Shown here: positions 1 to 64,000 of the stretch, piece after piece | Layout of the letters: every line of letters starts with the position of its first letter | Position numbering within the stretch: position 1 is the stretch's first letter | Source: Escherichia phage phita32 | Direction: 5' to 3' (one strand) | DNA length: 64,000 bases | Sequence record: PQ758395 | Position numbers and translations under genes: made by a program | The notes under the pieces: generated by a model | The model's input: only the letters and a program-made list of their open reading frames with translations | The model's database searches: none | What the model was told of the DNA's origin: nothing

Positions 1-2528
1 GTCCTTATCAAGCTCAGCGTGTTTCTGCAATCTTCCTAAGACGTGCCAGAGCTGGCAGGATTATTGAAGTCACCTGCAATATGCGAGGTTTCAAATTTAA
101 ACCTGGTCGTTACGTTACAATGGACCTCCCAAGTATTGGTATAGTGGGCCAAGAAATGAGGGTTCTTGAATGGGAGTTCACCAAAAATGGCGGTGTCAAG
201 GTAAAACTTCGTCAAGATGCTAAAGAGTGGAATGATGCCACAGGGCAACTTCCGGATTCCGGCGATGTAGATATTCCGATATCCCCGTCCGGTGTAGCTC
301 AGCCGCAAAACTTCAGATACTCCGTTCTCCAAGCTGGGGAAGTAACTCACGGTGTTTTGGCTTGGGACAACGTTGGAACTTACGCTCAAAATATTGTGCA
401 GGTAAGAAAGAACGGAGAGATTGTTTGGACAGCACAGACAGTTGAGCAGTTTGTCAAAGTAGAAGGCTTGACCAAAGGGTCATACACAGCAACCGTGGTT
501 GCAACATCTTATAAAGGTGGTGTATCTCCGGAAGCATATTGTGAGTTCAACATTCAGGCACCTGAAGCTCCTGTTTCTGTGGAGGTTAAACAGGGATACT
601 TTGCTATTACCCTGATCCCGCACAGCAGAGACTTGGCTAGTGTAAGCACCCAGTACGACTTTTGGACATCTGGGATGACAAGATTGCCAGATACCAGTGA
701 TGCAACCGTTACTTCAAAAGCCACTCGTATGGGTGTTGGTTCAACTTGGACATCTGAAGGTCTGCAGAACGATAAGATTTATTACTGGTATATCAGGACA
801 ACAAATGCTTTTGGTTCATCTGCTTTTGTGGAGTGTGCAGCCCACTGTTACACATCCATAGAAGATCTTATGCCACAGATTGATGCTGAGTTCAAAAAGA
901 CAGAGACTTATAAAGAGCTTACCGCCAATCTTGATAATGCAGTCAAGGAAATGGATAAAAATGTTGGTGCAGTCAATGACCGTGTTACTAGCATTTTTGA
1001 AGAGCTTGGGGATACAATAGAGGGTGTTGTCAGAGAGACGACAGAAAAATTTACAGGGGTTAATGGAGAAATTTCTACCCTTAACAGTAAGCTGGTAGCA
1101 GCTCAGCAATCATTTGACGATAAACTTGCAGCAGAGTCTGGTAGGCTTGGGTCACTAATCGAGACAACAAATAGATCAACCGTTGATCTTGTTAATCGTA
1201 AAACTCAAGCATTGAGTGAGCAAATAACTGCAACTCAAGGTACTCTGCGGGAAGAGTTGAAGAACACTGAGAGCAAACTTAACTCCTCTATTCAAGAAAC
1301 CAACAAGGCAACAACAGATCTGCTAAATAAGACAACGGAAGCTATTAAGCAGGATCTGGTGGCAGCTACAGGGAAGATCACCAAGCTGGAAGATGATGTG
1401 CAGAAAGAGGTTGCCAATCTGCAAGCATCTATTCAAGAAACTAATAGTACAACAGTTGATCTTGTTAATAATACAGCCACAGCGATCCGTCAAGAACTTA
1501 CCTCTGCAAAACAAGAAATTGTTGACGAAATGGGTAATATTGATGAGCTCAGGGCTACAGTATCTAATACCTCTAAAGCTGTAACAACACTTGAGGGTAA
1601 AATAAATGCTCAGTGGGGAGCTAAGATTCAGGTAGACTCTGCAGGGAATAAGTATGTTGCAGGTATCCAGCTAGGCATGGAGGGGTCTGGAGGACAAGTT
1701 CAATCCTACTTCATGGTTAGTGCAAACAATTTTGCGGTATACAACCCTGGAAATGGAACAGCAACCCTTGCTTTCGCAATCAAGAACAACCAAGCGTTCT
1801 TGAAAGACGCTTTTATAGAGAATGGCACGATCTCCTCTGCCAAGATCGCACAAGAAATTTCGTCAAACAACTACGATGGCAACGGGTACCATAAATACGG
1901 TTGGTACATTAACAAGAACGGGCGCGCCCAATTTATGGATGTGTGGGTGAAAGGCAACATCAACGCCAGTTCTGGTAACTTCACAGGGGCAGTTAACGCC
2001 ACCAGTGGTACCTTCCGTGGAGATGTTTATGCCAATAATGGTAACTTTAGGGGTACCATAGATGCAACTGGAGGTACCTTCCGTGGGCGTGTAGAAGCTT
2101 CTGTTATCCGTGCTAACCAGTTCGAAGGTGCAATAGTTGCACACAGAACCTACGGTGACTGTCCTCCAGTATACAACTCGCAGCAGAGGGTTTGCCGTTG
2201 GAGGTGGAGATATGTGGACAACGTTTCAGGACAAGGTAAGAACGTAACATTCTTCTTTAAACTAAACGGAACATTGTCTGGCTCCCAGCTTAACGTTTGG
2301 ATAGCCGGACATCAAATCCTTGCAGGTAAGAAGTACGGAAACGACAACAACGGCATGTGTGCGGTAGGGATAACTGGTCTAGGTGAACAAACTATAGACA
2401 TTATTGTCGAGATTTACACACCGTGGTCAACGTCTAGCGTGACAGGTGTCACAATCTCCTGTCCCACTGTGATCGTTAGTCGTTCTAACTCAAGCTTCCA
2501 GGGACCTTGGAACGAGTCTCACGACTAA
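1..2528 (+). CDS. Tail central fibre / host-specificity protein, J-like (5'-partial; frame open to window start)
   Basis: Frame is open from nt 3 with no stop before the ATG at 81, so the N-terminus lies upstream of the window. Long coiled-coil heptad region, a segment KINAQWGAKIQVDSAGNKYVAGIQLGMEG..SYFMVSANNFAVYNP resembling the conserved domain of lambda-J-type tip proteins, and Gly-rich GNFTG/GTFRG repeats. Terminator follows. Confidence 0.55.
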   Translation, partial: PYQAQRVSAIFLRRARAGRIIEVTCNMRGFKFKPGRYVTMDLPSIGIVGQEMRVLEWEFTKNGGVKVKLRQDAKEWNDATGQLPDSGDVDIPISPSGVAQPQNFRYSVLQAGEVTHGVLAWDNVGTYAQNIVQVRKNGEIVWTAQTVEQFVKVEGLTKGSYTATVVATSYKGGVSPEAYCEFNIQAPEAPVSVEVKQGYFAITLIPHSRDLASVSTQYDFWTSGMTRLPDTSDATVTSKATRMGVGSTWTSEGLQNDKIYYWYIRTTNAFGSSAFVECAAHCYTSIEDLMPQIDAEFKKTETYKELTANLDNAVKEMDKNVGAVNDRVTSIFEELGDTIEGVVRETTEKFTGVNGEISTLNSKLVAAQQSFDDKLAAESGRLGSLIETTNRSTVDLVNRKTQALSEQITATQGTLREELKNTESKLNSSIQETNKATTDLLNKTTEAIKQDLVAATGKITKLEDDVQKEVANLQASIQETNSTTVDLVNNTATAIRQELTSAKQEIVDEMGNIDELRATVSNTSKAVTTLEGKINAQWGAKIQVDSAGNKYVAGIQLGMEGSGGQVQSYFMVSANNFAVYNPGNGTATLAFAIKNNQAFLKDAFIENGTISSAKIAQEISSNNYDGNGYHKYGWYINKNGRAQFMDVWVKGNINASSGNFTGAVNATSGTFRGDVYANNGNFRGTIDATGGTFRGRVEASVIRANQFEGAIVAHRTYGDCPPVYNSQQRVCRWRWRYVDNVSGQGKNVTFFFKLNGTLSGSQLNVWIAGHQILAGKKYGNDNNGMCAVGITGLGEQTIDIIVEIYTPWSTSSVTGVTISCPTVIVSRSNSSFQGPWNESHD

Positions 2529-2536
2529 CCTTTAAA

Positions 2537-2563
2537 GCCCCGCTTCGGCGGGGTTTATTTTTA
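2537..2563 (+). terminator. Intrinsic terminator (GCCCCGC-TTCG-GCGGGG + T-run)
   Basis: GC stem with TTCG tetraloop followed by TTTATTTTT immediately after the stop at 2528. Confidence 0.6.
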
Positions 2564-2633
2564 TGCTCAGATTGACTATTGTTACAAAATTTGGTAAAAT
2601 ACCTTGTAGAGATTTTCATACCGGAGGAGTGAC

Positions 2634-4124
2634 GTGGCTAAGTATGGATTGACAGAGGCTGGTTTCGTTATACCAACCCTAAATGACCTAATCGTTGAAA
2701 CTAAGCAAAGCCTGATCCGTGCTTTTGGCGAAAACTTCAACGTACAGAGTAACTCCGTTGCAGATAAGCTGACCACTATCTTCAACGAGCGAGAGTATCA
2801 ACTTATTCTTATGGCAGCATCTGTATACGCATCACAGACGCTGTATGGGGCAGAAGGTATCTACCTAGATGAGCTTCTTGGAAGACAGGGTATTTACCGA
2901 AGAGGCCGTTCTAAATCATCAGGTACCTGCCAGTTGACAATCAACACAACTGTGCCGTACAATATGATTTATGATTCCAAAACTTATACGCTGGACAGTG
3001 GCAACTTTGTTCTTAGCAACGATGTGCAAGTAGCAGGGAATCTTATTGCTCACAGAATAAATGCTCCAGACCTAAGGATTGGGAAATACAACTTCCAAAT
3101 TACCAACCAGACAGATGGAAGTATCAAAACAAAAAGCCTGGTTTTAACAGATAAATCTCTGGACTCTTCTGATTTGCCAAGCTTTTACGGAGAGATTAAG
3201 CAATTCATTGTCGATAATACAACCCTGTTGAACGACGATTTGATTCAGATCGATATGTTGACAGGAACGTTGTGGATAGGGTACAATTCGAATCTTGATC
3301 AAGTTGGACTTAACAGTAGGGTAGATTTCAGAGTATCCCCGATTGTAGGGGAAAGAACTATCACACTGGATGTTATCGCTAACGAGGCTGGTGAGCTGTC
3401 AAGAGAAGCAGAAACCGTGACAACAATGTCACCTACTCCTAGTGGATTTATCAAGCTTACCAACCGAGAAAGATTCAATGAGGGCAGGGATGTTGAGAAA
3501 GACTCAGAGTATCGCTTAAGAGCTTCCAGCACAAAACAGTTAACATCTAAGGCTACCCGTCCTGCAATCCTTAGCGCTGTAAGCGAGGTGAAAGGTGTTG
3601 AGAAAGTGAGAGTGTTCTCCAACAACACCGATAAAACTGATGCTAAAGGTATACCTCCTTACAAGTTCCAAGTGGTTGTGTTTGGTGGTGCAACGGAGGA
3701 CATTTGCCAAGCACTTTACCAAACTATAGCCTGTACGAACAGGACTTATGGTAATATTTTCTACGATGTCACTACATCTGACGGTCAAACTGAAAGAATT
3801 TATTACTCCAAGGCAAACACCTACCGCCTAGATGTAAGAATTACCTACTCCGGTGCTGCGCTTTCTACAACCGAAAAAGATGCCATTATAGAGGCTCTTT
3901 TGCAGGTTGTTAACGGACTGGATGTTGCAGATACGTTGTATAATATCCAATTGGTAGGTGCTGCATCTGCTGCTGTGTCAATAGGCAGATTTAATAGACT
4001 GGTAATTCAAGTTAAATCCGTAGGAGCTTCTGATGAAGCTTACACTACAAACGATATTGTTGCGAACATGACCGAGGTGTTTGACCTCGACGAAAGTAAT
4101 ATAACTTTCCAACAAACTATTTAA
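2634..4124 (+). CDS. Tail/baseplate structural protein (496 aa)
   Basis: GTG start with GGAGG RBS; position directly after the J-like gene; N-terminal region loosely reminiscent of baseplate-J-type proteins (not verified). Confidence 0.4.
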   Translation: MAKYGLTEAGFVIPTLNDLIVETKQSLIRAFGENFNVQSNSVADKLTTIFNEREYQLILMAASVYASQTLYGAEGIYLDELLGRQGIYRRGRSKSSGTCQLTINTTVPYNMIYDSKTYTLDSGNFVLSNDVQVAGNLIAHRINAPDLRIGKYNFQITNQTDGSIKTKSLVLTDKSLDSSDLPSFYGEIKQFIVDNTTLLNDDLIQIDMLTGTLWIGYNSNLDQVGLNSRVDFRVSPIVGERTITLDVIANEAGELSREAETVTTMSPTPSGFIKLTNRERFNEGRDVEKDSEYRLRASSTKQLTSKATRPAILSAVSEVKGVEKVRVFSNNTDKTDAKGIPPYKFQVVVFGGATEDICQALYQTIACTNRTYGNIFYDVTTSDGQTERIYYSKANTYRLDVRITYSGAALSTTEKDAIIEALLQVVNGLDVADTLYNIQLVGAASAAVSIGRFNRLVIQVKSVGASDEAYTTNDIVANMTEVFDLDESNITFQQTI

Positions 4125-4135
4125 GGCGGCGAGAT

Positions 4136-4822
4136 ATGGCAGAGATTAAGTCGGATGTTAACCACATCCACACTCTGCCAGATTTTGTTCAGGGAGGTCT
4201 TGACTACCTACCTGGAGATTTTCTGGCTGAGAAGGTTAATTTAGTCACATTCTTAACCGTATACCTTAAAAGGTTGGAGGATGTTGATAAGATGCTGGTA
4301 GGTTTGGCTGAAGGAAGATTGCTTAACAATGCCAGCGGAAGATACCTTGACGAAGTTGGTAATCAACTTGGTATTCTTAGGAATGGACTTTCAGATGCTG
4401 ATTTTCGTGCCACACTAATTATTCAGCAGGCCGCAGCATCAAGGGGCGGGACTCGCGAAGATGTCATCTCCACCTTGCGACAATTGTTCGGAAGAGACAA
4501 TTTCGATACGTGGAAAGGAGACAACTTCAGGTTTGACATAAATATTAGAAAAACTTGCTTTGACATATTGCAGTCTATCGATCAGATCTTAGATATGCTA
4601 CCATTACCTTGTCATTTGCGTCTTACAGAATCGCAAGGGCAAGCTTTTGGTTTTGAAGGGGACTCTACAGCTCTTGGCTTCGGATCAGTGTGGGAAGAAA
4701 ACCAATTCGGAGTTGGTGGGCTGGCTACTTTGCTATATGTTCCTGACGTAAGACCTGATTGGGACACCACAACCATTTATTGTGAAAGTATTACAGTAAA
4801 CGCAACTAGACAGGAGGGTTAA
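4136..4822 (+). CDS. Tail/baseplate structural protein (228 aa)
   Basis: ATG with GGCGG/GAG RBS-like upstream; co-oriented in the tail operon. Confidence 0.35.
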   Translation: MAEIKSDVNHIHTLPDFVQGGLDYLPGDFLAEKVNLVTFLTVYLKRLEDVDKMLVGLAEGRLLNNASGRYLDEVGNQLGILRNGLSDADFRATLIIQQAAASRGGTREDVISTLRQLFGRDNFDTWKGDNFRFDINIRKTCFDILQSIDQILDMLPLPCHLRLTESQGQAFGFEGDSTALGFGSVWEENQFGVGGLATLLYVPDVRPDWDTTTIYCESITVNATRQEG

Positions 4823-6894
4823 TGGCAACAGCTGTTTTTAAACCTTACCGTGATTACTCTACAATGGCTGCACAGTTTCATTACCGAACAGTTCAGGATA
4901 CTGCCGTTCCTGGTAGGGATTATAATCATGTTGAGGGCGATGTAACTATCCCAATTGGGGCAACCAGTATTGAGATCCCAGTGGAAATTGTTGACAAATT
5001 ACCCAACAGGTTGCCAAGAAGCTTCTTTATGGAGTTTTCATCAAAATCCCAAGGGGTAATGATTGGAACACAAAGGGCGAAATGTACAATAGTTTCAGAT
5101 GAGAATCTCGACAGGATATCTTGGGATACTGTTGAGGAGAGAATGTTCCACCCAAGATATTGGGTTACAACTACTCAGCAGACTGAAAGTACCTGTATTG
5201 TTGCAGATAACAACTGTTGTATTAACCGTTTAGTGTCAAGAACATATGGGGGTATGGCTGGGTGCATTTGGGAAACAGTTGACAAGTATGACCATTTCGG
5301 CATTGGGTTTGATGATCACTATGAGATGAGAAACACCAAGCTTTGGTTCAGAATGTCAATAACCAACGCCAGCAACTTCTCCACTCCTGAAAAGATGATT
5401 ATGACTGTAGACCTTGTTGATGGCACAATCATCTATGTTCCTTTAGCTCAATATGCTGTCAGCATCTCAGAGGATAAGAATGTTGCAGAAATTCATATTG
5501 ATTTCGAGGACTGCGTCGGGATGGACCAGAACAACAACATGATGGGCGTTGATCCCCGACAGGTGAGAAGGATTCTAATACCCCTTATGCCTAAAGATTG
5601 GGTAAGTAATAGCACAGACCCAAGAACGGAAAATGTAGAGTGCGAGTTGCGTCTAGATCTGCTTCAGCCAGACACAGGTTGGAAAATGATGCAACTTAAC
5701 AATATCCAGGTGAAAGAGCACGACGTTGGGATCTGCACAGCATATGACGATATGTGGAACGTATCTCCTTTAAGGGTGTTGAGCAATATCAAGCGTCTGG
5801 GATATACCGGAACCATAAACCATTATGTGGGTATGAGTCATTATTATGACTACACATGGTCAGGAACTCAATGGTCTATAAACAGAACAGGGGCGCTAAA
5901 CGCTGCAGCTTATAAATGGCATGATGATTTTATGTACAATGCCAAACGACATAACTTCGACGTTATGCAGTCTGTAAGTTTTGAGCTTTACAGCGATGCC
6001 TGCCCGTTGGAATGGACCCAAAGAGACTGGAACGATAACTATGCTAAAACAGGGTATACACCTTGTAGCTACCTCCTGTCTCCAACCATTGAAGAGGGTA
6101 TGAATTTCCTTACTGCAGTATTTAAGAATTTTGCATCATCTGCTATGAGAAACAACCTGCCAGTGATTATGCAGATTGGTGAACCGTGGTGGTGGTTCAA
6201 TACCGATACTCGTAAGCCTTGTATTTATGACTACCCTACAAAACAAGCGTTTTATGATGAGACTGGTGAATATGCACTAGACATTGGGACTATTGACGAT
6301 CCTAAAACTGGCGGTGTTTATGACAAGTATGTAGCATTTTGTCGTGGTAAGCTTGGCGCTCGTATTGCGGCTATTTCAAAGGCAATAAAGGCACACGCTG
6401 CATCAGCTCAGATGACAGCTTTGCTGTTTTTCCCAACCATTATGGAAACCGAGCTTACGCAAAAGCTGAACCTTGCTGACCAATACAAAAAGGAAGCAGG
6501 AGCTCTTGATTTCTTCTGCACTGAGTGCTACGATTGGGTGATGCAGGGAGGTATTGAAAAGGCAAAAGAGTCTGTAAACATACCTATCGTTAAGTTAGGT
6601 TGGCAACCGTCTGAAATACAATACCTTGCAGGGTTCGTTCCTAGTAAAGAGCTTGCTCCGGTATATGGCTACGACCCAACTAGGAATTACCAAGAATTTT
6701 TATGGAGATGTATTTGCGGAAACATGGCAACTATAGAGTATAGATACCCTGAGGTAAAACAGTATGTGTGGGCATATCCGCAAGTAATGTCTGACAGCAT
6801 CACTGTTACCGCCAGAGATTCTACCGTGCTTCATATGGGGCAGGTTGCTCTGAAAGGGTATGTAGAAGATGTTGTCCCGCCAGACTTCTCATAA
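4822..6894 (+). CDS. Tail fibre-associated protein (690 aa) with N-terminal Ig/Calx-beta-like segment
   Basis: TAATG stop-start overlap with the upstream gene; N-terminal VEGDVTIPIGATSIEIPVEIVDK beta-sandwich-like motif; large Trp/Tyr-rich C-terminal domain. Confidence 0.4.
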   Translation: MATAVFKPYRDYSTMAAQFHYRTVQDTAVPGRDYNHVEGDVTIPIGATSIEIPVEIVDKLPNRLPRSFFMEFSSKSQGVMIGTQRAKCTIVSDENLDRISWDTVEERMFHPRYWVTTTQQTESTCIVADNNCCINRLVSRTYGGMAGCIWETVDKYDHFGIGFDDHYEMRNTKLWFRMSITNASNFSTPEKMIMTVDLVDGTIIYVPLAQYAVSISEDKNVAEIHIDFEDCVGMDQNNNMMGVDPRQVRRILIPLMPKDWVSNSTDPRTENVECELRLDLLQPDTGWKMMQLNNIQVKEHDVGICTAYDDMWNVSPLRVLSNIKRLGYTGTINHYVGMSHYYDYTWSGTQWSINRTGALNAAAYKWHDDFMYNAKRHNFDVMQSVSFELYSDACPLEWTQRDWNDNYAKTGYTPCSYLLSPTIEEGMNFLTAVFKNFASSAMRNNLPVIMQIGEPWWWFNTDTRKPCIYDYPTKQAFYDETGEYALDIGTIDDPKTGGVYDKYVAFCRGKLGARIAAISKAIKAHAASAQMTALLFFPTIMETELTQKLNLADQYKKEAGALDFFCTECYDWVMQGGIEKAKESVNIPIVKLGWQPSEIQYLAGFVPSKELAPVYGYDPTRNYQEFLWRCICGNMATIEYRYPEVKQYVWAYPQVMSDSITVTARDSTVLHMGQVALKGYVEDVVPPDFS

Positions 6895-6906
6895 TCAGGA
6901 GATAAA

Positions 6907-7947
6907 ATGTCAAAACCTAGTTTTCCATTAGAGATTTGGGCAGAGGAGGATCAGGTTCTGCCTAACACCCACAGACAGAACAGGCTACGCCCGATTGATG
7001 ATTTGTGGAGAAAAGGTTGGGATCTCGGTCAAAAGCCCTCATGTGAAGAACTTAACTATATTTTCAATATGCTCGGAACTTGGGCAAAATACATTGCTGA
7101 CGAGCAGATCCCAGCTCAAGAAGGCCGTTATCTGGTACGTGATAATAACTTGAGTGATCTTTTGAACATCCCTGTTGCCCGTAGAAACCTTGGGATTATT
7201 ACTAAGGAAGAGGCAGACGCCAGGTATGTAAAAGTTACAGGTGATACAATGACAGGCCCATTGGGTTTGCAACGTATCAACTTTAAAGCTGCCGAGACAG
7301 ATAAGGCTTGGATAGAGACAACTATTGGCCCAGATAAGACAACTCTCGACTTTGGGTTAAGTGATAATACCGGGTCGTTTGATGATGGTGGTACATCTAC
7401 AGTGGATGCGTTCCGTTGGAGATTCCAGCCAACTCAGCCGGATATTAATCCAGAGTTCACTTTGATGTACCTTAACGCGATCACGGCTAACCGTGCGCTG
7501 TTGAAAGTGGTAGGCAATGTTGAAGTTGTCGATAACATGAGGTGCAATAACCTTACTATCAGCAATACAGCGACATTCACCAACTGTAATGTGGCTAGTC
7601 AGTTGACGGCTGGGTCAGTGTATGTTAATGGTGGTGCAAGTTGTGACAGTATGGTTGTAAGAAGCCAGCACTGTGTTGTCGGTAACAGAAATGTGGTTCG
7701 CTCTGTGAACGGAGTGACGGCTAACGGTAACGGTGATGTAACGATCACTATCCCGCAGACAGGTGTGCAAGACATCAGAATCGGTGCAAGACTTGTGGAC
7801 GGAGTTTCTGAATCTCCAATCCGCAACGGCTACGTTGTCACAGGCTGGCATTTCGGTGACAAAAAAGAGATGCGTGGTTCAACCTACTGGGCAGGACCTT
7901 TACAAAAACTTGTAAATGGTCAATGGATCACTGTTAATTATGCATAG
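6907..7947 (+). CDS. Tail fibre protein, paralog A (346 aa)
   Basis: Shares N-terminus (PLxIWAxxDxVL..GW..) and C-terminal 14 aa (LQKLVNGQWIT-V/I-xYA) with the ORF at 8959..10005; central region differs. Confidence 0.5.
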   Translation: MSKPSFPLEIWAEEDQVLPNTHRQNRLRPIDDLWRKGWDLGQKPSCEELNYIFNMLGTWAKYIADEQIPAQEGRYLVRDNNLSDLLNIPVARRNLGIITKEEADARYVKVTGDTMTGPLGLQRINFKAAETDKAWIETTIGPDKTTLDFGLSDNTGSFDDGGTSTVDAFRWRFQPTQPDINPEFTLMYLNAITANRALLKVVGNVEVVDNMRCNNLTISNTATFTNCNVASQLTAGSVYVNGGASCDSMVVRSQHCVVGNRNVVRSVNGVTANGNGDVTITIPQTGVQDIRIGARLVDGVSESPIRNGYVVTGWHFGDKKEMRGSTYWAGPLQKLVNGQWITVNYA

Positions 7948-7961
7948 ATCGGAGGACTAGC

Positions 7962-8546
7962 ATGAAAATACTTCAAGAGTTTAAACTTTACCAACCGGGA
8001 TCTGGCGAATACCGCACCAACAAGGAAACCAAGGAGCTGACCCCTCAAGAGGTTGAGGATTACACAGCATACACTGGGTATTTTTTACGTAATGATGATG
8101 GCGATTGGTATGTGCAGTCACGAACATTGCGACAAGAAAATCCGGGTTGTATCTTCCTACTTGTTGACGAGAAGGGAATTCTTAAGACATCTACAGAAGA
8201 ACCTGATGCCTTATGGCCTGCTCCAGGTCTTCGTGTGGTTATCGCCAAAAAAGAAGAGGTACCAGAAAACATTATGCTTCACCACGACGCTTTGCGTTTA
8301 GTTGGTGATGAATTTGTCACAGACAATGAATTCTTTGTTCAACAGGCAGAGGGTGTCATAGAGACAGAACTTGCTTGGGCTACTGCTAGAATTGGTGCCT
8401 ATCAAGACATGATTGACCTTGAATATGATCTTACTGATGACCAGAAACGTAACATCAGAGATTTGAAAATGTACAGGGTAAAACTTCTTGAAATAGATAC
8501 ATCTAAAGCCCCTGACATTTTCTTCCCGGAGCGACCTACCCTCTAA
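7962..8546 (+). CDS. Putative tail fibre assembly/chaperone protein (194 aa)
   Basis: Small gene immediately downstream of a tail fibre gene, as is typical for Tfa-type chaperones; GGAGG RBS. Confidence 0.3.
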   Translation: MKILQEFKLYQPGSGEYRTNKETKELTPQEVEDYTAYTGYFLRNDDGDWYVQSRTLRQENPGCIFLLVDEKGILKTSTEEPDALWPAPGLRVVIAKKEEVPENIMLHHDALRLVGDEFVTDNEFFVQQAEGVIETELAWATARIGAYQDMIDLEYDLTDDQKRNIRDLKMYRVKLLEIDTSKAPDIFFPERPTL

Positions 8547-8557
8547 GAGGAGGTGTT

Positions 8558-8872
8558 GTGGAGTTGGATTTGGCGGCATTGTACGGTATCTGCATGGGTA
8601 CCGTTGTCCCGATCTGTGTATGGGCTTTCAACCAGTGGCACACCAAATGGAAAGGCATTTCCAAGAGGTTGGATGAACTGGAGAAAGACCTCATCTTAGT
8701 GAAAAACAGTATGGTTACAAAAGATAAACTTGATTCCGTTATCGAGACCCGGTTAAGCAAGCTAGAGGCCGATATTAACGACCTTAAGCAGGATGTCAGG
8801 ACAGATGTTTCCGGTATCCGAGCTGATGTACAAAAGATTTTGCACATGCTCGTAGAGCATAGTAAAAGGTAA
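8558..8872 (+). CDS. Membrane-anchored coiled-coil protein (104 aa)
   Basis: GTG start after AAGAGGAGG RBS; N-terminal hydrophobic helix then heptad coiled coil; topology resembles i-spanin-like or fibre-associated proteins. Confidence 0.3.
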   Translation: MELDLAALYGICMGTVVPICVWAFNQWHTKWKGISKRLDELEKDLILVKNSMVTKDKLDSVIETRLSKLEADINDLKQDVRTDVSGIRADVQKILHMLVEHSKR

Positions 8873-8958
8873 ACAAAGGTCAGAACGGAAAGGACTCCGT
8901 TCTTGCATTTTGTTCTCTAAAGTGTTAAAATATTCCTAAGGAATTTTCTCAGGAGAAC

Positions 8959-10005
8959 GTGATGACTAAACCAGTTATCCCTCTTGATATTTGGGCCAAT
9001 CAGGATGTTGTGCTTGAAAATACGGGAGAATTGAATAAGTCTCAACCGAAAAAAGAAGATAGATTGAGAGGTTGGGATATGACACAAAGAGTGGCATGTG
9101 AAGTTGTTAACTTTGAACTTCACATGCTTTCTGCGTGGTTAAAGCATTTAACAGAAGATGTTGTCCCAGGATGGGATAATAGATTCTTAAGGGTCACTAA
9201 TAATCTAGCAGACGTTCCAGACAAAGCTGCTGCACGTCAAGTTCTCAATGTATACTCGCCTGAAGAAATGGACGATCTATATATTGACAAGTCCGGAGAC
9301 ATAATGACTCAGACTCAAACTTTAGGTCTTCAAAGAATCGAGTTTGCATCTGCGTCAACAGACAATGCGGCAATATATACCACCATAACTCCAGACAAGA
9401 CGACGATGGATTTCTGGATTATGGACAACATCGGTGGTGCTGACGGCACAGACCTTGATGATCCTTCTCACCAAATAGACGGGTTCCGTTGGAGATTTCA
9501 ACCTTCGGGTGGGCAGCCTGTGTTTTCGGCTATGAAGCTCAATGCTATAACTGCCAACCGTGCAAGACTGGCTATCCAAGGAAATCTTGAATGCAACGAT
9601 GCAAAAAGTTCCTCTGCAAATGCCAATGCAGTCACGATACCAAGAGCCACTGTTAATGGACAACAATCCTGCGGAAGCGCTCAAATAGGTGGAAGAGTTG
9701 ATTGTAACGATGAAACCGTCAGGGGCCAATATGCAACAGTTGGTGGAAGAAACGTGGTCCGCAGGGTAAATGGTAACGGCGCAGACAGTAGTGGTAACCT
9801 TACTATTCCTATGCCTAGCAGAGGGGTTGATGATGTAAGGATAGCAAACCGTTTCAAAACCACCTACAGAGAGTCAAGAGTCTACCCTGGACATGTGATG
9901 TGCTCTGGTAACTACGCTTATAAACACCCTTATCAAGGTGACTACTGGACAGGTGCTATCCAAAAACTTGTAAATGGTCAATGGATCACTATATCTTATG
10001 CTTAA
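8959..10005 (+). CDS. Tail fibre protein, paralog B (348 aa)
   Basis: Paralog of 6907..7947 (shared termini); AGGAGAA RBS. Confidence 0.5.
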   Translation: MMTKPVIPLDIWANQDVVLENTGELNKSQPKKEDRLRGWDMTQRVACEVVNFELHMLSAWLKHLTEDVVPGWDNRFLRVTNNLADVPDKAAARQVLNVYSPEEMDDLYIDKSGDIMTQTQTLGLQRIEFASASTDNAAIYTTITPDKTTMDFWIMDNIGGADGTDLDDPSHQIDGFRWRFQPSGGQPVFSAMKLNAITANRARLAIQGNLECNDAKSSSANANAVTIPRATVNGQQSCGSAQIGGRVDCNDETVRGQYATVGGRNVVRRVNGNGADSSGNLTIPMPSRGVDDVRIANRFKTTYRESRVYPGHVMCSGNYAYKHPYQGDYWTGAIQKLVNGQWITISYA

Positions 10006-10016
10006 AAAGAGGGTAA

Positions 10017-10283
10017 ATGAAACTAACTCAGTTTTTATGGGGACTGGTTGCGGCATCTGATGACCCTACGAAAGTGTCCCAATCTAAGCTATGGTCGAAC
10101 ATAGGCATGGCGGTGATGACTGGGGTGTTTATTCATATGGGGTATAATGATACGCTTCCTGAATGGTATGCGTGGATATACGCGCCTTCAGTAGCTTGCC
10201 CCCAGCTTATTAGCAAATTCATCTCGCTCCGGTGGGGTTGCCAGCACCCTGACCACGTTAAAAACGAAGAGCAAAAAGCTTAA
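10017..10283 (+). CDS. Hypothetical small protein (88 aa), one hydrophobic segment
   Basis: ORF with GAGGG RBS directly after the fibre gene. Confidence 0.3.
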   Translation: MKLTQFLWGLVAASDDPTKVSQSKLWSNIGMAVMTGVFIHMGYNDTLPEWYAWIYAPSVACPQLISKFISLRWGCQHPDHVKNEEQKA

Positions 10284-10292
10284 GGAGAAATC

Positions 10293-12038
10293 ATGGCGCA
10301 AGACATGACAAGCTTTGAGCAGGCGGTAGATCAAGTAATTGTTGATTCTGAACGTTTGCACCTGATTGTCAACGGTAACGCTGTGGATGAAGTTGTCGTA
10401 GAGGATGGGACCACCATCCCTACGGTACGAAAAGCCATGCTTGACACCCTTTATTTTAAAACGCCGCCGATCCCTTGGGCGTATGGTGCATCCACAACAG
10501 TTTTTAACCAGCTATATGAGTTTAAAGGGGACACAGGCCCTCAGTGGTGGTACGCTCCCGCAGCATCAAAATCTAACCCGGTTAGAATGCCAGCAGATCC
10601 TTCACAATCTCCAAACTGGAGATTATATACCGACTCTGCAGTAATGGCAAAATACTACGCAAAACTTAACAGCCCAAGGTTCGAAGGTGACCCGCGAGTA
10701 CCTACACCTCCAATGGACGATAAGTCAGAGTCCATAGCAAACACAGAGTTTGTTGTTGACTATGTTGATAGCATATTTAAAGCCATGGAGGGGATGAAAG
10801 TTACTGTAGGGTCTTTGGTGGTAAAAGGTCTTACAGAACTCGCTAACACCATAGTTGGAGGCACCCTTACCTTACATGGGCCTGTTAATGGAGCAGATTC
10901 TACTGCACGCTTCAGGAACCTAATCCTCACGGCAAATACTTCTACACTTACTTTTGCGTGGAGCGATCCTAAGCATGCAGACTGGAGAAGCACAGAGCTG
11001 CAACCTCATGAAGTGTCCACCCACAGGATTATAGCTGACACTATAACTTCTGGGAAACCAGTGGCTAATAATAACGATGTACATTTTGATGGTCTGGGTA
11101 ATAACTTTTTTGACTACGTGTACATTCGTGGTAATGCCATGAAGGCAGCAACCGAACCGACATTGCAGGTCGATGGGACCACCAGGGTTAAGAACCTAGA
11201 GGTGACAGGTACCGTTACAGGGATAACCTACTCTGTAGATGGCACCATGATCTACCCTAGCTATATTGAAAGCACTGGTGACGCATTGATAAATGGCGAT
11301 TTGGAGGTTGGCGGATCTGTAGTTATTCGAGGTACAGCCTCTATCCAAAACATAGCTCTGAATACCCTAAGAGTCAATGAGCGTGCAACTTTTGAAGGGG
11401 AAGGGCTTACAGCTAATAAAGGTACAATTACCGAGCTGACAACCACCACTTTAACTGCAACAACTGCAAACTCTGAAAACTGCAACGTTACCCGCAACTT
11501 GCGGGTAAATGGGGATGTTAGTTTAAACGCAGCAGGTACGGGTACCACCTCTGTTCACAACCTTGAAATATCTGGCACGGTGACTGGGTGGCTGCCAGAC
11601 TTCTCTAATGTCAACTTTGTCTGCAACGGCATTAACTCTAGTGGTAAGATAACCACCTCTCAAGAAATTGAGGCTGGTAAAACTATTACTGCCCCTACTT
11701 TCCACGCAGGGAAGGTAGATTTTGATCTAGAGGAGGTTGACGCGTCCAGTGGGACATGGACACCTAACGGGCAGGCCAGCATGTATGTTGTCCACGCGAA
11801 AGGGGATTTTACAATAGGACAGTGGCCTGGGACATCAGCGGAAGATAAACCTTATCCATTCACTGCAGTTATCTATGTCATTCAGGATGCTATAGGTCAC
11901 AACGTGACTTTGCACGATAAGTATGCTATCCTGTCGGCAACACCTGTTATTAACAACAAGGCTAACAGTGTTACCTTGCTGCAATTAACATATTGTGGTG
12001 TTGGTGATATCGTAGACGTAGTAATCGCACAACGTTAA
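10293..12038 (+). CDS. Tail fibre / structural protein (581 aa)
   Basis: AAGGAGA RBS; Thr/Gly/Asn-rich repetitive beta-type sequence typical of fibres; terminator follows. Confidence 0.4.
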   Translation: MAQDMTSFEQAVDQVIVDSERLHLIVNGNAVDEVVVEDGTTIPTVRKAMLDTLYFKTPPIPWAYGASTTVFNQLYEFKGDTGPQWWYAPAASKSNPVRMPADPSQSPNWRLYTDSAVMAKYYAKLNSPRFEGDPRVPTPPMDDKSESIANTEFVVDYVDSIFKAMEGMKVTVGSLVVKGLTELANTIVGGTLTLHGPVNGADSTARFRNLILTANTSTLTFAWSDPKHADWRSTELQPHEVSTHRIIADTITSGKPVANNNDVHFDGLGNNFFDYVYIRGNAMKAATEPTLQVDGTTRVKNLEVTGTVTGITYSVDGTMIYPSYIESTGDALINGDLEVGGSVVIRGTASIQNIALNTLRVNERATFEGEGLTANKGTITELTTTTLTATTANSENCNVTRNLRVNGDVSLNAAGTGTTSVHNLEISGTVTGWLPDFSNVNFVCNGINSSGKITTSQEIEAGKTITAPTFHAGKVDFDLEEVDASSGTWTPNGQASMYVVHAKGDFTIGQWPGTSAEDKPYPFTAVIYVIQDAIGHNVTLHDKYAILSATPVINNKANSVTLLQLTYCGVGDIVDVVIAQR

Positions 12039-12047
12039 TATATCTAA

Positions 12048-12073
12048 CCGCTCCTGACGGGGCGGTTTTCTTA
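12048..12073 (+). terminator. Intrinsic terminator
   Basis: CCGCTCC-TGAC-GGGGCGG hairpin followed by TTTTCTT. Confidence 0.5.
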
Positions 12074-12086
12074 TCTGGAGAACACA

Positions 12087-15000
12087 ATGCTTCCAATCCC
12101 TTTGCTAAAACTTGGTCGTCATTTCCTCGATAAGAGGGGTGGAATTAAGGAACTTGCTGTTCTGTCATACCCAATAGACAACAGTGATGGTACAAGCAAC
12201 ACAGTATCCTATGTAAATAGCTTAGCTATACTTTTTGATGATGGTCAGCTTAATATTACTGGCTATAATAAGTTCGGAGAGTGCCGCACCGGGGATCGTA
12301 GCCCTATAAACTACCCGAGCGAAACAGCCTGGAATGTTGATCATGTGTGGAGAGCAGACCGTGCGTTTGTGATCCGGACTTTTGATAATCAGTTTTTCTA
12401 CATCGGTTGCACTGCAGGTCTTATCGGATCCACTGCGGCAGGCGGTAATGATGTTTGCGTAAACGAGTGGACACCTCTTCCAGAACAGATTGTTAAAGGA
12501 TTGCACCTTGACACTCATCCAGAGCGCCTTATTGAGGTGATGGGCGGTATTAACAACACTATCTGGGTTATTGCAGAGGCAGAAGGCACTGGCATACTTA
12601 ACCTATATGGATCTGGTAACAACACCTACGGATCTTTGCATGTAGATAAAAATCAGCATGCAACCCCTGTAAAGATTGGTGAGACATCGGAAAATCCTGA
12701 AACAGGACCTTGGAAAAACCCAAGCATCAACTGCGAGGTGCATGACAACTCTGTTATTTTCGGTGGTCCTAGAGGTTTCTGGATTGCTGGATACGACTTT
12801 CTGAGAAATAACAGTAGAAACGACCTTGTTTGGCCTCCTGTGCAGATTACTCGTAACGATTTGAGGGGAATTCCTGCAGATGAGGAGTGGAAAGGGTTTA
12901 TGTGTGGTCCTAACGGGGCAATAATTGCCACACAGAGGATGCATAGACCCGATGACCAGCAGCTTGTTAACGTATTCTACGGGCAAGACGTCTGGGGAGA
13001 TGACACATGGCGTTCCTTAAATATCACCTACACCCATGAGGTGATAATGGCTCGTGGATACGGCACAAGTGGCATTTTCTTCAATAATGGCACTAAACAG
13101 TATCGTGGATTCTCTCGCAACTTGTGTAATGATATTGGTGCACAATCTGCAAACAATAACCCTAGGGCTAATTTTATCCACTATCAGGCTCTTGCTACAG
13201 CTAAATATGTTGAGCAACGCCTGCCAGTTAGCTGGACAGAGAGTGTTTATTTCCAAGGCATCCACAGGGAAGGTTTCTTAGGAACCTTTACTGTTGTTAA
13301 TGGCAAACTTTGGTGGTCAGGCATCCCAAGGGGAAGTTTTGCAGGCTCTAACAACCTGTTTGGCGGCAGACTTAATAGTCAGGGGTTCACAGAGGTTCCT
13401 GAGAATTGGTATAAAAATGTCCCGGTAGACAGTTGGGGTGTTGATGATATTTTCGACGTTAACGGTGTTAGCAGCGTTAGCAATATTTACATTGGTGACA
13501 CGGTCAAGATGAAATTGAAGCCTCAGCCAGAGGGGGCTACGTTCATTATTGACAAGATTGAACTGGTAAATGCTGCAGGCACGGTTGTTACAGATGCAAA
13601 TTACCAATTCTCCACCAACTGGAACCACGGTGGGGCCAACGAAGTTGTTGTTACTCAGTATAACAGGAATGTTAACAGACGTGGCCTGTACTCTGTAAAA
13701 ATAACCTATCATGACAAGCATGGCACAGGAAGAACTCACACGACAAGGACTTTGAACTGGAACACCATAGTTCCTGCGTATCCTTCTGACGGTAAGTGGC
13801 ATACCGTTGGTAGAAACAAGCAGTTCCATGTTAACGATACTGTGTACTTCGGGCTGAATGGGACTCAGCCTGCGGTAGAAGGGGATACATCGTATATGGT
13901 CCGACTCCACAGAATGGATGCTGGATCAGTCACCTATGATGTTACCCAAGAGATTTATGATCAGAGACGAAATACCTACAACAACTTGGTGCAGACACAG
14001 GCCGTATGGGAGTTCAACCCTAACGGCAGAGGTGGTAAAATGTTGCAGGTTAACGAGCAAAACGGAACGTCGTTGACTGTCCACGAACACCCAGACCCTT
14101 GGCCTGATCCTGGAAAACCTCACCCTGGTGCTCGTACACTGAAAATTGTCAGCCATGATGTAGGATATTTCGGAATACGCTGGGAAGCTACAGTAAGATA
14201 TGCCGACGGGACAACAAACAACATAGGGATTACTCTTGGTGGCACTAGTGAGGATAACTCACTGAAAATTGCCTGCACTCCTAGAGGCATCTCTATTGAC
14301 AATATGGATGTTGTTCGCAACGGTTACGGCGATGTGAATGTCAAAGTTACTCTTGGCGAACATCTTGGTGGGGAAAGGATAATCATGTATGCCTTTGATC
14401 ATGATCCACGCACCAATGGAACTTATGCAAATCAGGCATGGAGTTACCTGATAAATGCACCTGAGCAGAATACTAAAGAGTTCTACTATGGTATGAAGCG
14501 GGATGTGTGCAAGAAAACAGGAACACATGACCGGATTGCTATCTGCGTTAAAGATGAGCGCACAGCTTGGGATGAACCTGTTAACAGATGGTTCATAGGT
14601 ATTCCTACCAGAAGTGATAAGTATGTCGCAGAATATATTGTATGCATGGGCGGTACCAACCTGAACATGTGTTGGAACGAGGATGCAAACAAATACTCTG
14701 ATTATGACTATATGAGGGATTACTCTTGTAATCAGTGGTTTAACCAATCAACAGGATACCCTCCACGTCAGGCGAGAGTAAACCCTGCAATCTTCACAGA
14801 TACGCAGGTTTTCTTGACAAAACAGGCCAACGAGGTTCAGACCTTCAAGAATAAATACGATCCTAACAAGTGGTTCTACAACTGTTACGGCGCATTTTTC
14901 TGGGGACCTGGTGAGTTACCTGGTGGAGGATCTTGCTTGAATGAGGCAACTTACGCCAGTGACTACATCATGGGGCAGGTCAAGAAGTATAAGATAATCC

Positions 15001-16403
15001 CAGGTCCTGAGACTCTGGGCAATGCCGTTGACCCTTATATCATCATGACTGCACTGAGATCAAACATGGACGGGACATCCATGTCTATGCAAATTCCGGT
15101 AACAAACGGGTACAAACGTGTTGTGATGATCATTAAGTGCGACTTAATAGGTAAACAAGTTCTTGCAGAAAACGGGACATCCACGCATCCTTTTGAGATT
15201 GCTCTGCACTATCAGTTTGCTGACTCGCCTTTTGCAGGTGATAAGAGAATATCTGATACAGATGCACAGCGTTGTAAGAAAGTATTGTTGGGTGCAGGTT
15301 GGTGGTGGTATGAGTTTGATTTAACAGACAAATTCACCGACACATCTAAAGTTATAACAGGACTTCGTCTAGACCTTGGCGAGAACATGCACAAAGCTGT
15401 TTGTGATGGCACCTATGGTGACCCTACAATATACCTAAAATATATTTCTTTTGAGCATCCGGAAGATGTTGTCTACGGTCCAAAACTGAGATTGTTTGGC
15501 AGTTGGATTGCAAAAGATAGGGTAGGCATGGGTAAGAAGGTGAGAGGGTTCTTGGTTGATGCAGGAACAGAAGACATGCTGGTTAATGCAGTATGGCCTG
15601 AATTACCTGGGACTCAGTGGAACAACTCAGCCAAATCTATAAACTGGTTTAACATTCATAGGGCCATGTGGACCACTAACTGCTACTTGTGGAGAGAGCT
15701 TAACGATCAGGCCTTTGGCTTCAGTGATGGCAGGAGGATGGCGATCATTTGCTGGACAACGCTGCAAAGATGCTATGACCATGACTACGAGATTGGTGGT
15801 AGGGCATGGAAAAATATCAGGGACAGAATCATAACCAATTTTGCAGACGATAACGGTGGTGGAGCACATAACTTTGGCACAAGCCGACTTATCCATTTGA
15901 ATGGATCCTCAGCCTACAAGAAAGAAGGTTACTCCGGGTCCATGATCGAGTGGGGTCTGGTGAAAGATGCTCGCGTATTGATGGGCCAGCAACTTGCTGC
16001 CGCAATAGGCCCCAGCGCAGTGCAGTCGGTTAAACCAGCGTGGTTCGATATTCCATTGTGGTCACCCGGAACACCGGGAACTGCTGCAATCAACCCCACC
16101 ACTGGGGATCTAGAAATCTCCTGGGAGGACTTGAAGCAGGTCGGTGGTTGGGACAAAACAGGGTATCAGGTTCAGTGGTGGAGGGCTGATGGATCTTTAG
16201 CCGCTGATGAGTTTGTTAAGGACAATTTCTACACTATGTCCTCTGCAAAAGCACAGCAATTATTTGGTCAGGCCACTCCGTCAACGATCACCATGTCTAT
16301 GTGCTGTAAAGACAACAGGACTGGAGCTTTGGGGCCAAGGGTTGCTAAGGTTTTCTCAGGTATTAAATGGAATCTCCCTGTCCAAAGTATTTCATGGAAG
16401 TAA
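12087..16403 (+). CDS. Large tail fibre / host-interaction protein (1438 aa)
   Basis: Long ORF with GGAG RBS in the fibre cluster; ends with a single TAA that is in frame with the downstream ORF. Confidence 0.45.
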   Translation: MLPIPLLKLGRHFLDKRGGIKELAVLSYPIDNSDGTSNTVSYVNSLAILFDDGQLNITGYNKFGECRTGDRSPINYPSETAWNVDHVWRADRAFVIRTFDNQFFYIGCTAGLIGSTAAGGNDVCVNEWTPLPEQIVKGLHLDTHPERLIEVMGGINNTIWVIAEAEGTGILNLYGSGNNTYGSLHVDKNQHATPVKIGETSENPETGPWKNPSINCEVHDNSVIFGGPRGFWIAGYDFLRNNSRNDLVWPPVQITRNDLRGIPADEEWKGFMCGPNGAIIATQRMHRPDDQQLVNVFYGQDVWGDDTWRSLNITYTHEVIMARGYGTSGIFFNNGTKQYRGFSRNLCNDIGAQSANNNPRANFIHYQALATAKYVEQRLPVSWTESVYFQGIHREGFLGTFTVVNGKLWWSGIPRGSFAGSNNLFGGRLNSQGFTEVPENWYKNVPVDSWGVDDIFDVNGVSSVSNIYIGDTVKMKLKPQPEGATFIIDKIELVNAAGTVVTDANYQFSTNWNHGGANEVVVTQYNRNVNRRGLYSVKITYHDKHGTGRTHTTRTLNWNTIVPAYPSDGKWHTVGRNKQFHVNDTVYFGLNGTQPAVEGDTSYMVRLHRMDAGSVTYDVTQEIYDQRRNTYNNLVQTQAVWEFNPNGRGGKMLQVNEQNGTSLTVHEHPDPWPDPGKPHPGARTLKIVSHDVGYFGIRWEATVRYADGTTNNIGITLGGTSEDNSLKIACTPRGISIDNMDVVRNGYGDVNVKVTLGEHLGGERIIMYAFDHDPRTNGTYANQAWSYLINAPEQNTKEFYYGMKRDVCKKTGTHDRIAICVKDERTAWDEPVNRWFIGIPTRSDKYVAEYIVCMGGTNLNMCWNEDANKYSDYDYMRDYSCNQWFNQSTGYPPRQARVNPAIFTDTQVFLTKQANEVQTFKNKYDPNKWFYNCYGAFFWGPGELPGGGSCLNEATYASDYIMGQVKKYKIIPGPETLGNAVDPYIIMTALRSNMDGTSMSMQIPVTNGYKRVVMIIKCDLIGKQVLAENGTSTHPFEIALHYQFADSPFAGDKRISDTDAQRCKKVLLGAGWWWYEFDLTDKFTDTSKVITGLRLDLGENMHKAVCDGTYGDPTIYLKYISFEHPEDVVYGPKLRLFGSWIAKDRVGMGKKVRGFLVDAGTEDMLVNAVWPELPGTQWNNSAKSINWFNIHRAMWTTNCYLWRELNDQAFGFSDGRRMAIICWTTLQRCYDHDYEIGGRAWKNIRDRIITNFADDNGGGAHNFGTSRLIHLNGSSAYKKEGYSGSMIEWGLVKDARVLMGQQLAAAIGPSAVQSVKPAWFDIPLWSPGTPGTAAINPTTGDLEISWEDLKQVGGWDKTGYQVQWWRADGSLAADEFVKDNFYTMSSAKAQQLFGQATPSTITMSMCCKDNRTGALGPRVAKVFSGIKWNLPVQSISWK

Positions 16404-16508
16404 ATAGGTGATAACAAGCTGCTGGTTACCCCTGCCTGTCAGTTCAACGCAACTCTTAACGTTGATCCTGCTGTTGCGGCAAACTCAGCTAAAGCTTCTG
16501 ACTTCTCT

Positions 16509-17723
16509 GTGTCTAACACTGCTATGGCAGATGTGAGGAAGATTGACACACTGAACGCCAGAATTACCTGTAAAAACACTTATGGCACATTCCAGATCAT
16601 CAACAACTTCACAGATGCTGATTCTAAGGTAGTGAGGACAGCAAGCCAGACTCTAAGTTTAGGAACTCTGGCCTATGCGGCTCTGATCACTGAACAGTCG
16701 GCAACACTCCAAGGAGGCGGTGTAGGCAAGTCCATTACAACACCTGTGTGGAAGCCAAATGAGTGGGTTGTGTTTGATTTGACTGTGGACTTCTCCAGCG
16801 ATAATAACTGGACATGGGTAAGGAATTGCTTGTCACAACTGATGGGTGGTCCAAGCTCCGTTAGTGATAGCCACGACTCCACTGACCCGAGTGTGTTCCA
16901 GGTAGGTAAAACTCACCCAGAGACTGGAGAAACGTTGCCTGACAGGAAGTATGCTTTGGTTTGCATCTCTTACGGGAAGGCAGATGTCACCTTCTCAGGG
17001 ACACACACTTATAACGGAACCTACGACTTCTCAAGGAAGTATAGTCTCAAAGCAGGGAACATTATAGACGAGGTTGGTGTGTTGTATAATCCAGGTAACG
17101 GCATAGGGATTGTGGGTGGTAAACTGCAGATGCAGGAACCTTCTATTACCCCTTCCAATGTATCCGGGATTAGAAAGACTTGGGAAAGTAGTAATACCAA
17201 CATTGCAACAGTGGATGCTACCACAGGGCTGGTAACATTTAAAGCTACTGGGAATGTCACCATAAAGTTTGTAGTTACGGATGATGCAGGCCGCAAAACG
17301 TCTTCAACATCTTTCACTGTCAAACAGATGGCACCTCAGTGGAGAATGTGGGTAGGCAGGGCAACAGACGGGGCATATCCAAACCCGGCAGGGACTTCAG
17401 GTATGAAGACTTTCTCTGCAAGCAGACCAATGGAGTATGGCAGCGGTCCTAAAGTTGGGCAGATGGTATACTTTGGTGCGTATATCCCTGAAATTATAGG
17501 GCTTCCTAGAAATCAGATTCAATTACTGTTTGGATCTGGCGTTGACGAGCTTGCTACTTTCGGGTATAGCGACAACATAGATGCTGCAAGAAGTTCCGGA
17601 TGGGTGGGGTTCAGACTACAGCTGGCGGTAGAAGGTAGGGTCATGGGGTTCGGATCCATAGGTGCCATGCTTCCTGGTGATCAGCAGTATGATCTTGAAG
17701 CCTACGCAACTTTCTCTCGTTAA
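16509..17723 (+). CDS. Ig-like (Big_2-type) domain protein (404 aa); possibly a C-terminal extension of the upstream gene
   Basis: Segment IRKTWESSNTNIATVDATTGLVTFKATGNVTIKFVVTDDAGRKTSSTSFTV resembles bacterial Ig-like domains. Same frame as 12087..16403, with an open frame from 16404; no convincing RBS before the GTG at 16509 or the ATG at 16524. Confidence 0.4.
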   Translation: MSNTAMADVRKIDTLNARITCKNTYGTFQIINNFTDADSKVVRTASQTLSLGTLAYAALITEQSATLQGGGVGKSITTPVWKPNEWVVFDLTVDFSSDNNWTWVRNCLSQLMGGPSSVSDSHDSTDPSVFQVGKTHPETGETLPDRKYALVCISYGKADVTFSGTHTYNGTYDFSRKYSLKAGNIIDEVGVLYNPGNGIGIVGGKLQMQEPSITPSNVSGIRKTWESSNTNIATVDATTGLVTFKATGNVTIKFVVTDDAGRKTSSTSFTVKQMAPQWRMWVGRATDGAYPNPAGTSGMKTFSASRPMEYGSGPKVGQMVYFGAYIPEIIGLPRNQIQLLFGSGVDELATFGYSDNIDAARSSGWVGFRLQLAVEGRVMGFGSIGAMLPGDQQYDLEAYATFSR

Positions 17724-17737
17724 CGGAGGGGGTAAAT

Positions 17738-17768
17738 AAAAAAGGGGGCCAAATGGCCCCTTTTTATA
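17738..17768. terminator. Bidirectional intrinsic terminator between convergent operons
   Basis: AAAAAGGGGGCC-AAAT-GGCCCCTTTTT: GC hairpin flanked by A-run and T-run, between the + gene ending 17723 and the - gene ending 17770. Confidence 0.65.
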
Positions 17769-17769
17769 A

Positions 17770-17970
17770 TCAGTAATATTCCCAACACGACCCGTCTTCA
17801 GACGGCTGGACACGCTTACCTTTGTGGTCAACGTAGATATAACCGCAACCTTCGCAGATAACAGGTGCCGCGTAACCTTCCTTCCACTGTTTCTCCGTGA
17901 TCAGTCCTTTCAAATCTCCGCAGTCACGACCAAACAACTCTTCAGAACAGTCTTTACAAAAATCAGCCAT
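17770..17970 (-). CDS. Small zinc-ribbon-like protein (66 aa)
   Basis: Four CxxC-type Cys pairs (CKDC..C..C..CEGC..C). Confidence 0.35.
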   Translation of the reverse strand: MADFCKDCSEELFGRDCGDLKGLITEKQWKEGYAAPVICEGCGYIYVDHKGKRVQPSEDGSCWEYY

Positions 17971-17973
17971 TTC

Positions 17974-18381
17974 TCAGTTCTCGCATTTAACAAATTTCTC
18001 TACAGATCCGCCAAGCACAGCTTGTTGCTTGATGGCACTTTCTTCATCATAGTGGATAGATTTATGTTCCGTACCTCCAAACTTGCCTGTGTGGAAGGTG
18101 TGCACCCAAATCTCTTTAGGAAGGGATTTATTCTCTTCTTCCACCAATTCCCACATGCCCCACAAGTGATCTGTGATATCTCTGATGAAATATCCCTCAC
18201 CGAGGTTTGTATTAACACTATAAGCTGATTCGTGATTTCCGCAAATATAACGGAAGGCAGTGTACTCTTTCCCCGGTGTGAAGTGAGTGTCCATTAGTAT
18301 AGCTGTTAAAGAATAAGGGTCTCGAAAGCCTAAGAACTTTAGTTTAACAATTTCGACATTTACATCTGCAAGATTGTCCAT
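17974..18381 (-). CDS. Hypothetical protein (135 aa) with GNHE motif
   Basis: ORF with GGAG RBS; the ICGNHE motif hints at a metallophosphatase remnant, but the N-terminal motifs are absent. Confidence 0.3.
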   Translation of the reverse strand: MDNLADVNVEIVKLKFLGFRDPYSLTAILMDTHFTPGKEYTAFRYICGNHESAYSVNTNLGEGYFIRDITDHLWGMWELVEEENKSLPKEIWVHTFHTGKFGGTEHKSIHYDEESAIKQQAVLGGSVEKFVKCEN

Positions 18382-18544
18382 GACGATCTCCTCTGTTTGG
18401 TTGGTGAGATAATCCTATACAAATCTGTTGTTGGTGTCAAGCTTAATTTTAAGAGATCTGAGAGGGTATTTTATTCAGGAAGTCAATCGCACAGGGTGGG
18501 GCAATTTATGAAGGCACAGGCCTCGTTTGAGGCCTTAAATTCTA

Positions 18545-18925
18545 TTATGGCACTTTGACATAGCGCTCTGACAAAGCTGGGAAGCCAAAAGTAGTGCCTA
18601 TACTACCATAGGCTATCCACCATTGAAGTTCATCGTGACACCATTTTCCGATCAGGAAGGTGCTGGGATAGCGGGTCAGTATTTTGGCATAAGCTTTAGG
18701 ATCTGCATCTTCTGGGATAATGATGCTTGGAACATCTTTGTTATGACCACAGCAGCAGTTTAGAGTTTTCAATCCTGCTGCCCACAAACTCATGATAGGC
18801 TTAGCCATGCACTTATCAAGGCACACACGTTTTTTGCCGTCACGAAGATTTTTAGGCACATCAACGACAACATTTGGGCGCTTGGCACCTTTAACTTTCC
18901 AATTATAAGATTTACACTTGCACAT
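18545..18925 (-). CDS. Hypothetical Cys-rich protein (126 aa)
   Basis: ORF, co-oriented; CCCGH and CxxxC clusters. Confidence 0.3.
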   Translation of the reverse strand: MCKCKSYNWKVKGAKRPNVVVDVPKNLRDGKKRVCLDKCMAKPIMSLWAAGLKTLNCCCGHNKDVPSIIIPEDADPKAYAKILTRYPSTFLIGKWCHDELQWWIAYGSIGTTFGFPALSERYVKVP

Positions 18926-18975
18926 TTAATCAGTCTCCGTCTAGAAAGCCGCACTATACGTTTTTGAGGTATATT

Positions 18976-19146
18976 TTACTTAAAGTCTTTATCACCTGCC
19001 ACGATTGCATGAATCCACTCATTGTGATGCTCAATAGCGGTGAGATGTAACATGATGTAGTGATCGTCATTGCCAAACATGATATGATAGGCTTTGGCAG
19101 CATTTTGATATAACTTCCACATCAGGTAATGATATCTTCGCCTCAT
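18976..19146 (-). CDS. Hypothetical small protein (56 aa)
   Basis: ORF below the track cut-off, with GGAG RBS, immediately downstream of the HAD gene. Confidence 0.2.
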   Translation of the reverse strand: MRRRYHYLMWKLYQNAAKAYHIMFGNDDHYIMLHLTAIEHHNEWIHAIVAGDKDFK

Positions 19147-19151
19147 GGCTC

Positions 19152-19622
19152 TTACTCCGGTTCAGGATCTGGGTAATCTTCAATAATAAAGGGCCATCCG
19201 TTCCGCTTAGCCGCAGACTTATACTCGATCTCCTTCATTGCAAACTCTAACTGGTTCTTAGCCGGAATACATGCCGGAGAATCATCAATCCAGATATCTG
19301 GGTAGATATCAAACTGCGCCAAGTAGGCTGCCTTCTGCACACCGCCTGTGTAGAACACACCAACATCGAGCTCCTTGCGCCAATACTCAATGTCTACATT
19401 GTCTTGAGTAATGAATCTGAAAGTCACAAGGTAGACTGTCCACCCCTCCTTCTTCAGATCCCTGATCAGGCGGGAGAAGATGAAAGGGCTCGCATTAAAC
19501 GTTCCATCAAAGTCGATGGCAATGATGTGCGTGCCGTGGCGAGTCTCATATGGATTGCTAGTGGTAAGATTGCTGTAATTAAAAGGGACTTCTTCCCCGC
19601 AGTAGCTGTAGTCCATATTCAC
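19152..19622 (-). CDS. HAD-superfamily phosphatase (putative 5'-nucleotidase-like)
   Basis: IIAIDFDGT (HAD motif I, DxDGT) and a distal WIDD acidic motif. Confidence 0.5.
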   Translation of the reverse strand: MNMDYSYCGEEVPFNYSNLTTSNPYETRHGTHIIAIDFDGTFNASPFIFSRLIRDLKKEGWTVYLVTFRFITQDNVDIEYWRKELDVGVFYTGGVQKAAYLAQFDIYPDIWIDDSPACIPAKNQLEFAMKEIEYKSAAKRNGWPFIIEDYPDPEPE

Positions 19623-19894
19623 ACCTTCTCGTTGATAAATTTACGGGCGGTTTGGTGAGTTGTTTCTGCTGTCTTCAGAATGATATTAATTTTATCGTCA
19701 AGATCATTCATCTCGGCAGTTAATTCAGGAATCTCTCCGGCATGCATGGTGAAATCATACATAGACATGCCCAGGATCTCATTGATTCGGTGGTTGCATT
19801 CTGCAGCACGCTGGTTCATTTTCCAAGCTAACACCAGAGCCTCTTGCGTAGCCTCCAGTGCAAAATCTAATACGTCAGCTTCTTCTTTCGTCAT
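19619..19894 (-). CDS. Hypothetical protein (91 aa)
   Basis: ORF, co-oriented, 4-nt overlap with the neighbour. Confidence 0.35.
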   Translation of the reverse strand: MTKEEADVLDFALEATQEALVLAWKMNQRAAECNHRINEILGMSMYDFTMHAGEIPELTAEMNDLDDKINIILKTAETTHQTARKFINEKV

Positions 19895-19949
19895 CTCAGT
19901 CTCTCTTGTTGTATTGTTGGTAGGTGCATGAACACCTTATATCTCACTT

Positions 19950-20516
19950 TTATTCAAACTGCAATAGCAAGTCCACCACCGCACTAGGCCTGTCAACAAA
20001 TTCCCCAGGCCCACATGCCCATAGAGGGTATCCATCAACATACCGCCATATCCAACCTGCAGTGTGAAGCTCAAGCAGGGCAGTGCCGTCCTTACTGTCA
20101 ACCACCCTTTCCCACAGTGTTGGGCAGCGAAGCTTGAGAATCGGGTCCCCGCCCTTATACCCGTCCATGTAGATACCCATTGCAAAGTTCAGCATCATCT
20201 TTTTGTGCACTGATCTCTTACTGAGAGTGCTCATCACTTCCTCTTTGTGAATGTTTGTAAGCTTCTCTTTGGCTACCCGCAGATCGTTGCAACCATTGTT
20301 CAGCAGATCTTCCAGGCACTTGATCCGAAGGTCGTGAATGTCTTTGTCGTGTACCGTTGGCACAGGGTCGTAGCGGTATAGCACTGTTGATACAAGGTTG
20401 CTCGGGTGTGGGTCTGACAGCAACCCATAACCCCAATACTCTTCTGTATCTGAAAGGACAAGGCACCCAATGTCTCTGTCAAGCTTTCCTGTGTTGTAAG
20501 CCACATTGACCGCCAT
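19950..20516 (-). CDS. Hypothetical protein (188 aa)
   Basis: ORF in the minus-strand operon. Confidence 0.35.
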   Translation of the reverse strand: MAVNVAYNTGKLDRDIGCLVLSDTEEYWGYGLLSDPHPSNLVSTVLYRYDPVPTVHDKDIHDLRIKCLEDLLNNGCNDLRVAKEKLTNIHKEEVMSTLSKRSVHKKMMLNFAMGIYMDGYKGGDPILKLRCPTLWERVVDSKDGTALLELHTAGWIWRYVDGYPLWACGPGEFVDRPSAVVDLLLQFE

Positions 20517-20518
20517 GA

Positions 20519-20764
20519 CTATAGCTCCACTAGTAAAGTGCTTTCAAAGTGCCGTTCATGCAGACCATTGTAAGGGACAACTTCCACAACGCCATCACGG
20601 ACATATGGAGCCATCATAGTGGTATAATCTCCAAACGGGTTGGTATTGTCACTAACCACAACCACCTTCTGCCCTTCCTTGGCAGAGTGCCAAATAGATC
20701 TGCACTTCATCAGGTGTTCGAGAGCTCCAGGTAAAATTTTGTTACGTTCTTTACGGGTCTTCAT
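20519..20764 (-). CDS. Hypothetical protein (81 aa)
   Basis: ORF, co-oriented. Confidence 0.3.
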   Translation of the reverse strand: MKTRKERNKILPGALEHLMKCRSIWHSAKEGQKVVVVSDNTNPFGDYTTMMAPYVRDGVVEVVPYNGLHERHFESTLLVEL

Positions 20765-21210
20765 AACAGGTATAGCTCCTTATGAAAGTGGTCTTTTAAT
20801 TTCTCACTGAGGAACCTCTTGATACTTTCCTCTAAAGTGTTTTCGATGTAGTCCAGCTTAACTGCTTCGATGGACATATCATAGATCGCCAGCTCTAAGC
20901 TGTCAAGTCCCATCATAGCATGAACCATAAGATTTTCATCTTCAGATACATTCAGGGGACTTCCTATAACATCTGGAGGCAGAATAGTTTCCCAATTATT
21001 CTGGGTGGTAGTTCTCCCGCCATCCACTTTACGGCGCAGTTCGAATGTGTTCTTAGTGTAGAACACTTCATAAGAAACGATACGACTGTCGCTCTCGTAA
21101 TAAACGAAGTTCAGGTAGGAGCCTAGCCGCAGTCGGCAAACTTCTACCCCAAACCATTGTTTCTTATAAGAATTCAGGCTAATGCTGTCGCATTCACGTT
21201 TGCTCAACAC
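20761..21210 (-). CDS. Hypothetical protein (149 aa)
   Basis: ORF, 4-nt overlap with the neighbour. Confidence 0.35.
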   Translation of the reverse strand: MLSKRECDSISLNSYKKQWFGVEVCRLRLGSYLNFVYYESDSRIVSYEVFYTKNTFELRRKVDGGRTTTQNNWETILPPDVIGSPLNVSEDENLMVHAMMGLDSLELAIYDMSIEAVKLDYIENTLEESIKRFLSEKLKDHFHKELYLL

Positions 21211-21226
21211 GGCTCTCTCCTTTTTG

Positions 21227-21460
21227 TTAATCTTCGTAGATCAGGATCTCTGATCTTGGTTTACGCGCTTTCAGGTCTAATTCTATCCAATGCACCATCG
21301 CAGTCTCAAGAAAAACAGCCTGAATGCACCCGTCTTCAACATGTCCCACCAGCATAACAAGATCTTCACCTTCATCATCTGCATCACGAACATACAGAAT
21401 CTCTCCAGCCTCAAAATCTTTCACAACCTGTTTGTTGGATACTTTCCGAATCTTTGTCAT
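21227..21460 (-). CDS. Small paralog family member 1 (77 aa)
   Basis: Shares M-T..(K)..G.VV...D....V.IV..........FDL pattern with the next three ORFs. Confidence 0.4.
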   Translation of the reverse strand: MTKIRKVSNKQVVKDFEAGEILYVRDADDEGEDLVMLVGHVEDGCIQAVFLETAMVHWIELDLKARKPRSEILIYED

Positions 21461-21461
21461 G

Positions 21462-21728
21462 TTAGAATCCTTCCAGGAAGCTCTTGTAGAAAATAATTTC
21501 AGTGTCTACACCTGTCACGATTTTATCGTTTCGGATCTCATCTGTGAGATAGGTGTCGAAACGTAGCACCTGTGTAGTATTGTCACACATCCACTCAGCT
21601 GTGACAATGGCGAAGATTTTCTCATCTTCATTATCTGGTGTAAATGTTACTACTTCACCACATTTAAATTTTTCAATAGTCTGAGTGTTAGCTTTTGGTT
21701 CTGCGATGGTGATTTTTGTGGTCATCAC
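21462..21728 (-). CDS. Small paralog family member 2 (88 aa)
   Basis: Tandem paralog (see 21227..21460). Confidence 0.4.
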   Translation of the reverse strand: MMTTKITIAEPKANTQTIEKFKCGEVVTFTPDNEDEKIFAIVTAEWMCDNTTQVLRFDTYLTDEIRNDKIVTGVDTEIIFYKSFLEGF

Positions 21729-21985
21729 TCTCCTCCTTCTTTCGAATAAGTCTCTCCAAGGATAGTAATTTTGGTGTCAAGCTCTGTAACTTTCATGTTT
21801 GGTGTCAGGTCGTACAATTCATTATTTTCTAAATCAAATCCCCACACACAATGTTCTCCTGTTTTGACAATCATAACTATGTTTTGAATGCCGTCTCCGT
21901 CGCAACTTACCACGGTCCCACACGGAAAACTATCTGCACGCTTTTTGTTCTTAACCTTAGAATTGAATACAATGCTAGTAGCCAT
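21725..21985 (-). CDS. Small paralog family member 3 (86 aa)
   Basis: Tandem paralog; overlapping stop/start. Confidence 0.4.
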   Translation of the reverse strand: MATSIVFNSKVKNKKRADSFPCGTVVSCDGDGIQNIVMIVKTGEHCVWGFDLENNELYDLTPNMKVTELDTKITILGETYSKEGGE

Positions 21986-22248
21986 TATTGTTCCTCCACC
22001 ATAACTTCGCCAAGAATTTCTATGCAGGCATCCATTTCTGTAACAACCAAACTGTGAGGTAGTTCTACAAACACCTTTCTGAACAGGTCAAATGCCCCAA
22101 CATATATGTTTGCAGGATGTGATTTTACAACAAGTGCTGTATTCACATCCCCAAGCTCATCAACAAACATCACCACAGTGCCTGGGGCTACTGAAGACAG
22201 GTACTTCTTAGTTTTACGGTTTGATGCAAATTTTAACTCTGTTGCCAT
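21985..22248 (-). CDS. Small paralog family member 4 (87 aa)
   Basis: Tandem paralog; ends ILGEV like member 3 (ILGET). Confidence 0.4.
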   Translation of the reverse strand: MATELKFASNRKTKKYLSSVAPGTVVMFVDELGDVNTALVVKSHPANIYVGAFDLFRKVFVELPHSLVVTEMDACIEILGEVMVEEQ

Positions 22249-22263
22249 AAATAATCTCCTCCT

Positions 22264-23724
22264 TTATTTAGCGTACTCGATTAATTCCACAGTTTTCCCA
22301 AAGCTAGGGATATAATTTTTATTATACCCTTCGGTGAGAACCCATAGAGTATCGTACTTTTTCCACTTGTTGTCAACAGCCTTTTGTTCAAAGTTATGCT
22401 CAAAGTATAGATCGGTCAGGACGATGACATCTTTTGCATTTGGTATGTTGGCATCCAGATACTCGAACACGCAAGCAGCTGTTGTGCCCCATGTTGAGTG
22501 GACCTCGTAGTTGATCATCTCATCTATGTTGCCGCGAGTGTATACTTTAACCTCTCCAACCTCAGTTGACCAACAGAACATTGTAACCTTAAACTCTTTA
22601 TACAGATTGCACAATCCGGTGATTTCATTGAACATTTTCTTTAAAGTTCTTTGAGAGATCGAGCCAGAAACGTCTAAAGCTACCACAATATCTATGGTGT
22701 TTTCCGGATTACGACCAGGAACAATAACGTGCTGGTTCTTGTTTATAGCCCCAACTTTTCGCATTGTGCTGGTCAAAGACCCAGATCGGCGACCAGGTTT
22801 TCTGTAGGTCAGTTCAGCCTTTCGTTTAGACAACATGCGTTGCTTAATGATGTCTATATAGTTGATTACAGGCTTACCCCTGTTCTTGACAAACTCACGC
22901 ACCGCCTCAGGGCAACGACCTCCGGAAGCTTGCATTGCTGCCTCCAGCATGTCGCCAGAGTCTTGCATGGCCTGATCTTTATCAGATTGGCTGATTACAG
23001 GTTGTGGCTGATCATACCCCATAGCCTTTCCAAGATCATCACTGGTGCCACCGTTCCCACTCATGTGATCATCTGTTTGTCGCTTATCCCCTTGAGAGTT
23101 CTCACCTTTACCGCTCTTACTTTTACCGTTATTCTGATCTCTTTGCTTATCAAGAACTGCATAGACGTTCTCAGCAATCCATCCATGAAACTTCATGTCG
23201 CAGTAGCAGCTGGCTAAGAAGCCAAAAGGCTTACCTTTTACGAACGTAGTGCTTTTCCCCTTCGGGAAGAAAACACAAGGAGGCTTGCTAAAGTCAACCA
23301 CAAGACCTGTGTTGATAACGTGATCACAAGCAATGTTGAACAGTTCCGGCTCAAAGCTTTTACCACGGACCAGGTGATCACAGATAATATGCCCCACCTC
23401 ATGTGACAGAAGAAAGGCCACCTCTTTCACAGATTTTGGGGAATAGAAAACCTCAGCCATCTCAAACTGCTTGTCAGTCAGAGATGCTTTAAGAATGGTT
23501 TTACGCTCATCTGCCAACCCCATAATGAACTCAGGGCTGTAGTAGATGCGTTTATGGTCTGTTGCCATAGTGGAGCACCATGTGTGGTTTTCTACGAACT
23601 GCAACCCTGACAACAGTGTGCCATAAAACGGCAGCTTTTCAAGAAGATACATGCGTGCTGCCTGCAGCATTCGCAAGGCGTCATCTTTTTGTGCGGCAAT
23701 GATTTCTGAACTTCTGCTATCCAT
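22264..23724 (-). CDS. VWA-domain protein with N-terminal HExxH metallopeptidase-like domain
   Basis: HEVGHIICDH zinc motif; VALDVSGSIS (VWA MIDAS-type DxSGS). Probable start is the ATG at 23724 (GGAG RBS) rather than the TTG at 23745, which lies inside a hairpin. Confidence 0.55.
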   Translation of the reverse strand: MDSRSSEIIAAQKDDALRMLQAARMYLLEKLPFYGTLLSGLQFVENHTWCSTMATDHKRIYYSPEFIMGLADERKTILKASLTDKQFEMAEVFYSPKSVKEVAFLLSHEVGHIICDHLVRGKSFEPELFNIACDHVINTGLVVDFSKPPCVFFPKGKSTTFVKGKPFGFLASCYCDMKFHGWIAENVYAVLDKQRDQNNGKSKSGKGENSQGDKRQTDDHMSGNGGTSDDLGKAMGYDQPQPVISQSDKDQAMQDSGDMLEAAMQASGGRCPEAVREFVKNRGKPVINYIDIIKQRMLSKRKAELTYRKPGRRSGSLTSTMRKVGAINKNQHVIVPGRNPENTIDIVVALDVSGSISQRTLKKMFNEITGLCNLYKEFKVTMFCWSTEVGEVKVYTRGNIDEMINYEVHSTWGTTAACVFEYLDANIPNAKDVIVLTDLYFEHNFEQKAVDNKWKKYDTLWVLTEGYNKNYIPSFGKTVELIEYAK

Positions 23725-23735
23725 TAAAACTCCAG

Positions 23736-23752
23736 AAGGGGCCAATGGCCCC
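23736..23752 (-). terminator. Intergenic hairpin (AGGGGCCAATGGCCCCT), partial terminator
   Basis: Perfect GC stem between two co-oriented minus-strand genes, followed on the minus strand by a T-containing tract. Confidence 0.35.
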
Positions 23753-23757
23753 TGTCA

Positions 23758-24747
23758 TTATTTAACGTGCTTGAAAATACCAGCCAACTCGGTCATTGTC
23801 ATGCGAGTGGTCTTCATAAGGTCTGTCATAGCCTTCTCCATAATTGGAGATACTACCATAAAGTTACCCTTGGTGAAACCTTTATTCCAGTCGGTCACTA
23901 ATAGTGGTTTAAGTCCGGCCCCGAGACGCTCACCAGTCAAAGCACAACATTTTCGGATGTATGTGCTCTTAAACTGGCTGAATGACAAGTCAACTTTCAT
24001 ACCTGCATCGTAGAACGTCTGGCAATAGAAAGTGTAAGCTTTGGCAATCTCAACATCGTCAGGCAGTGCAGGAACCTCTTCTGTGAGCTCTTCTTCGCCC
24101 CCTTGAGGCTCTTTTTCCTCTTCGTGATCCTGTTGCATCATTTCTTCAATCTCTTCTGTTACAGGCTCATTTACGATGTCAGAAATGTGCTTGTTGGCTC
24201 CACGATTAGCCATGAAGTTTTTAAAATCCCGCATTGGTGACATATCTTCCTCCCATTCTTCGTCAAAGAGTGCTAGTTTATCCTCTTCCGTTCCATATTG
24301 CAAGATGAAATCTTCAAAAGTGTAATCACCTTTCAATTTCTCCATACGCTCTTCGCTCAGGTGGAGCATCATCTGCTGGACAATTTTTCGATCAGTTTTG
24401 TCTTTAATCAAGACTGCGGTCTTTTTATCTACCAGACAGTCCTTTAGAGAGTTGCATCTCAATCCTACCACACAACAGTTATCAACCGCGTAAGGACCTT
24501 CATCATCTATCCGCTCTAGAGATGGGTAGAAAGGATTTCCCAGTCCGTTTTCATCTGTGTGCATGTCGAAAGGTATAAGGGTATAGTCGCATACCCCTTC
24601 TCCTAAAAGTTTTTTACCAAATAGGAGGTATTCTTCCCACGACAGGTTGAACTCTATATCTCGTTTCCGTGCATTATTCTGTTTGCGTCTATATTTTTTG
24701 AGCAGGCGCTCTAACTCTTCTGGTGTATAATATTTTTCAAGATTCAT
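23758..24747 (-). CDS. HNH-motif protein
   Basis: SLERIDDEGPYAVDNCCVVGLRCNSLK fits the HNH signature (..RID..xxY..DN....C..CN..K). The track start (TTG at 24813) overlaps a promoter, so the ATG at 24747 is preferred. Confidence 0.4.
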   Translation of the reverse strand: MNLEKYYTPEELERLLKKYRRKQNNARKRDIEFNLSWEEYLLFGKKLLGEGVCDYTLIPFDMHTDENGLGNPFYPSLERIDDEGPYAVDNCCVVGLRCNSLKDCLVDKKTAVLIKDKTDRKIVQQMMLHLSEERMEKLKGDYTFEDFILQYGTEEDKLALFDEEWEEDMSPMRDFKNFMANRGANKHISDIVNEPVTEEIEEMMQQDHEEEKEPQGGEEELTEEVPALPDDVEIAKAYTFYCQTFYDAGMKVDLSFSQFKSTYIRKCCALTGERLGAGLKPLLVTDWNKGFTKGNFMVVSPIMEKAMTDLMKTTRMTMTELAGIFKHVK

Positions 24748-24778
24748 GAGTTGTCTCTCGTGCTCTGTAAGTGAAGAA

Positions 24779-24807
24779 ATCGTATCAATTGTCTCAACAG
24801 ATGTCAA
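24779..24807 (-). promoter_or_regulatory. Sigma70-like promoter for the minus-strand operon
   Basis: TTGACA (minus strand) with about 17-nt spacer and TACGAT -10; back-to-back with the + strand promoter. Confidence 0.35.
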
Positions 24808-24820
24808 TATCAAAAACGTG

Positions 24821-24849
24821 TTGACTTTACTCTAAATATCCGATATAGT
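24821..24849 (+). promoter_or_regulatory. Sigma70-like promoter (TTGACT-N17-TATAGT)
   Basis: Near-consensus -35/-10 with 17-nt spacer, about 40 nt upstream of the ATG at 24890. Confidence 0.6.
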
Positions 24850-24889
24850 GCACCCATTCGAAAGAAAACTAACATAGGAGCACTCACTC

Positions 24890-25789
24890 ATGGCAAATCT
24901 TAACAGTTTTAGTACTCGGTGGCAACAGGATATAACAACCAATCTCTCAGCTGGAGATATTCTTTCTGCAATTTACGAGGCTTTGGATGCTAAAGCTACT
25001 TCAAAAGCGGTTTGTACCAACCCGCTAATCCCTATAGTGATGAAGGTGATTGAGCGTAGATTGGTATCTGGGTCTGATAAGTGGACATATTTAGATAATG
25101 AAGGACACACCTATTCCAATGGGTATGTCGATATAAAAGTAGAATACGCGGTATCATACCGCCGGAGCGGTTCTGTGACTTTCAACTTTTCTGGAGGTTT
25201 CCGATCTCTGGCAACTTCACCTTTTGTTTCCTCAGAAGAGAAGTTTGAACTTCCGTTCCTTTGGATGATGGCTAACGCGACAGGAAAAACCCCCGTGAGC
25301 ATTCGCGTAAAATACAACTACAACGGATCTAGTAAGATCTATGCCGAGAGTATCTCAGCAAGTTTTTATTTTGTGATGGGGGATGGAATCCTCAAACATA
25401 TAAAGATGTGCGATATGCATGATGTTATAAATGAAGTGACTGATAAGAATGTTCTGGTGAAGGACCTAAACAATTTCTATACACCTGGGGACTATTACGT
25501 CAACCGCCCACTGTGCATCTTTAATGCTGCACATCCTTTGGGTGAATACCTGATCGTTAATAGTGACATTGCTAACAACATTTTTGAACTGGCAAGAGTA
25601 CAAAATGAGGTATTGACATCCTGCAAGAGTGGTGATAAATTCACTGATGAAGAGATGGGTGTTTTAGAAATGATGGGGTATAAATGCAGTCTTTGGGTAG
25701 ATGAGGTGTTTAATGACTACATCTACGGACAGGATATTTACCCGTTAAAGAAGTATACTGATACAAGTTTAATTTATGCGGGGATTTGA
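24890..25789 (+). CDS. Hypothetical protein (299 aa)
   Basis: First gene of the + strand operon; GGAG RBS. Confidence 0.4.
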   Translation: MANLNSFSTRWQQDITTNLSAGDILSAIYEALDAKATSKAVCTNPLIPIVMKVIERRLVSGSDKWTYLDNEGHTYSNGYVDIKVEYAVSYRRSGSVTFNFSGGFRSLATSPFVSSEEKFELPFLWMMANATGKTPVSIRVKYNYNGSSKIYAESISASFYFVMGDGILKHIKMCDMHDVINEVTDKNVLVKDLNNFYTPGDYYVNRPLCIFNAAHPLGEYLIVNSDIANNIFELARVQNEVLTSCKSGDKFTDEEMGVLEMMGYKCSLWVDEVFNDYIYGQDIYPLKKYTDTSLIYAGI

Positions 25790-26064
25790 CTATGATGAAG
25801 GCATGTGGTAATGTATATTACGTCGGTGAGCATGTTCAGGCAGACAGTGTGTGGAAATCTATTAAGTCCACCACTGACGATGCCTTTCTGAGTGGACTAT
25901 GTTTCCCCAATCCGGGAGACATCCTCCCTCACCCTGGGGATTTTGTTGTCAACAAGATGGACGGTTATACCGTGTGCCTGATGGTTGAAAAAATCTTTTT
26001 AGACACTAGGCACAATCACCGTCTTGTGTTAAAATTTCAAGAATGTAAAATGACAATTGCCTAA
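25786..26064 (+). CDS. Hypothetical protein (92 aa)
   Basis: ORF, 4-nt overlap with the upstream gene. Confidence 0.35.
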   Translation: MTMMKACGNVYYVGEHVQADSVWKSIKSTTDDAFLSGLCFPNPGDILPHPGDFVVNKMDGYTVCLMVEKIFLDTRHNHRLVLKFQECKMTIA

Positions 26065-26077
26065 GGAGGCCTTACCT

Positions 26078-26434
26078 ATGTCTAAAGTTACTTATCGTGC
26101 AGCTATTTACTGCAATGAACACCCAATCAATAATGATGGTCACTGCCTTTTTAAAGAAAATCAGTTGGGCTGTATTGTCCTACCTGATGAAGGGGAAGGT
26201 TATCTGATTGCATTGACAGGGTTTGAGCCTGAAGCTCTGGAAGCCAATCTGGACTACCTGGTAGAAGAGGGTGCTGCAGACCTGGTTGCCAATGGCCTCT
26301 CCGTAAGCCTTGACGAAGTGGAGCGCTTCATGGGTAATTACCGTGTAGTGCGTGAGTTTACTATCGAGGTTGAAACTCCAGAGTGGGGCAGTCCTGAAAC
26401 TGATATCGAAGAAAAAGAAGAGGGGGTAGAATAA
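26078..26434 (+). CDS. Hypothetical acidic protein (about 118 aa)
   Basis: ATG at 26078 with AAGGAGG RBS at 8-nt spacing, preferred over the TTG at 26057. Confidence 0.4.
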   Translation: MSKVTYRAAIYCNEHPINNDGHCLFKENQLGCIVLPDEGEGYLIALTGFEPEALEANLDYLVEEGAADLVANGLSVSLDEVERFMGNYRVVREFTIEVETPEWGSPETDIEEKEEGVE

Positions 26435-26691
26435 TGAAAGTGCAGATCTTGACTAATGCCGAGAAGATGTTTATTGAAGATACACCTTTTGAAGCTGGTG
26501 AGCTACAGTTTGTTTATTTTGTTGACTTAGATAAGGTGTTTCCTGCACTGAATCTGGGTCTGGATGAAGTTCCTCATAAGGTTTTGTGCCAGGTTGTTCG
26601 TGCCTTAGCGGCAGATGGGGAGTTCCACACCCTTCAAGATATCCAGACCTACGGGTATCTTGAACTACAACGAGAAGAAGAGGTGGACTAA
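26434..26691 (+). CDS. Hypothetical protein (85 aa)
   Basis: ORF with overlapping stop/start. Confidence 0.35.
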   Translation: MKVQILTNAEKMFIEDTPFEAGELQFVYFVDLDKVFPALNLGLDEVPHKVLCQVVRALAADGEFHTLQDIQTYGYLELQREEEVD

Positions 26692-26693
26692 TA

Positions 26694-27074
26694 ATGGCCC
26701 GGTGGAAGACAACAGTTGACCTTCATGATCAGTGGTTAGGACGCATCACTGAAGACGGGAAACTAGTGGAGTGGGACAATAAGCATGTTAGCGAGTTGGC
26801 AAGTATTGTGGCTGGCAAGTTACGCTCCAAGTTCCCTGAACAACTGGATCCTGATAATCCAAAGTTCGATCCTGAGTTGGAGGATGTTGTATACTACTTC
26901 GATACTGTGGATGACTACGATGCGTGGTTTGCAGCACGGGAGCTTTACCCACAAGGATCTGCTATGCGCCAGATGGAAGAAGATTATCCTCCGTGCGAGC
27001 AATTCAATAGCGCAATGACTTGCCTCTACGATTGGGCAGATAAGAACCTTGTCTGGATTCGGACCGTATTCTAG
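26694..27074 (+). CDS. Hypothetical protein (126 aa)
   Basis: ORF, co-oriented. Confidence 0.35.
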   Translation: MARWKTTVDLHDQWLGRITEDGKLVEWDNKHVSELASIVAGKLRSKFPEQLDPDNPKFDPELEDVVYYFDTVDDYDAWFAARELYPQGSAMRQMEEDYPPCEQFNSAMTCLYDWADKNLVWIRTVF

Positions 27075-27080
27075 CAGGCG

Positions 27081-27383
27081 GTGGCAAGGATGCCACTTAA
27101 AAGAGTAATAAACATGTTATACCAGAAACACGAACTTTGTGTAGAAAAAGAGTTAAATTTTGACAAAGTTATCCACCGATATTGTTATGGGAAAACCAGA
27201 AGACAACTAAGAAGGTGTGCTCCAACATTCTTTCACCCCAGTAGACGGCTAAGTCCTGAAGAGGCGACAGCAGAAAGGGTTGCATACAACTGGGAAGTTG
27301 TGTACGATATTGACAGATCCGATGTGACATCTGTTTTGGAAAACTTTGAAAACACTTACACACAAGTAGAGGACTTTTACTAA
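27081..27383 (+). CDS. Hypothetical protein (100 aa)
   Basis: ORF (GTG start in track). Confidence 0.3.
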   Translation: MARMPLKRVINMLYQKHELCVEKELNFDKVIHRYCYGKTRRQLRRCAPTFFHPSRRLSPEEATAERVAYNWEVVYDIDRSDVTSVLENFENTYTQVEDFY

Positions 27384-28567
27384 TGTCAAGAAACGTATTT
27401 GAAAGTGGTCAAATCACTGTCCGTGAGTTGCCAGCTATCATTCAGTTTGCCCAGCGTCATAACCGATCTGTCCTGATTTTAGGACCAATGGGTGTGGGAA
27501 AGAGTCAGGTGATGAAGCAGATCGCTGATAATATGTTCGGTGAGCGAGATGACAACCTGGTTGACGTGCGGCTGTCAGATAAAGATCCTGCCGACTTATC
27601 TGGGCTACCTATCCCTGTAGAAGCGGATGGAACTACACGTACAGTGTTTGCAATTCCAGAATTTTGGCCTGCAGATCCGGACTGGAGCGGAATTATCTTT
27701 CTGGATGAGCTTACTCATGCAGATAACTACCTGCAAAAGGTTGCAATGCAAATTATGCTCGACCATAAGTGCGGCACCTATGCATTCCCTAAAGGCTCTG
27801 TTTTTGTGGCTGCGGGTAACCGTTCTACAGATGGTGCGGTTCTTTCGGCGCTCGAAGCTCCTCTGGCTAACCGCTTTATCATTGTAGAAGTTACAAGCAA
27901 TGCAGAGGTGTTTATTGAGGACTACGCATTCCTTAATGGGGTTCACTCCTCTGTAATTGGGTATCTGAAAAGAGTTCCATCAGCTATTGATAATTATGAG
28001 GCTATGGCTGAGATTAATTGTCCATCTTTTGCCACACCACGATCTTGGGTTGCTGCATCTGACATCTTGCACGATTTTGACAGCGGTATTATTTCTGACG
28101 CTATGGCCCGTGTTCTTCTGCAAGGTGCTATTGGTCACACTGCAGCGGTAGAGATCTGGACATACCACACCAAGAAACGCAATTTACCGGAAATCGGTCG
28201 GATTATGGCAGGTGGTTGCAAAGAATACGTAGGTCCTAAGCAGCCAGACATCTTGTGGATTCTTGGATCTGAAGGTTGTATCGCTATTCGCAATATGATG
28301 GAAAATGCAAGTATCTCCGACGAAGATCTTGTTAGCTGTGTGGCAAACTTCCTCGATTTCCTTTGGGAAAATTTCAAGGACGAGAACCGAGATTTTGTAT
28401 TCTCAGTCTTTATGGCGATGATGAAACCTAACGCCTTAGGAAATGCCTTGCTTATCGGTAAAGGGCGTGACAAGATCGTTGCTCAACTGATCAAAGCATA
28501 CCCAAACCTGATGAAGATTGTAAAAGAGTTTGGTGAAGAGTTTAGCGCCATTTTAGCTAAAGCTTGA
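27383..28567 (+). CDS. AAA+ ATPase (MoxR/AAA_5-like)
   Basis: Walker A LILGPMGVGKSQV; Walker B IIFLDELTHA; sensor/arginine region VAAGNRS. Confidence 0.6.
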   Translation: MSRNVFESGQITVRELPAIIQFAQRHNRSVLILGPMGVGKSQVMKQIADNMFGERDDNLVDVRLSDKDPADLSGLPIPVEADGTTRTVFAIPEFWPADPDWSGIIFLDELTHADNYLQKVAMQIMLDHKCGTYAFPKGSVFVAAGNRSTDGAVLSALEAPLANRFIIVEVTSNAEVFIEDYAFLNGVHSSVIGYLKRVPSAIDNYEAMAEINCPSFATPRSWVAASDILHDFDSGIISDAMARVLLQGAIGHTAAVEIWTYHTKKRNLPEIGRIMAGGCKEYVGPKQPDILWILGSEGCIAIRNMMENASISDEDLVSCVANFLDFLWENFKDENRDFVFSVFMAMMKPNALGNALLIGKGRDKIVAQLIKAYPNLMKIVKEFGEEFSAILAKA

Positions 28568-28576
28568 GGAGGTTGT

Positions 28577-28957
28577 ATGGCTAAAGTAGGTAAGCGGGGA
28601 AACTACCTGGTGGTATTGACCGAGGAGCCGGAGAAGGAGTACGAATGCAGCTCCACTTGCGTGATCGATATCCGAGAAAAGGATGTGGATGAAATCTGGT
28701 TTGAAATATTAGACGCTTGCGACAGCAGTGATTATTTCTTCATCTATGTCAACGATAAGGCTGGATTCTTCCATGACGACGGAGAGTTGCCATATGAAAT
28801 CTATGAACTTGTAGAGGCTTGCCATCGTGGAGATGCGGAGTTGTTTGGCCTACGGCTGAAAAGCGGTAAATTCTTCTATCAAGATGAGTGCATGAATCTT
28901 CATAACTTTGTAGAAGGAACTTGCAACGATGGAGAGATTTTGGCACACTACGATTAA
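28577..28957 (+). CDS. Hypothetical protein (126 aa)
   Basis: GGAGG RBS; terminator follows. Confidence 0.35.
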   Translation: MAKVGKRGNYLVVLTEEPEKEYECSSTCVIDIREKDVDEIWFEILDACDSSDYFFIYVNDKAGFFHDDGELPYEIYELVEACHRGDAELFGLRLKSGKFFYQDECMNLHNFVEGTCNDGEILAHYD

Positions 28958-28968
28958 TTTCTAAGACA

Positions 28969-28995
28969 CCCCCGCTTCGGCGGGGATTTTCTATT
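28969..28995 (+). terminator. Intrinsic terminator (CCCCGC-TTCG-GCGGGG + T-run)
   Basis: Same stem-loop type as at 2537; followed by ATTTTCTATTT. Confidence 0.6.
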
Positions 28996-29005
28996 TGGAG
29001 TTATT

Positions 29006-29506
29006 GTGAAAATTAAGATCTTTGCTATTATTTTGAGCGCATTTTTATCGCTGCCTGTTGTTGCAGCACCAAAGCAAAAAGTATATCATACTTGCAAGCC
29101 ATCGGATACTAAGGAAAACATTCTGGCATGCAATATCTACAGAGAAGCTAGAGGTGATGGCACGATGAGTATGCTGGCATCTGGGTTTGCCACACTGAAC
29201 AGGAAATCCCACCCTAAATACCCAGACACTATAAGAAAGATTGTCTACCAACCTAACCAGTTTTCGTGGACAAACCACGGCAAAACTTTTAAGGTGACAG
29301 AAAAAGATTCATGGGATCACGCTAAAAGTCTTGCAAAGATGCTTCTAAAGGTCTATAATAACAACCATGTTGCATACATGGCTATGGACATAACAGGTGG
29401 AGCAACACACTACCATACAACCAAAGTACGACCGAAATGGGCAAAAAAGATGCAGAGGACAGCTCAATTCGGGAGTCATATCTACTACAAGGAGCGCAAT
29501 AAATGA
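29006..29506 (+). CDS. Secreted cell-wall hydrolase, SleB/CwlJ-like (signal peptide)
   Basis: GTG start with GGAG RBS; N-terminal signal peptide (KIFAIILSAFLSLPVVAAP); motifs NIYREARGD..VYQPNQFSW..ATHYH characteristic of the SleB/Hydrolase_2 family. Confidence 0.55.
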   Translation: MKIKIFAIILSAFLSLPVVAAPKQKVYHTCKPSDTKENILACNIYREARGDGTMSMLASGFATLNRKSHPKYPDTIRKIVYQPNQFSWTNHGKTFKVTEKDSWDHAKSLAKMLLKVYNNNHVAYMAMDITGGATHYHTTKVRPKWAKKMQRTAQFGSHIYYKERNK

Positions 29507-31485
29507 TTGTAAACAGTAATGAAACTAAAGCAGTACTAACCGGAAATATGGAGGTCACCAGGGGCTCAATTTCTCTGAACAAGGAGACTTTTGGGCTAAT
29601 CATTAAAGGGATTTACGAAGATAAGGTGCTGGCAAGCTGCCGTGAACCAATCTTCAATGCTGTGGACTCCCATGTTGAGTCTGGACGGGGTGATGTACCG
29701 ATCATCATTCACTCTCCTACAGACCTTGAACCATACTTCTTTGTGCAGGACGTTGGATTAGGTATGTCAGAAGAGATGGTCCGCAACACTTTCATGAACC
29801 TCGGGGAGTCAACCAAGCGCAACAGCAACGCTCTGGTAGGTAATAAAGGTGTTGGTTCGAAGGCTCCGTTCAGCATGGTGGACACTTTCGATGTGATCAG
29901 TGTGCACAATGGTGTTGAAAGCACATATCTATTGTTCTTGGATCAGGGTATCCCAAACGTTACCAAGATCCGCGAGCGGAAGACTGAAGAGCACAATGGG
30001 GTAAAAGTTCAGTTCCATGTTAAGAAAGAGCATGTTCTGAAATATCGCACTGCTATTGCATCATGCCTACGCTATGCAAAGTTTCCGTTTACCGTTACCG
30101 ATCCTATGACCAATAAGATGCTGGAAGGTGACAAGGTTGAGGCGCAGTATCGCTACGAGAAAGATGGTTGGAAAATGACCATCCTAAAGGGTTATACCAG
30201 CTCTGACGAGAGTCGCGTGGTAATGGGACACCAACCTTACCGCTCTAAGTTTCTGGAAACATTGACAGACTACCCTGCAATCTGTGTAGAGATCCCTATC
30301 GGGGATTGCAATATTAACCCTGGGCGCGAATGGACCATAGAGGGTCACGACGATGGTGGATTCCAAGAGCGTCTGGAGGCTTTTGTCAAAGAGGGTATCC
30401 GTCTTCGTGGGGCAGAAGTTGTTGCGGAATTGGAAACAGCAAAAACATCCTCAGAAGCACGCGAGATGATGAAGAACAGTGGAGTGTTCGGGCACATCTT
30501 CGGCAAAAACTTTATGTGGAACCGTTGGGAAGAAACAGGACTTGGCGACTTAGGCGATTGTGAAATTTTCGCTGGCGGCTTAAATAAAGGCCGCATAGGC
30601 TATGCTCGTTACGGAAAGTCGGAGTTCTTACGAGGTGTATACCTTGTATTTAACGACGGGGACGGCAAATATAACCGAAATAAGTGTAACTACCTAAGTG
30701 AGATCACCGGACGCAACGTTTTCTATTGCCGGAACACGGATCTGGTGAAAGAGTTTAAAGAGGCGGCACACCATCCGTTCTTTGCAGATACGGTCAAATT
30801 GTTATCAGAGCTCCCTCGCCGACCTGTGAAGAAAGGTGAAACAAAAACTCATTATGAGCCAGGGTATTGGGTTAAAAAACTTGAGAAGGATGGTTACTTC
30901 CGTCGTGAACGTATTACTAAGGCAGAGTTCAAAAAGATTAAGCACTGCATTCCTTATGAGGGTGATATCCAACGTGGAAGTTGTTGGCTGGGACAGCTGA
31001 GTAACATCTACCAGCAAAATTATGACCGTGTGCGTGCGGCACTCCAGATTCCTGAAGGGGAAGACCTGTACCTGGTATCAGAATCCCGTCTGCTTTGGAC
31101 TGATCCTGATTGCCAGTATGTTACAGAGAAGAGTGTGGAACATTTGTTGAAAGAGGATGCTTGGAAATTCTTACTAACTCGCGCAGCAAATGAAACTTCA
31201 TATGACAGCCTGTATAGACAATTAGGGAAAATTATCCCCATGCAAGATTTTGGAAATTATCGACCACATTTCCACAAGTGGGAAGGTAACACCGCGTGGA
31301 AGCATAGTGAGCTAAATCATCGTGCCAAAATCTTAATCGCCAACCGAGTCAAGTGCGGGAAGGCCTATATTGCAAGATTGGAAAAGAAATATCCGCTTTT
31401 GAAGCATGTAGGCTTGAAATATTGGGACACTCCTGCTATGATTGAATACCGTGAACTGATTGACACAAAGAATAACACCAACTAA
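29503..31485 (+). CDS. GHKL-family ATPase (660 aa)
   Basis: N-box EPIFNAVDS, G1 box VQDVGLGMS, G2 box GNKGVGSKAPF in the order of Bergerat-fold ATPases (Hsp90/MutL/MORC-like). Confidence 0.5.
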   Translation: MIVNSNETKAVLTGNMEVTRGSISLNKETFGLIIKGIYEDKVLASCREPIFNAVDSHVESGRGDVPIIIHSPTDLEPYFFVQDVGLGMSEEMVRNTFMNLGESTKRNSNALVGNKGVGSKAPFSMVDTFDVISVHNGVESTYLLFLDQGIPNVTKIRERKTEEHNGVKVQFHVKKEHVLKYRTAIASCLRYAKFPFTVTDPMTNKMLEGDKVEAQYRYEKDGWKMTILKGYTSSDESRVVMGHQPYRSKFLETLTDYPAICVEIPIGDCNINPGREWTIEGHDDGGFQERLEAFVKEGIRLRGAEVVAELETAKTSSEAREMMKNSGVFGHIFGKNFMWNRWEETGLGDLGDCEIFAGGLNKGRIGYARYGKSEFLRGVYLVFNDGDGKYNRNKCNYLSEITGRNVFYCRNTDLVKEFKEAAHHPFFADTVKLLSELPRRPVKKGETKTHYEPGYWVKKLEKDGYFRRERITKAEFKKIKHCIPYEGDIQRGSCWLGQLSNIYQQNYDRVRAALQIPEGEDLYLVSESRLLWTDPDCQYVTEKSVEHLLKEDAWKFLLTRAANETSYDSLYRQLGKIIPMQDFGNYRPHFHKWEGNTAWKHSELNHRAKILIANRVKCGKAYIARLEKKYPLLKHVGLKYWDTPAMIEYRELIDTKNNTN

Positions 31486-31495
31486 GGAGACCAAG

Positions 31496-32701
31496 ATGAT
31501 TTTCATCTACGAACATTTCAAAACTCGTAAAGAAGCACGTGACCGCCGTGCAGAACTTGAGAAGAAGGGTTTCACATGTGCCATTGAGAAAGGTGATACA
31601 ACCTGGACACTGGCAGTTGGTGCCCCAGAGTTGTTCGATCCTGACCGTGACAGCGTCTGCTACACCCGTGAGGATTTTGAAACCCGCGAAGAGGCCCGTT
31701 TATTTCGATATGGGCTGGAAGATAACGGTAAGTACGCCATGATCTTAGACTTAGGCGAAGGTTCCGTTAAACGTTGGGGTGTGGTATACCCACTGTGCGT
31801 TGTTCACGGTGTGGGGTTCACTGGGGTAGCAATCAAGTCAGAAGAACCTTCAGTAGAAGTCAAAGATCCGGTGCTGCAGGTAGTAAGCAGTGTGTCTCAA
31901 CAACAGACTCGAAGCATAGAGCCTTTAGTAGTTATTTGTGGAGAACTTCTCCAGATCACCTGCAACGAAGGCATTTTTGAAATTCGCCGCAGCGAAAGTG
32001 AGGAAGTTTACCAGAAAGTCTTCGACCATATCTCTGTTCAGGAATATGACGAGGCAATTGGTGAAATCCTTGTCTGGTTGGAACGCAAGAATGAGTTCAC
32101 TACACTTGCAGACAACCTGATTATGAAAGATGGTAAGCTCTATTACTACGGTGTAGAGATGCAATCTACCATTGCAAAGAAAATTGAGGAAGATTATGTA
32201 GATGGAACACTGGACGACCGATATGTTAAATTCCTTGTCCGTCTGCTACGCAACCCGTCTGCAAAATCTGTGAACATGCTCTACGATTTCATGCAGGCTA
32301 ATGACATCCAGGTTGCAGAAGATGGTCGAATCATTTGCTATAAGGGGGTTCAGTTTAACGGAAGCAAGTGGGTGGATTGGCACAGCGGTAAAGTTCCACA
32401 ATACCAGGGTGCTTTTGTATCCATGCCTCGTAACTTTGTAGAAGATGATCCGGAAGCTGCGTGTTCTTATGGCCTGCACTGCGCCAGCAAAGAGTATGCA
32501 GCGGGCTATGGCACCGTAATGATGGTTATGGTTGACCCTGCGGATGTGGTTAGTGTGCCATACCAACACAACAGTGCTAAGTGCCGTGCATGCCGCTACG
32601 AAATCGTAGCAGCACCGGAATCACGCAAAGATGGCGATCCGATTGAATACGTAGTTGATCGTGACGGTAACACTATCGACATTCTTTACGAGGAGGCGTA
32701 A
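31496..32701 (+). CDS. Hypothetical protein (about 401 aa)
   Basis: ATG at 31496 with AAGGAGA RBS right after the upstream stop; the track start at 31460 overlaps the upstream gene. Confidence 0.4.
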   Translation: MIFIYEHFKTRKEARDRRAELEKKGFTCAIEKGDTTWTLAVGAPELFDPDRDSVCYTREDFETREEARLFRYGLEDNGKYAMILDLGEGSVKRWGVVYPLCVVHGVGFTGVAIKSEEPSVEVKDPVLQVVSSVSQQQTRSIEPLVVICGELLQITCNEGIFEIRRSESEEVYQKVFDHISVQEYDEAIGEILVWLERKNEFTTLADNLIMKDGKLYYYGVEMQSTIAKKIEEDYVDGTLDDRYVKFLVRLLRNPSAKSVNMLYDFMQANDIQVAEDGRIICYKGVQFNGSKWVDWHSGKVPQYQGAFVSMPRNFVEDDPEAACSYGLHCASKEYAAGYGTVMMVMVDPADVVSVPYQHNSAKCRACRYEIVAAPESRKDGDPIEYVVDRDGNTIDILYEEA

Positions 32702-34071
32702 TGGAAAAGGGGCAGTATGATGTAGGCACAGATGCTGCCCTCGTTGCAATCATGAGCGGTGAGAATGTCTTCGTTTCAGGACCCGCAGGTTGTGGGAAGA
32801 CGTACCTCATCAACATGATCCAGTCAATGTATGGAGACTCTTGCATAACGGTTGCCCCGACAGGGGTAGCCGCTTTAAACGTTAATGGAGCAACAGCACA
32901 CCGAACCTTCGATCTTGCAGCAGGTGTGAGCATGGAGTCAGACTGGACCGCAATAAGGGCAAAAACAGCAAAGCCTTTGAAGAGCAAGGCATTTACCATC
33001 TTAATTATCGATGAAATCTCTATGATCCGTGCTGATAAGTTTATAGAGATGGATAGGAAACTCCGCTTCCTTCGAAAAAATGACAAACCTTTCGGAGGCA
33101 TACAGGTCATATTGTTTGGCGATTTTTACCAGGCACCTCCTGTTGTCTCTTCTATGGAGAAGGAAGCCTACTTCAACTTCTACCATACGGACTTGTGTTG
33201 CTATACCGAATCTTGGAAAGAGCTTGACCTCCACAACATAGCCCTAATAGATCAGTTCCGACAGGAGTCTATTCGATTTGCCACAATGCTTAACTGTGTT
33301 CGTGAGGGTCGTCGCATAAAAGAGGTTGTAGCAGAGCTTAATGCTCACTGTTACAAAGGTGGTGTACCAACAGACGCTCTCACAATTTGCGCCACCAACA
33401 AACAAGCAGAGGAAGTGAACAGAAGGTTCTATGATGCCATCAACGCCCCAGAGAAGGTATACACTGGTGAAATGAAGGGTAAGTTTCCCTCCACCCTGCC
33501 AGTTGAGCAGGAGATGAAGTTGAAAATTGGCATGAAAGTTATGATAACCGCCAATGATGTTGACCCGACGCACAAAGTACCTTATTATGTTAACGGAACA
33601 CGTGCCACAATTGTTAAATTTAAGAACAAGGCAGTGGTGGTAGAGCTTGAAGATGGAACACAGGTTGACATAGAGCAGAGGTTGTGGGAGAATAACGAGT
33701 ATAAGCCCTCTCAGAGATACAACATTGCAGAAAGGAAGATGGAGAAGTTTATAGAGAGGGTAGTGATTGGGTCATACAAGCAACTTCCTCTGAAATCTGG
33801 GTATGCCGTAACATCTCATAAAAGTCAAGGACTTACGCTAGATTGTTACAACCTAGACCTTGGAAAGAACGGAGCTTTCTCTCCTGGGATGACGTATGTT
33901 GCTTTGAGTCGAGTTAAGACAATACAAGGAATAAACTTGTTGCGTCCACTAAGAGAAGTTGACATTATTGTTGACCCGCGAGTCGTAGAGTTTTACAATA
34001 CAACATTCCCTGACTTAGACAAAATTGTCAGGAAAGATTTTGAAACCAGAGCAGAAGAGGGGGACGTATGA
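32701..34071 (+). CDS. Superfamily-1 DNA helicase (Pif1/RecD/Dda-like)
   Basis: Walker A SGPAGCGKT; Walker B ILIIDEISM; C-terminal YAVTSHKSQGLTLD (SF1 motif VI). Confidence 0.6.
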   Translation: MEKGQYDVGTDAALVAIMSGENVFVSGPAGCGKTYLINMIQSMYGDSCITVAPTGVAALNVNGATAHRTFDLAAGVSMESDWTAIRAKTAKPLKSKAFTILIIDEISMIRADKFIEMDRKLRFLRKNDKPFGGIQVILFGDFYQAPPVVSSMEKEAYFNFYHTDLCCYTESWKELDLHNIALIDQFRQESIRFATMLNCVREGRRIKEVVAELNAHCYKGGVPTDALTICATNKQAEEVNRRFYDAINAPEKVYTGEMKGKFPSTLPVEQEMKLKIGMKVMITANDVDPTHKVPYYVNGTRATIVKFKNKAVVVELEDGTQVDIEQRLWENNEYKPSQRYNIAERKMEKFIERVVIGSYKQLPLKSGYAVTSHKSQGLTLDCYNLDLGKNGAFSPGMTYVALSRVKTIQGINLLRPLREVDIIVDPRVVEFYNTTFPDLDKIVRKDFETRAEEGDV

Positions 34072-34409
34072 GTTTGTGGAGAAATATAGTTAACTACGTG
34101 TGCGGCAATCCAACTCCTGAAGAGAAGGATGTTGTGATTCACGATTTTACTAAAAGATCTCGTGAAAAAGATCTACTGCTAACAAAGGTGACTGATAAAG
34201 ATCCTGCAGTAGGGGACTGGGCAGGTTTTGCGTTCACATCGGACAAATACACCTTTAACAAAGGTGACTATCTTGTTGTGGATTTTAACGAAGACATCGA
34301 GGGTGCTGAACCTTACTATCAGACCCTTATCGTTGCAGGGTGTGTTAATCTCTCCGCAGGTATGCACAGTTTGATTCTTTTTGAGCTTGACTCTGAAGAC
34401 CTCCAGTAG
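34068..34409 (+). CDS. Hypothetical protein (113 aa)
   Basis: ORF, 4-nt overlap. Confidence 0.35.
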   Translation: MSLWRNIVNYVCGNPTPEEKDVVIHDFTKRSREKDLLLTKVTDKDPAVGDWAGFAFTSDKYTFNKGDYLVVDFNEDIEGAEPYYQTLIVAGCVNLSAGMHSLILFELDSEDLQ

Positions 34410-34466
34410 TAAGATGTGAGTCTAAAGGGGAGGCACCCTCCCCAAAAACTAAGGAAGCACTAAACG

Positions 34467-34769
34467 ATGAAACGTTATAAACCATACACTTTTGAAATCG
34501 ATTTCGAACTTGACGATATGTTTACTGTGGAAGCTCAGGCAGTTGTCCAGTTGCCAGACCCGGAGTGCCGTGATTCTGATGTTGACTATTATGGATTTAG
34601 GCAGATCACTGATGTGCATGTTTACCACAACGGCGAAGAGATTGACTTCCACCAACTGCCAAACGCTGTGCGCCACTCAATTTACAAACGTGCAGCCCGT
34701 GAACTAGAGTCCTATCTGGATGCAGCGACGACAGCAGCTGCATTTGCTGAAGAAGTGGGAGGTTTCTGA
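34467..34769 (+). CDS. Hypothetical protein (100 aa)
   Basis: ORF with RBS-like AGGAAG. Confidence 0.35.
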   Translation: MKRYKPYTFEIDFELDDMFTVEAQAVVQLPDPECRDSDVDYYGFRQITDVHVYHNGEEIDFHQLPNAVRHSIYKRAARELESYLDAATTAAAFAEEVGGF

Positions 34770-35164
34770 TGATTACAGGTGTGAAGATTATCCAATACCA
34801 CCTAACCAAATTGGAAGATGCTGAAAAAGAGCTTGCAGAAGTTCTGAATAGTGGATATACTTTGTTATCATGCGCCTGCTCAGACACCTACGTTGTGTGG
34901 ACACTTACTAAGAAGGAAGAGCCAGCATGGATCTTAGTGCCAAACCCTAAGATTATTAATGAGGTGGATGACTACTCTCATGACGGCCTGTCGGAAGACT
35001 GGGAAGTATGGGAAGGTGGTGAAAACCCTGCACCAGGTAAGTGGGTAAAATACAAACTACGTAGCGGTGCACAGCACGCTGGATACTCTGATAACATGGA
35101 CTGGAGTCATTCTTCACCGGAATCATTGGTAAGTGCATATGATATCATAGCTTTTAAGGAATAA
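34769..35164 (+). CDS. Hypothetical protein (131 aa)
   Basis: ORF with overlapping stop/start. Confidence 0.35.
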   Translation: MITGVKIIQYHLTKLEDAEKELAEVLNSGYTLLSCACSDTYVVWTLTKKEEPAWILVPNPKIINEVDDYSHDGLSEDWEVWEGGENPAPGKWVKYKLRSGAQHAGYSDNMDWSHSSPESLVSAYDIIAFKE

Positions 35165-35176
35165 GGAGAAGGCGGT

Positions 35177-35659
35177 ATGTCAGATTTTATGTGGAAAGTA
35201 GGTTATGCCTCTCCTGAAATGTGCGAGGCTTGCTTTGTAAAAATAGGCCGCGAGGATATTGACAAAGTAATCTTTAAGTTTCGTGATGTATCTGTGATCG
35301 GCAACCGAGTGCTTAAGCACTTAAAGAATCTGAAGCTCACCAAAAAGAAGTTCTTCGGACTTTTCGAAGAGAAAGTTGATGCTTGGACCCATTGCATTCA
35401 GGAAGCTAAATCTCACTACAGTGCTATCGTTACCCCAGAACGGGTAGCCAAGATGGAAGGATTAATCAACAGTACAGAGTTTGAGTGCCTAAAGGCTGCT
35501 CTTAATAGTTATCCAAAGTGCCTCAAACACCTTGACAAGTATGTAGAAAAGGATGGGGAAATGTATCTCACCCTGGACGCATATTATGAGATGCAAGAAA
35601 TTTTAAATTTAGATTTGACATTGGTATCCACCGAGTATACAATAGGTATCCGGGTTTAA
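35177..35659 (+). CDS. Hypothetical protein (160 aa)
   Basis: AAGGAGAAGG RBS; terminator follows. Confidence 0.4.
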   Translation: MSDFMWKVGYASPEMCEACFVKIGREDIDKVIFKFRDVSVIGNRVLKHLKNLKLTKKKFFGLFEEKVDAWTHCIQEAKSHYSAIVTPERVAKMEGLINSTEFECLKAALNSYPKCLKHLDKYVEKDGEMYLTLDAYYEMQEILNLDLTLVSTEYTIGIRV

Positions 35660-35665
35660 CACTAG

Positions 35666-35693
35666 GCCCTGCCCGAAAGGGTGGGGCTTTTTG
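35666..35693 (+). terminator. Intrinsic terminator with GNRA loop (GCCCTGCCC-GAAA-GGGTGGGGC + T5)
   Basis: 9-bp stem (2 G-U pairs), GAAA loop, TTTTT; identical hairpin recurs at 47391. Confidence 0.6.
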
Positions 35694-35710
35694 CATTAGG
35701 AGACAGCAAA

Positions 35711-36475
35711 TTGAAATTTATCTACAAAGAACACTACCACAAAGGTGTTGTGTGGAGCCTATTTGACGGGTCTGGTGGTGCAGTCATTGACTGGGCAAAA
35801 GCTGGGTACCTGTGCCTGTGCTTTAATGCAGAAGGTGCTGATCACGGCAGTTATGCAGAGGTGATAACCGATCATCACAACATTCACTATGTGGATTATT
35901 GGATTGATCCATGGTTCCCTCAGGAAACTTTTTGCATGTATCCAGCTCCAGACTTTATTCTTGCATTTCCTCCGTGCACGCATTTAGCGGTATCAGGTGC
36001 TGCACATTTTAAGAAAAAACTGGCTAAGGACCCCATGATCCAAATTAATGCTGTAAAGGATGCTCGGGTTGCGGAAGAGCTGGGAGAGATTTACGATTGC
36101 CCGTGGCATGTAGAGAATCCTGTGGGTGTTATGTCCACACTGTGGCGTAAACCTGATTACCGTTTTCATCCTTCTGACTATGGTGGGTATTTACCGGAGG
36201 ATGATGTAAACCCTTGGTTTCCTGAATTTATAGCTCCACGTGATGCCTATCCAAAAATAACTTGCGGCTGGATAGGTAATGGATTTATAATCCCGCCCAC
36301 AAAACCTGTCCCGCAAATAGTTGACGCGGTTAGCGGGTATTCCATGCAACACGCCAAGCTGGGTGGAAAGAGTGCAAGAACGAAGATGATTCGAAGTCTC
36401 ACACCACGTGGCTGGGCAAAAGCCGTATTCTTAGCAAACGAGCCTGTAGTAAGGAGCAGAATTAATGGGAAGTAA
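35711..36475 (+). CDS. DNA (cytosine-5)-methyltransferase-like protein (about 254 aa)
   Basis: TTG start after AGGAGA RBS (the track GTG at 35681 lies inside the terminator hairpin). Motif I VWSLFDGSGG, motif IV AFPPCTHLAVSG (Pro-Cys), motif VI HVENPVG (ENV). Confidence 0.45.
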   Translation: MKFIYKEHYHKGVVWSLFDGSGGAVIDWAKAGYLCLCFNAEGADHGSYAEVITDHHNIHYVDYWIDPWFPQETFCMYPAPDFILAFPPCTHLAVSGAAHFKKKLAKDPMIQINAVKDARVAEELGEIYDCPWHVENPVGVMSTLWRKPDYRFHPSDYGGYLPEDDVNPWFPEFIAPRDAYPKITCGWIGNGFIIPPTKPVPQIVDAVSGYSMQHAKLGGKSARTKMIRSLTPRGWAKAVFLANEPVVRSRINGK

Positions 36476-38543
36476 ATTTATGGCATCTGCATACAACCGT
36501 TTCGGTGAGCCAAACCCGAAAGCAACTAAGTATAAAAGTGGGGGAAGTGTGAAACGAGACTATCGTGATGAAAAAGAAGTTGAAACTGTAGAGACTGTTT
36601 TAGAAAATACTAAAATTGTCCCTGTCCCACAACAAAATATCGGTCTGATGGCTGCACAATATTTTGGTGTGCGATCAGCATTGTCCCAAGAAGACGGTGT
36701 GACAGTCACTGCAACATATTTCCCATATTACGACCGCTACGGAAATCTGTCTGGTTTCAAAAAGCGTGACTGGACTATTCCTAAAGAGCAAAGGGGCCAT
36801 TTCTCCGTTGTTGGCATCGTAAAGGCCAACTCCCAGATGTTTGGTCAAAAGCTGTGTGCATCTTCCAACAACCGTAAGCAGATTAACGTTTGTGAGGGAG
36901 AAGGTGATGTTATTGCAGCATGGCAGGCTGCATATCAGATACAAGTAAAAGGGATTCTCACCAACGCTAAAGCCCCGGCAAAGGTGAAGCAGTGGGCTAA
37001 AGAGGTCCAGGACGGGATCGACGCAGTTATCAACGGTGGTGATCTGGCAGGAAAACCATGCCTACCTTTTGTTGGAATTAACTGTGGATGTGCAAACGCA
37101 GTAGATACTTTTGCAAACAATGAGAAGTTTATCCGTAGCTATGGAACAGTTGTGCTGGCAATGGATAATGATGCAGCTAACGAGGTAGAGAAGCAAAAAC
37201 ACGTCATTAAAGGTGTTGAGGCCACGCATAATATCGCAGCATTTTTGATGGCTGATAACGTTTACCACGTAGAATACCCTGGTGAAGTAAATGACCCTGA
37301 CGGTGTAAAAGATATCCGAGACATGCTGAAGGCTAAAAAGCTGGAAGATATTGTCAACATGTTCCGGCACCCTGTTAAATATGTGCCTGATGCTGTGTCG
37401 GATTTAGAAGACTTCTCTATCGAGTCTTTGCGGAAAAAGACTTCCAACGGGGTAGATATCAGCGCAGAGTTCCCAAAACTGCAAAAAATGCTAAAAGGCT
37501 TGCACAAAGGGACACTCGTAATGCTTACAGGCCCGTCAGGTGGCGGTAAAACAACTGTAGCTAAAAAACTGGAACACTGTATTGCAAGATACCTAATGGA
37601 CCCGACATGTCCGAAGGCCGATGACTACGAAGAGGATGATCGTCTATGCATGATCCATCTTGAGGAGGACCCAGAGGAAGCAATTAACTCCTTGTATGCA
37701 AACCAGTTAGGGTTTGATGTTAAAGAGTTTGTTGAAGATCCTAGCCAGTTTTTAACTGATCAAGAACACGCAGAGATTCACCAATCATGGGCAAAAGCTG
37801 GAAAAATCAAAGTGTTCAAACATTTCGGATCTATTCCGGTGGACGAGTTGATTACTAAGCTTAAGCAAATGGTTTGCCTGTACCATTGTCGTTATATTGT
37901 ACTGGATCACCTGTCCATGGTAATTTCAGGGCTTAATGTTAAGGATGAGCGAAAAGAACTGGACATGGCTATGACCCAACTGGCTGCGTTTTGTAAGCAG
38001 TTTAACGTGTTTATCTTGGTGATCGCTCACCTCAAGCGTATAGAGATTGTGCCTCCTAAGGACAAGGATGGTAACCCGTTACCTTTCTGGTATCCTGTGC
38101 GAAAAGAGAATTTGCGAGGATCGGCTGGGCTTGAACAGTTGAGTTGGGTAGTCATAGGTGTCGAGGCCGAAGAAATGGTGGATCGTTCTCGTGGACGTGT
38201 CCGTCTGGTAGGTCTTAAAAACCGTCCAGCAAAAACTTTAGGTATTGCTGACACTTTAGTTATGGACCCTCACACAGGCAAGTTCCATGATGCCAGCAAT
38301 TGGTACTGGGACAAAGAAATGCAGATGTTTACAGACGGAGAAGGTGGGGAGGTTGTTTGGAGACCTCAGGCTATGTTTGAGGATCAGGAGCATACAGTTG
38401 TAGAAACACCTATGGGTAAGGTTGTGGCTGATAAGGTTGTAACTCCTACTGTTAAGCCTGTTGACACGCAGGAAGACCTCCAGTACGATGATCCATCCTC
38501 TGACCCTGTCCCTGGTTTTGAGGACGATGAAACGCCTTTTTAA
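36465..38543 (+). CDS. Primase-helicase (T7 gp4-like)
   Basis: TOPRIM-like acidic cluster (VCEGEGDV, MDNDAAN) in the N-terminal half; Walker A LTGPSGGGKTT and helicase motifs in the C-terminal half; AAGGAG RBS. Confidence 0.6.
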   Translation: MGSKFMASAYNRFGEPNPKATKYKSGGSVKRDYRDEKEVETVETVLENTKIVPVPQQNIGLMAAQYFGVRSALSQEDGVTVTATYFPYYDRYGNLSGFKKRDWTIPKEQRGHFSVVGIVKANSQMFGQKLCASSNNRKQINVCEGEGDVIAAWQAAYQIQVKGILTNAKAPAKVKQWAKEVQDGIDAVINGGDLAGKPCLPFVGINCGCANAVDTFANNEKFIRSYGTVVLAMDNDAANEVEKQKHVIKGVEATHNIAAFLMADNVYHVEYPGEVNDPDGVKDIRDMLKAKKLEDIVNMFRHPVKYVPDAVSDLEDFSIESLRKKTSNGVDISAEFPKLQKMLKGLHKGTLVMLTGPSGGGKTTVAKKLEHCIARYLMDPTCPKADDYEEDDRLCMIHLEEDPEEAINSLYANQLGFDVKEFVEDPSQFLTDQEHAEIHQSWAKAGKIKVFKHFGSIPVDELITKLKQMVCLYHCRYIVLDHLSMVISGLNVKDERKELDMAMTQLAAFCKQFNVFILVIAHLKRIEIVPPKDKDGNPLPFWYPVRKENLRGSAGLEQLSWVVIGVEAEEMVDRSRGRVRLVGLKNRPAKTLGIADTLVMDPHTGKFHDASNWYWDKEMQMFTDGEGGEVVWRPQAMFEDQEHTVVETPMGKVVADKVVTPTVKPVDTQEDLQYDDPSSDPVPGFEDDETPF

Positions 38544-38557
38544 TGTTTAACAAAGAG

Positions 38558-38590
38558 CGGGAGGGGTAGTACAACCGCCTCCCCTTTAAG
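38558..38590 (+). terminator. Hairpin/terminator-like element between primase-helicase and DNA polymerase
   Basis: GGGAGG..13 nt..CCTCCC stem followed by CTTT; weak T-run, may be an attenuator. Confidence 0.3.
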
Positions 38591-38601
38591 GAGAACTGTA
38601 T

Positions 38602-41031
38602 ATGAGTATGTGGTCTTTCGATCTGGAGGCCTCCGGGCTTTTGGAAGATCTAGATCTTTATTATCACTGCGGTCTGTTTAAAGAGCTGAATAAGAACCGT
38701 TTTATGCTGTTCCTTCCTCTAAATGACCGCACACACTACTCCAAGGAGGATATAGAGAAGGCCAAGAACTTTATTCTGGCAAAGAAAACTCTTTATAAAG
38801 ATTTTGAAGTCCGCATAGCAGATTTTTCGGAGTTGGAAGGTTGGCTTACAGGCAATTCCGACTGGTCACCAACAGCTTTGAACTGCCATAACTGCTACAG
38901 TTATGACTTTATGCTGATGGAGAGATTATCCGGTATTCATTTTGATATGTTCCGTGATCCTAAATGCATGGGGACTATCAACGACCACCAGGTTAATCTG
39001 TTTGATACGTTGGCGATGAGCCGAATCTTGTGGCCTGATCGCCCTTTACCAAAAGGTTGTCCGGACTCTGTATTCAACCCGGTTACTAAGAAAATGCAGC
39101 CTGTTGGTCCTCACGGCCTTATGGCATGGGGCTACGCCCTTGGTAACCAGAAAGTTCAAATTGATGACTGGCGCGATCTTCCGTTGTGGAAGTATGTGGA
39201 TCGTGTATTCGAGGACGTTATCATCCAGGAGCTGCTCTGGAAAGAGCTGGTAGCGGAATCAAAAGGTGTATTCTACGGCAAATCTGACATGCAGAACTTT
39301 ATGTATGATCCTGCCAAAGAGAAGCCGAAAGGGTTCAAGAAGATCACCTGGAAGAACGCATTACGTCGAGGCATGCTGCAGCACTTCCTGATGGAGCTGC
39401 AGGCCCGTCAGGGTGTATACTTCGACATAGATGGAGCTATTGCTTTACGTGACCGTTGCGATGCGTGGATGAAAGAAATCGCTGATCGTGTTGAACCACA
39501 ACTACCTTTAAAAGAGCTGTCAATGTCTCAGCGGCCCAAGTTCCCTGAAAAGCCGTTTAACCAAGACGGGACAATCTCTAATAATGGTTGGAAATGGTTA
39601 AAAGATAAGCTTGGCTATCCTGTAGACATGAGCGCTTTAGAGTTCAAAGCCCCGCCTAAGCGAGCATTTACCTCTACAGGGGATGTCAGCAAGATGGGGA
39701 TAAAATGGTGTGAAGAGATGGGCTGCAAAGACCCCGATAAGATGGCTGATTTCTTGAGAGGCTATATTAAGGGTACCTCCACACCACAACCTTTACCTAA
39801 AGAGCTAATGGATCAGGCAATAAGTGATCTGCAGCAGAAGCGAATGCCTGACTGCAAGATACCTATGAAAATCGGCAATCAGGACGACATCAAGCGATAC
39901 CTAATCAGTGCTGGTTGGCTCCCAACAATGTGGAGAACTAAAGATGTAACTAAAGACAGCAAGAAGAAAGCTTTACCTGATGCAGATGTTGATGCACGAG
40001 TATATGCATACATGGACGAGCTTTTAGAGTCAGAGTATTGTGACCTGATTATCAACTTCTGGAACAAAACTGATGCTAAGTTTCAGACAACCGTGCACAA
40101 GTTCCGAAGCTTTCCTAACTCCGAAAGGATTAAAAAGGAAGTGTTCGGGAAAATACGTAGAAAAGCCAGGGCACTTATTACTTCTCCGCAACTGAAAGAT
40201 ACGTTTGGACACCTATGCCCAAATCTTGAAAAATTGAACGGAGAGATGGCTAAAGATATCGTCTTGTGGTTATCATTGCGAAACCGCAGATCGGTCCTTG
40301 ATCCAATCAAGGAGGATAAGGTTGATACTGGTCTTCTTAATCACCCACGTTTGAAGATTGACCATAAGCTTCCTGCTAAAAGCTCTGGATTAACAAACAC
40401 TTCCAGACAGAAACACAGTATTTGTGCAAACATGCCTAAACCATCTCCTAAAGTGGTTATGGGTAAAGAGATGCGTAGTCTGTGGGGTGTTCCTCCAGGA
40501 TACTTTGAGATCGGTATTGACGGGTCCAACTTAGAGCAGCTTATCGGGGCTTGGGGTGCCTTTGAGTTCGACAACGGCTTGTATTATGATGTTGTAAGTA
40601 ACGGAGACGCACACCAAAACAATGCTGAGGCATATACAAAAGTAGCAGGCAGAGAGGTGTCCCGTAACGACGGTAAACCTATCACGTATGGGGTTATGTA
40701 CGGGGCACAAAAAGATAAAGTTGCAGATATGCTGGACATCTCTCCAGAGTTGGGACAAAGGGTAATCGATGCACTCTGGGATGCCAACCCAGGTCTTAAG
40801 GGGCGCAAAGAGGATCTGGAGAAATTCTGGGAAGCAACAGGTAAGAAGTTTATCTACTCTTTTGATGGTCATGCTATCTGGACCAGATCTAAACACTCTT
40901 TACTTAATGCATACCAACAAAATGGCGGTGCATCGTTGTGTGACTTAGTTGGAATACTCATGCACCACCAGATGGTGAAGCGTGGGTGGTACGATGAAGG
41001 TGTTCGTCGTATTATTTATTACCATAAATAA
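38602..41031 (+). CDS. DNA polymerase, family A (with 3'-5' exonuclease domain)
   Basis: N-terminal FDLEASGL (exo motif I); polymerase motif A region IGIDGSNLEQL; motif B region KPITYGVMYGAQ; AAGGAGA RBS. Confidence 0.65.
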   Translation: MSMWSFDLEASGLLEDLDLYYHCGLFKELNKNRFMLFLPLNDRTHYSKEDIEKAKNFILAKKTLYKDFEVRIADFSELEGWLTGNSDWSPTALNCHNCYSYDFMLMERLSGIHFDMFRDPKCMGTINDHQVNLFDTLAMSRILWPDRPLPKGCPDSVFNPVTKKMQPVGPHGLMAWGYALGNQKVQIDDWRDLPLWKYVDRVFEDVIIQELLWKELVAESKGVFYGKSDMQNFMYDPAKEKPKGFKKITWKNALRRGMLQHFLMELQARQGVYFDIDGAIALRDRCDAWMKEIADRVEPQLPLKELSMSQRPKFPEKPFNQDGTISNNGWKWLKDKLGYPVDMSALEFKAPPKRAFTSTGDVSKMGIKWCEEMGCKDPDKMADFLRGYIKGTSTPQPLPKELMDQAISDLQQKRMPDCKIPMKIGNQDDIKRYLISAGWLPTMWRTKDVTKDSKKKALPDADVDARVYAYMDELLESEYCDLIINFWNKTDAKFQTTVHKFRSFPNSERIKKEVFGKIRRKARALITSPQLKDTFGHLCPNLEKLNGEMAKDIVLWLSLRNRRSVLDPIKEDKVDTGLLNHPRLKIDHKLPAKSSGLTNTSRQKHSICANMPKPSPKVVMGKEMRSLWGVPPGYFEIGIDGSNLEQLIGAWGAFEFDNGLYYDVVSNGDAHQNNAEAYTKVAGREVSRNDGKPITYGVMYGAQKDKVADMLDISPELGQRVIDALWDANPGLKGRKEDLEKFWEATGKKFIYSFDGHAIWTRSKHSLLNAYQQNGGASLCDLVGILMHHQMVKRGWYDEGVRRIIYYHK

Positions 41032-41298
41032 CATTGTGGCTTCATAGAGTAATCTATGTCGAATAACCTCTTTAACTGCGGGAAGCCTAAACCTTATGGC
41101 AAGGTAATCCGCAACGAAGCGCTCAAAAGAGCGAACGCTCAGAGGCCATTCCGAAAGGAAGTAGACCAGCAAGTGCGGTCGAAATGGGAGGATTCCTGTG
41201 GTTGCTTATTATAGGAATATGAGATGGTCCGATCCTACGTGAAAACGTATGGCTATGCACGTAATGGTGCGGGGTAGCTTAACGACCTACCTGAACTA

Positions 41299-41655
41299 TT
41301 GGATGAGTACCAACTTCAAGTGCCTGACACACCGAAGTATAAGACTGTGTACACCTTCGACACAATTGAAGAACTGGAAGCATTTAAGGCAGAGCAGGAA
41401 GCCAAACTTCATGTGTTCGACGGTCATAAGTACAAAAAGGCACGCAAGGATGAGGACGGAAACGAAGTGGTTGACAGAGACGGAAACACGGTGTACGATC
41501 CTATCCTGAACGATGACGGAAAGCTTGAACTTATCTGGAGCCCTGTGGGTGAAATGGTGGTGCATTGCTTCTGGCAAGCTTCTAAAATGATGGGAGTCCC
41601 GTTCCAGATCACAGGTGAATACTTGTGTGGGGCTAATTGGGGTAGTTGCCATTGA
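41299..41655 (+). CDS. Hypothetical protein (118 aa)
   Basis: ORF (TTG start in track, no clear RBS); overlapped by alternative ORFs on both strands. Confidence 0.3.
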   Translation: MDEYQLQVPDTPKYKTVYTFDTIEELEAFKAEQEAKLHVFDGHKYKKARKDEDGNEVVDRDGNTVYDPILNDDGKLELIWSPVGEMVVHCFWQASKMMGVPFQITGEYLCGANWGSCH

Positions 41656-41666
41656 TCTGATAAGAG

Positions 41667-42323
41667 ATGTTTGCTATGGAAGAATGGAGAAAACTGGTTG
41701 GCAAGGAGGCCAACTATGAAGTTAGCAGCAAAGGAAGGATTAAAAGGCTGTCTTACCTGAGGAAGTACAGTAACCAAACAGGTAAAGTTACTTTCAAAGC
41801 TGTCCCTGACAGGATTTTAAAAGGTAGCGTAGACAGTAGCGGTTACATTCAAGTAAATGTGGATGGAAGATCGGAATTGCTTCACAGGTTAATTGCCGAG
41901 ACCTTTCTAGAGCCTCCTTCAAAAGAGCTTGTAGAGGAATGTAAGGCAGCAGGGCTGGACTATGTACCGATTAATCATAAAGACCATAACCGCCTAAACA
42001 ATGCTGCTGACAACCTTGAATGGGCCTCGCCTTCAAAAAATGCACAAGATGTGGACTACGATTACTGTAAAACAAGAGGTGAAAATTCATACTGTGCAAA
42101 ACTTAAAGAGCGAGATGTTGACGAAATATTAAAGCTTTCCAAAACAGGTATGTCGCAGCAAGCTATAGCAGATCTTTTCGGTGTTAATCAGATAACCATT
42201 TCCAATATCTTGACAGGAAGGAGTTGGGCATGGTACACTGGGATACCTAAAACCGCAAGGTGTAAAAACAAAAGGAAGAGATCCCCAAAAAGCATGTCCG
42301 AGCAAAATTTCTCGGTAAGCTGA
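41667..42323 (+). CDS. HNH homing endonuclease (NUMOD4 + HNH_3 + C-terminal HTH)
   Basis: EEWRKLVGKEANYEVSSKGRIKR (NUMOD4-like); INHKDHNRLNNAADNLEWASPSKN (HNH); C-terminal MSQQAIADLFGVNQITISNIL (HTH). Confidence 0.65.
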   Translation: MFAMEEWRKLVGKEANYEVSSKGRIKRLSYLRKYSNQTGKVTFKAVPDRILKGSVDSSGYIQVNVDGRSELLHRLIAETFLEPPSKELVEECKAAGLDYVPINHKDHNRLNNAADNLEWASPSKNAQDVDYDYCKTRGENSYCAKLKERDVDEILKLSKTGMSQQAIADLFGVNQITISNILTGRSWAWYTGIPKTARCKNKRKRSPKSMSEQNFSVS

Positions 42324-42349
42324 TTGTCACTAATGTAAACTATCAACAC

Positions 42350-42667
42350 ATGGAAGTGTTGTTGAGCAAAGAGGAGACTTTTATGGTAGTAGAACCAACA
42401 AAAACATTTACATCTATGACTATCCCTGTTATTATGCAGGTGGAGTGTGTTCAGGTATCTCAAGTGTGGCCTGGCACCAAAATCCCAACAGGGCCTGATT
42501 TCTTTCAGGTTGGGAAAGTGTACAATGTCTGGAAGGCACCAGATTGTTACCCTTTCATTAAAGATGACCGTGGAATGTTGTGGTATCTTGGAAATGATTT
42601 GACACTGCACCTTGGGAATGCTATTATTGCAGTATTCAGACTTAACAAGAAGGAGACCGATCAATGA
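42350..42667 (+). CDS. Hypothetical protein (105 aa), small paralog family B
   Basis: Shares G(K)xY.V.....IKDDxGxxWYL-type segment with the next two ORFs. Confidence 0.35.
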   Translation: MEVLLSKEETFMVVEPTKTFTSMTIPVIMQVECVQVSQVWPGTKIPTGPDFFQVGKVYNVWKAPDCYPFIKDDRGMLWYLGNDLTLHLGNAIIAVFRLNKKETDQ

Positions 42668-42891
42668 CAACTTTGGTTAAAGCTACTTTTGTAGAAGAAA
42701 AGATGACAGACCTGTCCTTCTTTAAAGAAGGAAAGACCTACGAGGTTTATTACGATAAAAATCGTGCAAACAAGATGATTAAAGACGAGGAAGGGATTGC
42801 CTGGTTTATCTCCCATCTGGCAAACGGTGAGTATCATATCTACGGAACCACCCTGCTTGCCAAGTTCGTAGCTGTTGAAGAGGACCTATGA
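42664..42891 (+). CDS. Hypothetical protein (75 aa), paralog family B
   Basis: KEGKTYEVYYDKNRANKMIKDEEGIAWFISHLANGEYHIYG; 4-nt overlaps with neighbours. Confidence 0.35.
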   Translation: MTTLVKATFVEEKMTDLSFFKEGKTYEVYYDKNRANKMIKDEEGIAWFISHLANGEYHIYGTTLLAKFVAVEEDL

Positions 42892-43082
42892 AAGTAAAGT
42901 ATCTGGCTGAGGGTATGAGTAGGTATTTCACCCTTGGTGAAGAATATTGGCCCTTTACAAGCAACGGCGATGTATACGTGAAAGATAATTTCGGCACGCC
43001 GTGGTTTCTGCACTCTAATGGGCTGGGATACTCCATTTACTGTGGTGCAGTGAACAACACAACCCTTGCAGAGTTCGTTTAA
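42888..43082 (+). CDS. Hypothetical protein (64 aa), paralog family B
   Basis: LGEEYWPFTSNGDVYVKDNFGTPWFLHSNGLGYSIY. Confidence 0.35.
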   Translation: MKVKYLAEGMSRYFTLGEEYWPFTSNGDVYVKDNFGTPWFLHSNGLGYSIYCGAVNNTTLAEFV

Positions 43083-43092
43083 AGGAGGTAGG

Positions 43093-43464
43093 ATGTTAGT
43101 AAAAGGTACCCACACAGTCAAACAACGTATTGAAGTTGAGATTGATGATTGTGAGCTGAAGCATATTTTACGGTCATGCTCCAACGTTTTGCTCCTTAGC
43201 ATTCTTCAGGAGCGGGCAGAGAACGAGTTCTTAAATGCACTGGCAGGCCGTCCTGGTGACTTCTGTGTGCGTAAGCGTGGTGACAACAAGTCATGGTTGT
43301 GGGAAATCGATGCCGACTGGGATTACCACAAAAATGAGGGTATAGATGAGCCTATTCGTGAATTGACAGACAAAGAGATTCAGATGTACAATGAAGTTTG
43401 TCATTGGGCAACACGCCAACAAATTTACCTCGACCCTGTGTGGCTGATTGAAAATAGCCATTGA
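43093..43464 (+). CDS. Hypothetical protein (about 123 aa)
   Basis: ATG after AAAGGAGG RBS (the track TTG at 43066 overlaps the upstream gene). Confidence 0.35.
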   Translation: MLVKGTHTVKQRIEVEIDDCELKHILRSCSNVLLLSILQERAENEFLNALAGRPGDFCVRKRGDNKSWLWEIDADWDYHKNEGIDEPIRELTDKEIQMYNEVCHWATRQQIYLDPVWLIENSH

Positions 43465-43540
43465 CAAGAAGTAAGATTAGATATAAGATGCTTCACACAA
43501 ACAGAGCGTTGATTTTTAAATAACTAAGGAGACTGCCAAG

Positions 43541-43792
43541 ATGAAAATTACTTTGAAGCCAGAATGCGTTGCAAATGACCGAGCTTTTAAAGATTGCACA
43601 GTCGGTGCAATTTATGAAGCAGAGTTTTGTGAGAGCCCTCTGGTAAAAGCCCTTCTGGAAGAAGGCTCTTTATCACAAGAAGAGATCGATGAGCTGGAAA
43701 ACTCAGCACAGTGCCTTACCTTTAAAGATGATGAAGGAGACTCTGTCTGGTGCACTGTTAACGAAGTCGTTTTTGTAAAACCTGAACATTAA
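43541..43792 (+). CDS. Hypothetical protein (83 aa), paralog family C
   Basis: KPExxANDRAFKDCTVG...GDSVWCTVNEV; paralogous to 43796..44116. Confidence 0.4.
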   Translation: MKITLKPECVANDRAFKDCTVGAIYEAEFCESPLVKALLEEGSLSQEEIDELENSAQCLTFKDDEGDSVWCTVNEVVFVKPEH

Positions 43793-43795
43793 TAC

Positions 43796-44116
43796 TTGAC
43801 AACAGTGATGGGGCCTAATATAATGGCCCTATCAAAACGAAAGGGGACCACAGCAATGACCAAACAATATCAACGAATTAAAGCCAAGGTTAAGCCAGAC
43901 TATCTGGAGAAAGACTCTGCTTTTCGGGACTGCACAGCCGACAAAGTTTACACAGGGGCTGTCCTATTGAACGATAAACTTGAAGTAGATGTGCTGGGTA
44001 AAGAGGCCGTTATCGAGGATGACAACGGTGACTGTGTTTTCTGCACCACACGGGAGCTAGAAGTCTTAGAATACTTCGGTGAAATCTTCAACTCCTTAGA
44101 CGACGAGGAAGCGTGA
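43796..44116 (+). CDS. Hypothetical protein (106 aa), paralog family C
   Basis: KPDYLEKDSAFRDCTADK...GDCVFCTTREL. Confidence 0.4.
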   Translation: MTTVMGPNIMALSKRKGTTAMTKQYQRIKAKVKPDYLEKDSAFRDCTADKVYTGAVLLNDKLEVDVLGKEAVIEDDNGDCVFCTTRELEVLEYFGEIFNSLDDEEA

Positions 44117-44505
44117 TGAAAAATATTTGGGATATTGATATCTTTGAAGCCTCTAAGCTTGACGGTGCTGATGGAGTGATTATGGTGTCTGATGGCAAGG
44201 CAACACTAACTTCCGGAGATATCATCTATGCCTTGGACGAGCTGGCGCTTCTGAAATCTATCGGTAACACTTTGGAGGAGCGTCTTCAAGGCTTCGCTTT
44301 CAAAGAAGGTACAAATACCGCCATGATGTGCACCACACGGACAGTCCAGGTAGGTAACGGTGTCTATATGATCATTGCTGTGTGTCCTAAATTCAGCAAC
44401 GTCAACAAAGATGATACTGACGCTGTCAACGATGTGGTTGTTCTCTTCGTGGGTGACGCTATGGCAGATCTGATGAATGCAGGAGAAGCAGCAAATGAAG
44501 ACTGA
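44113..44505 (+). CDS. Hypothetical protein (130 aa)
   Basis: ORF, 4-nt overlap with the upstream gene. Confidence 0.35.
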   Translation: MMKNIWDIDIFEASKLDGADGVIMVSDGKATLTSGDIIYALDELALLKSIGNTLEERLQGFAFKEGTNTAMMCTTRTVQVGNGVYMIIAVCPKFSNVNKDDTDAVNDVVVLFVGDAMADLMNAGEAANED

Positions 44506-44797
44506 AAACATCACCCCCGCAAGGTTCTTAAAAGTATACCGTGAACTGCTATATACTACAGAGGACAGTGTTCTAGAGTATCCAGAATATCTTTTGCTGT
44601 ATAAGTATCTGCAGGAGGCTGGTGAAAATCTGCCAGTTAGTGCAGAAGGTGGTCCGAACTGGATATACAGCGCATGGAGAAAGGTTGACATTCTCCCCGA
44701 CCCAGGTAAAGATATGGTAGTTTGGCAGCTTATCAACAACATCGGGATTCCAATCTTTGATGAAGCTGTTAAAATCTATTTTGAACTTGACGATTAA
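44495..44797 (+). CDS. Hypothetical protein (about 100 aa)
   Basis: ATG at 44495 preceded by AGGAGAAG RBS. Confidence 0.35.
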   Translation: MKTENITPARFLKVYRELLYTTEDSVLEYPEYLLLYKYLQEAGENLPVSAEGGPNWIYSAWRKVDILPDPGKDMVVWQLINNIGIPIFDEAVKIYFELDD

Positions 44798-44814
44798 TAT
44801 CAGGAGACCTTAAG

Positions 44815-45060
44815 ATGACTGAAGTAGTTGCTCGCGCAGGACAGAAAGTACGTTGTGTTGAAGTAGGTTTTGGTGGCAAAGGGTGTCAAAACTTGACTCA
44901 AGGTAAGGAATACGCTGTTATTTCTGGTGGTGGCGACGAAAGTATTGTGTTCGAGGGCCACATCCTGGATGCTGAAAACTTTGAAATCTTTGACGACGAT
45001 GGGGATCCGATCACCTGCCTGCTGGACGGGAATTGGGGAACTTTTGAAGTGATTGGCTAA
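44815..45060 (+). CDS. Hypothetical protein (81 aa)
   Basis: AGGAGA RBS. Confidence 0.4.
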   Translation: MTEVVARAGQKVRCVEVGFGGKGCQNLTQGKEYAVISGGGDESIVFEGHILDAENFEIFDDDGDPITCLLDGNWGTFEVIG

Positions 45061-45143
45061 CAAATATCTATTGTAATTTGCAGAAGGGGATGCTAAAATA
45101 GTGTCTCCTTCTATGTTGTTCAAATAAAATCGGAGATTCCATA

Positions 45144-45509
45144 ATGGAACAAATGAACGATCAAGCGTCGGTTGCGATGAACGAGCAAGAACAACCTCAA
45201 GAATTTTTCTTAGGGTTAAGTAAAGATCAAGTGTCTCTTTTGCTAGTGCTTTCTTCTTTCATGGGAAGACTTCAAGAGCTCACACAACAACCGGAGGCTG
45301 AACAATTATTTCAGGCTCTGCGTGAAGAAGAAAAATATCGTCGTTTGGACTATGCCTTAGGTTGGGTAGCTCAACAACGGGATATGCTGATGGCCCTCTC
45401 TGGGACCACAAGTTTTGCAATGGGCCTGTTGGCTCAAGTTCAGGACAAATTAATTCAAGCAGGGTTCGCACACACGGCAAGCACTAACGAAGAACAAGGA
45501 GACAAATAA
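45144..45509 (+). CDS. Hypothetical protein (121 aa)
   Basis: GGAG RBS; ATAATG stop-start overlap with the next gene. Confidence 0.4.
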   Translation: MEQMNDQASVAMNEQEQPQEFFLGLSKDQVSLLLVLSSFMGRLQELTQQPEAEQLFQALREEEKYRRLDYALGWVAQQRDMLMALSGTTSFAMGLLAQVQDKLIQAGFAHTASTNEEQGDK

Positions 45510-46780
45510 TGAGCGTTATTCAACAATTCGCTAACCCAATGAATCCGCGTGAAACTGTTTTACTGGCTCACGGCATGATTAAACGTGTTAGCATCAAGCC
45601 TATCAAAGGTGCTGATCCTACAACAGGTATTAAAACCACTGTGTGGCAAGGTAAGAAAATTGAATCCAGCCACACCATCTCTTTACTGATTTCTGAACTG
45701 GATTCCTCTGATAACCTGCTTCAAGGTGGTGAAGAAGTCTGGATCAGCATGGGTGATAAGCTGCTTAAACCAGGTCATCAAGACTCTGTCTCTGTTAAGA
45801 TTGATGACAAGTGGGAAACCGTAACGCCAGGATGGATCGTAAATATCCCTTTGAAGGCAAACGAGCATAACGGTAAGACCTATTACAAGGGCTCACTGGC
45901 TAAGATGGTTAAGCTGGGTGCAGGAGAGGCTCCAGCAGCGACTCAGCAGCAAAAACAGCAACAAGGTGCACAATCACAAGGCCAGAAGCAGAAACCTCAG
46001 CAGAATGCCAATCAGGACGTTTTACGCATCTATGGTGATGTGACTCAGATTGTTGGCAACGTGGTTACTGTTAATGACCACAAGATTGGCGAAGGTGCTA
46101 TGGTTGTCACTGATGAGCAGCTTAAAGATCTGGTGGTAGGTGGTCGTGTTGCAGCCATTGTTGACAAAGACACCGGAAACATTATCAGTGGTTTCAAAGC
46201 CTATCCTCCTAAGGCAGAGAACGGCACTCAAGGCTCCGGTGGCAAGCGTAAATCCTCTTACGACCCTATCGGTGTGGAAACGGGGCATAGCATCAATGCG
46301 TTGCAGATCATCCTGGATCGCGGGTTTAAGGTAGACGACCCACTGGGCGTGGCTAAAACACTGCACGTAGTCACCATTGAGCTTAAGAAAGAGTATGCTC
46401 AAGCCACCAACCGAACTGAAGATGAAGTAGGTGCCAGTGTCGGTAATGCGGTGTTGAACGCTTGTCGCCGTATTGACAAGAAAACGAAAGTTGATGATTT
46501 TGCAGCGGCAATTACTGCAGAAGCAAAAGATGTCTTGACTAATCTGGCTGAGCCGTTGTACGATTGGATCAAGAACGGTGCTGGGTCAACTGACCATCAA
46601 GAACCTCAGGCTGCCAAACAGGAAGCAGCTCCACAGCAAAACACTGTAGACGCTCCTCCTGTAAATGATGAGGAAGATGACCCAATGGATCAGAATCCGG
46701 CGCAGTATGACTTCTGTGATGACATACCTTTCGCTCCGGTAGGTTTGCAATATGGCAAAAGTAGAATCCACGCATTGTAA
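45509..46780 (+). CDS. Putative single-stranded DNA-binding protein (423 aa)
   Basis: AAGGAGA RBS; Gln-rich low-complexity linker ([20 protein letters not shown]); acidic C-terminal region ending ...YDFCDDIPF followed by a further 15 aa. Inference, not verified. Confidence 0.35.
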
Positions 46781-47375
46781 GAGGTGCATCAAGTGCGGGG
46801 AGGTGAAAGACCTCTCCGAGTTCTACAAACACCAAAAGATGTCTGACGGTCATCTTAATAAGTGCAAAGAGTGTTGCAAGAAGGCCAGTAGGGAGGCTGA
46901 CCAATTTTCCTACGACTCTTCAGAAAAAGGTGTAATACGCGTGCTGTACAAGGCTCAAAAGTGCAACAGCAAGCAAAGAGGTCACCCGCCTCCGACTTAC
47001 ACCAAAAAAGAGTTTAAGGAGTGGCTATACCTAAACGGTTACAAAGAGTTGTATGATCAATGGGTAGCCAGCGGATACGACAAAAGGAAAAAGCCTTCTT
47101 GTGACAGGATAGATGATTTCAAAGGGTACTCTTTTGATAATATCCGTTTAACGACTTGGGGAGAAAATAAAGACAAGCAGACAGAGGATATTCTGTTGCA
47201 TAGAAGCACCAGCGGTAGACGGTGTAAAAATGTAAGGAGGCTGGACATGAATGGCAACGTTCTTAAAGAATGGGTATCCCACAATTCTTGTAGAAGAGAA
47301 ACCGGAATATGTGTTGATTACTACATTCATGAAAAAATTCCAGCCCCGGATGGATACCTCTATGAATACTTTTAG
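46752..47375 (+). CDS. Zinc-finger His-Me/HNH-type endonuclease-like protein
   Basis: N-terminal C-x2-C...C-x2-CC cluster ([17 protein letters not shown]); overlaps the 3' end of the upstream gene by 29 nt. Confidence 0.4.
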
Positions 47376-47390
47376 CACCTAACTAACATA

Positions 47391-47420
47391 GCCCTGCCCG
47401 AAAGGGTGGGGCATTTTTGT
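47391..47420 (+). terminator. Intrinsic terminator, identical hairpin to 35666
   Basis: GCCCTGCCC-GAAA-GGGTGGGGC followed by ATTTTTGT. Confidence 0.6.
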
Positions 47421-47437
47421 ATAAGGAGATCTGAAAA

Positions 47438-47653
47438 ATGACATTAGAAGATATCATTGTTAAACCTGAGAACTATGACCAATACAACCTGTCAACTCAA
47501 TCTGTAGGCCTCGGATGCGCCACAGTCAGTGCATGGCTGGTTAACGGAAAAGAGCTTGACGAGTGCCTGGAAGCACACATGTCGGTGAATAAATTTCTTG
47601 ATGAAAATACCCACTGGCTGGAGGGTGCAGGAGTATATGCTTCATGGTTGTAG
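47438..47653 (+). CDS. Hypothetical protein (71 aa)
   Basis: AAGGAGA RBS. Confidence 0.4.
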   Translation: MTLEDIIVKPENYDQYNLSTQSVGLGCATVSAWLVNGKELDECLEAHMSVNKFLDENTHWLEGAGVYASWL

Positions 47654-47656
47654 AGT

Positions 47657-47854
47657 ATGGGATTCGACTACCAATCTGAAGAGGGGTGGTGGAGCTATTT
47701 AGCTATCTGCCCAGAGACGCTGCAATGCTTCATGAAATATTCTGAAGATTTGGAGTACCGGGCGGTGGTTGATAGTGCTATTGCCCGTTATAGCCGTAAA
47801 CCTTTTTCCCACGACATTAAAACTGTGGAAGAGTTTGTTGAAGTTTTCTGTTGA
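47657..47854 (+). CDS. Hypothetical protein (65 aa)
   Basis: ORF, co-oriented. Confidence 0.3.
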   Translation: MGFDYQSEEGWWSYLAICPETLQCFMKYSEDLEYRAVVDSAIARYSRKPFSHDIKTVEEFVEVFC

Positions 47855-47950
47855 CACAGGTTGAAAGGTGTGCAATTATAACTTCATAGAACGGGAGGAC
47901 GTGATGAACGAAGAAAACTGGGATGTATAACTAACAGGAGGCCACTGCCC

Positions 47951-48148
47951 ATGATTTATCGAATCCGTGTAAGAGAAGATGTACCAGGCTGTTACTTTGA
48001 CTGGCGTGGGTGGTGGTTTCTCCACCCGATGGATGGACTCACAGATAGAATGCTGGATGCTGCCCTTTATACAGATACCGACATAGAATATAATCTCTAC
48101 CTGAAGGACGGTATAGATAACGGTCTATTTGAAGCAATTCCTGTGTAA
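47951..48148 (+). CDS. Hypothetical protein (65 aa)
   Basis: AGGAGG RBS. Confidence 0.4.
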   Translation: MIYRIRVREDVPGCYFDWRGWWFLHPMDGLTDRMLDAALYTDTDIEYNLYLKDGIDNGLFEAIPV

Positions 48149-48216
48149 GAGACTGTGATAGCCATGTTTTATGATCTTCCTGTAGCACCACCACCTGTTG
48201 AACCCGGAGAACTAAG

Positions 48217-48642
48217 ATGATCTATGAAATGCCAAAACTGATTCGTGACGATGCCCAAAACGCTCACACCATTATTATGGGCAAACGCATGGATATTATT
48301 TGTCATAAAGATTTCTGGGAAGGAAGTTACTTCACAGAGTATTTTGGTAAACTGGACAATGGTCTGCTGATCCAGTTCTACACCGATGCGGAAAACAATA
48401 TCTGCTGGGAGTTCGAAACTGAAGATATCCATAAACTTTTCACCTTCCTCGGTATTAAGGTTGAGGCCAAGTTTGAAGAAGGTGAGTGCGACGATTGTGG
48501 ATTCTACGAGGTAACAGATTTCTACCTCCCGAGCGGTGAGAACCTTTACTATGAAAGCCACTTCGGTAACTCCAATATGCCACAGTGCTGGACTGAGTTT
48601 TTTGAAATTGCGGAAGAGGAGCTGGCATACCGTGATTATTGA
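48217..48642 (+). CDS. Hypothetical acidic protein (141 aa)
   Basis: ORF with GGAG RBS. Confidence 0.35.
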   Translation: MIYEMPKLIRDDAQNAHTIIMGKRMDIICHKDFWEGSYFTEYFGKLDNGLLIQFYTDAENNICWEFETEDIHKLFTFLGIKVEAKFEEGECDDCGFYEVTDFYLPSGENLYYESHFGNSNMPQCWTEFFEIAEEELAYRDY

Positions 48643-49090
48643 TACTGTAGGGGGAGATCTAATCTCTCTTTTCAAGAAAGGGTCGGGCCACATGATCCAC
48701 GGTTGTAACTGCTTTCACACAATGGGTGCAGGCATAGCGAAAGACATTGCCCGTGAGTTCCCTCAAGCACTGGCAGCCGACAAAGAGACTGCTTATGGTA
48801 ATCTAGACAAGCTGGGTATGTTTTCTTGTTGGGAGCATTTTGCCAAGAACAGGGTCGTATATGGAATCAACCTGTATACCCAGTTCTACCCAGGGCCCAA
48901 TGCTGAATACTTCTCAATCATGAAAGGTTTTGAGCGAGTCAACGAGGTATTCAAAGGTGTGTCATTGCCGTTCTACATTCCTAAAATCGGATGCGGTATT
49001 GGCGGTCTAAAGTGGGAACATGTAGAAGATGTAATTAATCTTGCAACCACAGATATTGATGTGGTTGTAGTAGAGTACAAAAAGTGTTGA
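48632..49090 (+). CDS. Macro-domain-like protein (about 152 aa)
   Basis: GTG at 48632 after GAGGAG RBS (the track ATG at 48536 overlaps the upstream gene); motifs MIHGCNCFHTMGAGIAKDIA and IGCGIGGLKW resemble ADP-ribose-binding macro domains. Confidence 0.45.
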   Translation: MIIDTVGGDLISLFKKGSGHMIHGCNCFHTMGAGIAKDIAREFPQALAADKETAYGNLDKLGMFSCWEHFAKNRVVYGINLYTQFYPGPNAEYFSIMKGFERVNEVFKGVSLPFYIPKIGCGIGGLKWEHVEDVINLATTDIDVVVVEYKKC

Positions 49091-49115
49091 CGACCATCTT
49101 CTGAGGTGATATAGT
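49087..49115 (+). promoter_or_regulatory. Sigma70-like promoter (TTGACG-N17-TATAGT)
   Basis: Near-consensus boxes at the end of the macro gene. Confidence 0.45.
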
Positions 49116-49144
49116 CTCCACAACAACTAAGAGAGGAGAGCACT

Positions 49145-49315
49145 GTGGAGACTAAAATCTTAATTCTTGCTGTGGTAGATACAACCGAAGGAGCTATATT
49201 CGAATCTGCAGGAGGGTATTTCTACCTACCATACGGAAAAAGAACTTCCGAGCCAAGTAAAGATTCAATCCTCAAAGTGTTCCCGTGTGCTTTCTGGCTG
49301 GAGATTTTGGTATAA
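49145..49315 (+). CDS. Hypothetical small protein (56 aa)
   Basis: GTG start after GAGGAG RBS downstream of the promoter; not in the ORF track (below cut-off). Confidence 0.25.
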   Translation: METKILILAVVDTTEGAIFESAGGYFYLPYGKRTSEPSKDSILKVFPCAFWLEILV

Positions 49316-49341
49316 GATTGCAGAGGATTTGGGAGAGAATT

Positions 49342-49536
49342 ATGAGAAACAAGAAAGAGCTTTACTCTGGTGAGTGGATCAACGATCAACAGGTGGGAGA
49401 GGTAACCTGCTTCCGATGTTTTACCAGGTACAATCTTAAAACTGCACCAAAAAGTGTTCCAAAGACTGATGGTTATTACATAAAAGAACCTCATTGCCCA
49501 AAATGTAAATGCCGATTATACTGGAGTAACCTGTAA
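49342..49536 (+). CDS. Small zinc-ribbon protein (about 64 aa)
   Basis: ATG at 49342 after GGGAGA RBS; CFRC...CPKCKC pairs. Confidence 0.4.
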   Translation: MRNKKELYSGEWINDQQVGEVTCFRCFTRYNLKTAPKSVPKTDGYYIKEPHCPKCKCRLYWSNL

Positions 49537-49540
49537 AAGA

Positions 49541-49568
49541 TTGACATCTGAAAACTGCAGTGTATAAT
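49541..49568 (+). promoter_or_regulatory. Consensus sigma70 promoter (TTGACA-N16-TATAAT)
   Basis: Perfect -35 and -10 hexamers. Confidence 0.6.
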
Positions 49569-49599
49569 ATATGCATAAACTAACAGAGAGTGATGTATT

Positions 49600-49791
49600 A
49601 TGGTAATTTTTAACCGGGATGGTATCATAGTTAGACAGCACCCGTTCCTTGAATACTATCAAATTGAGCAATGGTGCTACGGGGATTGCAGTCACTCCTA
49701 TGGGCAAAGTTGGGGATATCGTACAGTTTTTGAATCAACAGACCTTGACAAAGTAAGACAGAAAGTTTTAGAACTTATTAACAACAAGTGA
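49600..49791 (+). CDS. Hypothetical protein (63 aa)
   Basis: ORF downstream of the consensus promoter; GAGAG RBS. Confidence 0.4.
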   Translation: MVIFNRDGIIVRQHPFLEYYQIEQWCYGDCSHSYGQSWGYRTVFESTDLDKVRQKVLELINNK

Positions 49792-49798
49792 GTATGAT

Positions 49799-50131
49799 AT
49801 GGTAACATTAGAAAGACGTAAAGCTATCGCCGCCACACTGGCAGACATCTTTTGGGATTGTAATTTAAAATCTACCCGAAATTGTGGTGCATCTGTAGAT
49901 GTATTATTCCCACGGCCTACTATTGTTGCAATGGGCAACCTGCTCGATGTGGTATACGGAGCATGGGACAAGGAAGGTGGATTCTATATCTGGCAACCTG
50001 ACTACGGGACTTGGAAAGAGGTTAGTGGTTCTACGGACTTCACTCCTGCAGTGGCTAAAATGGATGGCTGGAAAATCTATGTCGGTAACGACATGGAACT
50101 GAAAGGCGAAATTGTTTACTGGTTACCTTAA
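49799..50131 (+). CDS. Hypothetical protein (110 aa)
   Basis: ORF, co-oriented. Confidence 0.35.
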   Translation: MVTLERRKAIAATLADIFWDCNLKSTRNCGASVDVLFPRPTIVAMGNLLDVVYGAWDKEGGFYIWQPDYGTWKEVSGSTDFTPAVAKMDGWKIYVGNDMELKGEIVYWLP

Positions 50132-50152
50132 AAAAGTCCAGGAGATAAAGTT

Positions 50153-50398
50153 ATGAACAAAGGGTGGACATTTGTAGACGGCGTTAAAAACATGCCTCTA
50201 GGAAAGTATATTGTAGCCATGGCAGATGAGAATGGCAAGGTGGATTTCGGAGTTTGCGAGGTTGTTCTTGCAGGATCTGGTGACTATGCTCACAAAACTG
50301 GGATAATTAACGATCATTTCTACTTTGATTACAACCCTGTTGTGGCGTATATGGCTATGCCAGAGTTAGAGCTCCCAAAGGAGGGTGCAGATGTTTAA
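50153..50398 (+). CDS. Hypothetical protein (81 aa)
   Basis: AGGAGA RBS. Confidence 0.4.
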   Translation: MNKGWTFVDGVKNMPLGKYIVAMADENGKVDFGVCEVVLAGSGDYAHKTGIINDHFYFDYNPVVAYMAMPELELPKEGADV

Positions 50399-50588
50399 GC
50401 TTAAATCTGCATGGAACATCGCTGTGGGGGACGAGATCCGCATCCCAGGTGGAAAGACCATTATGAAGATATCACGTATCGAGTATGAAGGTGATCGTGT
50501 ATTTCATATCTTTGCAGAAGATGGCCGAGAAATTTATATACAGGCAGGCTCTCACATCTATATCCGTAAGAAAGGGGACGACAAATGA
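50385..50588 (+). CDS. Hypothetical protein (67 aa)
   Basis: AGGAGGG RBS; overlaps the neighbour. Confidence 0.35.
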   Translation: MQMFKLKSAWNIAVGDEIRIPGGKTIMKISRIEYEGDRVFHIFAEDGREIYIQAGSHIYIRKKGDDK

Positions 50589-50917
50589 CAGAGATCATCG
50601 TTTCAACTGCAGGGTATGTATTCCTGACAATCATTGCGCTGGCTATTCTGGTGGCGGTGTATGGATTTGTTATCCTGCCTATTCTTGAGACATTTAGTTT
50701 GTGTCGGTGCTGGAGAAAAGCTTACGGACCACAACCGTGGAAAGACTGGTTCCATTTGGTGCGTATAGCGTTCTCTTATGCCTATGACCACTCTAGCAGT
50801 GCATGCGTAACCGGGTACCATGCCTACAACTGGAACTGGGAAGGGCTGGGGAGATGGACTGTTACAAAAACTATACCCTTACGGTTGTATAAAGGAAAGA
50901 ACACACTGGGAGCCTGA
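50585..50917 (+). CDS. Hypothetical membrane protein (110 aa)
   Basis: Two hydrophobic helices at the N-terminus; Cys/Trp-rich tail. Confidence 0.35.
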   Translation: MTEIIVSTAGYVFLTIIALAILVAVYGFVILPILETFSLCRCWRKAYGPQPWKDWFHLVRIAFSYAYDHSSSACVTGYHAYNWNWEGLGRWTVTKTIPLRLYKGKNTLGA

Positions 50918-50939
50918 TATTTTAAGTTATCAGGTTGCC

Positions 50940-51450
50940 AGAGATCAGGAGGATTTCTAAAATGGATTTCCTCCTTTTGATATTTTACCTACCAGGATAT
51001 TTTAAAATCCTTAGAAAATCAGAAAATGGATCGAAAACTAAAATGGATTTTTCAGAGCAGGCACGACGAGATGAACCACTCATCCTATCGTTTGCACCAT
51101 ATTCCAGACCACCATTACAGATTTCCCGCACATGCTCACATCCTTCTCCTAGAACTTCCCCCACTTACCCTTGACCTTTTATGGTAATGATATAACCACT
51201 ATCTTGAAGTTGCGGTGCAGCTTTCCAAGTACTCGATCTGTTTTTCGTTTCAAAGATTGAATTTTCTGAAAATTTTTCTCGATAAATTTCTCAGTACTCG
51301 ATCTGTTTTTCGTTTTCTGAATCGGATTTTCTGGAAATCGTTCCGGCTCTCGACCTGAAATTTTTGGGGACGAAATCGATTTTTCGTTTTCAGAAATGGA
51401 TTTTTAAAATTTCTATATGGGAATATTTTAGTGGATACTATTTTATAGGA
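50940..51450. repeat. Non-coding repeat region: AAATGGATTT motifs and about 3 degenerate ~60-bp direct repeats (AGTACTCGATCTGTTTTTCGTTT...)
   Basis: AGTACTCGATCTGTTTTTCGTTT occurs at about 51229 and 51292 with a degenerate third copy near 51350; (A)AAATGGATT(T) recurs at least four times between 50955 and 51400; no credible ORF. Confidence 0.6.
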
Positions 51451-51553
51451 AATTGTTACGGAGGGTAATTAGCGTGCTAATTAAATTTATTAAATGCGAG
51501 GAGTTCTAATTTAGAATTTTGAATGATAATCATTCTCGTTTGCAGAATAACGG

Positions 51554-51575
51554 GCAGGCCCGGTGATTGTCTCCC
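51554..51575 (+). repeat. Conserved element copy 1 (GCAGGCCCGGTGATTGTCTCCC)
   Basis: 22-nt core also present inverted at 61118..61139; 13-mer GTGATTGTCTCCC also at 51697. Confidence 0.6.
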
Positions 51576-51696
51576 GGCCCCTGTTGCCCCGGCTTGTTAT
51601 TATAGTATCACGCAGGACAAAGAAAGCAAGGATTTTTTGCATAAATTTTTAGACGATAATGATAACCGTTCTCATTCTATCTAGCGCCCATCCCCA

Positions 51697-51709
51697 GTGA
51701 TTGTCTCCC
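51697..51709 (+). repeat. Conserved element copy 2 (GTGATTGTCTCCC core in a paralogous ~100-nt unit)
   Basis: Units at about 51519-51620 and 51650-51760 share GATAAT(C/G)AT..GTTCTC..GTGATTGTCTCCC..TAT..CAC.AGG. Confidence 0.5.
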
Positions 51710-52058
51710 CCGTCACCAGGGCCTGCCGTCCTTTCGATAGGTATATTGTGCCACCTGGCGGGGCCGCTGTCAACACCTTTCAAAAAAAAAAAATTATAAC
51801 CAGGTGCGCCCACTGCCAGGACCTGGCGGGGCCAACCTGGCAGGTCCGCGCTATAAAGTGAACAGCTACAGAAGAGGTACAAAAATGAAAGGTAATGCTA
51901 CTCACCTGGAAAATAGTAATTGATGATACGGAAGCTATCGCCCTGGTCGAGAAGGCTAAAACTGAAGCACCGGAACATAAAGAAGAGTACGAAAAACGGT
52001 GGTGATCTGGCAGGGCGGCGGCAGGTGGATTCTATCATAAAAATAATTTAAAATAATT

Positions 52059-52087
52059 GTTGACAACCGGGGGAGTCCTGCTATTCT
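52059..52087 (+). promoter_or_regulatory. Sigma70-like promoter (TTGACA-N16/17-TATTCT)
   Basis: AT-rich upstream region, consensus -35; precedes the gene at 52139. Confidence 0.5.
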
Positions 52088-52138
52088 TATCCTACAAGGT
52101 GAACAACACCGCACTAACTAGTAAAGAGGATAAAAATC

Positions 52139-52351
52139 ATGAACGCATACGGAATCAAAGTACGTCGCAACACTCGCCAGGTGGTAACCGATCAAGTGGT
52201 TTGCCTGGTGGATGTAACCATCAACAACGGGCAAGGCCTTTATAAATTTCGTCGCGGTCATAGTTATACCCTGCAACAGCTTAACCGTTGCGCCCTGACA
52301 AAAGGTCAGATCAACCACTGGTTTAATAAAAAAATAAATATTGACATGTAG
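52139..52351 (+). CDS. Early small protein (70 aa)
   Basis: AAAGAGGA RBS plus own promoter. Confidence 0.45.
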   Translation: MNAYGIKVRRNTRQVVTDQVVCLVDVTINNGQGLYKFRRGHSYTLQQLNRCALTKGQINHWFNKKINIDM

Positions 52352-52369
52352 TCTGAAACAAAATATACT
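52341..52369 (+). promoter_or_regulatory. Sigma70 promoter (TTGACA-N17-TATACT)
   Basis: Near-consensus; overlaps the end of the upstream ORF. Confidence 0.6.
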
Positions 52370-52401
52370 AAAAGCACAAAAGACACTAAGAGGATAAAAT
52401 C

Positions 52402-52800
52402 ATGAAAACCACAACCTTTAATTTTGATAATGCTAACTTCTCTTTTTCTGATGTTAAGAACTGCCGCCGTGATCGCGGATTCTACAAGGCCTATAATCTG
52501 GTTGGCCTTGACGATGATAATAATTTGCACGAAGTGGCGGAGATCCGGTACTATGCCGCCGCCAGTGGTAACACTAACTACTGCGTTTTTTGGATACACG
52601 ACAACAAGAACAATAAGTACGGTTATACTGGCGGCAAGGCGAGCGGTCACGGTTATGATAAAGCCAACGCTGCACTTGAAAGCGCATTAAATGCCATGGG
52701 AATCACTGCTAACGGCTGGATCTATGAAGAAGAATTTTTGGCGGCACTTGCTGCCCACCTGGGCTATAAAAAGCACATTGTAACATGCGCCCACGAATAA
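52402..52800 (+). CDS. Early protein (132 aa)
   Basis: AAGAGGA RBS plus own promoter. Confidence 0.45.
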   Translation: MKTTTFNFDNANFSFSDVKNCRRDRGFYKAYNLVGLDDDNNLHEVAEIRYYAAASGNTNYCVFWIHDNKNNKYGYTGGKASGHGYDKANAALESALNAMGITANGWIYEEEFLAALAAHLGYKKHIVTCAHE

Positions 52801-52811
52801 AAAAAAAATAT

Positions 52812-52839
52812 TTGACACGCCACAAAATTTAAGTAGACT
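52812..52839 (+). promoter_or_regulatory. Sigma70-like promoter (TTGACA-N16-TAGACT) with downstream 5' hairpin GGCGGGAAACATCCCGCC
   Basis: A-rich UP region, consensus -35, then conserved leader hairpin and GAGGAAAA RBS. Confidence 0.5.
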
Positions 52840-52883
52840 ATATACAAAGGCGGGAAACATCCCGCCAACACAGAGGAAAAGCT

Positions 52884-53279
52884 ATGAATAAGAACGTACG
52901 CCGCATCATGAACGAACTGGCAAACGATGAAAAAATTATTGACATGCATTTGGTCAACATTTGCCGCCGTTGTGTAACATACAACAACCGCGCCGCAAAA
53001 GCGCGTGAGATGAACGCAAAAGGCACCTTAAAGCCCTTTCAGGTGGTTGTAAAATCTATAACTAATGCAGCAGGCCAGGCGCATGATCACAACAACGAGA
53101 GCACTAATATTGATCCGTCTTACGTAATGAAACGGATCCGGACTTGCAAGAATAAAGAGCAGGTGTATAACGTCATAGATTGGCTTGATTCCATGGGCGA
53201 CGTGGTTTACAATAGATTTTCTGCAGCTATTGAAATTCAGTTAGACAGGTTGGACGGGAAAGTACTAAAAACTTACTGA
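52884..53279 (+). CDS. Early protein (131 aa)
   Basis: Promoter, leader hairpin and RBS all present. Confidence 0.45.
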   Translation: MNKNVRRIMNELANDEKIIDMHLVNICRRCVTYNNRAAKAREMNAKGTLKPFQVVVKSITNAAGQAHDHNNESTNIDPSYVMKRIRTCKNKEQVYNVIDWLDSMGDVVYNRFSAAIEIQLDRLDGKVLKTY

Positions 53280-53280
53280 G

Positions 53281-53326
53281 TTTATTTTTAGATGGCCTTG
53301 ACTCCAGGGCCATCAATAAAGTAAAC
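53281..53326 (+). repeat. 46-nt intergenic palindromic element, copy 1 (TTTATTTTTAGATGGCCTTGACTCCAGGGCCATCAATAAAGTAAAC)
   Basis: 7-bp stem GATGGCC/GGCCATC with TTGACT in the loop; near-identical copies at 53902 and 57619, variant at 54247. Confidence 0.65.
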
Positions 53327-53359
53327 TAATCCCAGTTAAGCGAAAAAGGAGGCTTGAAG

Positions 53360-53479
53360 ATGAGCACTACACGCCAGCACACAAAGGTAACTATTATCGT
53401 TTGCATCATTGGTTATATCCTGGCGCAAATGTTGATGGGTAGCGCCAACGGTGTCGCAAAATTTTTCTTAAACTTTTAA
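53360..53479 (+). CDS. Small hydrophobic peptide (39 aa)
   Basis: AAGGAGG RBS at 7-nt spacing; predicted single transmembrane helix; below the track cut-off. Confidence 0.3.
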   Translation: MSTTRQHTKVTIIVCIIGYILAQMLMGSANGVAKFFLNF

Positions 53480-53506
53480 TTGACAAGCTAACTTAGATCA
53501 GTATAC
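53479..53506 (+). promoter_or_regulatory. Sigma70 promoter (TTGACA-N16-TATACT) with leader hairpin
   Basis: Followed by CGGGAAAACTTCCC hairpin and AAGGAGA RBS. Confidence 0.55.
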
Positions 53507-53558
53507 TAAACACATAAACGGGAAAACTTCCCAGAACACACAAAAGGAGAAAAACACC

Positions 53559-53900
53559 ATGACTACTATGACCGCCGCAGAAAAAGCTATTCAGGTTGCA
53601 GCACTGAAAAAACAGATCGCAGACCTTGAGAACAAGATCGATAACTTTGAAATCGACGAGGACAAGTACGACGAAAACTATGATGAATGGTTAGACGAGA
53701 TCTACGGCGAAATTATGATCGGAAACATTTCTTTTCTTCCGTCGCGTATCCTCAAGGAGCTAGATCCTATCGCTTACCGCTGCGGATTTAGCGACTACAT
53801 CGACAGCCTGGATATTGAGGACGATGAAGAATACCAGGAATTACAGACAGAGTTGGAAGAAGCAAAAGAAGAGCTTGCAGAACTGGAAGAAAACGAGTAA
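53559..53900 (+). CDS. Early acidic coiled-coil protein (113 aa)
   Basis: Own promoter and RBS; strongly acidic (DE-rich) C-terminal half. Confidence 0.45.
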   Translation: MTTMTAAEKAIQVAALKKQIADLENKIDNFEIDEDKYDENYDEWLDEIYGEIMIGNISFLPSRILKELDPIAYRCGFSDYIDSLDIEDDEEYQELQTELEEAKEELAELEENE

Positions 53901-53901
53901 A

Positions 53902-53947
53902 TTTATTTTTAGATGGCCTTGACGCCAGGGCCATCGATAAAGTAAAC
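53902..53947 (+). repeat. 46-nt intergenic palindromic element, copy 2
   Basis: Two substitutions relative to copy 1 (TTGACG loop; CGATAAAG). Confidence 0.65.
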
Positions 53948-53989
53948 TTTATACTGTTAACACTGAACTAATACAGAGGAGTTAAAACC

Positions 53990-54235
53990 ATGGCAGCACT
54001 AATCACCAAATACTATGCACCGACCAACACCAAAAGCGCACGCATCTTGGTAAAAGGATTCGGACGTAAAAAGGTTTACACCTGGGATTATGCCTTAGAC
54101 ATGGAAGACAACTACACCAACGCGATGACAGATTTTATTAATGAACTAAATAAACAGATCTTAACCAATTATAAGGTGACCGACATCGCCTATGTTGGGG
54201 AAGGTGGGATCTGTTTTGTCGGTATTGTCAAATAA
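53990..54235 (+). CDS. Early small protein (81 aa)
   Basis: GAGGAG RBS. Confidence 0.45.
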   Translation: MAALITKYYAPTNTKSARILVKGFGRKKVYTWDYALDMEDNYTNAMTDFINELNKQILTNYKVTDIAYVGEGGICFVGIVK

Positions 54236-54246
54236 GCTGTTTTTCG

Positions 54247-54278
54247 GTGGCCCTGGTGGCAGGGCCATCTATAAAGAT
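54247..54278 (+). repeat. Variant of the palindromic intergenic element (TGGCCCTGGTGGCAGGGCCA + TATAAAG)
   Basis: Same GGCC..GGCC stem type and downstream ATAAAG, but no TTGAC in the loop. Confidence 0.45.
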
Positions 54279-54309
54279 AGTTTATTAACACCATGAAAGG
54301 AGAAAGTAC

Positions 54310-54663
54310 ATGATCAGTGGGGCTAGTTTTATTATTGGCGCTATTGCTACGGCTTTAATTGTAAACAAGATCCAGGATAAAAAGGAAAGAGGAAGTACCG
54401 ACCTTGCAGAATATCCATTTTGGACATTCAATGATAACGAAGATTATATTGTAAAGTATAAAAATAAAGAAGGTGACCAAGTAACACCGCGACCGATCCC
54501 GGCTTACAAGATGCAGGAAACACTATACCGCTTGGAGGCGGGAGGCGCAAAAATTGTGGACTTTTGGGGATACGATCACACAGATCAGGAAGTTATAAAG
54601 CGCCGTATCCGGGCTATTCAGGCCAATATTGAAGTTAGCAAGGGGGGAATATATGAAGATTAA
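54310..54663 (+). CDS. Early membrane-anchored protein (117 aa)
   Basis: AAGGAGA RBS; N-terminal hydrophobic helix. Confidence 0.45.
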   Translation: MISGASFIIGAIATALIVNKIQDKKERGSTDLAEYPFWTFNDNEDYIVKYKNKEGDQVTPRPIPAYKMQETLYRLEAGGAKIVDFWGYDHTDQEVIKRRIRAIQANIEVSKGGIYED

Positions 54664-54850
54664 TTTTGAGAAGATTGTAAAGCGATCTCATGATTCCGAA
54701 GAGCTGCCGGAACGCCGCCAGCGTAACAATAAACTGAATAAGCCAAAAAGATTTGGGAAGATCTGGCGGAATCATTATGATCGTAAATTGCCGGGCCTCC
54801 TTTTGGAACGTGAACGACAGGCGGAACGATACCGCCACAAAGGCAAATAA
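54653..54850 (+). CDS. Early small basic protein (about 65 aa)
   Basis: ATG at 54653 after GGGGGGA RBS; highly basic (R/K-rich); terminator follows. Confidence 0.35.
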   Translation: MKINFEKIVKRSHDSEELPERRQRNNKLNKPKRFGKIWRNHYDRKLPGLLLERERQAERYRHKGK

Positions 54851-54858
54851 CAACCAAC

Positions 54859-54884
54859 GCCCCGCTATTGTGCGGGGCTTTTTA
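54859..54884 (+). terminator. Intrinsic terminator (GCCCCGC-TATTGT-GCGGGGC + T-run)
   Basis: Perfect 7-bp GC stem then TTTTTATTT. Confidence 0.65.
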
Positions 54885-55009
54885 TTTCTATCCCGCCGAT
54901 AGCGCCCCTGGTTGGCCCCACAACGCCCTAAAGGCCCCCTACCTATGCAATCTCCTTTCTTAACCTGAAAACATCGTCAAAGGCCGTTTTAAAGCGTTAA
55001 AAATATTGT

Positions 55010-55037
55010 TGACATCTAAAATATTCTAGATATACTA
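55010..55037 (+). promoter_or_regulatory. Sigma70 promoter (TTGACA-N16-TATACT)
   Basis: Near-consensus boxes. Confidence 0.55.
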
Positions 55038-55071
55038 ATCACATCAAAGCGAGAAGTAAGGAGTAAACGCC

Positions 55072-55341
55072 ATGCGTAAATTGAAAAATTTTGATAAAGT
55101 CGATGTTGTCCTAAATAATTTTTACTACTGCAATAATAAAGCCGTTTGGTGGCGCGATAATTCCACCGATAAGGTTAAGGCGCGCTTTCTCCAAGGGTAC
55201 TGGCAAGGCCGTCCAGTGATTAAAATCCTGGGGCAATTGGTAGCGTTTAAAAATTGCCGCCGTGTTGACGACGTTGAAGAGATTTTAAACATTTTGCGCC
55301 ACAATAATTTAAAAATAGTGTTGACAAGTAAATATCGATAA
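55072..55341 (+). CDS. Early small protein (89 aa)
   Basis: AAGGAG RBS plus own promoter. Confidence 0.45.
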   Translation: MRKLKNFDKVDVVLNNFYYCNNKAVWWRDNSTDKVKARFLQGYWQGRPVIKILGQLVAFKNCRRVDDVEEILNILRHNNLKIVLTSKYR

Positions 55342-55348
55342 GTATACT
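55321..55348 (+). promoter_or_regulatory. Sigma70 promoter (TTGACA-N16-TATACT) with leader hairpin GGCGGGAAAACTTCCCGCC
   Basis: Promoter overlaps the end of the upstream ORF; conserved leader hairpin at about 55359-55377. Confidence 0.6.
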
Positions 55349-55405
55349 TAAACACACAGGCGGGAAAACTTCCCGCCACTAACAAAGAAAATAGGAGAAA
55401 ATATC

Positions 55406-56029
55406 ATGACCACCGTTAACATTACTACAGGTTACAATTTATCTTTCGACGTGCTGACCGACGAACAAAAAGAAAAAGCCGTTGAAATGGTCCGCGAAAG
55501 AGAAGAACACAGCGGGGATAACTTTTTTGCAGAAAGTGTAATTGAATACTATAAAGAGTATGTTTTTCCAGAGTACGGGCTTGAAGATACAGAGGTACAT
55601 TGGTCCGGCTTTTGGTGCCAGGGTGACGGCGCGTCAATCAGTGCTGAAAACGTGGACTTAGAAAAATTCTTGCGTAAAGTCAAGTCTCTGACTAAATTCC
55701 GCTCAATTCGCCACTTGTTCGGCACAATGCATGACGGGGAATTATCAGCCAGTGTTGAACGTGACACATACAGCCGCTATAGTCACGAAAACACTGTAAA
55801 CGGATACATCGATACTACTTGGCTAGACCTAACCGCCAAACAAGAAAACAAAGTGGAAGATTTGGAAGAGCTGATCACCGAGACGGTACGGGAGTTATCC
55901 CGCAAGGTTTACGTAGACTTGGAAGCGGCCTATTTGGAGCAATTCACATCTGAAAACTTGATCGGCCTTATCGAGGCCAATGATTGGCGGTTTGATGTCG
56001 ATGAATATGGTGAGATGACTTTTTCATAA
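55406..56029 (+). CDS. Early protein (207 aa)
   Basis: AGGAGAAAA RBS; acidic protein. Confidence 0.45.
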   Translation: MTTVNITTGYNLSFDVLTDEQKEKAVEMVREREEHSGDNFFAESVIEYYKEYVFPEYGLEDTEVHWSGFWCQGDGASISAENVDLEKFLRKVKSLTKFRSIRHLFGTMHDGELSASVERDTYSRYSHENTVNGYIDTTWLDLTAKQENKVEDLEELITETVRELSRKVYVDLEAAYLEQFTSENLIGLIEANDWRFDVDEYGEMTFS

Positions 56030-56037
56030 ATAAAGTG

Positions 56038-56065
56038 TTGCAATAACCTAAAAACCTGTTATATT
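56038..56065 (+). promoter_or_regulatory. Sigma70-like promoter (TTGCAA-N16-TATATT) with leader hairpin GGGGCAAGACGTTTGCCCC
   Basis: Promoter, leader hairpin and AAGAGGAAAA RBS. Confidence 0.5.
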
Positions 56066-56118
56066 AAAACTCAAGGGGGCAAGACGTTTGCCCCACACAA
56101 AACAAAGAGGAAAACATC

Positions 56119-56499
56119 ATGAAAAACACTACTAAAGCTATTGACACCGTTATGTTTAACCTGGTTACCTTTCGCGAGGATATGAAAGATCTTCCACGTG
56201 AAACAGTGTGCGACCATATCGAAAACTATCGCAAACTAATCAAAGAGTTGCCTTTAAAACGTGACCAGTATGCGGCTAACGCTATGCTTAACGCTATGAT
56301 CAAAAAGATGATCCAGTGTGATTTAACTCTGGCCTATGATTATGCAGGTGGTCGTTTTGCAGTATACAATCGGCCCGTGCCTGGTATGAGCACCACCGAA
56401 GAATTGCACGCGCTCAATCTAAAACAAGACGTGTGGGATAGTATGCCCCGCGTGGTGGTGTGGGCAGAAAGCGGAAAGATTTACGGCGATAATTTTTAA
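56119..56499 (+). CDS. Early protein (126 aa)
   Basis: Own promoter and RBS; terminator follows. Confidence 0.45.
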   Translation: MKNTTKAIDTVMFNLVTFREDMKDLPRETVCDHIENYRKLIKELPLKRDQYAANAMLNAMIKKMIQCDLTLAYDYAGGRFAVYNRPVPGMSTTEELHALNLKQDVWDSMPRVVVWAESGKIYGDNF

Positions 56500-56508
56500 T
56501 CAGGTAAC

Positions 56509-56536
56509 AGGCGGCGGCATATTTGCCGCCTTATTG
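56509..56536 (+). terminator. Intrinsic terminator (GGCGGC-ATATTT-GCCGCC + T-rich)
   Basis: GC stem followed by TTATTGTT. Confidence 0.5.
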
Positions 56537-56566
56537 TTAAACAGAACTGTAAAAGAGGTACATAGA

Positions 56567-56926
56567 ATGGAATTTATTATTCTGACTGTATTAGTTGCCT
56601 TGTTCAACGCCTGGATCGCTGGCAAGGTAGGCAGATCCGCTTTCTTATGGTTTATTATATCTATTTTCCTGGGAGTGGTTGCAACTATCATATTGGTTAT
56701 CCTTGCAATTGTTGACAAAGGTAATAATAGAAAGGGTAAAGTATTTTCCGACCTGTATGACGCACAAACGTTCGTCAACGCCTATTATGGTGATCTCCCG
56801 GTATCCCTACGCTGCAGCCTGGCACAACAGGTTTTTGATGAAGCTAAAACCAGAGATCAAGCCCATGAGATATGTTTAACTGAGGCGGATCGCCTATTTG
56901 AGAGGAATAGAAAATATGTGGGCTAA
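56567..56926 (+). CDS. Early membrane protein (about 119 aa)
   Basis: ATG after AAAGAGG RBS; two predicted transmembrane helices. Confidence 0.4.
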   Translation: MEFIILTVLVALFNAWIAGKVGRSAFLWFIISIFLGVVATIILVILAIVDKGNNRKGKVFSDLYDAQTFVNAYYGDLPVSLRCSLAQQVFDEAKTRDQAHEICLTEADRLFERNRKYVG

Positions 56927-57161
56927 CCGTTTAAATAACTCCGCGCTAATTAATCCCTTTAGTGAAGATTTGAAGCCAGCCGCCTGGCGTGATGGATTCA
57001 ATACCGAAGGATTTATTTTCAGGCCTGATCTTGAGGAATTTTATAACAATGGATCGAACAACGACAGAGATAATTTTTCTTGTGATGTGCGTAGCGATGG
57101 TACTCCTGGGGGCCATTGCAAACCACATCACTACTACCAGGGGGAAAGGGGGAGACGATGA
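56916..57161 (+). CDS. Early small protein (about 81 aa)
   Basis: ATG at 56916 after GAGAGGAA RBS; 11-nt overlap with the upstream gene. Confidence 0.35.
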   Translation: MWANRLNNSALINPFSEDLKPAAWRDGFNTEGFIFRPDLEEFYNNGSNNDRDNFSCDVRSDGTPGGHCKPHHYYQGERGRR

Positions 57162-57277
57162 CAACCAAGGATAAGCCCCGCACCGATAAGGCGCGCCGGG
57201 TTATGGTATGGCTTGAGATCATCGCCCTTGAAATATTGCTAGGCGTAGGGATGTACTTTATCGCTGTAAGTAACTAA
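57158..57277 (+). CDS. Small membrane peptide (39 aa)
   Basis: ATGA start/stop overlap with the upstream gene; GGGGGAGA RBS; hydrophobic C-terminal half; terminator follows. Confidence 0.3.
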   Translation: MTTKDKPRTDKARRVMVWLEIIALEILLGVGMYFIAVSN

Positions 57278-57282
57278 GAACG

Positions 57283-57310
57283 GCCCCCGATCATGGGGGC
57301 TTATCTTTTT
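57283..57310 (+). terminator. Intrinsic terminator (GCCCCCGATCATGGGGGC + T-run)
   Basis: Stem-loop followed by TTATCTTTTT. Confidence 0.6.
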
Positions 57311-57332
57311 AAAAAATTTCCCTTCCAGGGTG

Positions 57333-57360
57333 TTGCAATCCGGTCCGCAATATGGATAAT
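57333..57360 (+). promoter_or_regulatory. Sigma70-like promoter (TTGCAA-N16-GATAAT) with leader hairpin GGGGAGCTAATCCCC
   Basis: Shares CAATATGGATAATA with the promoter at 58149. Confidence 0.5.
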
Positions 57361-57416
57361 AACAATCAACGGGGAGCTAATCCCCACCAACACAAAAACC
57401 AGAAAGGAGAAACAAA

Positions 57417-57617
57417 ATGAGCAACAATATCCGCGTTATTAACTTCAAAAAAGAAGAAAAAATTGCCGTGCTGATTGACGGTCAAGAAATCTTCAAGGGC
57501 TATTATGAAGATCATCAAACGGCGATTAGTATCACTCGCGTGATCGGTTACCATAATTTCTACCCCCAAGGCGCTGAGGCAGCGGTTAAACGAATCAAAG
57601 AGATTGTAGGCCTGTAA
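57417..57617 (+). CDS. Early small protein (66 aa)
   Basis: AAAGGAGAAA RBS. Confidence 0.45.
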   Translation: MSNNIRVINFKKEEKIAVLIDGQEIFKGYYEDHQTAISITRVIGYHNFYPQGAEAAVKRIKEIVGL

Positions 57618-57618
57618 A

Positions 57619-57664
57619 TTTATTTTTAGATGGCCTTGACTCCAGGGCCATCAATAAAGTAAAT
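57619..57664 (+). repeat. 46-nt intergenic palindromic element, copy 3
   Basis: Hairpin and TTGACT loop identical to copy 1. Confidence 0.65.
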
Positions 57665-57707
57665 TTTAATCGTGATAAAATAATCAGTGCAAAAAGGAGT
57701 AATGATC

Positions 57708-58007
57708 ATGTTCATACCCGCCAATAATCTTTATTTCTTTGATGGTCAAATCGTAGACGGTGTGGAGGTGGAGATCACCGGGTGCCCTGGTGGTCAGGTT
57801 ATGACTTTCCGGAATAATGCCTTTGATGATTCTCATATCGTTATGAGAATGGAAGTTAGTAAGCTAGATGATAAGAAAACATTGATTGACTATTCCGTCA
57901 AAGATCATCCAGACTACCACATGATCTATGGTGATTTGTGCATTGTTGACCGTGACAAGGTGGGCGGCATTGTGATCGCTATTGTGAACGATGTTTTCTC
58001 TGTATAG
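57708..58007 (+). CDS. Early protein (about 99 aa)
   Basis: ATG at 57708 after AAGGAG RBS (the track GTG at 57687 contains the RBS). Confidence 0.4.
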   Translation: MFIPANNLYFFDGQIVDGVEVEITGCPGGQVMTFRNNAFDDSHIVMRMEVSKLDDKKTLIDYSVKDHPDYHMIYGDLCIVDRDKVGGIVIAIVNDVFSV

Positions 58008-58065
58008 TTCCGGTAAATGATGCAAAATAAGGCCCCTAGCAGGGCCTGCAGCGATATAATCACAT

Positions 58066-58099
58066 AAAGGCCATGCAACCGCATGGCCTTTATTATTTT
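58066..58099 (+). terminator. Intrinsic terminator (AAAGGCCATGC-AACC-GCATGGCCTTT + T-run)
   Basis: 11-bp stem followed by ATTATTTT; preceded by a second hairpin AGGCCCCTAGCAGGGCCT at about 58030. Confidence 0.6.
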
Positions 58100-58148
58100 G
58101 GCGTTACAGCGGCCCCCAAGGTGCTTAAAAAATTTTTTAAAGAAGTAC

Positions 58149-58176
58149 TTGCATCAAGCCCTACAATATGGATAAT
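58149..58176 (+). promoter_or_regulatory. Sigma70-like promoter (TTGCAT-N16-GATAAT) with leader hairpin GGGGG-GCGG-CCCCC
   Basis: Paralogous to the promoter at 57333. Confidence 0.5.
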
Positions 58177-58232
58177 AGGACGTGTCGGGGGGCGGCCCCC
58201 AATCATTAACCGGATAGATAGGAGTTAAAATC

Positions 58233-58517
58233 ATGGCTATTGTTACCGTTGGCGATGTAGTAGAAATGGAAGCAAAATACTTAAAAGCGGGTATGCATAT
58301 CCTACGGAATGATCAAGAGTTACTATTAACGATGGTCGACTATAATCCCGGCCAGGATTATCCAAGCATCGACTACTTTTTTGAGTATGTTGATGAAGAG
58401 TTGAAAGAGGATGAGGCCTATTGCGGTGAGTTCTGCAACTTCTTTTGTCCTGATGAGGTTGTAAAGGTTATTTATCAACCTGGCGTAGCTTTCCCGCTGC
58501 ACGCTATCAATAAATAA
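58233..58517 (+). CDS. Early protein (94 aa)
   Basis: AGGAG RBS; followed by a GGGGCC-GAAAA-GGCCCC hairpin. Confidence 0.45.
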   Translation: MAIVTVGDVVEMEAKYLKAGMHILRNDQELLLTMVDYNPGQDYPSIDYFFEYVDEELKEDEAYCGEFCNFFCPDEVVKVIYQPGVAFPLHAINK

Positions 58518-58582
58518 ACCTGGCGGGGCCGAAAAGGCCCCTACAGCATAAAATCATAAAAAATAAAGAGAGGCAAATCATC

Positions 58583-58816
58583 ATGATGGAACAAATTAAA
58601 CGCGCCGAGGCTATTAATGGCAATGTGATCTATTTTGTTAGCAATAACGAAAAAGGCGTACCATATGCAGCGGTAATAGTGCAGCCTGACGGCGATTATT
58701 GGTTTACTGTATACGGATCTTATTCTTTCGGGCGTCCGGTGCATGATAGAATTTTAAAAGTAGCTAATCCAACCGGGAAGAATATCACAGCAGAAAAATT
58801 TTTTGAAAATAGTTGA
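58583..58816 (+). CDS. Early small protein (77 aa)
   Basis: AAAGAGAGG RBS. Confidence 0.45.
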   Translation: MMEQIKRAEAINGNVIYFVSNNEKGVPYAAVIVQPDGDYWFTVYGSYSFGRPVHDRILKVANPTGKNITAEKFFENS

Positions 58817-58843
58817 CATGACCGTATAAGACTGTAGTATATA
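58813..58843 (+). promoter_or_regulatory. Sigma70-like promoter (TTGACA ... TATATA) with leader hairpin GGGGGCAAGCCCC
   Basis: -35 overlaps the upstream stop codon; followed by leader hairpin and AAAGAGGA RBS. Confidence 0.5.
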
Positions 58844-58889
58844 AATCAAAGGGGGCAAGCCCCACCAACCACAAAGAGGATAAAAAATC

Positions 58890-59069
58890 ATGGCTATTAT
58901 TGCAAAGACCGAGATTTTAGGTTTAGATTCTATTCTCCTGGCATACGAGGAAGCTATAGAAATGTATGTGGTTTCCTATGGTGAGTATATCCGTGAATAT
59001 GAATCTATTGATCTAGCTTTTGAATGTTATATTCACCAGGTAAATAAGGCATATGATGATTATCGTTAA
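58890..59069 (+). CDS. Early small protein (59 aa)
   Basis: Just below the track cut-off; has promoter, leader hairpin and RBS. Confidence 0.4.
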   Translation: MAIIAKTEILGLDSILLAYEEAIEMYVVSYGEYIREYESIDLAFECYIHQVNKAYDDYR

Positions 59070-59075
59070 AATAGT

Positions 59076-59103
59076 TTGACAACAGTCAACAATCTGGTAA
59101 AGT
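59076..59103 (+). promoter_or_regulatory. Sigma70-like promoter (TTGACA-N16-TAAAGT) with leader hairpin GCGGGAATACTTCCCGC
   Basis: Promoter followed by leader hairpin. Confidence 0.45.
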
Positions 59104-59151
59104 GTACTACATAGCGCGGGAATACTTCCCGCCATTAATGAGGGTAATTTA

Positions 59152-59298
59152 ATGAAAACTTTCAACGCAACGGCCTCGACAATTGGTTATATTATTACAG
59201 TACAAGCCGTGGATCTGGTAGCAGCAGCAAACAAGATTAAAAAGATGATTCCGCCAGGCAGTGAATTTTCCGTTTGGGAAGTAAAAAATAAATCTTGA
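59152..59298 (+). CDS. Early small protein (48 aa)
   Basis: GAGGG RBS; below the track cut-off. Confidence 0.35.
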   Translation: MKTFNATASTIGYIITVQAVDLVAAANKIKKMIPPGSEFSVWEVKNKS

Positions 59299-59322
59299 CG
59301 ATAATTTGTTATCTGATAGAAT
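59295..59322 (+). promoter_or_regulatory. Sigma70-like promoter (TTGACG-N16-TAGAAT)
   Basis: Overlaps the upstream stop; followed by a GC-rich leader hairpin and GAGGAAAA RBS. Confidence 0.5.
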
Positions 59323-59382
59323 GTATTTCGTAGGGCGGGGAAATAAGGCAACGCCCCACATCAACCGGAAGAGGAAAACAAG

Positions 59383-59619
59383 ATGAGTATTGCGACAATA
59401 TTAACCGCTGTTAAAACCGCTGAACGTTCCGGCCTGCAAGTTGAGATTATAGATCAACCAGGTGGCGATCTCCTTGTCCAAGTTTACCCGCCGAAAGTAG
59501 GGGATGATTATTATTGGTGTTATTCTGATACGTTCGAACAAGTAGACACGAAAGCAATAACCGCCTTTATTTTAAAAGCCGTTGAAGAAAATAACTTGCA
59601 CAATAACGTCAATCAATAA
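59383..59619 (+). CDS. Early small protein (78 aa)
   Basis: GAGGAAAA RBS. Confidence 0.45.
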   Translation: MSIATILTAVKTAERSGLQVEIIDQPGGDLLVQVYPPKVGDDYYWCYSDTFEQVDTKAITAFILKAVEENNLHNNVNQ

Positions 59620-59673
59620 ACCATAAGCGAAGTGGTAACGCCCCATTAAACGCAATAGAAAGAGGATAACTAC

Positions 59674-59778
59674 ATGAAACAGAAATTAATTGATGCGGTG
59701 ATCCTGGTTATTGCCCTAGGTATTGGCCTGATTGCAACCATGGCTAATATGATCTTGTCTTCCAACGGTATCGGATAA
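59674..59778 (+). CDS. Small hydrophobic peptide (34 aa)
   Basis: AAAGAGGATAA RBS; predicted single transmembrane helix; leader paralogous to that of the gene at 60095. Confidence 0.35.
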   Translation: MKQKLIDAVILVIALGIGLIATMANMILSSNGIG

Positions 59779-59787
59779 GGTGGGCAA

Positions 59788-60003
59788 ATGATCACCAACA
59801 AAACAGGCAAAACAGAATTTTTACGCAACTTGCAGATCGGCAAGCCTGAGATCTGGTATTGCACTAAAACACCACGTGACGAAATGAAAGACTTCACCGC
59901 CACGCTGCAACGGGTGAAGATATCTATCACACAGAAAAAGGCCTTACTAGTGGTGGAAGGTGAGATCCCCCAAACCGTTGTTATAGTTGAGCGTACAGCA
60001 TAG
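59788..60003 (+). CDS. Early small protein (71 aa)
   Basis: AAGGTGGG RBS. Confidence 0.4.
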   Translation: MITNKTGKTEFLRNLQIGKPEIWYCTKTPRDEMKDFTATLQRVKISITQKKALLVVEGEIPQTVVIVERTA

Positions 60004-60094
60004 TTTAATTTATACAGATACCTGAAAATTAACCAACAAAGCATAAACAGGCGGTTACCGCCGCCTTAAACGTAGCAGAAAGAGGATAGACACA

Positions 60095-60379
60095 ATGAAA
60101 AAGATGATCGCAGTGGTTTCCCTGGTTGTTGGACTTAATGCGCCTGTAATGGCTAAAGAGCTGGCAAAAGAGGTTGATCTAACGGATATCCATGCCGTCA
60201 ATCAAATCGGGGTTACTTATCGCTTATGCCTTGCCGCTAAAACTTTTAATGACGGCACAACAGAGTACTACGGATTCGAGGGTATCCGGTGCGGTGAGCT
60301 TGCTCGCGACCTTAAGGAAGATCCAGACCTGGAAGATCTGCCCATCACCGTAAACGGTAAAGCTTACGTAGACCGTTAA
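60095..60379 (+). CDS. Small secreted/periplasmic protein (94 aa, signal peptide)
   Basis: N-terminal MKKMIAVVSLVVGLNAPVMA signal-peptide-like sequence; AAAGAGGATAG RBS. Confidence 0.45.
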   Translation: MKKMIAVVSLVVGLNAPVMAKELAKEVDLTDIHAVNQIGVTYRLCLAAKTFNDGTTEYYGFEGIRCGELARDLKEDPDLEDLPITVNGKAYVDR

Positions 60380-60381
60380 CC

Positions 60382-60522
60382 ATGAGAAAGATAATCATCA
60401 CCTTGGGGATTGTGGTAGCAATATTGGCGCTCTTTCCCCTTATGGTTAGATATGTGCTGATACGTGCTGTTCTAGTGGTCAGCGATCTGGTGTTATATAT
60501 ATATATTAACTTACTGTTTTAG
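60382..60522 (+). CDS. Small hydrophobic peptide (46 aa)
   Basis: ATG 2 nt after the upstream stop; very hydrophobic; no clear RBS. Confidence 0.2.
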   Translation: MRKIIITLGIVVAILALFPLMVRYVLIRAVLVVSDLVLYIYINLLF

Positions 60523-60718
60523 GTGCGATAATGACCACTGATGAAGCTGTAAAAGTGTTGGCGGTATTGAGATAACATAATCAGACAAAAGTTATAAACG
60601 ATCCTGATTATGTTGACTCAAAGCGTGAAGATGAGACATTGACCGCAATAGGGATTATTCAAGAATTGCTAAAGCGCATGACAGAGAAAAACCGACCTGA
60701 CTACATAGGGGGTAAAAT

Positions 60719-61030
60719 ATGATCGCTATTACGCCAACCGTTTTAGATTGGTATCGGCAACGCATAGCGCTTCCGCTGGCTATCTTCAAAGATGCGGAAG
60801 CAAAACAACGCCGGATCTCAATACATGAGATCATCAACCTTAACGCTGGAGGCACACCATACCGTCCAGGACCTGGCCGTGAGATGGACAATACGTTAGC
60901 GATCCTGAAGATACGCCGTAAACGGTCCTCCCTTACGCTGGACTCATTACACACAATGCAGTCTCCGTTCCAGGTGACCGGGAAACGGATCGCCAGGTCC
61001 TGGACAAAGGCCAATGATCGGACCGTATAA
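60719..61030 (+). CDS. Hypothetical basic protein (103 aa)
   Basis: GGGGG RBS; preferred over the overlapping antisense 179-aa ORF because it is co-oriented with the array. Confidence 0.3.
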   Translation: MIAITPTVLDWYRQRIALPLAIFKDAEAKQRRISIHEIINLNAGGTPYRPGPGREMDNTLAILKIRRKRSSLTLDSLHTMQSPFQVTGKRIARSWTKANDRTV

Positions 61031-61060
61031 ATAAAAAGTGTTTTGGTACTGATTTTGGGG

Positions 61061-61089
61061 TTGACTTGTTCGGCCCCTTTTGCTATTCT
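61061..61089 (+). promoter_or_regulatory. Sigma70-like promoter (TTGACT-N17-TATTCT), -35 within a GGGG...CCCC hairpin
   Basis: Reads through the inverted copy of the 22-nt element. Confidence 0.4.
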
Positions 61090-61117
61090 TATTAAACGGG
61101 CGGCACTTGGGAACAGG

Positions 61118-61139
61118 GGGAGACAATCACCGGGCCTGC
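61118..61139 (-). repeat. Conserved element copy 3, inverted (GGGAGACAATCACCGGGCCTGC on the + strand)
   Basis: Exact reverse complement of 51554..51575. Confidence 0.6.
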
Positions 61140-61165
61140 CTGTCATATAAGAACTATAAAAACCT

Positions 61166-61194
61166 TTGACATCTGCCATGGGGTGAGGTAACAT
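61166..61194 (+). promoter_or_regulatory. Sigma70 promoter (TTGACA-N17-TAACAT)
   Basis: Followed by a leader hairpin and GGAGAGAGGAAAA RBS. Confidence 0.5.
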
Positions 61195-61249
61195 TTATCT
61201 TGAAGGGGGCAAAAGTGCCCACACAACAACCAGGAGAGAGGAAAACACT

Positions 61250-61522
61250 ATGTCAAGCTGGATTAATCAAGAAGTCGAATCACGTTTTAATGCTATTTGG
61301 GATCTCATCGAAAAAGAGGACGGAACATCAAGCCCCTACCTCAACAATTTGGAATTCCATTTTGTGGAAGCGATGAACGCAGAACATGATCACGAAGGTG
61401 GCGCGGATGAGTTCGCTAAAGGTTATGGCTTTAACAATGCCAACGAAATGATCGAGGCGGTAGTACTCCAGGCTGAGGAAGATTATCAATTAAAAACTCT
61501 TGAATTCTGCCGCCGCAAGTAA
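61250..61522 (+). CDS. Early acidic protein (90 aa)
   Basis: Promoter and RBS present. Confidence 0.45.
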   Translation: MSSWINQEVESRFNAIWDLIEKEDGTSSPYLNNLEFHFVEAMNAEHDHEGGADEFAKGYGFNNANEMIEAVVLQAEEDYQLKTLEFCRRK

Positions 61523-61582
61523 TAAGATAATGACACGGGCCGAAAGGCCCACTAATCAAGATCACATAGAGAGGAAAACATC

Positions 61583-61846
61583 ATGAAACGCATCGATCAG
61601 CTTAAAGTAGTTCAACATATGGCTTACCGTATCCTTGAAGTTCAAAAAGGCAGCAAAAAAGAAGTTTGTGAAAAAGCCTATAAAATTTTCACCCGCAAAA
61701 AGGACGACTGGATGTTACGCCAGACTAAAAAGGACGATATCTTGGGATACTTGGAAGAAGAGATCCGCCTTGCCGAGCAAGAAGAGATCCGCCGTGATGA
61801 AGCAGAATATCAGGCAAGTTGGGAATACTGGATGAATAACAAGTAA
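61583..61846 (+). CDS. Early protein (87 aa)
   Basis: GAGAGGAAAA RBS; followed by a GGGC-GAAA-GCCC hairpin. Confidence 0.45.
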   Translation: MKRIDQLKVVQHMAYRILEVQKGSKKEVCEKAYKIFTRKKDDWMLRQTKKDDILGYLEEEIRLAEQEEIRRDEAEYQASWEYWMNNK

Positions 61847-61907
61847 TACAGCAAGCCATGCAACCAGGGCGAAAGCCCCTTGATTCTGAAAAATAATGCT
61901 ATCCTTA

Positions 61908-61936
61908 TTGACAAGGATCGGCAGTTTTGCTATATT
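61908..61936 (+). promoter_or_regulatory. Sigma70 promoter (TTGACA-N17-TATATT)
   Basis: Consensus -35, good -10. Confidence 0.55.
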
Positions 61937-61983
61937 CTTTTTCAGAAGGAAGTTGTAAGAAAATTATCTAAGAGGTAAACACC

Positions 61984-62403
61984 ATGAATATTAAATCTAA
62001 CAATCCCGCATACAGCTTTGATAACGCTTTTTGTCACGGCCCAGCCGCAAAAGGTTTTGAAATTGATGGTAAACTGGTTATTGTGAATGTTGACGGGGAA
62101 GAGGTTGCAGTATATCCGGTGGCAGACGTTAAAAGCCGTTTACAATGCCGCATTGATGTTACCGCATATCAGCTTGATCCGGTCCGCGTAGTTGCCCTGG
62201 TCCTGGAGGAAGAAATCAAAGCGATGCACCATAGTAACAGGTTTATTGGTGACGCGCAGGATAATATGAAGGTGTGCCGTTATAAAGTTAATGAAGTGCT
62301 TAAAGAATATGGATTTAAGGATCTGATGATCAAACGTGATGAAAAATTTCGTTATCGTAACGACCTGGCAAATCGAATCTATGAAATATACGAATCATTA
62401 TAA
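61984..62403 (+). CDS. Early protein (139 aa)
   Basis: AAGAGG RBS; terminator follows. Confidence 0.45.
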   Translation: MNIKSNNPAYSFDNAFCHGPAAKGFEIDGKLVIVNVDGEEVAVYPVADVKSRLQCRIDVTAYQLDPVRVVALVLEEEIKAMHHSNRFIGDAQDNMKVCRYKVNEVLKEYGFKDLMIKRDEKFRYRNDLANRIYEIYESL

Positions 62404-62421
62404 TTTTTTAACTGAATTATC

Positions 62422-62448
62422 AAGGGGCTTAAAGCCCCTTTCTTTTTG
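62422..62448 (+). terminator. Intrinsic terminator (AAGGGGCTT-AAA-GCCCCTT + T-run)
   Basis: Ends the + strand early-gene array. Confidence 0.65.
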
Positions 62449-62449
62449 T

Positions 62450-64000
62450 CTCCTCTTTTCCTACCACAAACGGCCAAGCCTGGCAAGTGGAATAATTGAC
62501 TAGCCAGCAATTACCAACACTGTACAAACATACATGTAAAATAGCTATTGCATAATATTTCATTGTGTGGTAGCAGGGCCATTTTTACCCGCTTTTCCTT
62601 CCAAAACTGCATGTAATTCCACTATTGCACAAAATTTAACCTGATGCACAATATCTCTTTCTTGTCAACAACTAAAAATCTTTATAAGTCATACACTTAC
62701 ATAACCACAAAAGCGTGTTCTACGTGAAAAATCGGGTATAACTATAGCCACTAAATTCCAGAATTCACGTAGCGTCACCATTCTATAGCCCGCTAAGTAT
62801 TTATTCCGACCATAGAATAACGGAATAGTCAATACCTGCATAAAATAATTATTCGTGTAAACTGCATAACATAAATCAGCTAGGGTGTCAACATTTTTCG
62901 TAAACAGCTTGAAATTATCACGGTGAGTTATCATAAGCAGATAAATCTTTAGTCGTCTAATGTTTACTGTACGTTACTATACTAACTGAAATCATTAGAT
63001 GACTAAGAGAAAGATAAGAAATCATTAACAATGCAATTGTTTTATTCGTAACAATAAGGCAACTATGCAAACGAATGGCATGGCGCGACGGAGTCGCGAC
63101 ATAATATAAAAGCAGTAACCATCACCCCCGTGATAGTTTGTCTGCAAACTATTAATCAGATCATAGTTGCCTTGTATTTAGTTAATCATGACATAAACTC
63201 AGGCATAGCCTTCGTCTCGAGGATGTTAACAAGCAAGGCAACTATAGATCTGCTAATAGTTGCCCTGCTTTTATATTATGTCATAGAAACACCCGAAGGG
63301 GTGACCAAAGGTCACCTGGCATAGCCAGTGAAAGATTATTAACTTGCTAATTGTCAACTTGTTGGCTGTTAGCTTGTCAATTGTAAACTAGTTAATTGTT
63401 ATCATGCAAACGAATGGCATGGCTTATCATCTATGCGTGAACTATCCAGGCGTAAACAGTCTATGTGGGAACAATCTATACGTGAACAGTGAAACATGAA
63501 ATAATAACAGTCGTTATTGTGGCGTATTGTGCTGCAGTATGTCATATTGTGTCAGACAAGTTTTTCTCCTCTTTGTCAAGTGCTGCATGAAAAATTTACA
63601 ATCTTGTATGGTAGCATTTTGCGGCCCTGTTTACATTCAGGAATGTATGTATAATCCTTGTTGTGTGGGCGTTTAGACGTCTGGACGGTCAGAAGTCTGC
63701 AGGTTAATATCTAATCTATTGGCTGCTAACTATATCCCCCACAAATAATAAGAAATATAATTGTTATATGTGTAAACCGTAACTCATGTTATCAATCCCT
63801 GTATGTATCGCCAGTGGTGCGCATAATGGGTATTATGTTAAATTGCCCGTAATGATAACTATTCTCACAATGATAGGTATTCTCATTCACCCCACAAGAT
63901 AGGTTGCAAATGTTGTGCCACTGTGTGAACGGCCTCACCTATTAATTTGCCTCACTGCCTCGATATTTGAGAATTATTATAAGAATGAAAAGTATTCCCA
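62450..64000. repeat. AT-rich non-coding region with dispersed repeats and palindromes
   Basis: GCAAACGAATGGCATGGC twice (about 63066 and 63407); GGCAACTAT / ATAGTTGCC inverted pairs (63058-63270); TTGTCAA-containing direct repeats (63351-63400); palindromes CGCGAC-GGA-GTCGCG (about 63085) and GGTGACC-AAA-GGTCACC (about 63300); no convincing ORF with an RBS. Confidence 0.5.

What the first reader, a model, noticed from the sequence alone, without database searches (positions are those of the whole stretch)
48632..49090. Macro-domain-like protein in the replication module
The sequence HGCNCFHTMGAGIAKDIA...GCGIGGLKW resembles ADP-ribose-binding macro domains. Phage macro domains can reverse ADP-ribosylation or degrade ADP-ribose-derived signals, so this is a candidate counter-defence or NAD-metabolism enzyme. 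The start is probably a GTG overlapping the upstream stop.
Basis: partly seen in the sequence, partly recalled or inferred. Interest (0 to 1): 0.5.

Follow-up and report, generated by a model that had tools for sequence, protein, structure and literature searches.

The report
Phage macrodomain, likely anti-DarT enzyme
This is a real, already annotated 152-residue macrodomain gene of an rV5-like E. coli phage; its T4 counterpart (Tk.4/AdfM) lets T4 escape the DarTG2 defence, which blocks phage replication by attaching ADP-ribose to DNA, so the finding is correct but ordinary.

Summary
Window 48632-49090 (+) encodes a 152-aa macrodomain protein that starts at a GTG overlapping the upstream stop codon by 11 nt. 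It scores above the Pfam Macro threshold, hits PHROG 335 at 1e-59, and gives an AlphaFold model (pLDDT 94.9) whose best PDB matches are TARG1, DarG, Poa1p and SCO6735.

The window is a Vequintavirus (rV5-like E. coli phage). The same protein, at 97-99% identity, is already annotated in GenBank as "Tk.4", "macro domain protein" or "phosphatase".

It is 69% identical to the Tk.4 of RB49-like phages, which sits at the same map position as T4 Tk.4, and 39% identical to T4 Tk.4 itself. A 2025 preprint renamed T4 Tk.4 AdfM because deleting it makes T4 sensitive to DarTG2.

The catalytic lysine of DarG and TARG1 is replaced by an invariant glutamine (Gln84, held by Asn26). SCO6735 has the same arrangement and is proven to remove ADP-ribose from thymidine in DNA.

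Most likely function (confidence about 0.6): a stand-alone DNA de-ADP-ribosylase that undoes DarT2 damage. This is untested for this phage group. A role on small ADP-ribose derivatives or on protein or RNA targets is not excluded.

Novelty: already known. Interest is low.

The parts
48632..49090 (+). Coding sequence of the 152-aa macrodomain protein (GTG start, TGA stop). It is the homologue of rV5 gp204 'tk.4' and of T4 Tk.4/AdfM.
   Evidence: Translation. Pfam Macro above its gathering score. PHROG 335 at 1.2e-59. 97-99% identity to annotated Vequintavirus genes. AF2 model with pLDDT 94.9. Foldseek top hits are TARG1, DarG, Poa1p and SCO6735.
48614..48621 (+). Shine-Dalgarno-like AAGAGGAG, 10 nt upstream of the GTG start.
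   Evidence: Read directly from the sequence. Function is inferred.
48632..48642 (+). 11-nt overlap (GTGATTATTGA) between the macrodomain start and the end of the upstream ORF. It suggests translational coupling.
   Evidence: Sequence. The same overlap is annotated in rV5 and A51.2. Coupling itself is inferred.
48698..48739 (+). Substrate-binding loop 1, HGCNCFHTMGAGIA (residues 23-36). It contains invariant Asn26, which matches DarG Asn22, SCO6735 Asn27 and PhiKZ AdfM Asn23, and near-invariant His23.
   Evidence: Column counts over 79 homologues. HMMER alignments to DarG, SCO6735 and TARG1. Mutagenesis of the equivalent residues is reported in PMC5179494, PMC9411070 and PMC13309987.
48869..48883 (+). 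Invariant N-x-Y-T-Q motif (residues 80-84). Gln84 occupies the position of the catalytic Lys80 of DarG and Lys84 of TARG1, and matches the essential Gln85 of SCO6735.
   Evidence: 79 of 79 homologues have N80, Y82, T83 and Q84. Profile alignments place Q on the DarG and TARG1 lysine and on the SCO6735 glutamine. SCO6735 Q85A is inactive (PMC9411070).
48980..49006 (+). Glycine-rich phosphate-binding loop PKIGCGIGG (residues 117-125). Gly122 matches SCO6735 Gly128, and Gly124 stands where TARG1 has Asp125.
   Evidence: Invariant P117, G120 and G122. Alignments.
48217..48642 (+). Upstream 141-aa ORF (rV5 gp205 homologue, phrog_8157, function unknown) whose stop codon overlaps the macrodomain start.
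   Evidence: No Pfam or PADLOC hit. Nothing shows that it works with the macrodomain.
49342..49536 (+). Downstream 64-aa zinc-binding protein (Pfam PF23903 Phage_zn_bind_2). Its gene follows tk.4 directly in RB49-like phages.
   Evidence: Pfam 80.5 bits. 77-78% identity to the Krischvirus gene that overlaps the end of tk.4. A functional link is speculative.
47391..47412 (+). Terminator-like GC-rich hairpin followed by a T-run, after the HNH endonuclease gene. It is the probable upstream limit of the transcription unit that holds the macrodomain gene.
   Evidence: Pattern scan. This is a consensus match only.
49541..49568 (+). Perfect sigma-70 consensus promoter (TTGACA-16-TATAAT) that starts the next unit downstream. 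It corresponds to rV5 promoter P205.
   Evidence: Pattern scan. rV5 annotation.

Best explanation
The gene encodes a stand-alone, single-domain macrodomain ADP-ribosylhydrolase of the TARG1/ALC1-like class. It is the Vequintavirus counterpart of T4 Tk.4 (AdfM).

Proposed role, inferred by homology:
- The protein is made during infection from the block of small genes that has sigma-70-type promoters.
- It binds ADP-ribose attached to thymidine in single-stranded phage DNA by the host toxin DarT2 (the DarTG2 defence).
- It hydrolyses the ribose-base bond, releasing free ADP-ribose and restoring replicable DNA.

Proposed chemistry, inferred from SCO6735: catalysis does not use the lysine of DarG or TARG1. 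Invariant Gln84, held in place by invariant Asn26, positions the distal ribose. The glycine-rich loops (MGAGIA and PKIGCGIGG) grip the diphosphate.

Shown here: the gene, its fold, its class, its active-site residues and its homology to Tk.4. Inferred: substrate, timing of expression and biological role.
For: Fold and class:
- Pfam Macro above threshold. AF2 pLDDT 94.9.
- The best PDB folds are TARG1, DarG (three species), Poa1p and SCO6735, at E = 6e-10 to 6e-7.
- The family profile hits the same set at 3e-14 to 1e-9.
- The DarG models of NCBIfam and PADLOC match the macro part only.

Link to Tk.4:
- 39% identity over the full length to T4 Tk.4, E = 1e-43.
- Same PHROG 335.
- 69% identity to Krischvirus Tk.4, which lies between vs and tk as in T4 and is 45% identical to T4 Tk.4.

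Function of relatives:
- A T4 tk.4 knockout becomes sensitive to DarTG2 (bioRxiv 10.1101/2025.11.20.689424).
- PhiKZ gp104, in the same PHROG, removes DarT2-made ADP-ribose from DNA in vitro (PMC13309987).
- SCO6735 has the same Asn/Gln/Gly constellation. It cleaves thymidine-linked ADP-ribose, rescues cells from DarT, and is inactivated by Q85A and N27S (PMC9411070).

Conservation: N26, T83, Q84, G120 and G122 are invariant in 79 homologues.
Against: - Nothing has been tested for any Vequintavirus protein.
- The T4 evidence is genetic and comes from a preprint. It includes no biochemistry on a phage enzyme of the glutamine type.
- Identity to T4 Tk.4 is only 39%, and macrodomain specificity can shift at that distance.
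- Some SCO6735 features tied to DNA handling are absent. Lys34 corresponds to Ala33, Val25 to Gly24, and the long mobile loop carrying Lys89/Lys94 is missing.
- Two of the four listed Poa1p catalytic residues are identical here (His23, Asn26). Ser30 is Thr30 and Gly33 is Ala33. A small-molecule substrate therefore remains possible.
- Bacterial homologues are orphans with no DarT gene nearby. This gives no contextual support.
Confidence: 0.6

Rival explanations
1. It hydrolyses small ADP-ribose derivatives at the 1'' position, such as ADP-ribose-1''-phosphate or O-acetyl-ADP-ribose, as yeast Poa1p does. This would clean up by-products or feed ADP-ribose into NAD recycling. This idea is the origin of the 'phosphatase' label in RefSeq and PHROGs.
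For: - Poa1p is among the best sequence and fold matches.
- Poa1p residues His23 and Asn26 are conserved, and Ser30 is Thr30.
- The PHROG 335 and RefSeq product name is 'phosphatase'.
- The T4 note says 'contains A1pp phosphatase motif'.
Against: - These substrates are not known in bacteria (PMC12846349).
- No NAD-salvage, Nudix or 2H gene was found among the 40 window ORFs scanned.
- The only phenotype known for the family is anti-DarTG2.
- Poa1p Gly33 is Ala33 here.
Confidence: 0.12
2. It removes ADP-ribose from proteins or RNA rather than DNA. It would counter other ADP-ribosylating defences (for example CmdT-type mRNA modification) or tune ADP-ribosylation carried out by the phage itself.
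For: - TARG1 and SCO6735, the closest characterised folds, also act on protein substrates (PMC9411070).
- TARG1 acts on some RNA and DNA phosphate-linked ADP-ribose (PMC11833690).
Against: - SCO6735 was inactive on 2'-OH-linked RNA ADP-ribosylation. The same paper gives conflicting statements on its activity on phosphate-linked ADP-ribose (PMC11833690).
- No ADP-ribosyltransferase was detected in the scanned part of the window.
- The T4 transposon screen found tk.4 as the single hit specifically under DarTG2.
Confidence: 0.13
3. It destroys or sequesters ADP-ribose-derived immune signals, such as the cyclic ADP-ribose isomers of Thoeris.
For: Comparative-genomics papers predict that some phage macrodomains target soluble ADP-ribose derivatives (PMC9503650).
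Against: - No member of this clade has shown such an activity.
- The closest characterised relatives all cleave 1''-linked conjugates.
- This was not testable here.
Confidence: 0.05
4. It acts mainly without catalysis, by binding and blocking DarT, or only as an ADP-ribose reader. Its lack of the catalytic lysine prompts this idea.
For: - Lys80 of DarG and Lys84 of TARG1 is Gln here.
- Catalytically dead SCO6735 still inhibits DarT in vitro (PMC9411070).
Against: - The Gln is itself essential for catalysis in SCO6735.
- Strict invariance of N26, T83, Q84 and the glycine loops across 79 homologues points to an enzyme.
- The protein lacks the DarT-binding C-terminal domain of DarG.
Confidence: 0.05

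Closest known systems
T4 Tk.4 = AdfM (anti-DarT factor macrodomain), with its positional orthologues in RB49-like Krischvirus phages
   Same: - Single-domain protein of about 150 aa, in the same PHROG 335.
- 39% identity to T4 Tk.4 and 69% to Krischvirus Tk.4 over the full length.
- The same signature motifs: HGCNCFHTMG.G.A, NLYTQF.PGPN.EY and P.IG.GIG.
- Non-essential accessory gene.
   Different: - Different genomic neighbourhood. No T4 tk-vs neighbour has a homologue here. Only the small zinc-binding gene is shared, and that is with Krischvirus.
- The anti-DarTG2 phenotype has been shown only for T4.
Streptomyces coelicolor SCO6735 (PDB 5E3B) and Bacteroides BT1257 (PDB 2FG1/2AFC)
   Same: - The same class of fold.
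- The same lysine-free active site: His, Asn, Gln and the loop Gly (H23, N26, Q84 and G122 here; H24, N27, Q85 and G128 in SCO6735).
- Orphan gene with no partner toxin.
   Different: - About 22% identity.
- The phage clade has Gly24 where SCO6735 has Val25.
- It lacks the five-to-six-residue longer mobile loop with Lys89/Lys94, and it lacks Lys34.
- It carries a clade-specific invariant Asp50.
DarG macrodomain, the antitoxin of DarTG2 (PDB 5M31, 5M3E, 5M3I, 7OMU)
   Same: - Fold (TM-score 0.74-0.78).
- ADP-ribose-contacting positions: DarG Asn22, Thr79 and the glycine loop match N26, T83 and G120-G124 here.
- Presumed substrate.
   Different: - No C-terminal DarT-binding domain and no adjacent darT gene.
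- The catalytic Lys80 is replaced by Gln84.
- 44.5 bits against a 250-bit equivalog cut-off.
PhiKZ gp104 AdfM (chimallivirus DarG2-like macrodomain)
   Same: - Same PHROG 335.
- Stand-alone phage macrodomain.
- Conserved catalytic-site Asn.
- DNA de-ADP-ribosylation has been demonstrated for it.
   Different: - Only 22% identity.
- It keeps the DarG-type FPTK lysine.
- It is imported into a phage nucleus, which Vequintaviruses do not build.
Human TARG1/OARD1 (PDB 4J5S)
   Same: Best Foldseek match (E = 6e-10, TM-score 0.75-0.81). It shares the P-[KR]-I-G-C-G loop, and it also reverses thymidine ADP-ribosylation.
   Different: The catalytic dyad Lys84/Asp125 corresponds to Gln84/Gly124 here.
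Yeast Poa1p, ADP-ribose-1''-phosphate phosphatase (PDB 6LFQ-6LFU)
   Same: The H-x-C-N-C motif with His23 and Asn26, and a similar fold.
   Different: Poa1p is about 25 residues longer. Ser30 is Thr and Gly33 is Ala here. Its substrates are not known in bacteria.

Membership tests
Macro domain superfamily (Pfam PF01661) | Profile score at or above the curated gathering score | tested here: met
   25.9 bits against a cut-off of 22, E = 1e-5. Most homologues carry precomputed PF01661.
Macro domain superfamily (Pfam PF01661) | Three-layer alpha/beta/alpha fold with a mixed central sheet | tested here: met
   AF2 pLDDT 94.9 and pTM 0.90, with six strands and five helices. The listed PDB matches are natural macrodomains or serine hydrolases computationally designed by NESG.
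Macro domain superfamily (Pfam PF01661) | The two ADP-ribose-binding loops: G-x-G after strand 2 and a glycine-rich diphosphate loop | tested here: met
   M31-G32-A33-G34 and P117-K-I-G120-C-G122-I-G-G125 are invariant or nearly so in 79 homologues.
Macro domain superfamily (Pfam PF01661) | Binding of ADP-ribose | not testable with these tools
   Needs ITC or a co-crystal structure.
T4 Tk.4 / AdfM family (PHROG 335, Tk.4 clade) | Full-length homology to T4 Tk.4, with the same single-domain architecture | tested here: met
   39% identity, E = 1e-43, residues 1-150 against 1-152. Both hit PHROG 335 positions 54-205. 69% identity to the positional orthologue in Krischvirus.
T4 Tk.4 / AdfM family (PHROG 335, Tk.4 clade) | Protection of the phage against DarTG2 | not testable with these tools
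   Shown only for T4. No paper on this topic for Vequintavirinae was found.
SCO6735-type (glutamine-type) thymidine-ADP-ribose DNA hydrolases | Gln at the position of the DarG/TARG1 catalytic Lys, with the Asn that holds it and the loop Gly (SCO6735 Gln85, Asn27, Gly128) | tested here: met
   Q84, N26 and G122 are invariant in 79 of 79 homologues and aligned by HMMER to SCO6735 Q85, N27 and G128. Their roles are described in PMC9411070.
SCO6735-type (glutamine-type) thymidine-ADP-ribose DNA hydrolases | Val/Ile25 and the extended mobile loop with Lys89/Lys94, stated to be specific to SCO6735 | tested here: not met
   Gly24 is invariant at the Val25 position. SCO6735 and BT1257 have a 5-6 residue insertion after the Gln relative to the phage profile.
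SCO6735-type (glutamine-type) thymidine-ADP-ribose DNA hydrolases | Hydrolysis of thymidine-linked ADP-ribose on ssDNA | not testable with these tools
   Needs a gel-shift assay on a DarT2-modified oligonucleotide.
DarG antitoxin (NCBIfam NF048014, PADLOC DarG) | Equivalog score at or above the cut-off, and the two-domain architecture with a C-terminal DarT-binding domain | tested here: not met
   44.5 bits against a cut-off of 250. Only profile positions 8-144 of 338, and 9-143 of 329, are matched.
DarG antitoxin (NCBIfam NF048014, PADLOC DarG) | Catalytic lysine (Taq DarG Lys80) | tested here: not met
   Gln84 aligns with the lysine of FPTK. The role of K80 is described in PMC5179494.
DarG antitoxin (NCBIfam NF048014, PADLOC DarG) | Adjacent darT toxin gene | tested here: not met
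   The ten neighbouring ORFs have no Pfam hit and match only phage families of unknown function or an endonuclease.
TARG1/OARD1 | Catalytic dyad Lys84/Asp125 | tested here: not met
   The profile alignment puts Gln84 on Lys84 and Gly124 on Asp125.
Poa1p-like ADP-ribose-1''-phosphatase | Catalytic residues His23, Asn26, Ser30 and Gly33, as listed in PMC12846349 citing Chiu et al. 2021 | tested here: inconclusive
   His23 and Asn26 are present. Ser30 is Thr30 and Gly33 is Ala33. Activity was not tested.

The most novel reading that the evidence does not exclude
The Tk.4 clade of phage macrodomains may be a mechanistically distinct, lysine-free subfamily. Its clade-specific invariant Asp50 is absent from DarG, TARG1 and SCO6735 and could take part in catalysis or substrate choice. 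If so, the Vequintavirus enzyme may have a different or broader substrate range than DarT2-modified thymidine, for example RNA or protein ADP-ribosylation made by other defence systems. It may also work together with the co-inherited 64-aa zinc-binding protein at 49342-49536.
Probability: 0.15. Interest if true: 0.5.

Novelty: already known. Interest (0 to 1): 0.2.

Why it matters
DarTG systems stop phages by ADP-ribosylating their DNA, and orphan antitoxin-like enzymes are how large lytic phages escape. If the rV5-type protein is an active AdfM, Vequintaviruses would be predicted to resist DarTG2. These phages are broad-host-range and candidates for therapy, so the gene would be a useful marker when matching phages to clinical strains.

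The protein also gives a compact example, with many natural sequence variants, of the lysine-free glutamine-type active site. That active site has so far been studied in only one bacterial enzyme. None of this changes current understanding. It extends a recently described family to one more phage group.

Tried and rejected
- **Alternative starts.** The longest ORF (GTG at 48536) would overlap the upstream gene by 107 nt and add 32 residues that no homologue has. The ATG at 48692 would remove a confident first beta-strand. Both were rejected.
- **Membership in DarG proper.** Rejected on score, architecture, catalytic lysine and gene context.
- **TARG1-type Lys/Asp chemistry.** Rejected.
- **Conserved neighbours with T4.** BLASTP of 11 window ORFs against the T4 region from rI.1 to vs.1 found only the macrodomain pair.
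- **Context of bacterial homologues.** P0050 lies among housekeeping genes. P0119 lies among unknown ORFs and ankyrin-repeat genes on a 648-kb contig. Neither has a DarT gene nearby, so this was uninformative.
- **Isoelectric point as a hint of DNA binding.** Uninformative. The window protein has pI 6.2 and T4 Tk.4 5.9, but the proven DNA enzyme PhiKZ gp104 has 5.05.
- **Other NAD or ADP-ribose genes in the window.** Pfam found no ADP-ribosyltransferase, NADAR, Nudix, sirtuin or NAD-salvage domain. It was run on 20 larger ORFs (at least 150 aa), on ten neighbouring ORFs and on the 64-aa ORF at 49342. Many of the other small ORFs were not scanned.
- **Erwinia jumbo-phage neighbours of the zinc-binding gene.** I tested whether they are macrodomains. 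They are not, and one is Acb1.
- **Bas54 gene-level data.** The supplement of the HIDEN-SEQ preprint had no searchable 'macro' entry for this Vequintavirus.
- **Position of Asp50.** I could not measure its distance to the active site, because model coordinates are not exposed.
Full report
**What is in the sequence.** On the + strand, 48632-49090 translates to a 152-residue protein followed by a stop codon.

The mechanical ORF list starts this frame at a GTG at 48536, but the biological start is the GTG at 48632:
- It is preceded by AAGAGGAG ten bases upstream, and it overlaps the TGA of the upstream 141-aa ORF by 11 nt.
- Exactly these boundaries are annotated in phage rV5 (gp204, gene name tk.4) and in phage A51.2 ("macro domain protein").
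- The first nine residues align with the N-termini of T4 Tk.4 and Krischvirus Tk.4.
- Residues 2-8 are a confident beta-strand in the predicted structure.

**Where the window comes from.** A tblastn search of the phage collection finds 2,740 records with a homologue. The best, at 97-99% identity, are Vequintavirus (rV5-like) E. coli phages. The window is collinear with rV5 at 95-97% nucleotide identity over most of the region, falling to about 88% downstream of the macrodomain gene. The gene is therefore a known, annotated gene of a known phage group. GenBank names for it include "Tk.4 conserved hypothetical protein", "macro domain protein" and "phosphatase".

**Fold and family.**
- Pfam Macro scores 25.9 bits against a gathering score of 22.
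- PHROG 335 ("phosphatase") scores E = 1.2e-59.
- The DarG models of NCBIfam and PADLOC match at about 1e-12, but only over their macrodomain half and far below the equivalog cut-off.
- An AlphaFold2 model built on 79 homologues has mean pLDDT 94.9 and pTM 0.90.
- Foldseek against the PDB returns TARG1, the DarG macrodomains of three species, yeast Poa1p and SCO6735 as best matches (E = 6e-10 to 6e-7, TM-score 0.70-0.81). Viral MacroD-type domains rank lower.
- A profile of the family finds the same set by sequence, at 3e-14 to 1e-9.

The protein is thus a macrodomain of the TARG1/ALC1-like class, not of the MacroD class.

**Active site.** In 79 homologues down to about 36% identity, G24, N26, M31, G34, A36, D50, N80, Y82, T83, Q84, P117, G120 and G122 never vary, and H23 varies once.

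The HMMER profile alignments give the following correspondences:
- Gln84 sits on the catalytic lysine of DarG (Lys80, FPTK) and of TARG1 (Lys84).
- Gly124 sits on TARG1 Asp125.
- Gln84 sits on Gln85 of SCO6735, Asn26 on its Asn27, His23 on its His24, and Gly122 on its Gly128.

DarG K80A is inactive (PMC5179494), so this protein cannot work as DarG does. SCO6735 also lacks the lysine, yet it removes thymidine-linked ADP-ribose from DNA efficiently and protects cells from DarT. Its Q85A, Q85E and N27S mutants lose all or nearly all activity (PMC9411070).

The phage clade shares that constellation but differs from SCO6735 in three ways. Val25 is an invariant Gly here. The longer lysine-bearing mobile loop and Lys34 are absent. 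An invariant Asp50 is present that none of the solved relatives has. I could not place Asp50 relative to the pocket.

**What relatives do.** T4 Tk.4 is 39% identical over its whole length (E = 1e-43) and falls in the same PHROG. The Tk.4 of RB49-like Krischvirus phages lies between vs and tk, as in T4. It is 45% identical to T4 Tk.4 and 69% identical to the window protein, which bridges the two.

In a 2025 preprint, a transposon screen of T4 on a DarTG2 host gave tk.4 as the single hit. A clean knockout became sensitive to DarTG2. The gene was renamed adfM (anti-DarT factor macrodomain), with enzymatic removal of ADP-ribose from DNA proposed but not assayed (bioRxiv 10.1101/2025.11.20.689424). 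tk.4 is dispensable in standard culture.

Independently, PhiKZ gp104 was shown in vitro to remove DarT2-made ADP-ribose from DNA and to neutralise DarT2 in cells (PMC13309987). It is also called AdfM and is in the same PHROG. It is only 22% identical to the window protein and keeps the DarG-type lysine. No paper on this topic for Vequintavirinae turned up.

**Context.** The DNA polymerase, primase-helicase and PIF1-like helicase lie at about 32.7-41.7 kb on the same strand. The macrodomain gene is about 7.6 kb further on. It sits inside a long array of small ORFs that match only phage families of unknown function, plus one HNH/endonuclease VII-like gene.

A terminator-like hairpin at 47391-47412 and a perfect sigma-70 consensus promoter at 49541-49568 bracket a probable unit. 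This unit holds the split gp207 homologue, gp206, gp205, the macrodomain gene, a 56-aa ORF and a 64-aa zinc-binding ORF. This bracketing is inferred from consensus matches only.

"In the replication module" is therefore only loosely right. The setting resembles an accessory-gene block with sigma-70-type promoters. That would suit a counter-defence gene, but early expression is inferred, not shown. No T4 tk-region neighbour is shared. No ADP-ribosyltransferase, NADAR, Nudix or NAD-salvage domain was found in the 40 ORFs scanned.

**Explanations.**
- *Main explanation (about 0.6).* The protein is a stand-alone DNA ADP-ribosylglycohydrolase that reverses DarT2 modification of thymidine in phage ssDNA, using the glutamine-type active site.
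- *Small-molecule hydrolase (0.12).* A Poa1p-like enzyme acting at the 1'' position. His23 and Asn26 are shared, and this is the origin of the "phosphatase" label.
- *Protein or RNA de-ADP-ribosylase (0.13).*
- *Degrader or sponge of ADP-ribose-derived signals (0.05).*
- *Non-catalytic DarT binder or ADP-ribose reader (0.05).*

The strict invariance of the catalytic-site residues argues for an enzyme. The only phenotype known for the clade argues for DarT2. The absence of any assay on a phage enzyme of the glutamine type is the main weakness.

**Verdict.** The finding is a rediscovery of an annotated gene whose family was assigned a counter-defence role in 2025-2026. What remains open is the untested Vequintavirus orthologue, the lysine-free chemistry and the role of Asp50. 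Interest is low (0.2) and the novelty rating is "already known".

**Seen in passing.**
- A group I intron interrupts the DNA polymerase gene. Rfam RF00028 scores 63.1 bits at 41016-41251, and there is a 276-bp insertion at 41026-41301 relative to the intron-less A51.2 gene.
- A 669-bp insertion absent from rV5 and A51.2 carries a NUMOD4/HNH homing endonuclease directly after the polymerase gene.
- A TAG at 47651-47653 splits the gp207 homologue.
- The rV5 adenine methyltransferase gene and gp202 are missing.
- The 64-aa ORF at 49342-49536 is a Pfam PF23903 zinc-binding protein. Its gene travels with tk.4 in Krischvirus. In an Erwinia jumbo phage it sits between Acb1 and Sir2-like, Nudix and NadV genes.
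- Several GenBank records labelled "Campylobacter phage" are virtually identical to this E. coli phage gene.

Noticed in passing
window 41016-41301 (+): A group I intron lies inside the DNA polymerase gene. Rfam RF00028 scores 63.1 bits (gathering score 50) at 41016-41251. There is an exact 276-bp insertion at 41026-41301 relative to the uninterrupted polymerase gene of phage A51.2. Exon 1 is the ORF 38602-41031, and exon 2 continues to about 41655. The intron is also present in rV5, where the polymerase is annotated in pieces.
   Followed up: yes
window 41652-42323 (+): A 669-bp insertion absent from both rV5 and A51.2 carries a 218-aa ORF with NUMOD4, HNH_3 and HTH domains. This is a free-standing homing endonuclease directly downstream of the DNA polymerase gene.
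   Followed up: yes
window 47438-47854 (+), stop at 47651-47653: The homologue of rV5 gp207 (phrog_8967, 138 aa) is split into 71-aa and 65-aa ORFs by an in-frame TAG. rV5 has GAG and A51.2 has GAT at this codon. This is a nonsense mutation or a sequencing error.
   Followed up: partly
window 49342-49536 (+); L009 2501-2695; L010 2980-3195: This 64-aa CxxC...CxxC protein belongs to Pfam PF23903 (Phage_zn_bind_2). In RB49-like Krischvirus phages its gene overlaps the end of tk.4 by 11 nt and is 77-78% identical. In Erwinia jumbo phage pEa_SNUABM_47 the homologue lies between an Acb1 anti-CBASS gene and Sir2-like, Nudix and NadV genes. It is possibly a recurring companion of anti-defence or NAD-related genes. 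Its function is unknown.
   Followed up: partly
window about 34462-34470: The roughly 1.3-kb adenine methyltransferase gene of rV5 (gp230) and A51.2 is absent from the window at this junction.
   Followed up: no
window 49313-49340: rV5 gp202 (213 nt) is missing. About 206 bp of rV5 correspond to 27 bp here, as in A51.2.
   Followed up: no
window 48779-48781 (Asp50 of the macrodomain protein): Asp50, in an A-D-K motif, is invariant in all 79 Tk.4-clade homologues. SCO6735 has Trp and BT1257 has Tyr at this position, and DarG and TARG1 also lack it. Its role is unexplained, and its distance to the pocket could not be measured.
   Followed up: partly
GenBank MG065646, MG065654, MG065655, MG065658, MG065659, MG065666 (hits): Records named 'Campylobacter phage C2/C5/C7/C15/A12a/D1' carry genes 98-100% identical to this E. 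coli Vequintavirus. The host labels look doubtful.
   Followed up: no
L011 4291-5192 (IMG/VR contig 3300045988_173923): In this relative the zinc-binding gene is 100% identical to the window's, but the adjacent macrodomain gene is only 80% identical. This indicates local mosaicism or recombination within the cassette.
   Followed up: no

Follow-up and report, generated by a model that had tools for sequence, protein, structure and literature searches.

Location and conservation of the non-coding region

The window (the whole 64-kb stretch of DNA that was analysed) belongs to a Vequintavirus (rV5-like) phage whose replisome genes, for a gp4-like helicase and for a polymerase of family A, are of the T7 type (Table 1). 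The plus-strand genes upstream of the region studied here end at position 50917 and are followed by about 1 kb in which no ORF survives comparison with relatives, in agreement with an earlier sequence-only reading that had found no credible ORF there. Almost all of the features listed in that reading are present in the sequence at the positions it gave. However, it had placed the region next to the replication module, and the replication genes lie ~10 kb upstream, separated from it by roughly 25 small ORFs.

Judged from comparison with related phages, this gene-free stretch is a strongly conserved DNA control region. Among 11 Vequintavirus sequences, positions 51230-51790 were nearly invariant, while the flanking genes and a spacer within the region were more variable. 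The region matched 121 phage records at 80-99% identity and its core matched 243 records from several genera, indicating that its features go beyond chance. An ordered layout was common to at least 11 lineages of the Vequintavirinae and Stephanstirmvirinae. It comprises clusters of GATATTT and AAATGGATTT, three long CTCGATC-type repeats, the equivalent of the least stable DNA of the window, one to four Fur boxes at an exact 29-bp spacing, and sigma-70 promoters on the minus strand that read back into the region. The order from GATATTT cluster to CTCGATC repeats, Fur boxes and GC-rich unit was shared by 11 lineages, with the CTCGATC core motif itself absent from phAPEC8 and L024 among the lineages compared. 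In all 11 lineages the core of the GC-rich unit (GGTG) begins exactly 40 bp after the start of the last Fur box.

A protein-anchored search of IMG/VR added only two further loci, and a 15-nt scan of viral contigs returned mostly chance matches. Neither a homologue of the module nor homology flanking the boxes was found among 5,426 E. coli genomes, and capture of the module from the host chromosome was rejected on this basis. A scan for tRNA and tmRNA genes in the window, including its second non-coding region, found none.

Table 1 Features of the non-coding region and related loci in the window
Feature	Position	Strand	Description
PIF1-like helicase gene	32701-34071		
DnaB-like helicase gene	36465-38543		
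Family A polymerase gene	38602-41031		
Short-repeat cluster	50916..51050		GATATTTTA x3 (50916, 50979, 50996); AAATGGAT(T/C) x3 (50960, 51025, 51041)
Variable non-coding spacer	51070..51230		Many substitutions and 1-2-nt indels among relatives
Three long direct repeats	51219..51420		Each with (A/T)CTCGA(T/C)C, TTTTCGTTT and GATTTTCT
Candidate DNA unwinding element	51395..51494		Least stable 100 bp of the 64-kb window
18-bp palindrome	51466..51483		TAATTAGC-GT-GCTAATTA; read from the sequence
Degenerate third Fur box (relic)	51493..51511		29 bp before box 1
Fur box 1	51522..51540		AATGATAATCATTCTCGTT; two mismatches to the 9-1-9 consensus
GC unit 1	51544..51590	minus	Core GGTGATTGTCTCC at 51562-51574
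Putative promoter P1	51602..51629	minus	Sigma-70 type, TTGCTT-16-TACTAT with TGn; read from the sequence
Fur box 2	51658..51676		AATGATAACCGTTCTCATT; three mismatches to the 9-1-9 consensus
GC unit 2	51682..51725	minus	AGTGATTGTCTCC at 51696-51708; paralogue of unit 1
Putative promoter P2	51745..51773	minus	Sigma-70 type, TTGACA-17-CACAAT with TG; 10/12 matches
Third module copy	61061..61146	plus	Promoter TTGACT-17-TATTCT, then GC unit; upstream of the gene at 61250
Two further Fur boxes	63851..63887		In the second non-coding region; 15.6 and 15.5 bits, third and fourth best of the window

Repeats and unstable DNA

The short-repeat cluster was near-invariant among the 11 Vequintavirus sequences, and 10 other lineages have clusters of two to four GATATTT(G) motifs with AAATGGTTTTC at the corresponding end. 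The 10-mer AAATGGATTT is confined to the region within the 64 kb. At least four copies had been reported; there are three exact copies (50960, 51041, 51394) and two variants, AAATGGATC at 51025 and AATCGGATTT at 51318.

The roughly three degenerate direct repeats of ~60 bp that had also been described were located at 51219, 51284 and 51358, with spacings of 65 and 74 bp and with 77% and 74% identity to the middle copy. Within the window, GATCTGTTTTT and TTTTCGTTT are confined to these repeats, which are almost invariant in Vequintavirus; most other lineages compared carry three to five CTCGATC-type repeats at 65-78-bp spacing in the equivalent position. No signal of RNA structure was found in this AT-rich repeat segment on either strand (z = -0.4 and -0.2), which argues that the repeats act as DNA. 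A structured RNA in the AT-rich repeats was accordingly dismissed (z about -0.3 on both strands).

In a nearest-neighbour stability scan, the segment listed in Table 1 as a candidate DNA unwinding element reached z = 3.9, and the 300-bp window at 51236-51535 reached z = 3.7. The GC content at the least stable segment is 33%. Since AT-rich intergenic DNA with promoters is generally unstable, low stability of this kind is not specific to origins. The 18-bp palindrome was kept in Vequintavirus and was not seen in other genera. At the opposite end of the region, two exact copies of ACCTGGCGGGGCC (51753 and 51821; span 51753..51833) flank a run of 12 A at 51782-51793; the two motifs and the poly-A tract had both been listed in the sequence-only reading. 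The copy at 51753 lies inside the P2 spacer, and in relatives the poly-A tract is 5 to 12 A long.

Fur boxes

Boxes 1 and 2 gave the two top scores of the window (23.4 and 20.9 bits) with a Fur matrix built only from E. coli Fur-regulated promoters. In leave-one-out tests the E. coli sites themselves, which are the best consensus matches picked inside known Fur-regulated intergenic regions, scored 12.8-20.9 bits. Matches to the 19-bp 9-1-9 inverted repeat AATGATAATnATTATCATT with at most three mismatches numbered three, against 0.07 expected, and none of 200 shuffled sequences equalled this. Box 1 was invariant in 11 of 11 Vequintavirus sequences and kept in all other genera, and a Fur box is present at a fixed position in all 11 lineages. 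Box 2 has a single base that is polymorphic in relatives, the change being toward the consensus. The relic differs from AATGATAATnATTATCATT at six positions (counted by hand), reads TTCTAATTT in the window and TTCTCATTT in relatives, and keeps the 29-bp register of the multi-box arrays of other genera.

We infer that host Fur binds boxes 1 and 2, and the matrix scores, the invariance and the fixed position argue strongly for this. Box 1 is two bases away from the fhuA operator, and the box of most other genera, AATGATAATCATTCTCATT, is one base away from the ryhB operator. A phage-encoded Fur was dismissed, as no Fur homologue was found in any Vequintavirinae or Stephanstirmvirinae record; the boxes could instead bind an unrecognised phage protein with Fur-like specificity. 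We found no description of Fur sites in this region in the searchable literature. The Fur boxes before each GC unit, together with the sigma-70 promoters on the minus strand, are the most informative features of the region and were absent from the sequence-only reading.

Strong Fur boxes and arrays were also found in intergenic gaps of many unrelated viral contigs, with at least two strong boxes within 200 bp at 34 of 119 loci.

Putative leftward promoters and GC-rich units

Both putative promoters are on the minus strand, and their hexamers were conserved: those of P1 were invariant in Vequintavirus, where a TATAAT at 19-nt spacing offers an alternative, and those of P2 were kept in relatives, with CATAAT in L130. 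Of 12 other modules scanned, 10 have a promoter on the minus strand with a score of 8.5-10 of 12 and with its end 60-68 bp short of the Fur box; the hexamers of these promoters are kept, and their spacer sequences are unrelated. In this window the top match of the promoter scan at P1 was CTTTCT-16-TATAAT (7.5, 58 bp); P1 as listed and the equivalent TTGCTT-16-TATTCT of phAPEC8/ECML were identified by eye. The box lies at about +50 to +70 from the strong leftward promoter. Box 1 also overlaps the spacer of a doubtful plus-strand promoter, TTGAAT-18-CAGAAT, and the point at which a weak sigma-70-like promoter on the minus strand of GC unit 1 (GAGACA-18-TATTCT) would start transcription. Any of these overlapping promoter-like signals around the box may be the one in use.

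The two paralogous GC-rich units that had been described were found at 51522-51575 and 51658-51709, at a spacing of 134-136 bp. Other genera have, in place of unit 2, a GC element of ~100 nt that is unrelated to unit 2 and absent from the window.

The third module copy has the same promoter-to-unit orientation as units 1 and 2. It is syntenic in Certrevirus CR8 and in a Phapecoctavirus, ~10 kb downstream of unit 1, and the CR8 copy has a Fur box of its own after it. Trans-antisense action of units 1 and 2 on the leader that contains unit 3 was rejected: the units are identical in Vequintavirus, and within genomes of Certrevirus or Phapecoctavirus unit 1 does not co-vary with unit 3, leaving such targeting unsupported.

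Coding and small-RNA readings

A 79-aa ORF does exist at 50935, but 1- and 2-nt indels inside it in relatives make it not credible, as had been suspected. The annotation of a CDS of 92-95 aa over both GC units (51523-51800) in rV5 (ORF198), Pr121LW, JEP1, Mangalyan and Gotham would favour a protein-coding function for part of the region. However, the ORF198 frame has an in-frame stop in the window and in L130, and its equivalent ends after six or seven codons in phAPEC8 and Mydo. Synonymous-type variation is almost nil, and the ORF at 50935 is shifted out of frame by indels in relatives. The coding reading is thus already contradicted, and we give it next to no weight.

The sequence-only reading had also proposed that the GC-rich units might encode small RNAs, which at best received weak support. 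In such a case the units would be small structured RNA genes, producing either a Fur-repressed rightward sRNA that starts after TTGAAT-18-CAGAAT or short leftward RNAs that end at the unit hairpin. The plus-strand arrangement, with a Fur box in the spacer, occurs in 7 of 13 modules, a U-rich stretch (UUAUUCU) follows each hairpin, and on the minus strand one or two pairs in the ~100-nt GC element of other genera are compensatory. Some units fold better than shuffled sequences (z = -3.0 in CR3 and z = -2.7 for unit 2 of the window, minus strand), but the other copies, including the unit 1 hairpin, do not (z from -1.3 to +1.2), so that folding is inconsistent among lineages over the range from -3.0 to +1.2. 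Changes in the arms between genera are uncompensated in the opposite arm, and the plus-strand hexamer does not keep its essential A at position -11 (CGGAAT, CTGAAT, TGGAAT). A covariance-model search of 49.5-53.5 kb at a permissive threshold gave no real Rfam match, the sole match in the window at E < 1 being at chance level (E = 0.59; 22 bits, with a gathering score of 126), and seven related loci gave none. We dismissed the GC units as conserved hairpins because of the inconsistent folding and the uncompensated arm changes, and we consider small structured RNA genes improbable.

A candidate replication origin

The sequence-only reading had called the region a candidate origin or regulatory hub. 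As a description this holds well, as the region is conserved, non-coding, repeat-rich DNA of a protein-binding type and has the least stable duplex of the window; an origin function goes further than these properties prove. The repeats, the easily melted DNA and the inward promoters fit a replication origin but do not prove one. The iteron-like repeats beside AT-rich DNA that had been taken as an origin signature are present, but the 65-78-bp spacing of the long repeats is atypical of iterons, which in theta origins are spaced by ~22 bp. P2 and P1 are directed into the adjacent least stable DNA, as in transcription-activated origins.

Several other indicators of an origin gave negative results. 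GATC is not enriched at the region, and no DnaA box (TTATCCACA, up to one mismatch) or IHF site (WATCAANNNNTTR) was found in 50500-52200, which counts against origin function. No adjacent initiator gene was found; the neighbouring small proteins have no Pfam domain, and one relative has a DUF7170 protein. The cumulative GC skew at 50.9-51.9 kb flattens with no inversion or extremum; since skew in rV5-like phages follows the direction of transcription, it is a weak test for an origin. The leftward transcript is only slightly enriched in G (skew -0.06 to 0.39), so proneness to R-loops is not demonstrated. The second non-coding region, ~12 kb from the hub, combines Fur boxes with very unstable DNA, and the GC-skew switch published for rV5 at 104,425-105,475 maps to it. 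It could be the real origin. The rV5 genome paper drew a "non-coding" box and did not locate the origin, and nothing relevant on the origin, Fur or transcriptomics in rV5-like or phAPEC8-like phages was found in the searchable literature.

In the T7 primary origin the tandem promoters phi1.1A/1.1B precede an AT-rich segment, and T4 oriF and oriG each combine a promoter with a downstream unwinding element. The region resembles them in having two tandem promoters that point into unstable AT-rich DNA, and the gp4-like helicase and family A polymerase of the window phage add to the likeness with T7. However, the promoters of the window are of the host sigma-70 type, and sites for a host repressor lie between them and the AT-rich DNA. 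To our knowledge, the T7 and T4 origins also lack extensive ordered repeats such as those of the rV5-like region. With the iteron theta origins (lambda ori, pSC101, R6K and P1) the region shares short direct repeats at about one-helical-turn spacing near AT-rich DNA and host-factor sites, whereas neither DnaA boxes nor IHF sites nor an adjacent initiator gene were found at the region.

Proposed mechanism and alternatives

Direct results of the computations are the anatomy and the conservation of the region, the matches to promoters and to Fur boxes, and the low stability of the duplex. They hint, more faintly, that transcription is gated here and that the segment serves as an origin. The explanation that we favour, with confidence a little short of even, is that the region is a DNA-level cis-acting hub, being neither a gene nor primarily a structured RNA, in which host Fur gates leftward transcription into an iteron-bearing segment that is most likely a transcription-activated origin. 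The tandem promoters P2 and P1 would fire leftward, away from the early gene array. About 60 bp downstream of each, the polymerase would meet a GC-rich unit and then a high-affinity Fur operator, and past box 1 it would enter the most easily melted DNA, the three long repeats, the spacer and the short iteron-like repeat cluster. Iron-loaded dimers of host Fur would occupy the boxes, and their occupancy would set how much transcription by the host RNA polymerase enters the AT-rich repeats. Fur may work as a roadblock, or it may repress GAGACA-18-TATTCT, the weak embedded promoter that starts on the box. Leftward transcription would then open or prime the segment for the T7-type replisome of the phage, so that origin firing would be coupled to the iron status of the host. 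An operator ~50-70 nt downstream of a start site is unusual for repression, which counts against gating.

The region may instead take no part in replication and be a regulatory locus that responds to iron, in which Fur controls early leftward non-coding transcription; we regard this as possible. The transcript would act by transcriptional interference, as an antisense RNA to read-through out of the replication and middle operon upstream, or as short regulatory RNAs, tuning the phage programme to host iron. Its strength is that it draws on the promoters and Fur boxes, which are the best-supported parts of the region, and that leftward transcription converges on the plus-strand genes upstream. 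Moreover, the third module precedes protein-coding genes at 61250, its Fur box in CR8 indicates that Fur control is not limited to the putative origin, and strong boxes and arrays in the intergenic gaps of unrelated viral contigs point the same way. However, this reading leaves unexplained the extreme conservation, order and fixed spacing of the AT-rich repeats, which are free of RNA structure. No target or terminator is identifiable, and the transcribed GC units show no covariation.

A Fur decoy appears unlikely. Here the amplified phage boxes would titrate host Fur and derepress the iron-uptake and iron-sparing regulon to the benefit of iron-dependent phage enzymes, and the nearby promoters would be incidental. 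Derepression of the regulon by multicopy Fur sites is known and is the principle of the Fur titration assay (PMC2189734). The scores of the boxes, which are at least as high as those of the strongest E. coli operators, the arrays in relatives, with as many as four boxes at a fixed spacing, the further boxes elsewhere in the genome and the similar arrays in T5-like phages all agree with titration. However, a local cis function is favoured by the rigid 40-bp coupling of the last box to the GC unit and by the conserved promoter at a distance of 60 bp, and in Vequintavirus the array has been cut down to two boxes and a relic. More unlikely still is a cis-acting DNA site of a different kind, for example a pac site recognised in packaging or a membrane or nucleoid anchor, comparable to the "injection stop signal" of T5. 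The 1.66-kb conserved untranslated region of T5-like phages does have ordered repeats, a DnaA box and four strong Fur boxes, and for PhiTE-type relatives headful packaging of circularly permuted genomes has been described, which requires a pac site somewhere. However, there is no homology to the T5 region beyond the Fur boxes, the region is not beside the terminase genes, and the conserved inward promoters would be left without a role. An injection stop is unlikely in a circularly permuted genome, since the end that enters is not fixed. A mimic of the pseudo-ToxI (type III antitoxin-like) element of phiTE was dismissed as well, since the phiTE escape locus lies at 106,714-106,772, between genes 202 and 203, and the counterpart of the hub in phiTE is at about 39.0-39.8 kb.

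Comparison with known Fur systems and implications

The phage boxes resemble the ryhB and fhuA operators of E. coli in their 19-bp 9-1-9 palindrome and the shared AATCATTCTC(A/G)TT, and their matrix scores equal or exceed those of the host sites. They differ in lying in a virulent phage, not before an iron-related gene, and ~50-70 nt downstream of the best promoter. While host operators form overlapping clusters with a 6-bp offset (PMC2189734), the phage boxes are non-overlapping with a 29-bp period.

In T5-like phages the Untranslated Repeat Region 3, or injection stop signal, is likewise an ORF-free stretch of 1-1.7 kb, more conserved than the neighbouring genes, with ordered repeats, palindromes and host-factor boxes at the border of the earliest gene block, and several strong Fur boxes occur in both regions. 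However, T5 has DnaA boxes, in paired inverted repeats, and a location in the terminal repeat, neither of which applies to the rV5-like region. Host Fur boxes on phage DNA are also found in temperate phages, where stx1 is Fur-regulated cargo. The sitABCD genes of lambdoid phages are another such cargo (PMC6969025). In those cases the boxes control a protein-coding prophage operon, whereas the phage studied here is strictly virulent and carries them in a non-coding hub.

It is conceivable, if rather doubtful, that at least two unrelated families of large virulent enterophages, the rV5-like/phAPEC8-like myoviruses and the T5-like siphoviruses, independently recruited host Fur as a regulatory or structural part of their main non-coding control regions, and that in rV5-like phages a phased Fur array between the early promoters and the unwinding element licenses replication or the early-to-middle switch according to the iron status of the cell. 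This would represent an iron checkpoint in a lytic phage.

No origin or master control region had previously been identified for rV5-like/phAPEC8-like phages, which are widely used as broad-host-range candidates for therapy and biocontrol. Our analysis gives the region a precise and conserved anatomy that is open to mutation, and predicts that host Fur binds 51522-51540 and 51658-51676. Should Fur indeed gate either replication or early transcription, the performance of these phages would depend on iron availability, which bears on their efficacy in an iron-limited host environment, and the Fur regulon would gain a branch in virulent phages. The Fur boxes in the long-puzzling "injection stop" region of T5 suggest that a general principle may be at work, and may provide a new handle on the T5 problem.

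Position and coding content of the hub

The window derives from an rV5-like myovirus, and its positions 50800-52100 matched 121 phage records at 80-99% identity, nearly all of them Vequintavirus. The sequence-only reading had placed the ~1-kb gene-free stretch at 50930-51900 (the hub) directly next to the replication genes. We found these genes ~10 kb upstream, with ~25 small plus-strand ORFs in between. Downstream, small plus-strand genes follow one another in a long array from 52060 on, all of them preceded by a near-consensus sigma-70 promoter. With this layout, the hub separates the replication/middle block from the early array. Three early promoters (53298, 53919, and 57636) share a near-identical 18-nt spacer, TTGAC(T/G)-ccagggccatc(a/g)ataaag-TAAA(C/T)T, pointing to duplication of a promoter cassette or to a site bound within the spacer. 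It should be noted that 16-17 records titled 'Campylobacter phage' are 92-93% identical to the hub of this E. coli phage; they are probably mislabelled or contaminant assemblies.

Candidate ORFs in the hub failed comparison with relatives, bearing out the view that no credible gene lies there. Indels of 1 and 2 nt in relatives ruled out the 79-aa ORF at 50935. Several records annotate a 92-95-aa CDS across both GC-rich units ('ORF198' of rV5), which we rejected because of an in-frame stop in the window and in the Vequintavirus relative L130; the equivalent frame stops within a few codons in phAPEC8 and Mydo. The small gene that follows (51886-52051) is a 57-aa ORF in Gotham, but in the window and slur16 a 2-nt deletion near 51913 leaves a 12-codon ORF.

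The repeats described earlier were largely recovered: three long direct repeats, two paralogous GC-rich units 134-136 bp apart, the poly-A tract, and two exact copies of ACCTGGCGGGGCC. For AAATGGATTT, of which at least four copies had been claimed, only three exact copies exist, plus two further variants.

Features of the window in and around the hub
Feature	Position	Strand	Remarks
PIF1-like helicase	32701-34071		upstream of hub
DnaB-like helicase	36465-38543		upstream of hub
Family A DNA polymerase	38602-41031		upstream of hub
Conservation zone 1	50950-51070		nearly invariant
Conservation zone 2	51070-51230		indel-bearing variable spacer
Conservation zone 3	51230-51790		nearly invariant
Conservation zone 4	51790-51880		variable, poly-A length included
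Long direct repeats	51219, 51284, 51358
Least stable 300 bp of window	51236-51535
Least stable 100-bp duplex of window	51395-51494		z = 3.9
Perfect 18-bp palindrome	51466-51483		TAATTAGC-GT-GCTAATTA
Core detectable in other genera	51481-51638
Degenerate relic of a third box	51493-51511		29-bp register retained
Fur box 1	51522-51540		AATGATAATCATTCTCGTT; two mismatches to consensus
GC unit 1	51544-51590
Promoter P1	51629-51602	minus	TTGCTT-16-TACTAT
Fur box 2	51658-51676		AATGATAACCGTTCTCATT; three mismatches to consensus
GC unit 2	51682-51725
Promoter P2	51773-51745	minus	TTGACA-17-CACAAT, TG upstream
Poly-A tract	51782-51793		12 A
Third module (sigma-70 promoter, then GC unit)	61061-61146	plus	upstream of gene at 61250, same transcriptional orientation
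Second ORF-free region	62400-64000		extends further
Least stable DNA of second region	62776-63075		second least stable of window
Fur boxes of second region	63851, 63869

Predicted Fur boxes

The sequence-only reading overlooked that the hub's palindromes resemble Fur boxes, as judged by the single-dimer 9-1-9 consensus AATGATAATnATTATCATT modelled by Chen et al. (PMC2189734). The box sequence in most other genera is AATGATAATCATTCTCATT, and the phage boxes differ by 1-2 bases from two strong host operators taken directly from the E. coli K-12 chromosome, those of ryhB (AATAATAATCATTCTCATT) and fhuA (TATAATAATCATTCTCGTT). A weight matrix was built from seven sites, all from E. coli Fur-regulated promoters. 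Boxes 1 and 2 were its best and second-best positions in the entire 64-kb window (23.4 and 20.9 bits), and the host sites themselves reached 12.8-20.9 bits (leave-one-out), scores to be read knowing that the training sites were chosen as the best consensus matches within known Fur-regulated intergenic regions. Matches with ≤3 mismatches numbered three in the window against 0.07 expected, a count reached in 0 of 200 shuffles, and all three lie in non-coding DNA.

No Fur homologue is encoded in any of 50,697 phage records from these subfamilies, so the host Fur is the likely ligand, and we consider it quite likely that host Fur binds the predicted boxes. No homologue of the module was found in 5,426 E. 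coli genomes, which argues against a recent capture of a host promoter.

Conservation and shared architecture

In an alignment of 11 Vequintavirus sequences, the hub fell into alternating zones of conservation, and the coding DNA on either side was clearly less conserved than zone 3. The poly-A tract varies like a hypervariable homopolymer between P2 and the early array, with 5-12 A among close relatives and partly T instead. A sensitive search detected the core in Certrevirus, Seunavirus, and Mydovirus (Vequintavirinae) and in Stephanstirmvirinae (phAPEC8 group), in every genome within an ORF-free gap of 0.8-1.2 kb at the syntenic position.

The gap has a common architecture in 11 lineages, with five elements in fixed order: 2-4 GATATTT(G) repeats together with repeats of the AAATGG(A/T)TTT type, about one helical turn apart; a spacer; 3-5 long repeats around (A/T)CTCGA(T/C)C, 65-78 bp apart; 1-4 palindromes of 19 bp spaced exactly 29 bp; and a GC-rich unit whose core GGTG(A/T)TT follows the last palindrome at exactly 40 bp, measured start to start. 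Among these lineages, the (A/T)CTCGA(T/C)C motif was not found in phAPEC8 and in the compared locus L024. The perfect palindrome within the least stable DNA is kept in Vequintavirus and absent in other genera, where extra Fur boxes occupy about the same position.

In genera other than Vequintavirus (compared loci L003-L009, e.g., L004 2631-2747), unit 2 is replaced by a highly conserved ~100-nt GC-rich element, CCGGCGATCCACCTTCC...GTTAGCCCCGCCTTTTCGCCGTGGGGTGGCG, with its own minus-strand promoter ahead and two adjoining CTTTACA repeats. This element had no Rfam match and showed 1-2 compensatory pairs, on the minus strand only.

Promoters and GC-rich units

We scanned 13 modules, the window's included, for promoters scored out of 12. 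A minus-strand promoter scoring 8.5-10 was present in 10 of the 12 other modules, with 60-68 bp between the end of its -10 element and the Fur box. Between genera, the spacers are unrelated but the hexamers persist, which is the signature of a working promoter. In the window, the top match at the place of P1 was CTTTCT-16-TATAAT (7.5, 58 bp); P1 itself was read by eye, as was the equivalent TTGCTT-16-TATTCT of phAPEC8/ECML. A weaker promoter-like GAGACA-18-TATTCT coincides with the conserved GC-unit core in 8 of 13 modules and would have its transcription start right on the box. A plus-strand TTGAAT-18-CAGAAT with the Fur box in its spacer (7/13 modules) is doubtful, since the critical A of the -10 element is replaced in several lineages.

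The third module shares 23 identical nt with unit 1, and a second promoter lies between it and the 61250 gene. It is syntenic in Certrevirus and Phapecoctavirus, and in CR8 its own Fur box comes after. Its orientation and the CR8 box indicate that transcription runs from promoter through GC unit to Fur box in all three modules.

The suggestion that the GC units encode small RNAs found no good support, and we rate it among the less likely explanations. Relative to shuffles, some copies folded better (z = -3.0, -2.7) and others worse (up to +1.2), one arm changes between genera without compensation in the other, and no Rfam family matched the units. The leftward transcript has more G runs than C runs in all lineages, yet the skew is small. 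Within Vequintavirus, unit 3 is identical to unit 1, but the two diverge independently in other genera, and we therefore dropped them as an antisense-target pair. Conservation here concerns the primary sequence and its fixed distance from the Fur box, a pattern that fits a DNA site or promoter element.

A possible replication origin

From right to left, the hub consists of tandem early promoters, a GC unit, phased host-repressor sites, unwinding-prone DNA, long repeats, a spacer, and iteron-like short repeats. Relative to the leftward promoters, the least stable stretch is downstream, starting directly past Fur box 1, and the 321 nt with the long repeats showed no RNA structure on either strand. 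We propose that the hub is a DNA-level nucleoprotein assembly in which Fur would control the access of host RNA polymerase to the AT-rich repeat segment. The replisome genes of the phage are of T7 type, and the T7 primary origin and T4 oriF/oriG are promoters feeding into an AT-rich element, which makes a transcription-activated origin the most economical function. The whole proposal of a Fur-gated hub with such an origin is tentative, its chances close to balanced, and that this stretch is specifically an origin is somewhat less likely than not. The repeats and low-stability DNA speak for an origin; however, neither DnaA boxes nor IHF sites were found around the hub, GATC shows no clustering there, and the cumulative GC skew flattens without inversion. 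The earlier interpretation, origin or regulatory hub, is supported in part, and the observation behind it stands.

The main rival to the transcription-activated origin is a purely regulatory, iron-responsive non-coding transcription unit. That the hub is a Fur decoy, or another cis site such as pac, is less likely.

A candidate alternative origin is the second ORF-free region (~2.5 kb; 2720-5210 of the naam locus L142), where plus- and minus-strand gene blocks converge. It contains Fur boxes and, in naam, GATATTTG repeats. In the rV5 genome paper, the origin could not be located, and skew switches were reported only at changes of transcription direction; one of them, at 104,425-105,475, corresponds to this region, from ~62.4 kb of the window. 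One 'non-coding' box without ORFs in a figure legend of that paper may be either the hub or the larger region beyond 62.4 kb.

Fur boxes in other phages

In the searched literature, we found no mention of Fur boxes, an origin, or transcripts in the hub, and no earlier description of Fur boxes in a non-coding hub of any virulent phage. Cargo operons of temperate phages, e.g., sitABCD (PMC6969025), are known to carry Fur boxes. The phiTE pseudo-ToxI locus lies elsewhere in its genome and is not the hub equivalent.

In style, the hub comes closest to the untranslated Repeat Region 3 ('injection stop signal') of T5-like phages. When we traced the box sequence in IMG/VR, four strong Fur boxes (1-2 mismatches, up to 24.8 bits) turned up in this conserved 1.66-kb untranslated region of the terminal repeat (L265 1865-2380, Escherichia phage AKFV33, HQ665011 ~8.66-9.18 kb; also L209), where their neighbours are a perfect DnaA box and numerous GTGCAAATCCGACA repeats. 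The Davison preprint on the T5 region lists DnaA boxes and palindromes and never mentions Fur. Furthermore, the exact Fur-type palindrome occurred in at least 120 viral contigs (IMG/VR loci L146-L264), and among the matches listed, 34 of 119 exact-box loci had at least two strong boxes in a span of 200 bp, mostly in gaps free of ORFs and often as tandem 29-35-bp arrays (e.g., L244 1810-1888, L234, L158 2215-2745, L200). In the 347-kb contig L180, a Fur box combined with a GC-unit-like sequence occurs twice, as inverted copies.

Given the T5 boxes and these multi-box loci, arrays of Fur boxes may be common in phage control regions generally and have been overlooked. The stretch studied here is a conserved repeat hub, guarded by Fur boxes and fed by promoters. 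The known kinds of element that it resembles are the Fur operator and the transcription-activated or iteron origin, and its probable role is that of an origin or early control switch tied to the iron status of the host.

Follow-up and report, generated by a model that had tools for sequence, protein, structure and literature searches.

The inverted 22-mer and its surroundings

The block of small early genes in Escherichia phage phita32 (PQ758395) is bracketed by a 22-nt sequence in inverted orientation, which raises the question of whether the repeat serves DNA inversion, regulation at both ends of the block, or a small RNA. The window, that is, the whole 64,000-nt stretch analysed here, contains GCAGGCCCGGTGATTGTCTCCC exactly at 51554–51575 (plus strand) and 61118–61139 (minus strand), in agreement with the initial annotation. 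No additional match with up to 3 mismatches is seen in the window, and none of 100 dinucleotide shuffles contained any match. The 13-mer core GTGATTGTCTCCC, for which 0.06 matches are expected by chance, is present at 51563 (+), 51697 (+), and 61118 (−); the recurrence at 51697 had been noticed before and is borne out. The inverted repeat can be extended to 29 nt with 93% complementarity (51547–51575 and 61118–61146), and 9,542 nt separate its two arms.

The copy at 51697 had been assigned to a paralogous unit of ~100 nt. The unit is real, but its size is larger, ~135 nt according to the nhmmer profile that located three copies in the window with E values of 1e-22 to 1e-28:

51517–51652, plus strand (P_A orientation): cassette u1; nhmmer E = 1.5e-28, alignable with copies from other genera
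51554–51575, plus strand: left 22-mer, approximately the first 22 nt of the predicted P_A1 transcript; contains the core GGTGATTGTCTCC at 51562–51574
51653–51787, plus strand: cassette u2, in tandem to u1; nhmmer E = 4.7e-22 and alignment
51697–51709, plus strand: core copy of u2 (GTGATTGTCTCCC), from the 13-mer search
61040–61173, minus strand: cassette u3, inverted; nhmmer E = 1.4e-26 and alignment
61118–61139, minus strand: right 22-mer; the plus strand is its complement and corresponds to about +22 to +44 of the predicted P_B3 leader

The 22-mers are not a stand-alone element: they belong to three paralogous ~135-bp cassettes and form the part of these that is conserved best. Each cassette can be read as two facing sigma-70-type promoters, P_A and P_B, whose predicted transcripts overlap by ~40–48 nt around the near-invariant core GGTGWTTGTCTCC. 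At the left border of the block, u1 and u2 stand in tandem with P_A pointing inward. At the right border, u3 is inverted and only P_B is retained.

The same layout, one or two plus copies followed by one minus copy 7.4–9.5 kb to the right, is seen in Vequintavirus (L018–L023), Seunavirus (L268), Certrevirus (L002 and L024), and Phapecoctavirus (L001 and L025). The cassettes thus delimit the early-gene block on both sides in at least four phage genera. The complete 136-kb genome of the relative Aya contains exactly three cassettes, with none elsewhere at E ≤ 10. Between genera, DNA-level alignment of the queried stretches is limited to cassette islands of 55–85 nt, and matches to these islands are found in 249 and 256 phage records.

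The question of inversion of the bracketed block

Short inverted repeats around a multi-kb segment are also seen in the Mu G/Gin, P1 C/Cin, and Salmonella Hin systems. Following this geometry, the 9.5-kb block could be inverted by site-specific or homologous crossover at the 22–29-bp repeats. The geometry alone speaks for it, together with the allele CAGGCCC, which is shared by u1 and u3 and suggests occasional gene conversion between the copies. The relatives point the other way. In six Vequintavirus loci and ESCO13, and also in the best 30 records, block and flanks are colinear, and no inverted isomer is found among these relatives. The comparison of relatives that had been proposed as a check returned the colinear orientation only. 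In ESCO13 and DU_PP_I, every interior gene is on the same strand as the flanks, and inversion would turn ~30 early genes against the surrounding transcription.

A tblastn search with Hin and Gin of the window and the complete Aya genome gave nothing significant (best E 0.044); this search covered serine invertases only. Among the features of a serine-invertase-type segment, the border inverted repeats are present (exact over 22 nt, 93% over 29 nt), while a Hin/Gin-like recombinase and a second orientation were not found. Unlike those of the Gin, Cin, and Hin segments, the repeats are embedded in predicted promoter cassettes and are not at gene-swap junctions. The repeat lies within a proposed Fur-box promoter cassette and looks like a control element rather than a DNA-inversion site. 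Inversion of the block is extremely unlikely, and the earlier suggestion of inversion or cassette mobility finds no support. The other suggestion, that one regulator binds at both ends of a transcriptional domain, comes closest, with the modification that the repeats appear to be cores of conserved promoter/operator cassettes at both borders.

Predicted promoters and Fur-box-like palindromes

Promoters and operators were called throughout by consensus matching and phylogenetic footprint. P_B2 and P_B3 come from a consensus scan; P_A1 and P_B1 come from reading of the sequence combined with the cross-genus footprint.

51519–51548, plus strand: predicted P_A1; −35 TTGAAT (51519–51524), 18-nt spacer, −10 CAGAAT (51543–51548)
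51522–51540, no strand assigned: Fur-box-like palindrome of u1, AATGATAATCATTCTCGTT, in the 9-1-9 frame; covers the −35/−10 spacer of P_A1
51602–51629, minus strand: predicted P_B1; −35 TTGCTT (51629–51624), 16-nt spacer, −10 TACTAT (51607–51602)
51655–51676, no strand assigned: candidate Fur box of u2, GATAATGATAACCGTTCTC, 16/19 positions of the classical consensus
51745–51773, minus strand: predicted P_B2; TTGACA, 17-nt spacer, (TG)CACAAT
61061–61089, plus strand: predicted P_B3; TTGACT, 17-nt spacer, (TG)TATTCT
61166–61194, plus strand: second predicted plus-strand promoter, from the scan; TTGACA, 17-nt spacer, TAACAT

In both P_A and P_B, the −35 and −10 hexamers are positionally fixed across genera, with unrelated spacers; in the alignment those of P_A hold their position while the flanks vary. 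The predicted start of P_A1 is at ~51554–51556. P_A1 was missed by a simple promoter scan because its −10 is weak. Some relatives have a degenerate form of this hexamer (CGGAAT in phiTE and L009), as does u2, and P_A of u2 in this window is doubtful. P_B has the sequence of a good consensus promoter. P_B1, with a predicted leftward start at ~51595, is positionally homologous to TTGACT/TATTCT of u3, and its counterparts in other genera are TTGCAA/TATATT, TTGCTT/TATTCT, and TTGACC/GATAAT. P_B2 matches 10 of 12 consensus positions with an extended −10, and the A-run at 51781–51792 is a T-run on its strand, upstream of the −35. P_B3 has a predicted start at ~61096 and is kept in Certrevirus and Phapecoctavirus as TTGACT or TTGCAA followed by TATTCT or TATACT; its −35 lies within the loop of a terminator-like hairpin (61057–61077). 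The second promoter of u3 stands where u1 and u2 have the Fur box and P_A, and u3 in phita32 contains no Fur box.

In both left copies, a 19-bp palindrome in agreement with published Fur-box sequences overlaps the predicted P_A. The palindrome of u1 fills the spacer between TTGAAT and CAGAAT. In the 9-1-9 frame, the u2 box is AATGATAACCGTTCTCATT (51658–51676), and 0.05 matches of this quality to the classical consensus are expected by chance per window. The 18-mer ATAATCATTCTCGTTTGC, composed of the u1 box and spacer, is identical at 17/18 positions, the first 16 of them contiguous, to the E. coli fhuA promoter site ATAATCATTCTCGTTTAC. The fhuA-type match is directly upstream of fhuA in Escherichia and Shigella records and in one record labelled Enterobacter, and the 18-mer is also seen upstream of FhuA-like genes in Hafnia and Izhakiella. 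Palindromic boxes are clustered only in the two non-coding regions; in ESCO13 and DU_PP_I, 3–4 boxes ~29 bp apart are located upstream of u1. The consensus of the phage palindromes, AATGAGAATCATTCTCATT, is identical to the Fur-box consensus derived for Xanthomonas (PMC1790865), and the palindrome resembles A. baumannii Fur boxes (PMC3055841). By gel shift, Chen et al. confirmed a Fur site that had been predicted in the promoter region of fhuA (PMC2189734), and we infer that this site is the sequence matched by u1. These matches suggest that Fur binds the u1 and u2 boxes, while the palindrome could instead be bound by a conserved phage protein.

The position of the palindrome between the predicted −35 and −10 would be like that in Fur-repressed sigma-70 promoters of Enterobacterales such as fhuA, which in addition to the 17/18 match has a −10-like hexamer at the corresponding position. 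The aerobactin iucA promoter is another Fur-repressed sigma-70 promoter. Unlike such promoters, the cassette with its predicted Fur binding is carried by a virulent phage, does not drive an iron gene, faces a second predicted promoter ~40–48 nt away, and in related genera is preceded by the 3–4 spaced boxes.

With about even confidence, the cassette can be considered an iron (Fur)-gated antisense or transcriptional-interference element. In iron-replete cells, host Fur-Fe would sit on the boxes and silence P_A, a weak promoter overlapped by the box in u1 and u2 and faced by P_B; with P_A silenced, P_B would consequently fire. Loss of Fur activity, whether by iron starvation or because replicating phage DNA titrates Fur, would let P_A fire. 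Its RNA would begin at or adjoining the first base of the 22-mer, and its transcription would interfere in cis with the facing P_B. At the right border, P_B of u3 would be a rightward early promoter, and because u3 is inverted, the P_A RNA would be perfectly complementary over 22 nt to the plus-strand leader of P_B3. Any effect of the cassettes on gene expression is predicted from sequence; if the proposal is true, host iron status is coupled to expression at both borders. No description of the cassette was found in the literature searched. It appears to be an iron-sensing control element of rV5-like virulent phages that has not been described before.

P2 (Pe/Pc) and 186 (pR/pL) have face-to-face promoter switches that work by transcriptional interference. 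In the cassette, too, two promoters would converge at a distance of less than 100 bp, their transcripts would overlap in the 5′ regions, and a repressor would control one of the two. P2 and 186 are temperate and use phage repressors for the lysis-lysogeny decision, whereas phita32 belongs to virulent phages, its repressor would be Fur of the host, and there are three cassettes, including an inverted one.

The left non-coding region might also be a replication origin or a part of one, which we consider improbable. The palindromes would then be initiator iterons, the AT-rich 65–78-nt repeats the unwinding region, and the outward-facing P_B promoters the source of G-rich primer or activator RNAs. 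In ESCO13 and DU_PP_I, the 3–4 dyad-symmetric sites ~29 bp apart do adjoin AT-rich direct repeats; the window has three repeats of 65–74 nt at 51219–51404 and G-runs on the P_B strand, and control of plasmid replication typically involves facing promoters whose RNAs overlap. However, the resemblance of the palindrome to Fur boxes is too close for an iteron specific to the phage, u3 in phita32 has no adjacent iterons or AT-rich repeats, and GC skew shows no inflection at 51.5 kb. In rV5, the skew changes only at switches of transcription direction (PMC3606486), which also counts against an origin.

The core: possible RNA pairing, RNA structure, and protein binding

The core is conserved across genera at an identity of 0.86–0.91. 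In u1 the P_A side is better conserved than the P_B side (0.76 vs. 0.69), and in u3 the P_B side is better conserved (0.71 vs. 0.60). Thus, the conserved halves are those that would give mutually complementary plus-strand RNAs, as the inverted orientation of the right copy makes the plus-strand RNAs of the two borders complementary over 22 nt. The core RNA has no comparably strong partner in the window besides the three cassettes. A 22-nt duplex is about two helical turns, roughly the minimal length of an RNase III substrate. The pairing and the role of the core are predictions. A core identity of 86–91% in all copies would allow duplexes of 12–22 bp in every genome; the flanks show no co-variation. 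Aya and L011 have CACCCCC in u1 versus CAGGCCC in u3, and the cores of u1 and u3 differ at 4/12 positions in ESCO13. The length of u1/u3 identity is not kept by co-variation, and therefore the perfect 22 nt may reflect shared ancestry and gene conversion, not selection for pairing.

Antisense RNAs of this kind are known from phages. P1/P7 c4 acts in trans via short complementary boxes, and P22 sar is another example. The predicted cassette RNA would resemble these in being short and complementary to an mRNA leader that comes from another place or from the opposite strand, but no processing signals, structure, or terminator can be recognised in it.

A near-invariant asymmetric motif of 13–15 bp is equally the signature of a protein-binding site. 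The core CCGGTGWTTGTCTCC might be the DNA (or RNA) recognition site of one sequence-specific host or phage protein, located just downstream of the promoters at both block borders as an operator, roadblock, or insulator, possibly with orientation dependence; the RNA complementarity would then be incidental. The core is conserved as primary sequence while adjoining stems and spacers drift, no conserved RNA fold accompanies it, the flanks of u1 and u3 do not co-vary, and the inverted copy keeps its orientation in four genera, as expected for a polar site. On the other hand, comparison by eye with the motifs of IHF, DnaA, CRP, Ter, matS, and ops showed no match, and no candidate binder was found; the window lacks the small HTH-like gene that adjoins u1 in Phapecoctavirus and phiTE. 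An asymmetric monomer site is also less common than a palindrome. We regard this alternative as rather unlikely.

The earlier idea of small structured RNAs is half right. The repeats are located in predicted transcribed leaders, but they have neither a conserved fold nor an Rfam match. A family of sRNA- or riboswitch-like RNAs with a functional fold could be imagined from the position of the units directly 3′ of predicted promoters, and for many copies taken singly an imperfect hairpin can be drawn that places part of the core close to its apex. It is nevertheless very unlikely: the RNAalifold energy of 34 units is ~0 in both orientations, folding of single sequences gives z-scores of −0.5 and −0.9, the core shows no preference for being unpaired, the units have no Rfam match even at E ≤ 10, and no intrinsic terminator was found after the units on the relevant strand. 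The folding and Rfam results led to rejection of an Rfam-type structured RNA family. Without a following terminator, the P_A RNA is not a classical sRNA, and an Hfq-type sRNA (RyhB/PrrF-like) was rejected for the lack of a Rho-independent terminator-like site 3′ of the units. The arrangement of two tandem paralogous units, each behind a Fur box, does recall PrrF1–PrrF2 of Pseudomonas and RyhB, from which the units differ in having no sequence similarity to them, no such terminator, no conserved fold, and no Rfam match. An antitermination leader (lambda nut/HK022 put) was also rejected: in the plus-strand leader of u3 the element has the sense opposite to that in the u1/u2 leaders, and a conserved two-stem fold is absent.

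The units are similar to the promoter-early stem-loop (PeSL) cassettes of T4-type phages: both are regulatory cassettes that contain promoters and recur in a plastic early region, and the predicted −35 of P_B3 lies in a hairpin loop. PeSLs are numerous and are located between most early genes, whereas the present cassette has exactly three copies, at the borders, with a Fur box and an invariant core. Another repeat family of this window, D1, is PeSL-like in its distribution, being numerous and located between most early genes.

Paralogous cassettes at both borders of the early-gene block

The window is from an rV5-like myovirus. About 91% of an 11-kb stretch can be aligned with the Escherichia phages I29, CM1, EdH4, and slur16, and matches are found in 258 phage records. 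At 41016–41251 on the plus strand, Rfam identifies a group I catalytic intron (RF00028, 63 bits, E = 1.2e-13, exceeding the gathering score). Exact search finds the 22-mer GCAGGCCCGGTGATTGTCTCCC exactly twice, at 51554–51575 (+) and 61118–61139 (−), and a third copy of its 13-mer core at 51697, as described in the initial annotation. No further match with up to three mismatches is seen in the window, and 100 shuffles contain none. The inverted repeat reaches 29 nt at 93% complementarity. Its arms are 9,542 nt apart, in agreement with the ~9.5 kb first estimated. The bracketed block is made up of small plus-strand genes that carry promoters and terminators of their own and have no known function. 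The small proteins flanking the cassettes match no Pfam family, and the PHROGs they match are only those of unknown function.

When the three loci are aligned to the corresponding sequences of ESCO13 (Phapecoctavirus) and DU_PP_I (Certrevirus), the homology around the repeats extends beyond 22 nt, to ~135 nt. Searching the window with a profile of these sequences recovers three units. The paralogy of the unit proposed in the initial annotation is thus retained, while its length is corrected from ~100 nt to ~135 nt.

Cassette copies and predicted promoters in the window
51517–51652, plus strand: cassette u1 (profile match)
51653–51787, plus strand: cassette u2 (profile match)
61173–61040, minus strand: cassette u3 (profile match)
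51773–51745, minus strand: predicted promoter P_B2 (consensus scan, 10 of 12 positions, extended −10)
61061–61089, plus strand: predicted promoter P_B3 (consensus scan)
61166–61194, plus strand: predicted promoter standing, in this phage, in place of the P_A side of u3 (consensus scan)

Parts of the cassette in the orientation of u1
Part 1: −35-like TTGAAT overlapping a 19-bp palindrome
Part 2: −10-like CAGAAT
Part 3: ~45 nt holding the near-invariant core GGTGWTTGTCTCC
Part 4: reverse complement of a −10 (TATTCT, TACTAT, or CACAAT)
Part 5: spacer of 16–17 nt
Part 6: reverse complement of a −35 (TTGACT, TTGCTT, or TTGACA)

These parts would form two facing sigma-70-type promoters, P_A and P_B, numbered by copy. 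In the cross-genus alignment, the hexamers are fixed in position while the spacers between them are unrelated, which is the footprint expected of real promoters. P_A has a weak predicted −10, which in phiTE, in the locus L009, and in u2 is degenerate. The predicted start of P_A1 (~51554–51556) lies at or adjoins the first base of the 22-mer. That of P_B1 is ~51595 on the minus strand, so the two predicted transcripts overlap by ~40 nt.

ORFs overlap the units in the window. Hypothetical CDSs are also drawn straight across cassettes in some GenBank records, such as L005 1124–1411 (Gotham F10B_0202) and L268 11998–12240 (GEC_vB_MG gp240c). Indels between the copies count against a coding role, which was rejected, and the CDSs annotated over cassettes are probably not genes.

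Conservation, and the readings as inversion sites, structured RNA or protein sites

The comparison with distant relatives (Phapecoctavirus and phages of Klebsiella, Salmonella, Pectobacterium, Cronobacter, Erwinia, and Serratia) leaves DNA alignment only in islands of 55–85 nt over the cassettes. The layout is one or two plus-strand units, followed 7.4–9.5 kb rightward by one minus-strand unit. It is kept in every relative for which both borders were retrieved: six Vequintavirus genomes, ESCO13, 536P1, DU_PP_I, POP18, and the Salmonella phage GEC_vB_MG (Seunavirus). The complete 136-kb genome of the relative Aya contains exactly three units, and the core has no other exact copy there. The BLAST search of u1 against 5,426 E. 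coli genomes gives no match at E ≤ 1, indicating that the cassette is not host-derived as a whole. In IMG/VR, the 15-mer core hits more than 120 contigs, mostly unrelated, which is consistent with chance and uninformative; two longer patterns hit only 11 contigs and 1 contig, mostly rV5-like in size.

Inverted repeats around a gene block could be crossover sites, and inversion of the block was one of the first proposals. This is contradicted by gene order: every covering locus and each of the 30 best records keeps the inner block colinear with the sequence on either side, and the interior genes of ESCO13 and DU_PP_I are on the same strand as the flanks. Neither the window nor the complete Aya genome yields a significant match to Hin or Gin. 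Two of the three tests that define an invertible segment gave negative results. It is extremely improbable that the repeats serve as crossover sites.

A small structured RNA was also among the first proposals. Rfam gives no match at the cassette loci at either gathering or permissive (E ≤ 10) thresholds, and ARAGORN detects no tRNA or tmRNA. RNAalifold finds no consensus fold in either orientation, per subfamily or overall. Single-sequence folds are no better than shuffles (mean z −0.5 and −0.9) and show no preference for an unpaired core. That the cassettes are structured sRNAs is very unlikely. The lack of an Rfam match and a fold, together with the pairing state of the core, indicates that the core is conserved as primary sequence.

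An invariant asymmetric motif fits a protein-binding site as well as it fits RNA pairing. None of the host-factor motifs compared informally by eye (IHF, DnaA, CRP, sigma-54, ops, Ter, matS, and PhoB) fits the core. A protein-site reading of the core is considered less probable than the Fur-gated model below. The cassette region might also have an origin-related role, but GC skew has no feature at 51.5 kb, and this role is unlikely.

Three direct repeats of 65–74 nt with the common core CTCGATCnGTTTTTCGTTTT are present at 51219–51404, just left of u1. The Pectobacterium phage DU_PP_I (L002 12701–12881) has three repeats with the same core at the same position. ESCO13 instead contains AT-rich repeats ~70 nt long and 138 nt apart left of u1. 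The direct repeats could be iterons, terminators, or protein sites.

A Fur-box-like palindrome

The consensus of the phage palindrome is AATGAGAATCATTCTCATT. It is letter-for-letter the Xanthomonas Fur-box consensus derived from Fur-regulated genes, and corresponds to the 9-1-9 frame of the Shewanella and Bacillus Fur boxes (PMC1790865). Similar sequences are listed among the Fur boxes of A. baumannii (PMC3055841). The u2 box shares 16 of 19 positions with the classical E. coli 19-mer, a level at which 0.05 matches are expected per window. The u1 box with its spacer, ATAATCATTCTCGTTTGC, is one base apart from ATAATCATTCTCGTTTAC. In Escherichia, Shigella, and one record labelled Enterobacter, the latter sequence is found immediately upstream of fhuA (MARSKTAQPK...); in Hafnia and Izhakiella it precedes FhuA-like genes. 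Beside ATAATCATTCTCGTTTAC upstream of fhuA, a −10-like hexamer is seen at the position corresponding to that of u1. A gel shift by Chen et al. (PMC2189734) verified a Fur site that had been predicted for the promoter region of fhuA; we infer that this site is the ATAATCATTCTCGTTTAC 18-mer. By its sequence, the cassette palindrome is a Fur box and hence a putative Fur site. The site is constant across phages of many enterobacterial hosts. A host factor that is itself conserved would account for this more economically than a phage repressor co-evolving with its site, and such a host factor is our inferred binder.

ATAATCATTCTCGTTTGC, identical to the u1 box and spacer, is also found at one conserved locus in dozens of Pseudomonas species (L148, L173, L192, and many others), presumably as the Fur box of an iron-regulated gene.

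Such boxes are seen in only two non-coding regions, and relatives carry both clusters as well. The first cluster adjoins u1. ESCO13 and DU_PP_I have 3–4 copies there ~29 bp apart, and Vequintavirus has a degenerate box 29 bp upstream of the u1 box. The second is in the large non-coding region right of u3 (63853, 63871, and 63968 in the window).

The second palindrome cluster spans 63851–63887 and 63966–63984, and is also seen at L027 5736–6464, L002 22432–23185 (Certrevirus), and L268 22181–23215 (Seunavirus). Its region is gene-free, 2–3 kb long, and right of the early genes. The direction of transcription switches there, and several GenBank records place base 1 in it. In I29, a tandem duplication of ~594 bp doubles the boxes of this cluster. 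The gene-free region also contains the perfect 18-nt inverted repeat GACATAATATAAAAGCAG at 63098–63115 and 63265–63282, with arms 149 nt apart.

In Phapecoctavirus and phiTE, a conserved protein of ~90 aa (MTNT..LGWQGGTVHQVAsATGLkVetVLnL) has its gene directly next to u1, on the other strand. It appears helix-turn-helix-like by eye and has no Pfam match, and its gene reads toward the cassette.

Genes for the ~90-aa protein beside u1
L001 (Phapecoctavirus) 13320–13586, minus strand
L004 1476–1760, minus strand
L025 (Phapecoctavirus) 3972–4238, minus strand
L003 1814–2080, minus strand

As the binder of the palindrome or core this protein was rejected, because the window contains no homologue; u2 fills that position there.

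Predicted facing promoters, proposed antisense pairing and neighboring repeats

By analogy, the cassette is best read as working like a Fur-repressed promoter facing a constitutive promoter. Cross-genus identity is higher on the P_A side of u1 (0.76 vs. 0.69) and on the P_B side of u3 (0.71 vs. 0.60), and is 0.86–0.91 in the core. Both conserved halves give predicted plus-strand RNAs, co-directional with the genes. As u3 is inverted, the predicted plus-strand RNAs of u1 and u3 are complementary: nucleotides 1–22 of the predicted P_A1 RNA are perfectly complementary to positions ~+22 to +44 in the leader predicted for P_B3. When both core RNAs are scanned for duplexes across the 64-kb window, only the three cassettes emerge, and the next best sites are ~12 kcal/mol weaker.

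The chances are about even that the cassette is a Fur-gated antisense or transcriptional-interference element. Active Fur would keep P_A off and P_B on. When Fur is inactive or titrated, P_A would be on and collide in cis with the facing P_B, and its RNA could form duplexes with the leaders of P_B both in cis and in trans. A need for several paralogous copies to pair with one another would also explain why the core is held constant, whereas a lone cis antisense pair could change freely. Between u1 and u3 there is no co-variation in the sequences flanking the core, which in Aya and L011 read CACCCCC in u1 vs. CAGGCCC in u3, and the u1 and u3 cores of ESCO13 differ at 4 of 12 positions. The extra u1/u3 identity in this phage is probably due to gene conversion of u1 by u3.

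It can be speculated, tentatively, that the Fur-box clusters at both ends of the early region in rV5-like virulent phages (Vequintavirinae and Stephanstirmvirinae, including therapy candidates) sense or titrate host Fur. A Fur-repressed RNA from the left border would then base-pair, via the invariant 13–22-nt core, to the leader of the early operon at the right border, tuning the early program to host iron status.

P2 and 186 have convergent-promoter switches, P1 c4 and P22 sar are phage antisense RNAs, and the PrrF genes are tandem and Fur-controlled. The cassette would share each of these features with the respective system, but it is outside all these families by sequence or fold. The rV5-like myoviruses are abundant coliphages and candidates for therapy and biocontrol. 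To our knowledge, essentially nothing is known of their early regulation. The genome papers of rV5 and the Certrevirus CB7 give generic sigma-70 promoters only and do not mention the cassette, and the literature search for Fur boxes in virulent phages turned up only the sit cargo operon of a temperate phage. If confirmed, this would be a rare example of a host metal-sensing repressor being built into the early program of a strictly lytic phage. It would also offer an iron-responsive promoter cassette of compact size and an invariant 13–15-nt candidate binding motif. Since iron is normally limiting in the gut and in infected tissue, such control could affect phage efficacy in vivo.

The 14-mer ACCTGGCGGGGCC(G) has five copies, at 51753, 51821, 51835, 52005, and 58518, one within the P_B2 spacer and two adjacent at 51821–51848. 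A family of 55-nt cassettes lies between the early genes at 53276–53330, 53897–53951, 54231–54285, and 57614–57668. Each has a GC hairpin (GATGGCC...GGCCATC) and, after it, an AT-rich stretch, resembling the terminator-promoter cassettes of other large phages.
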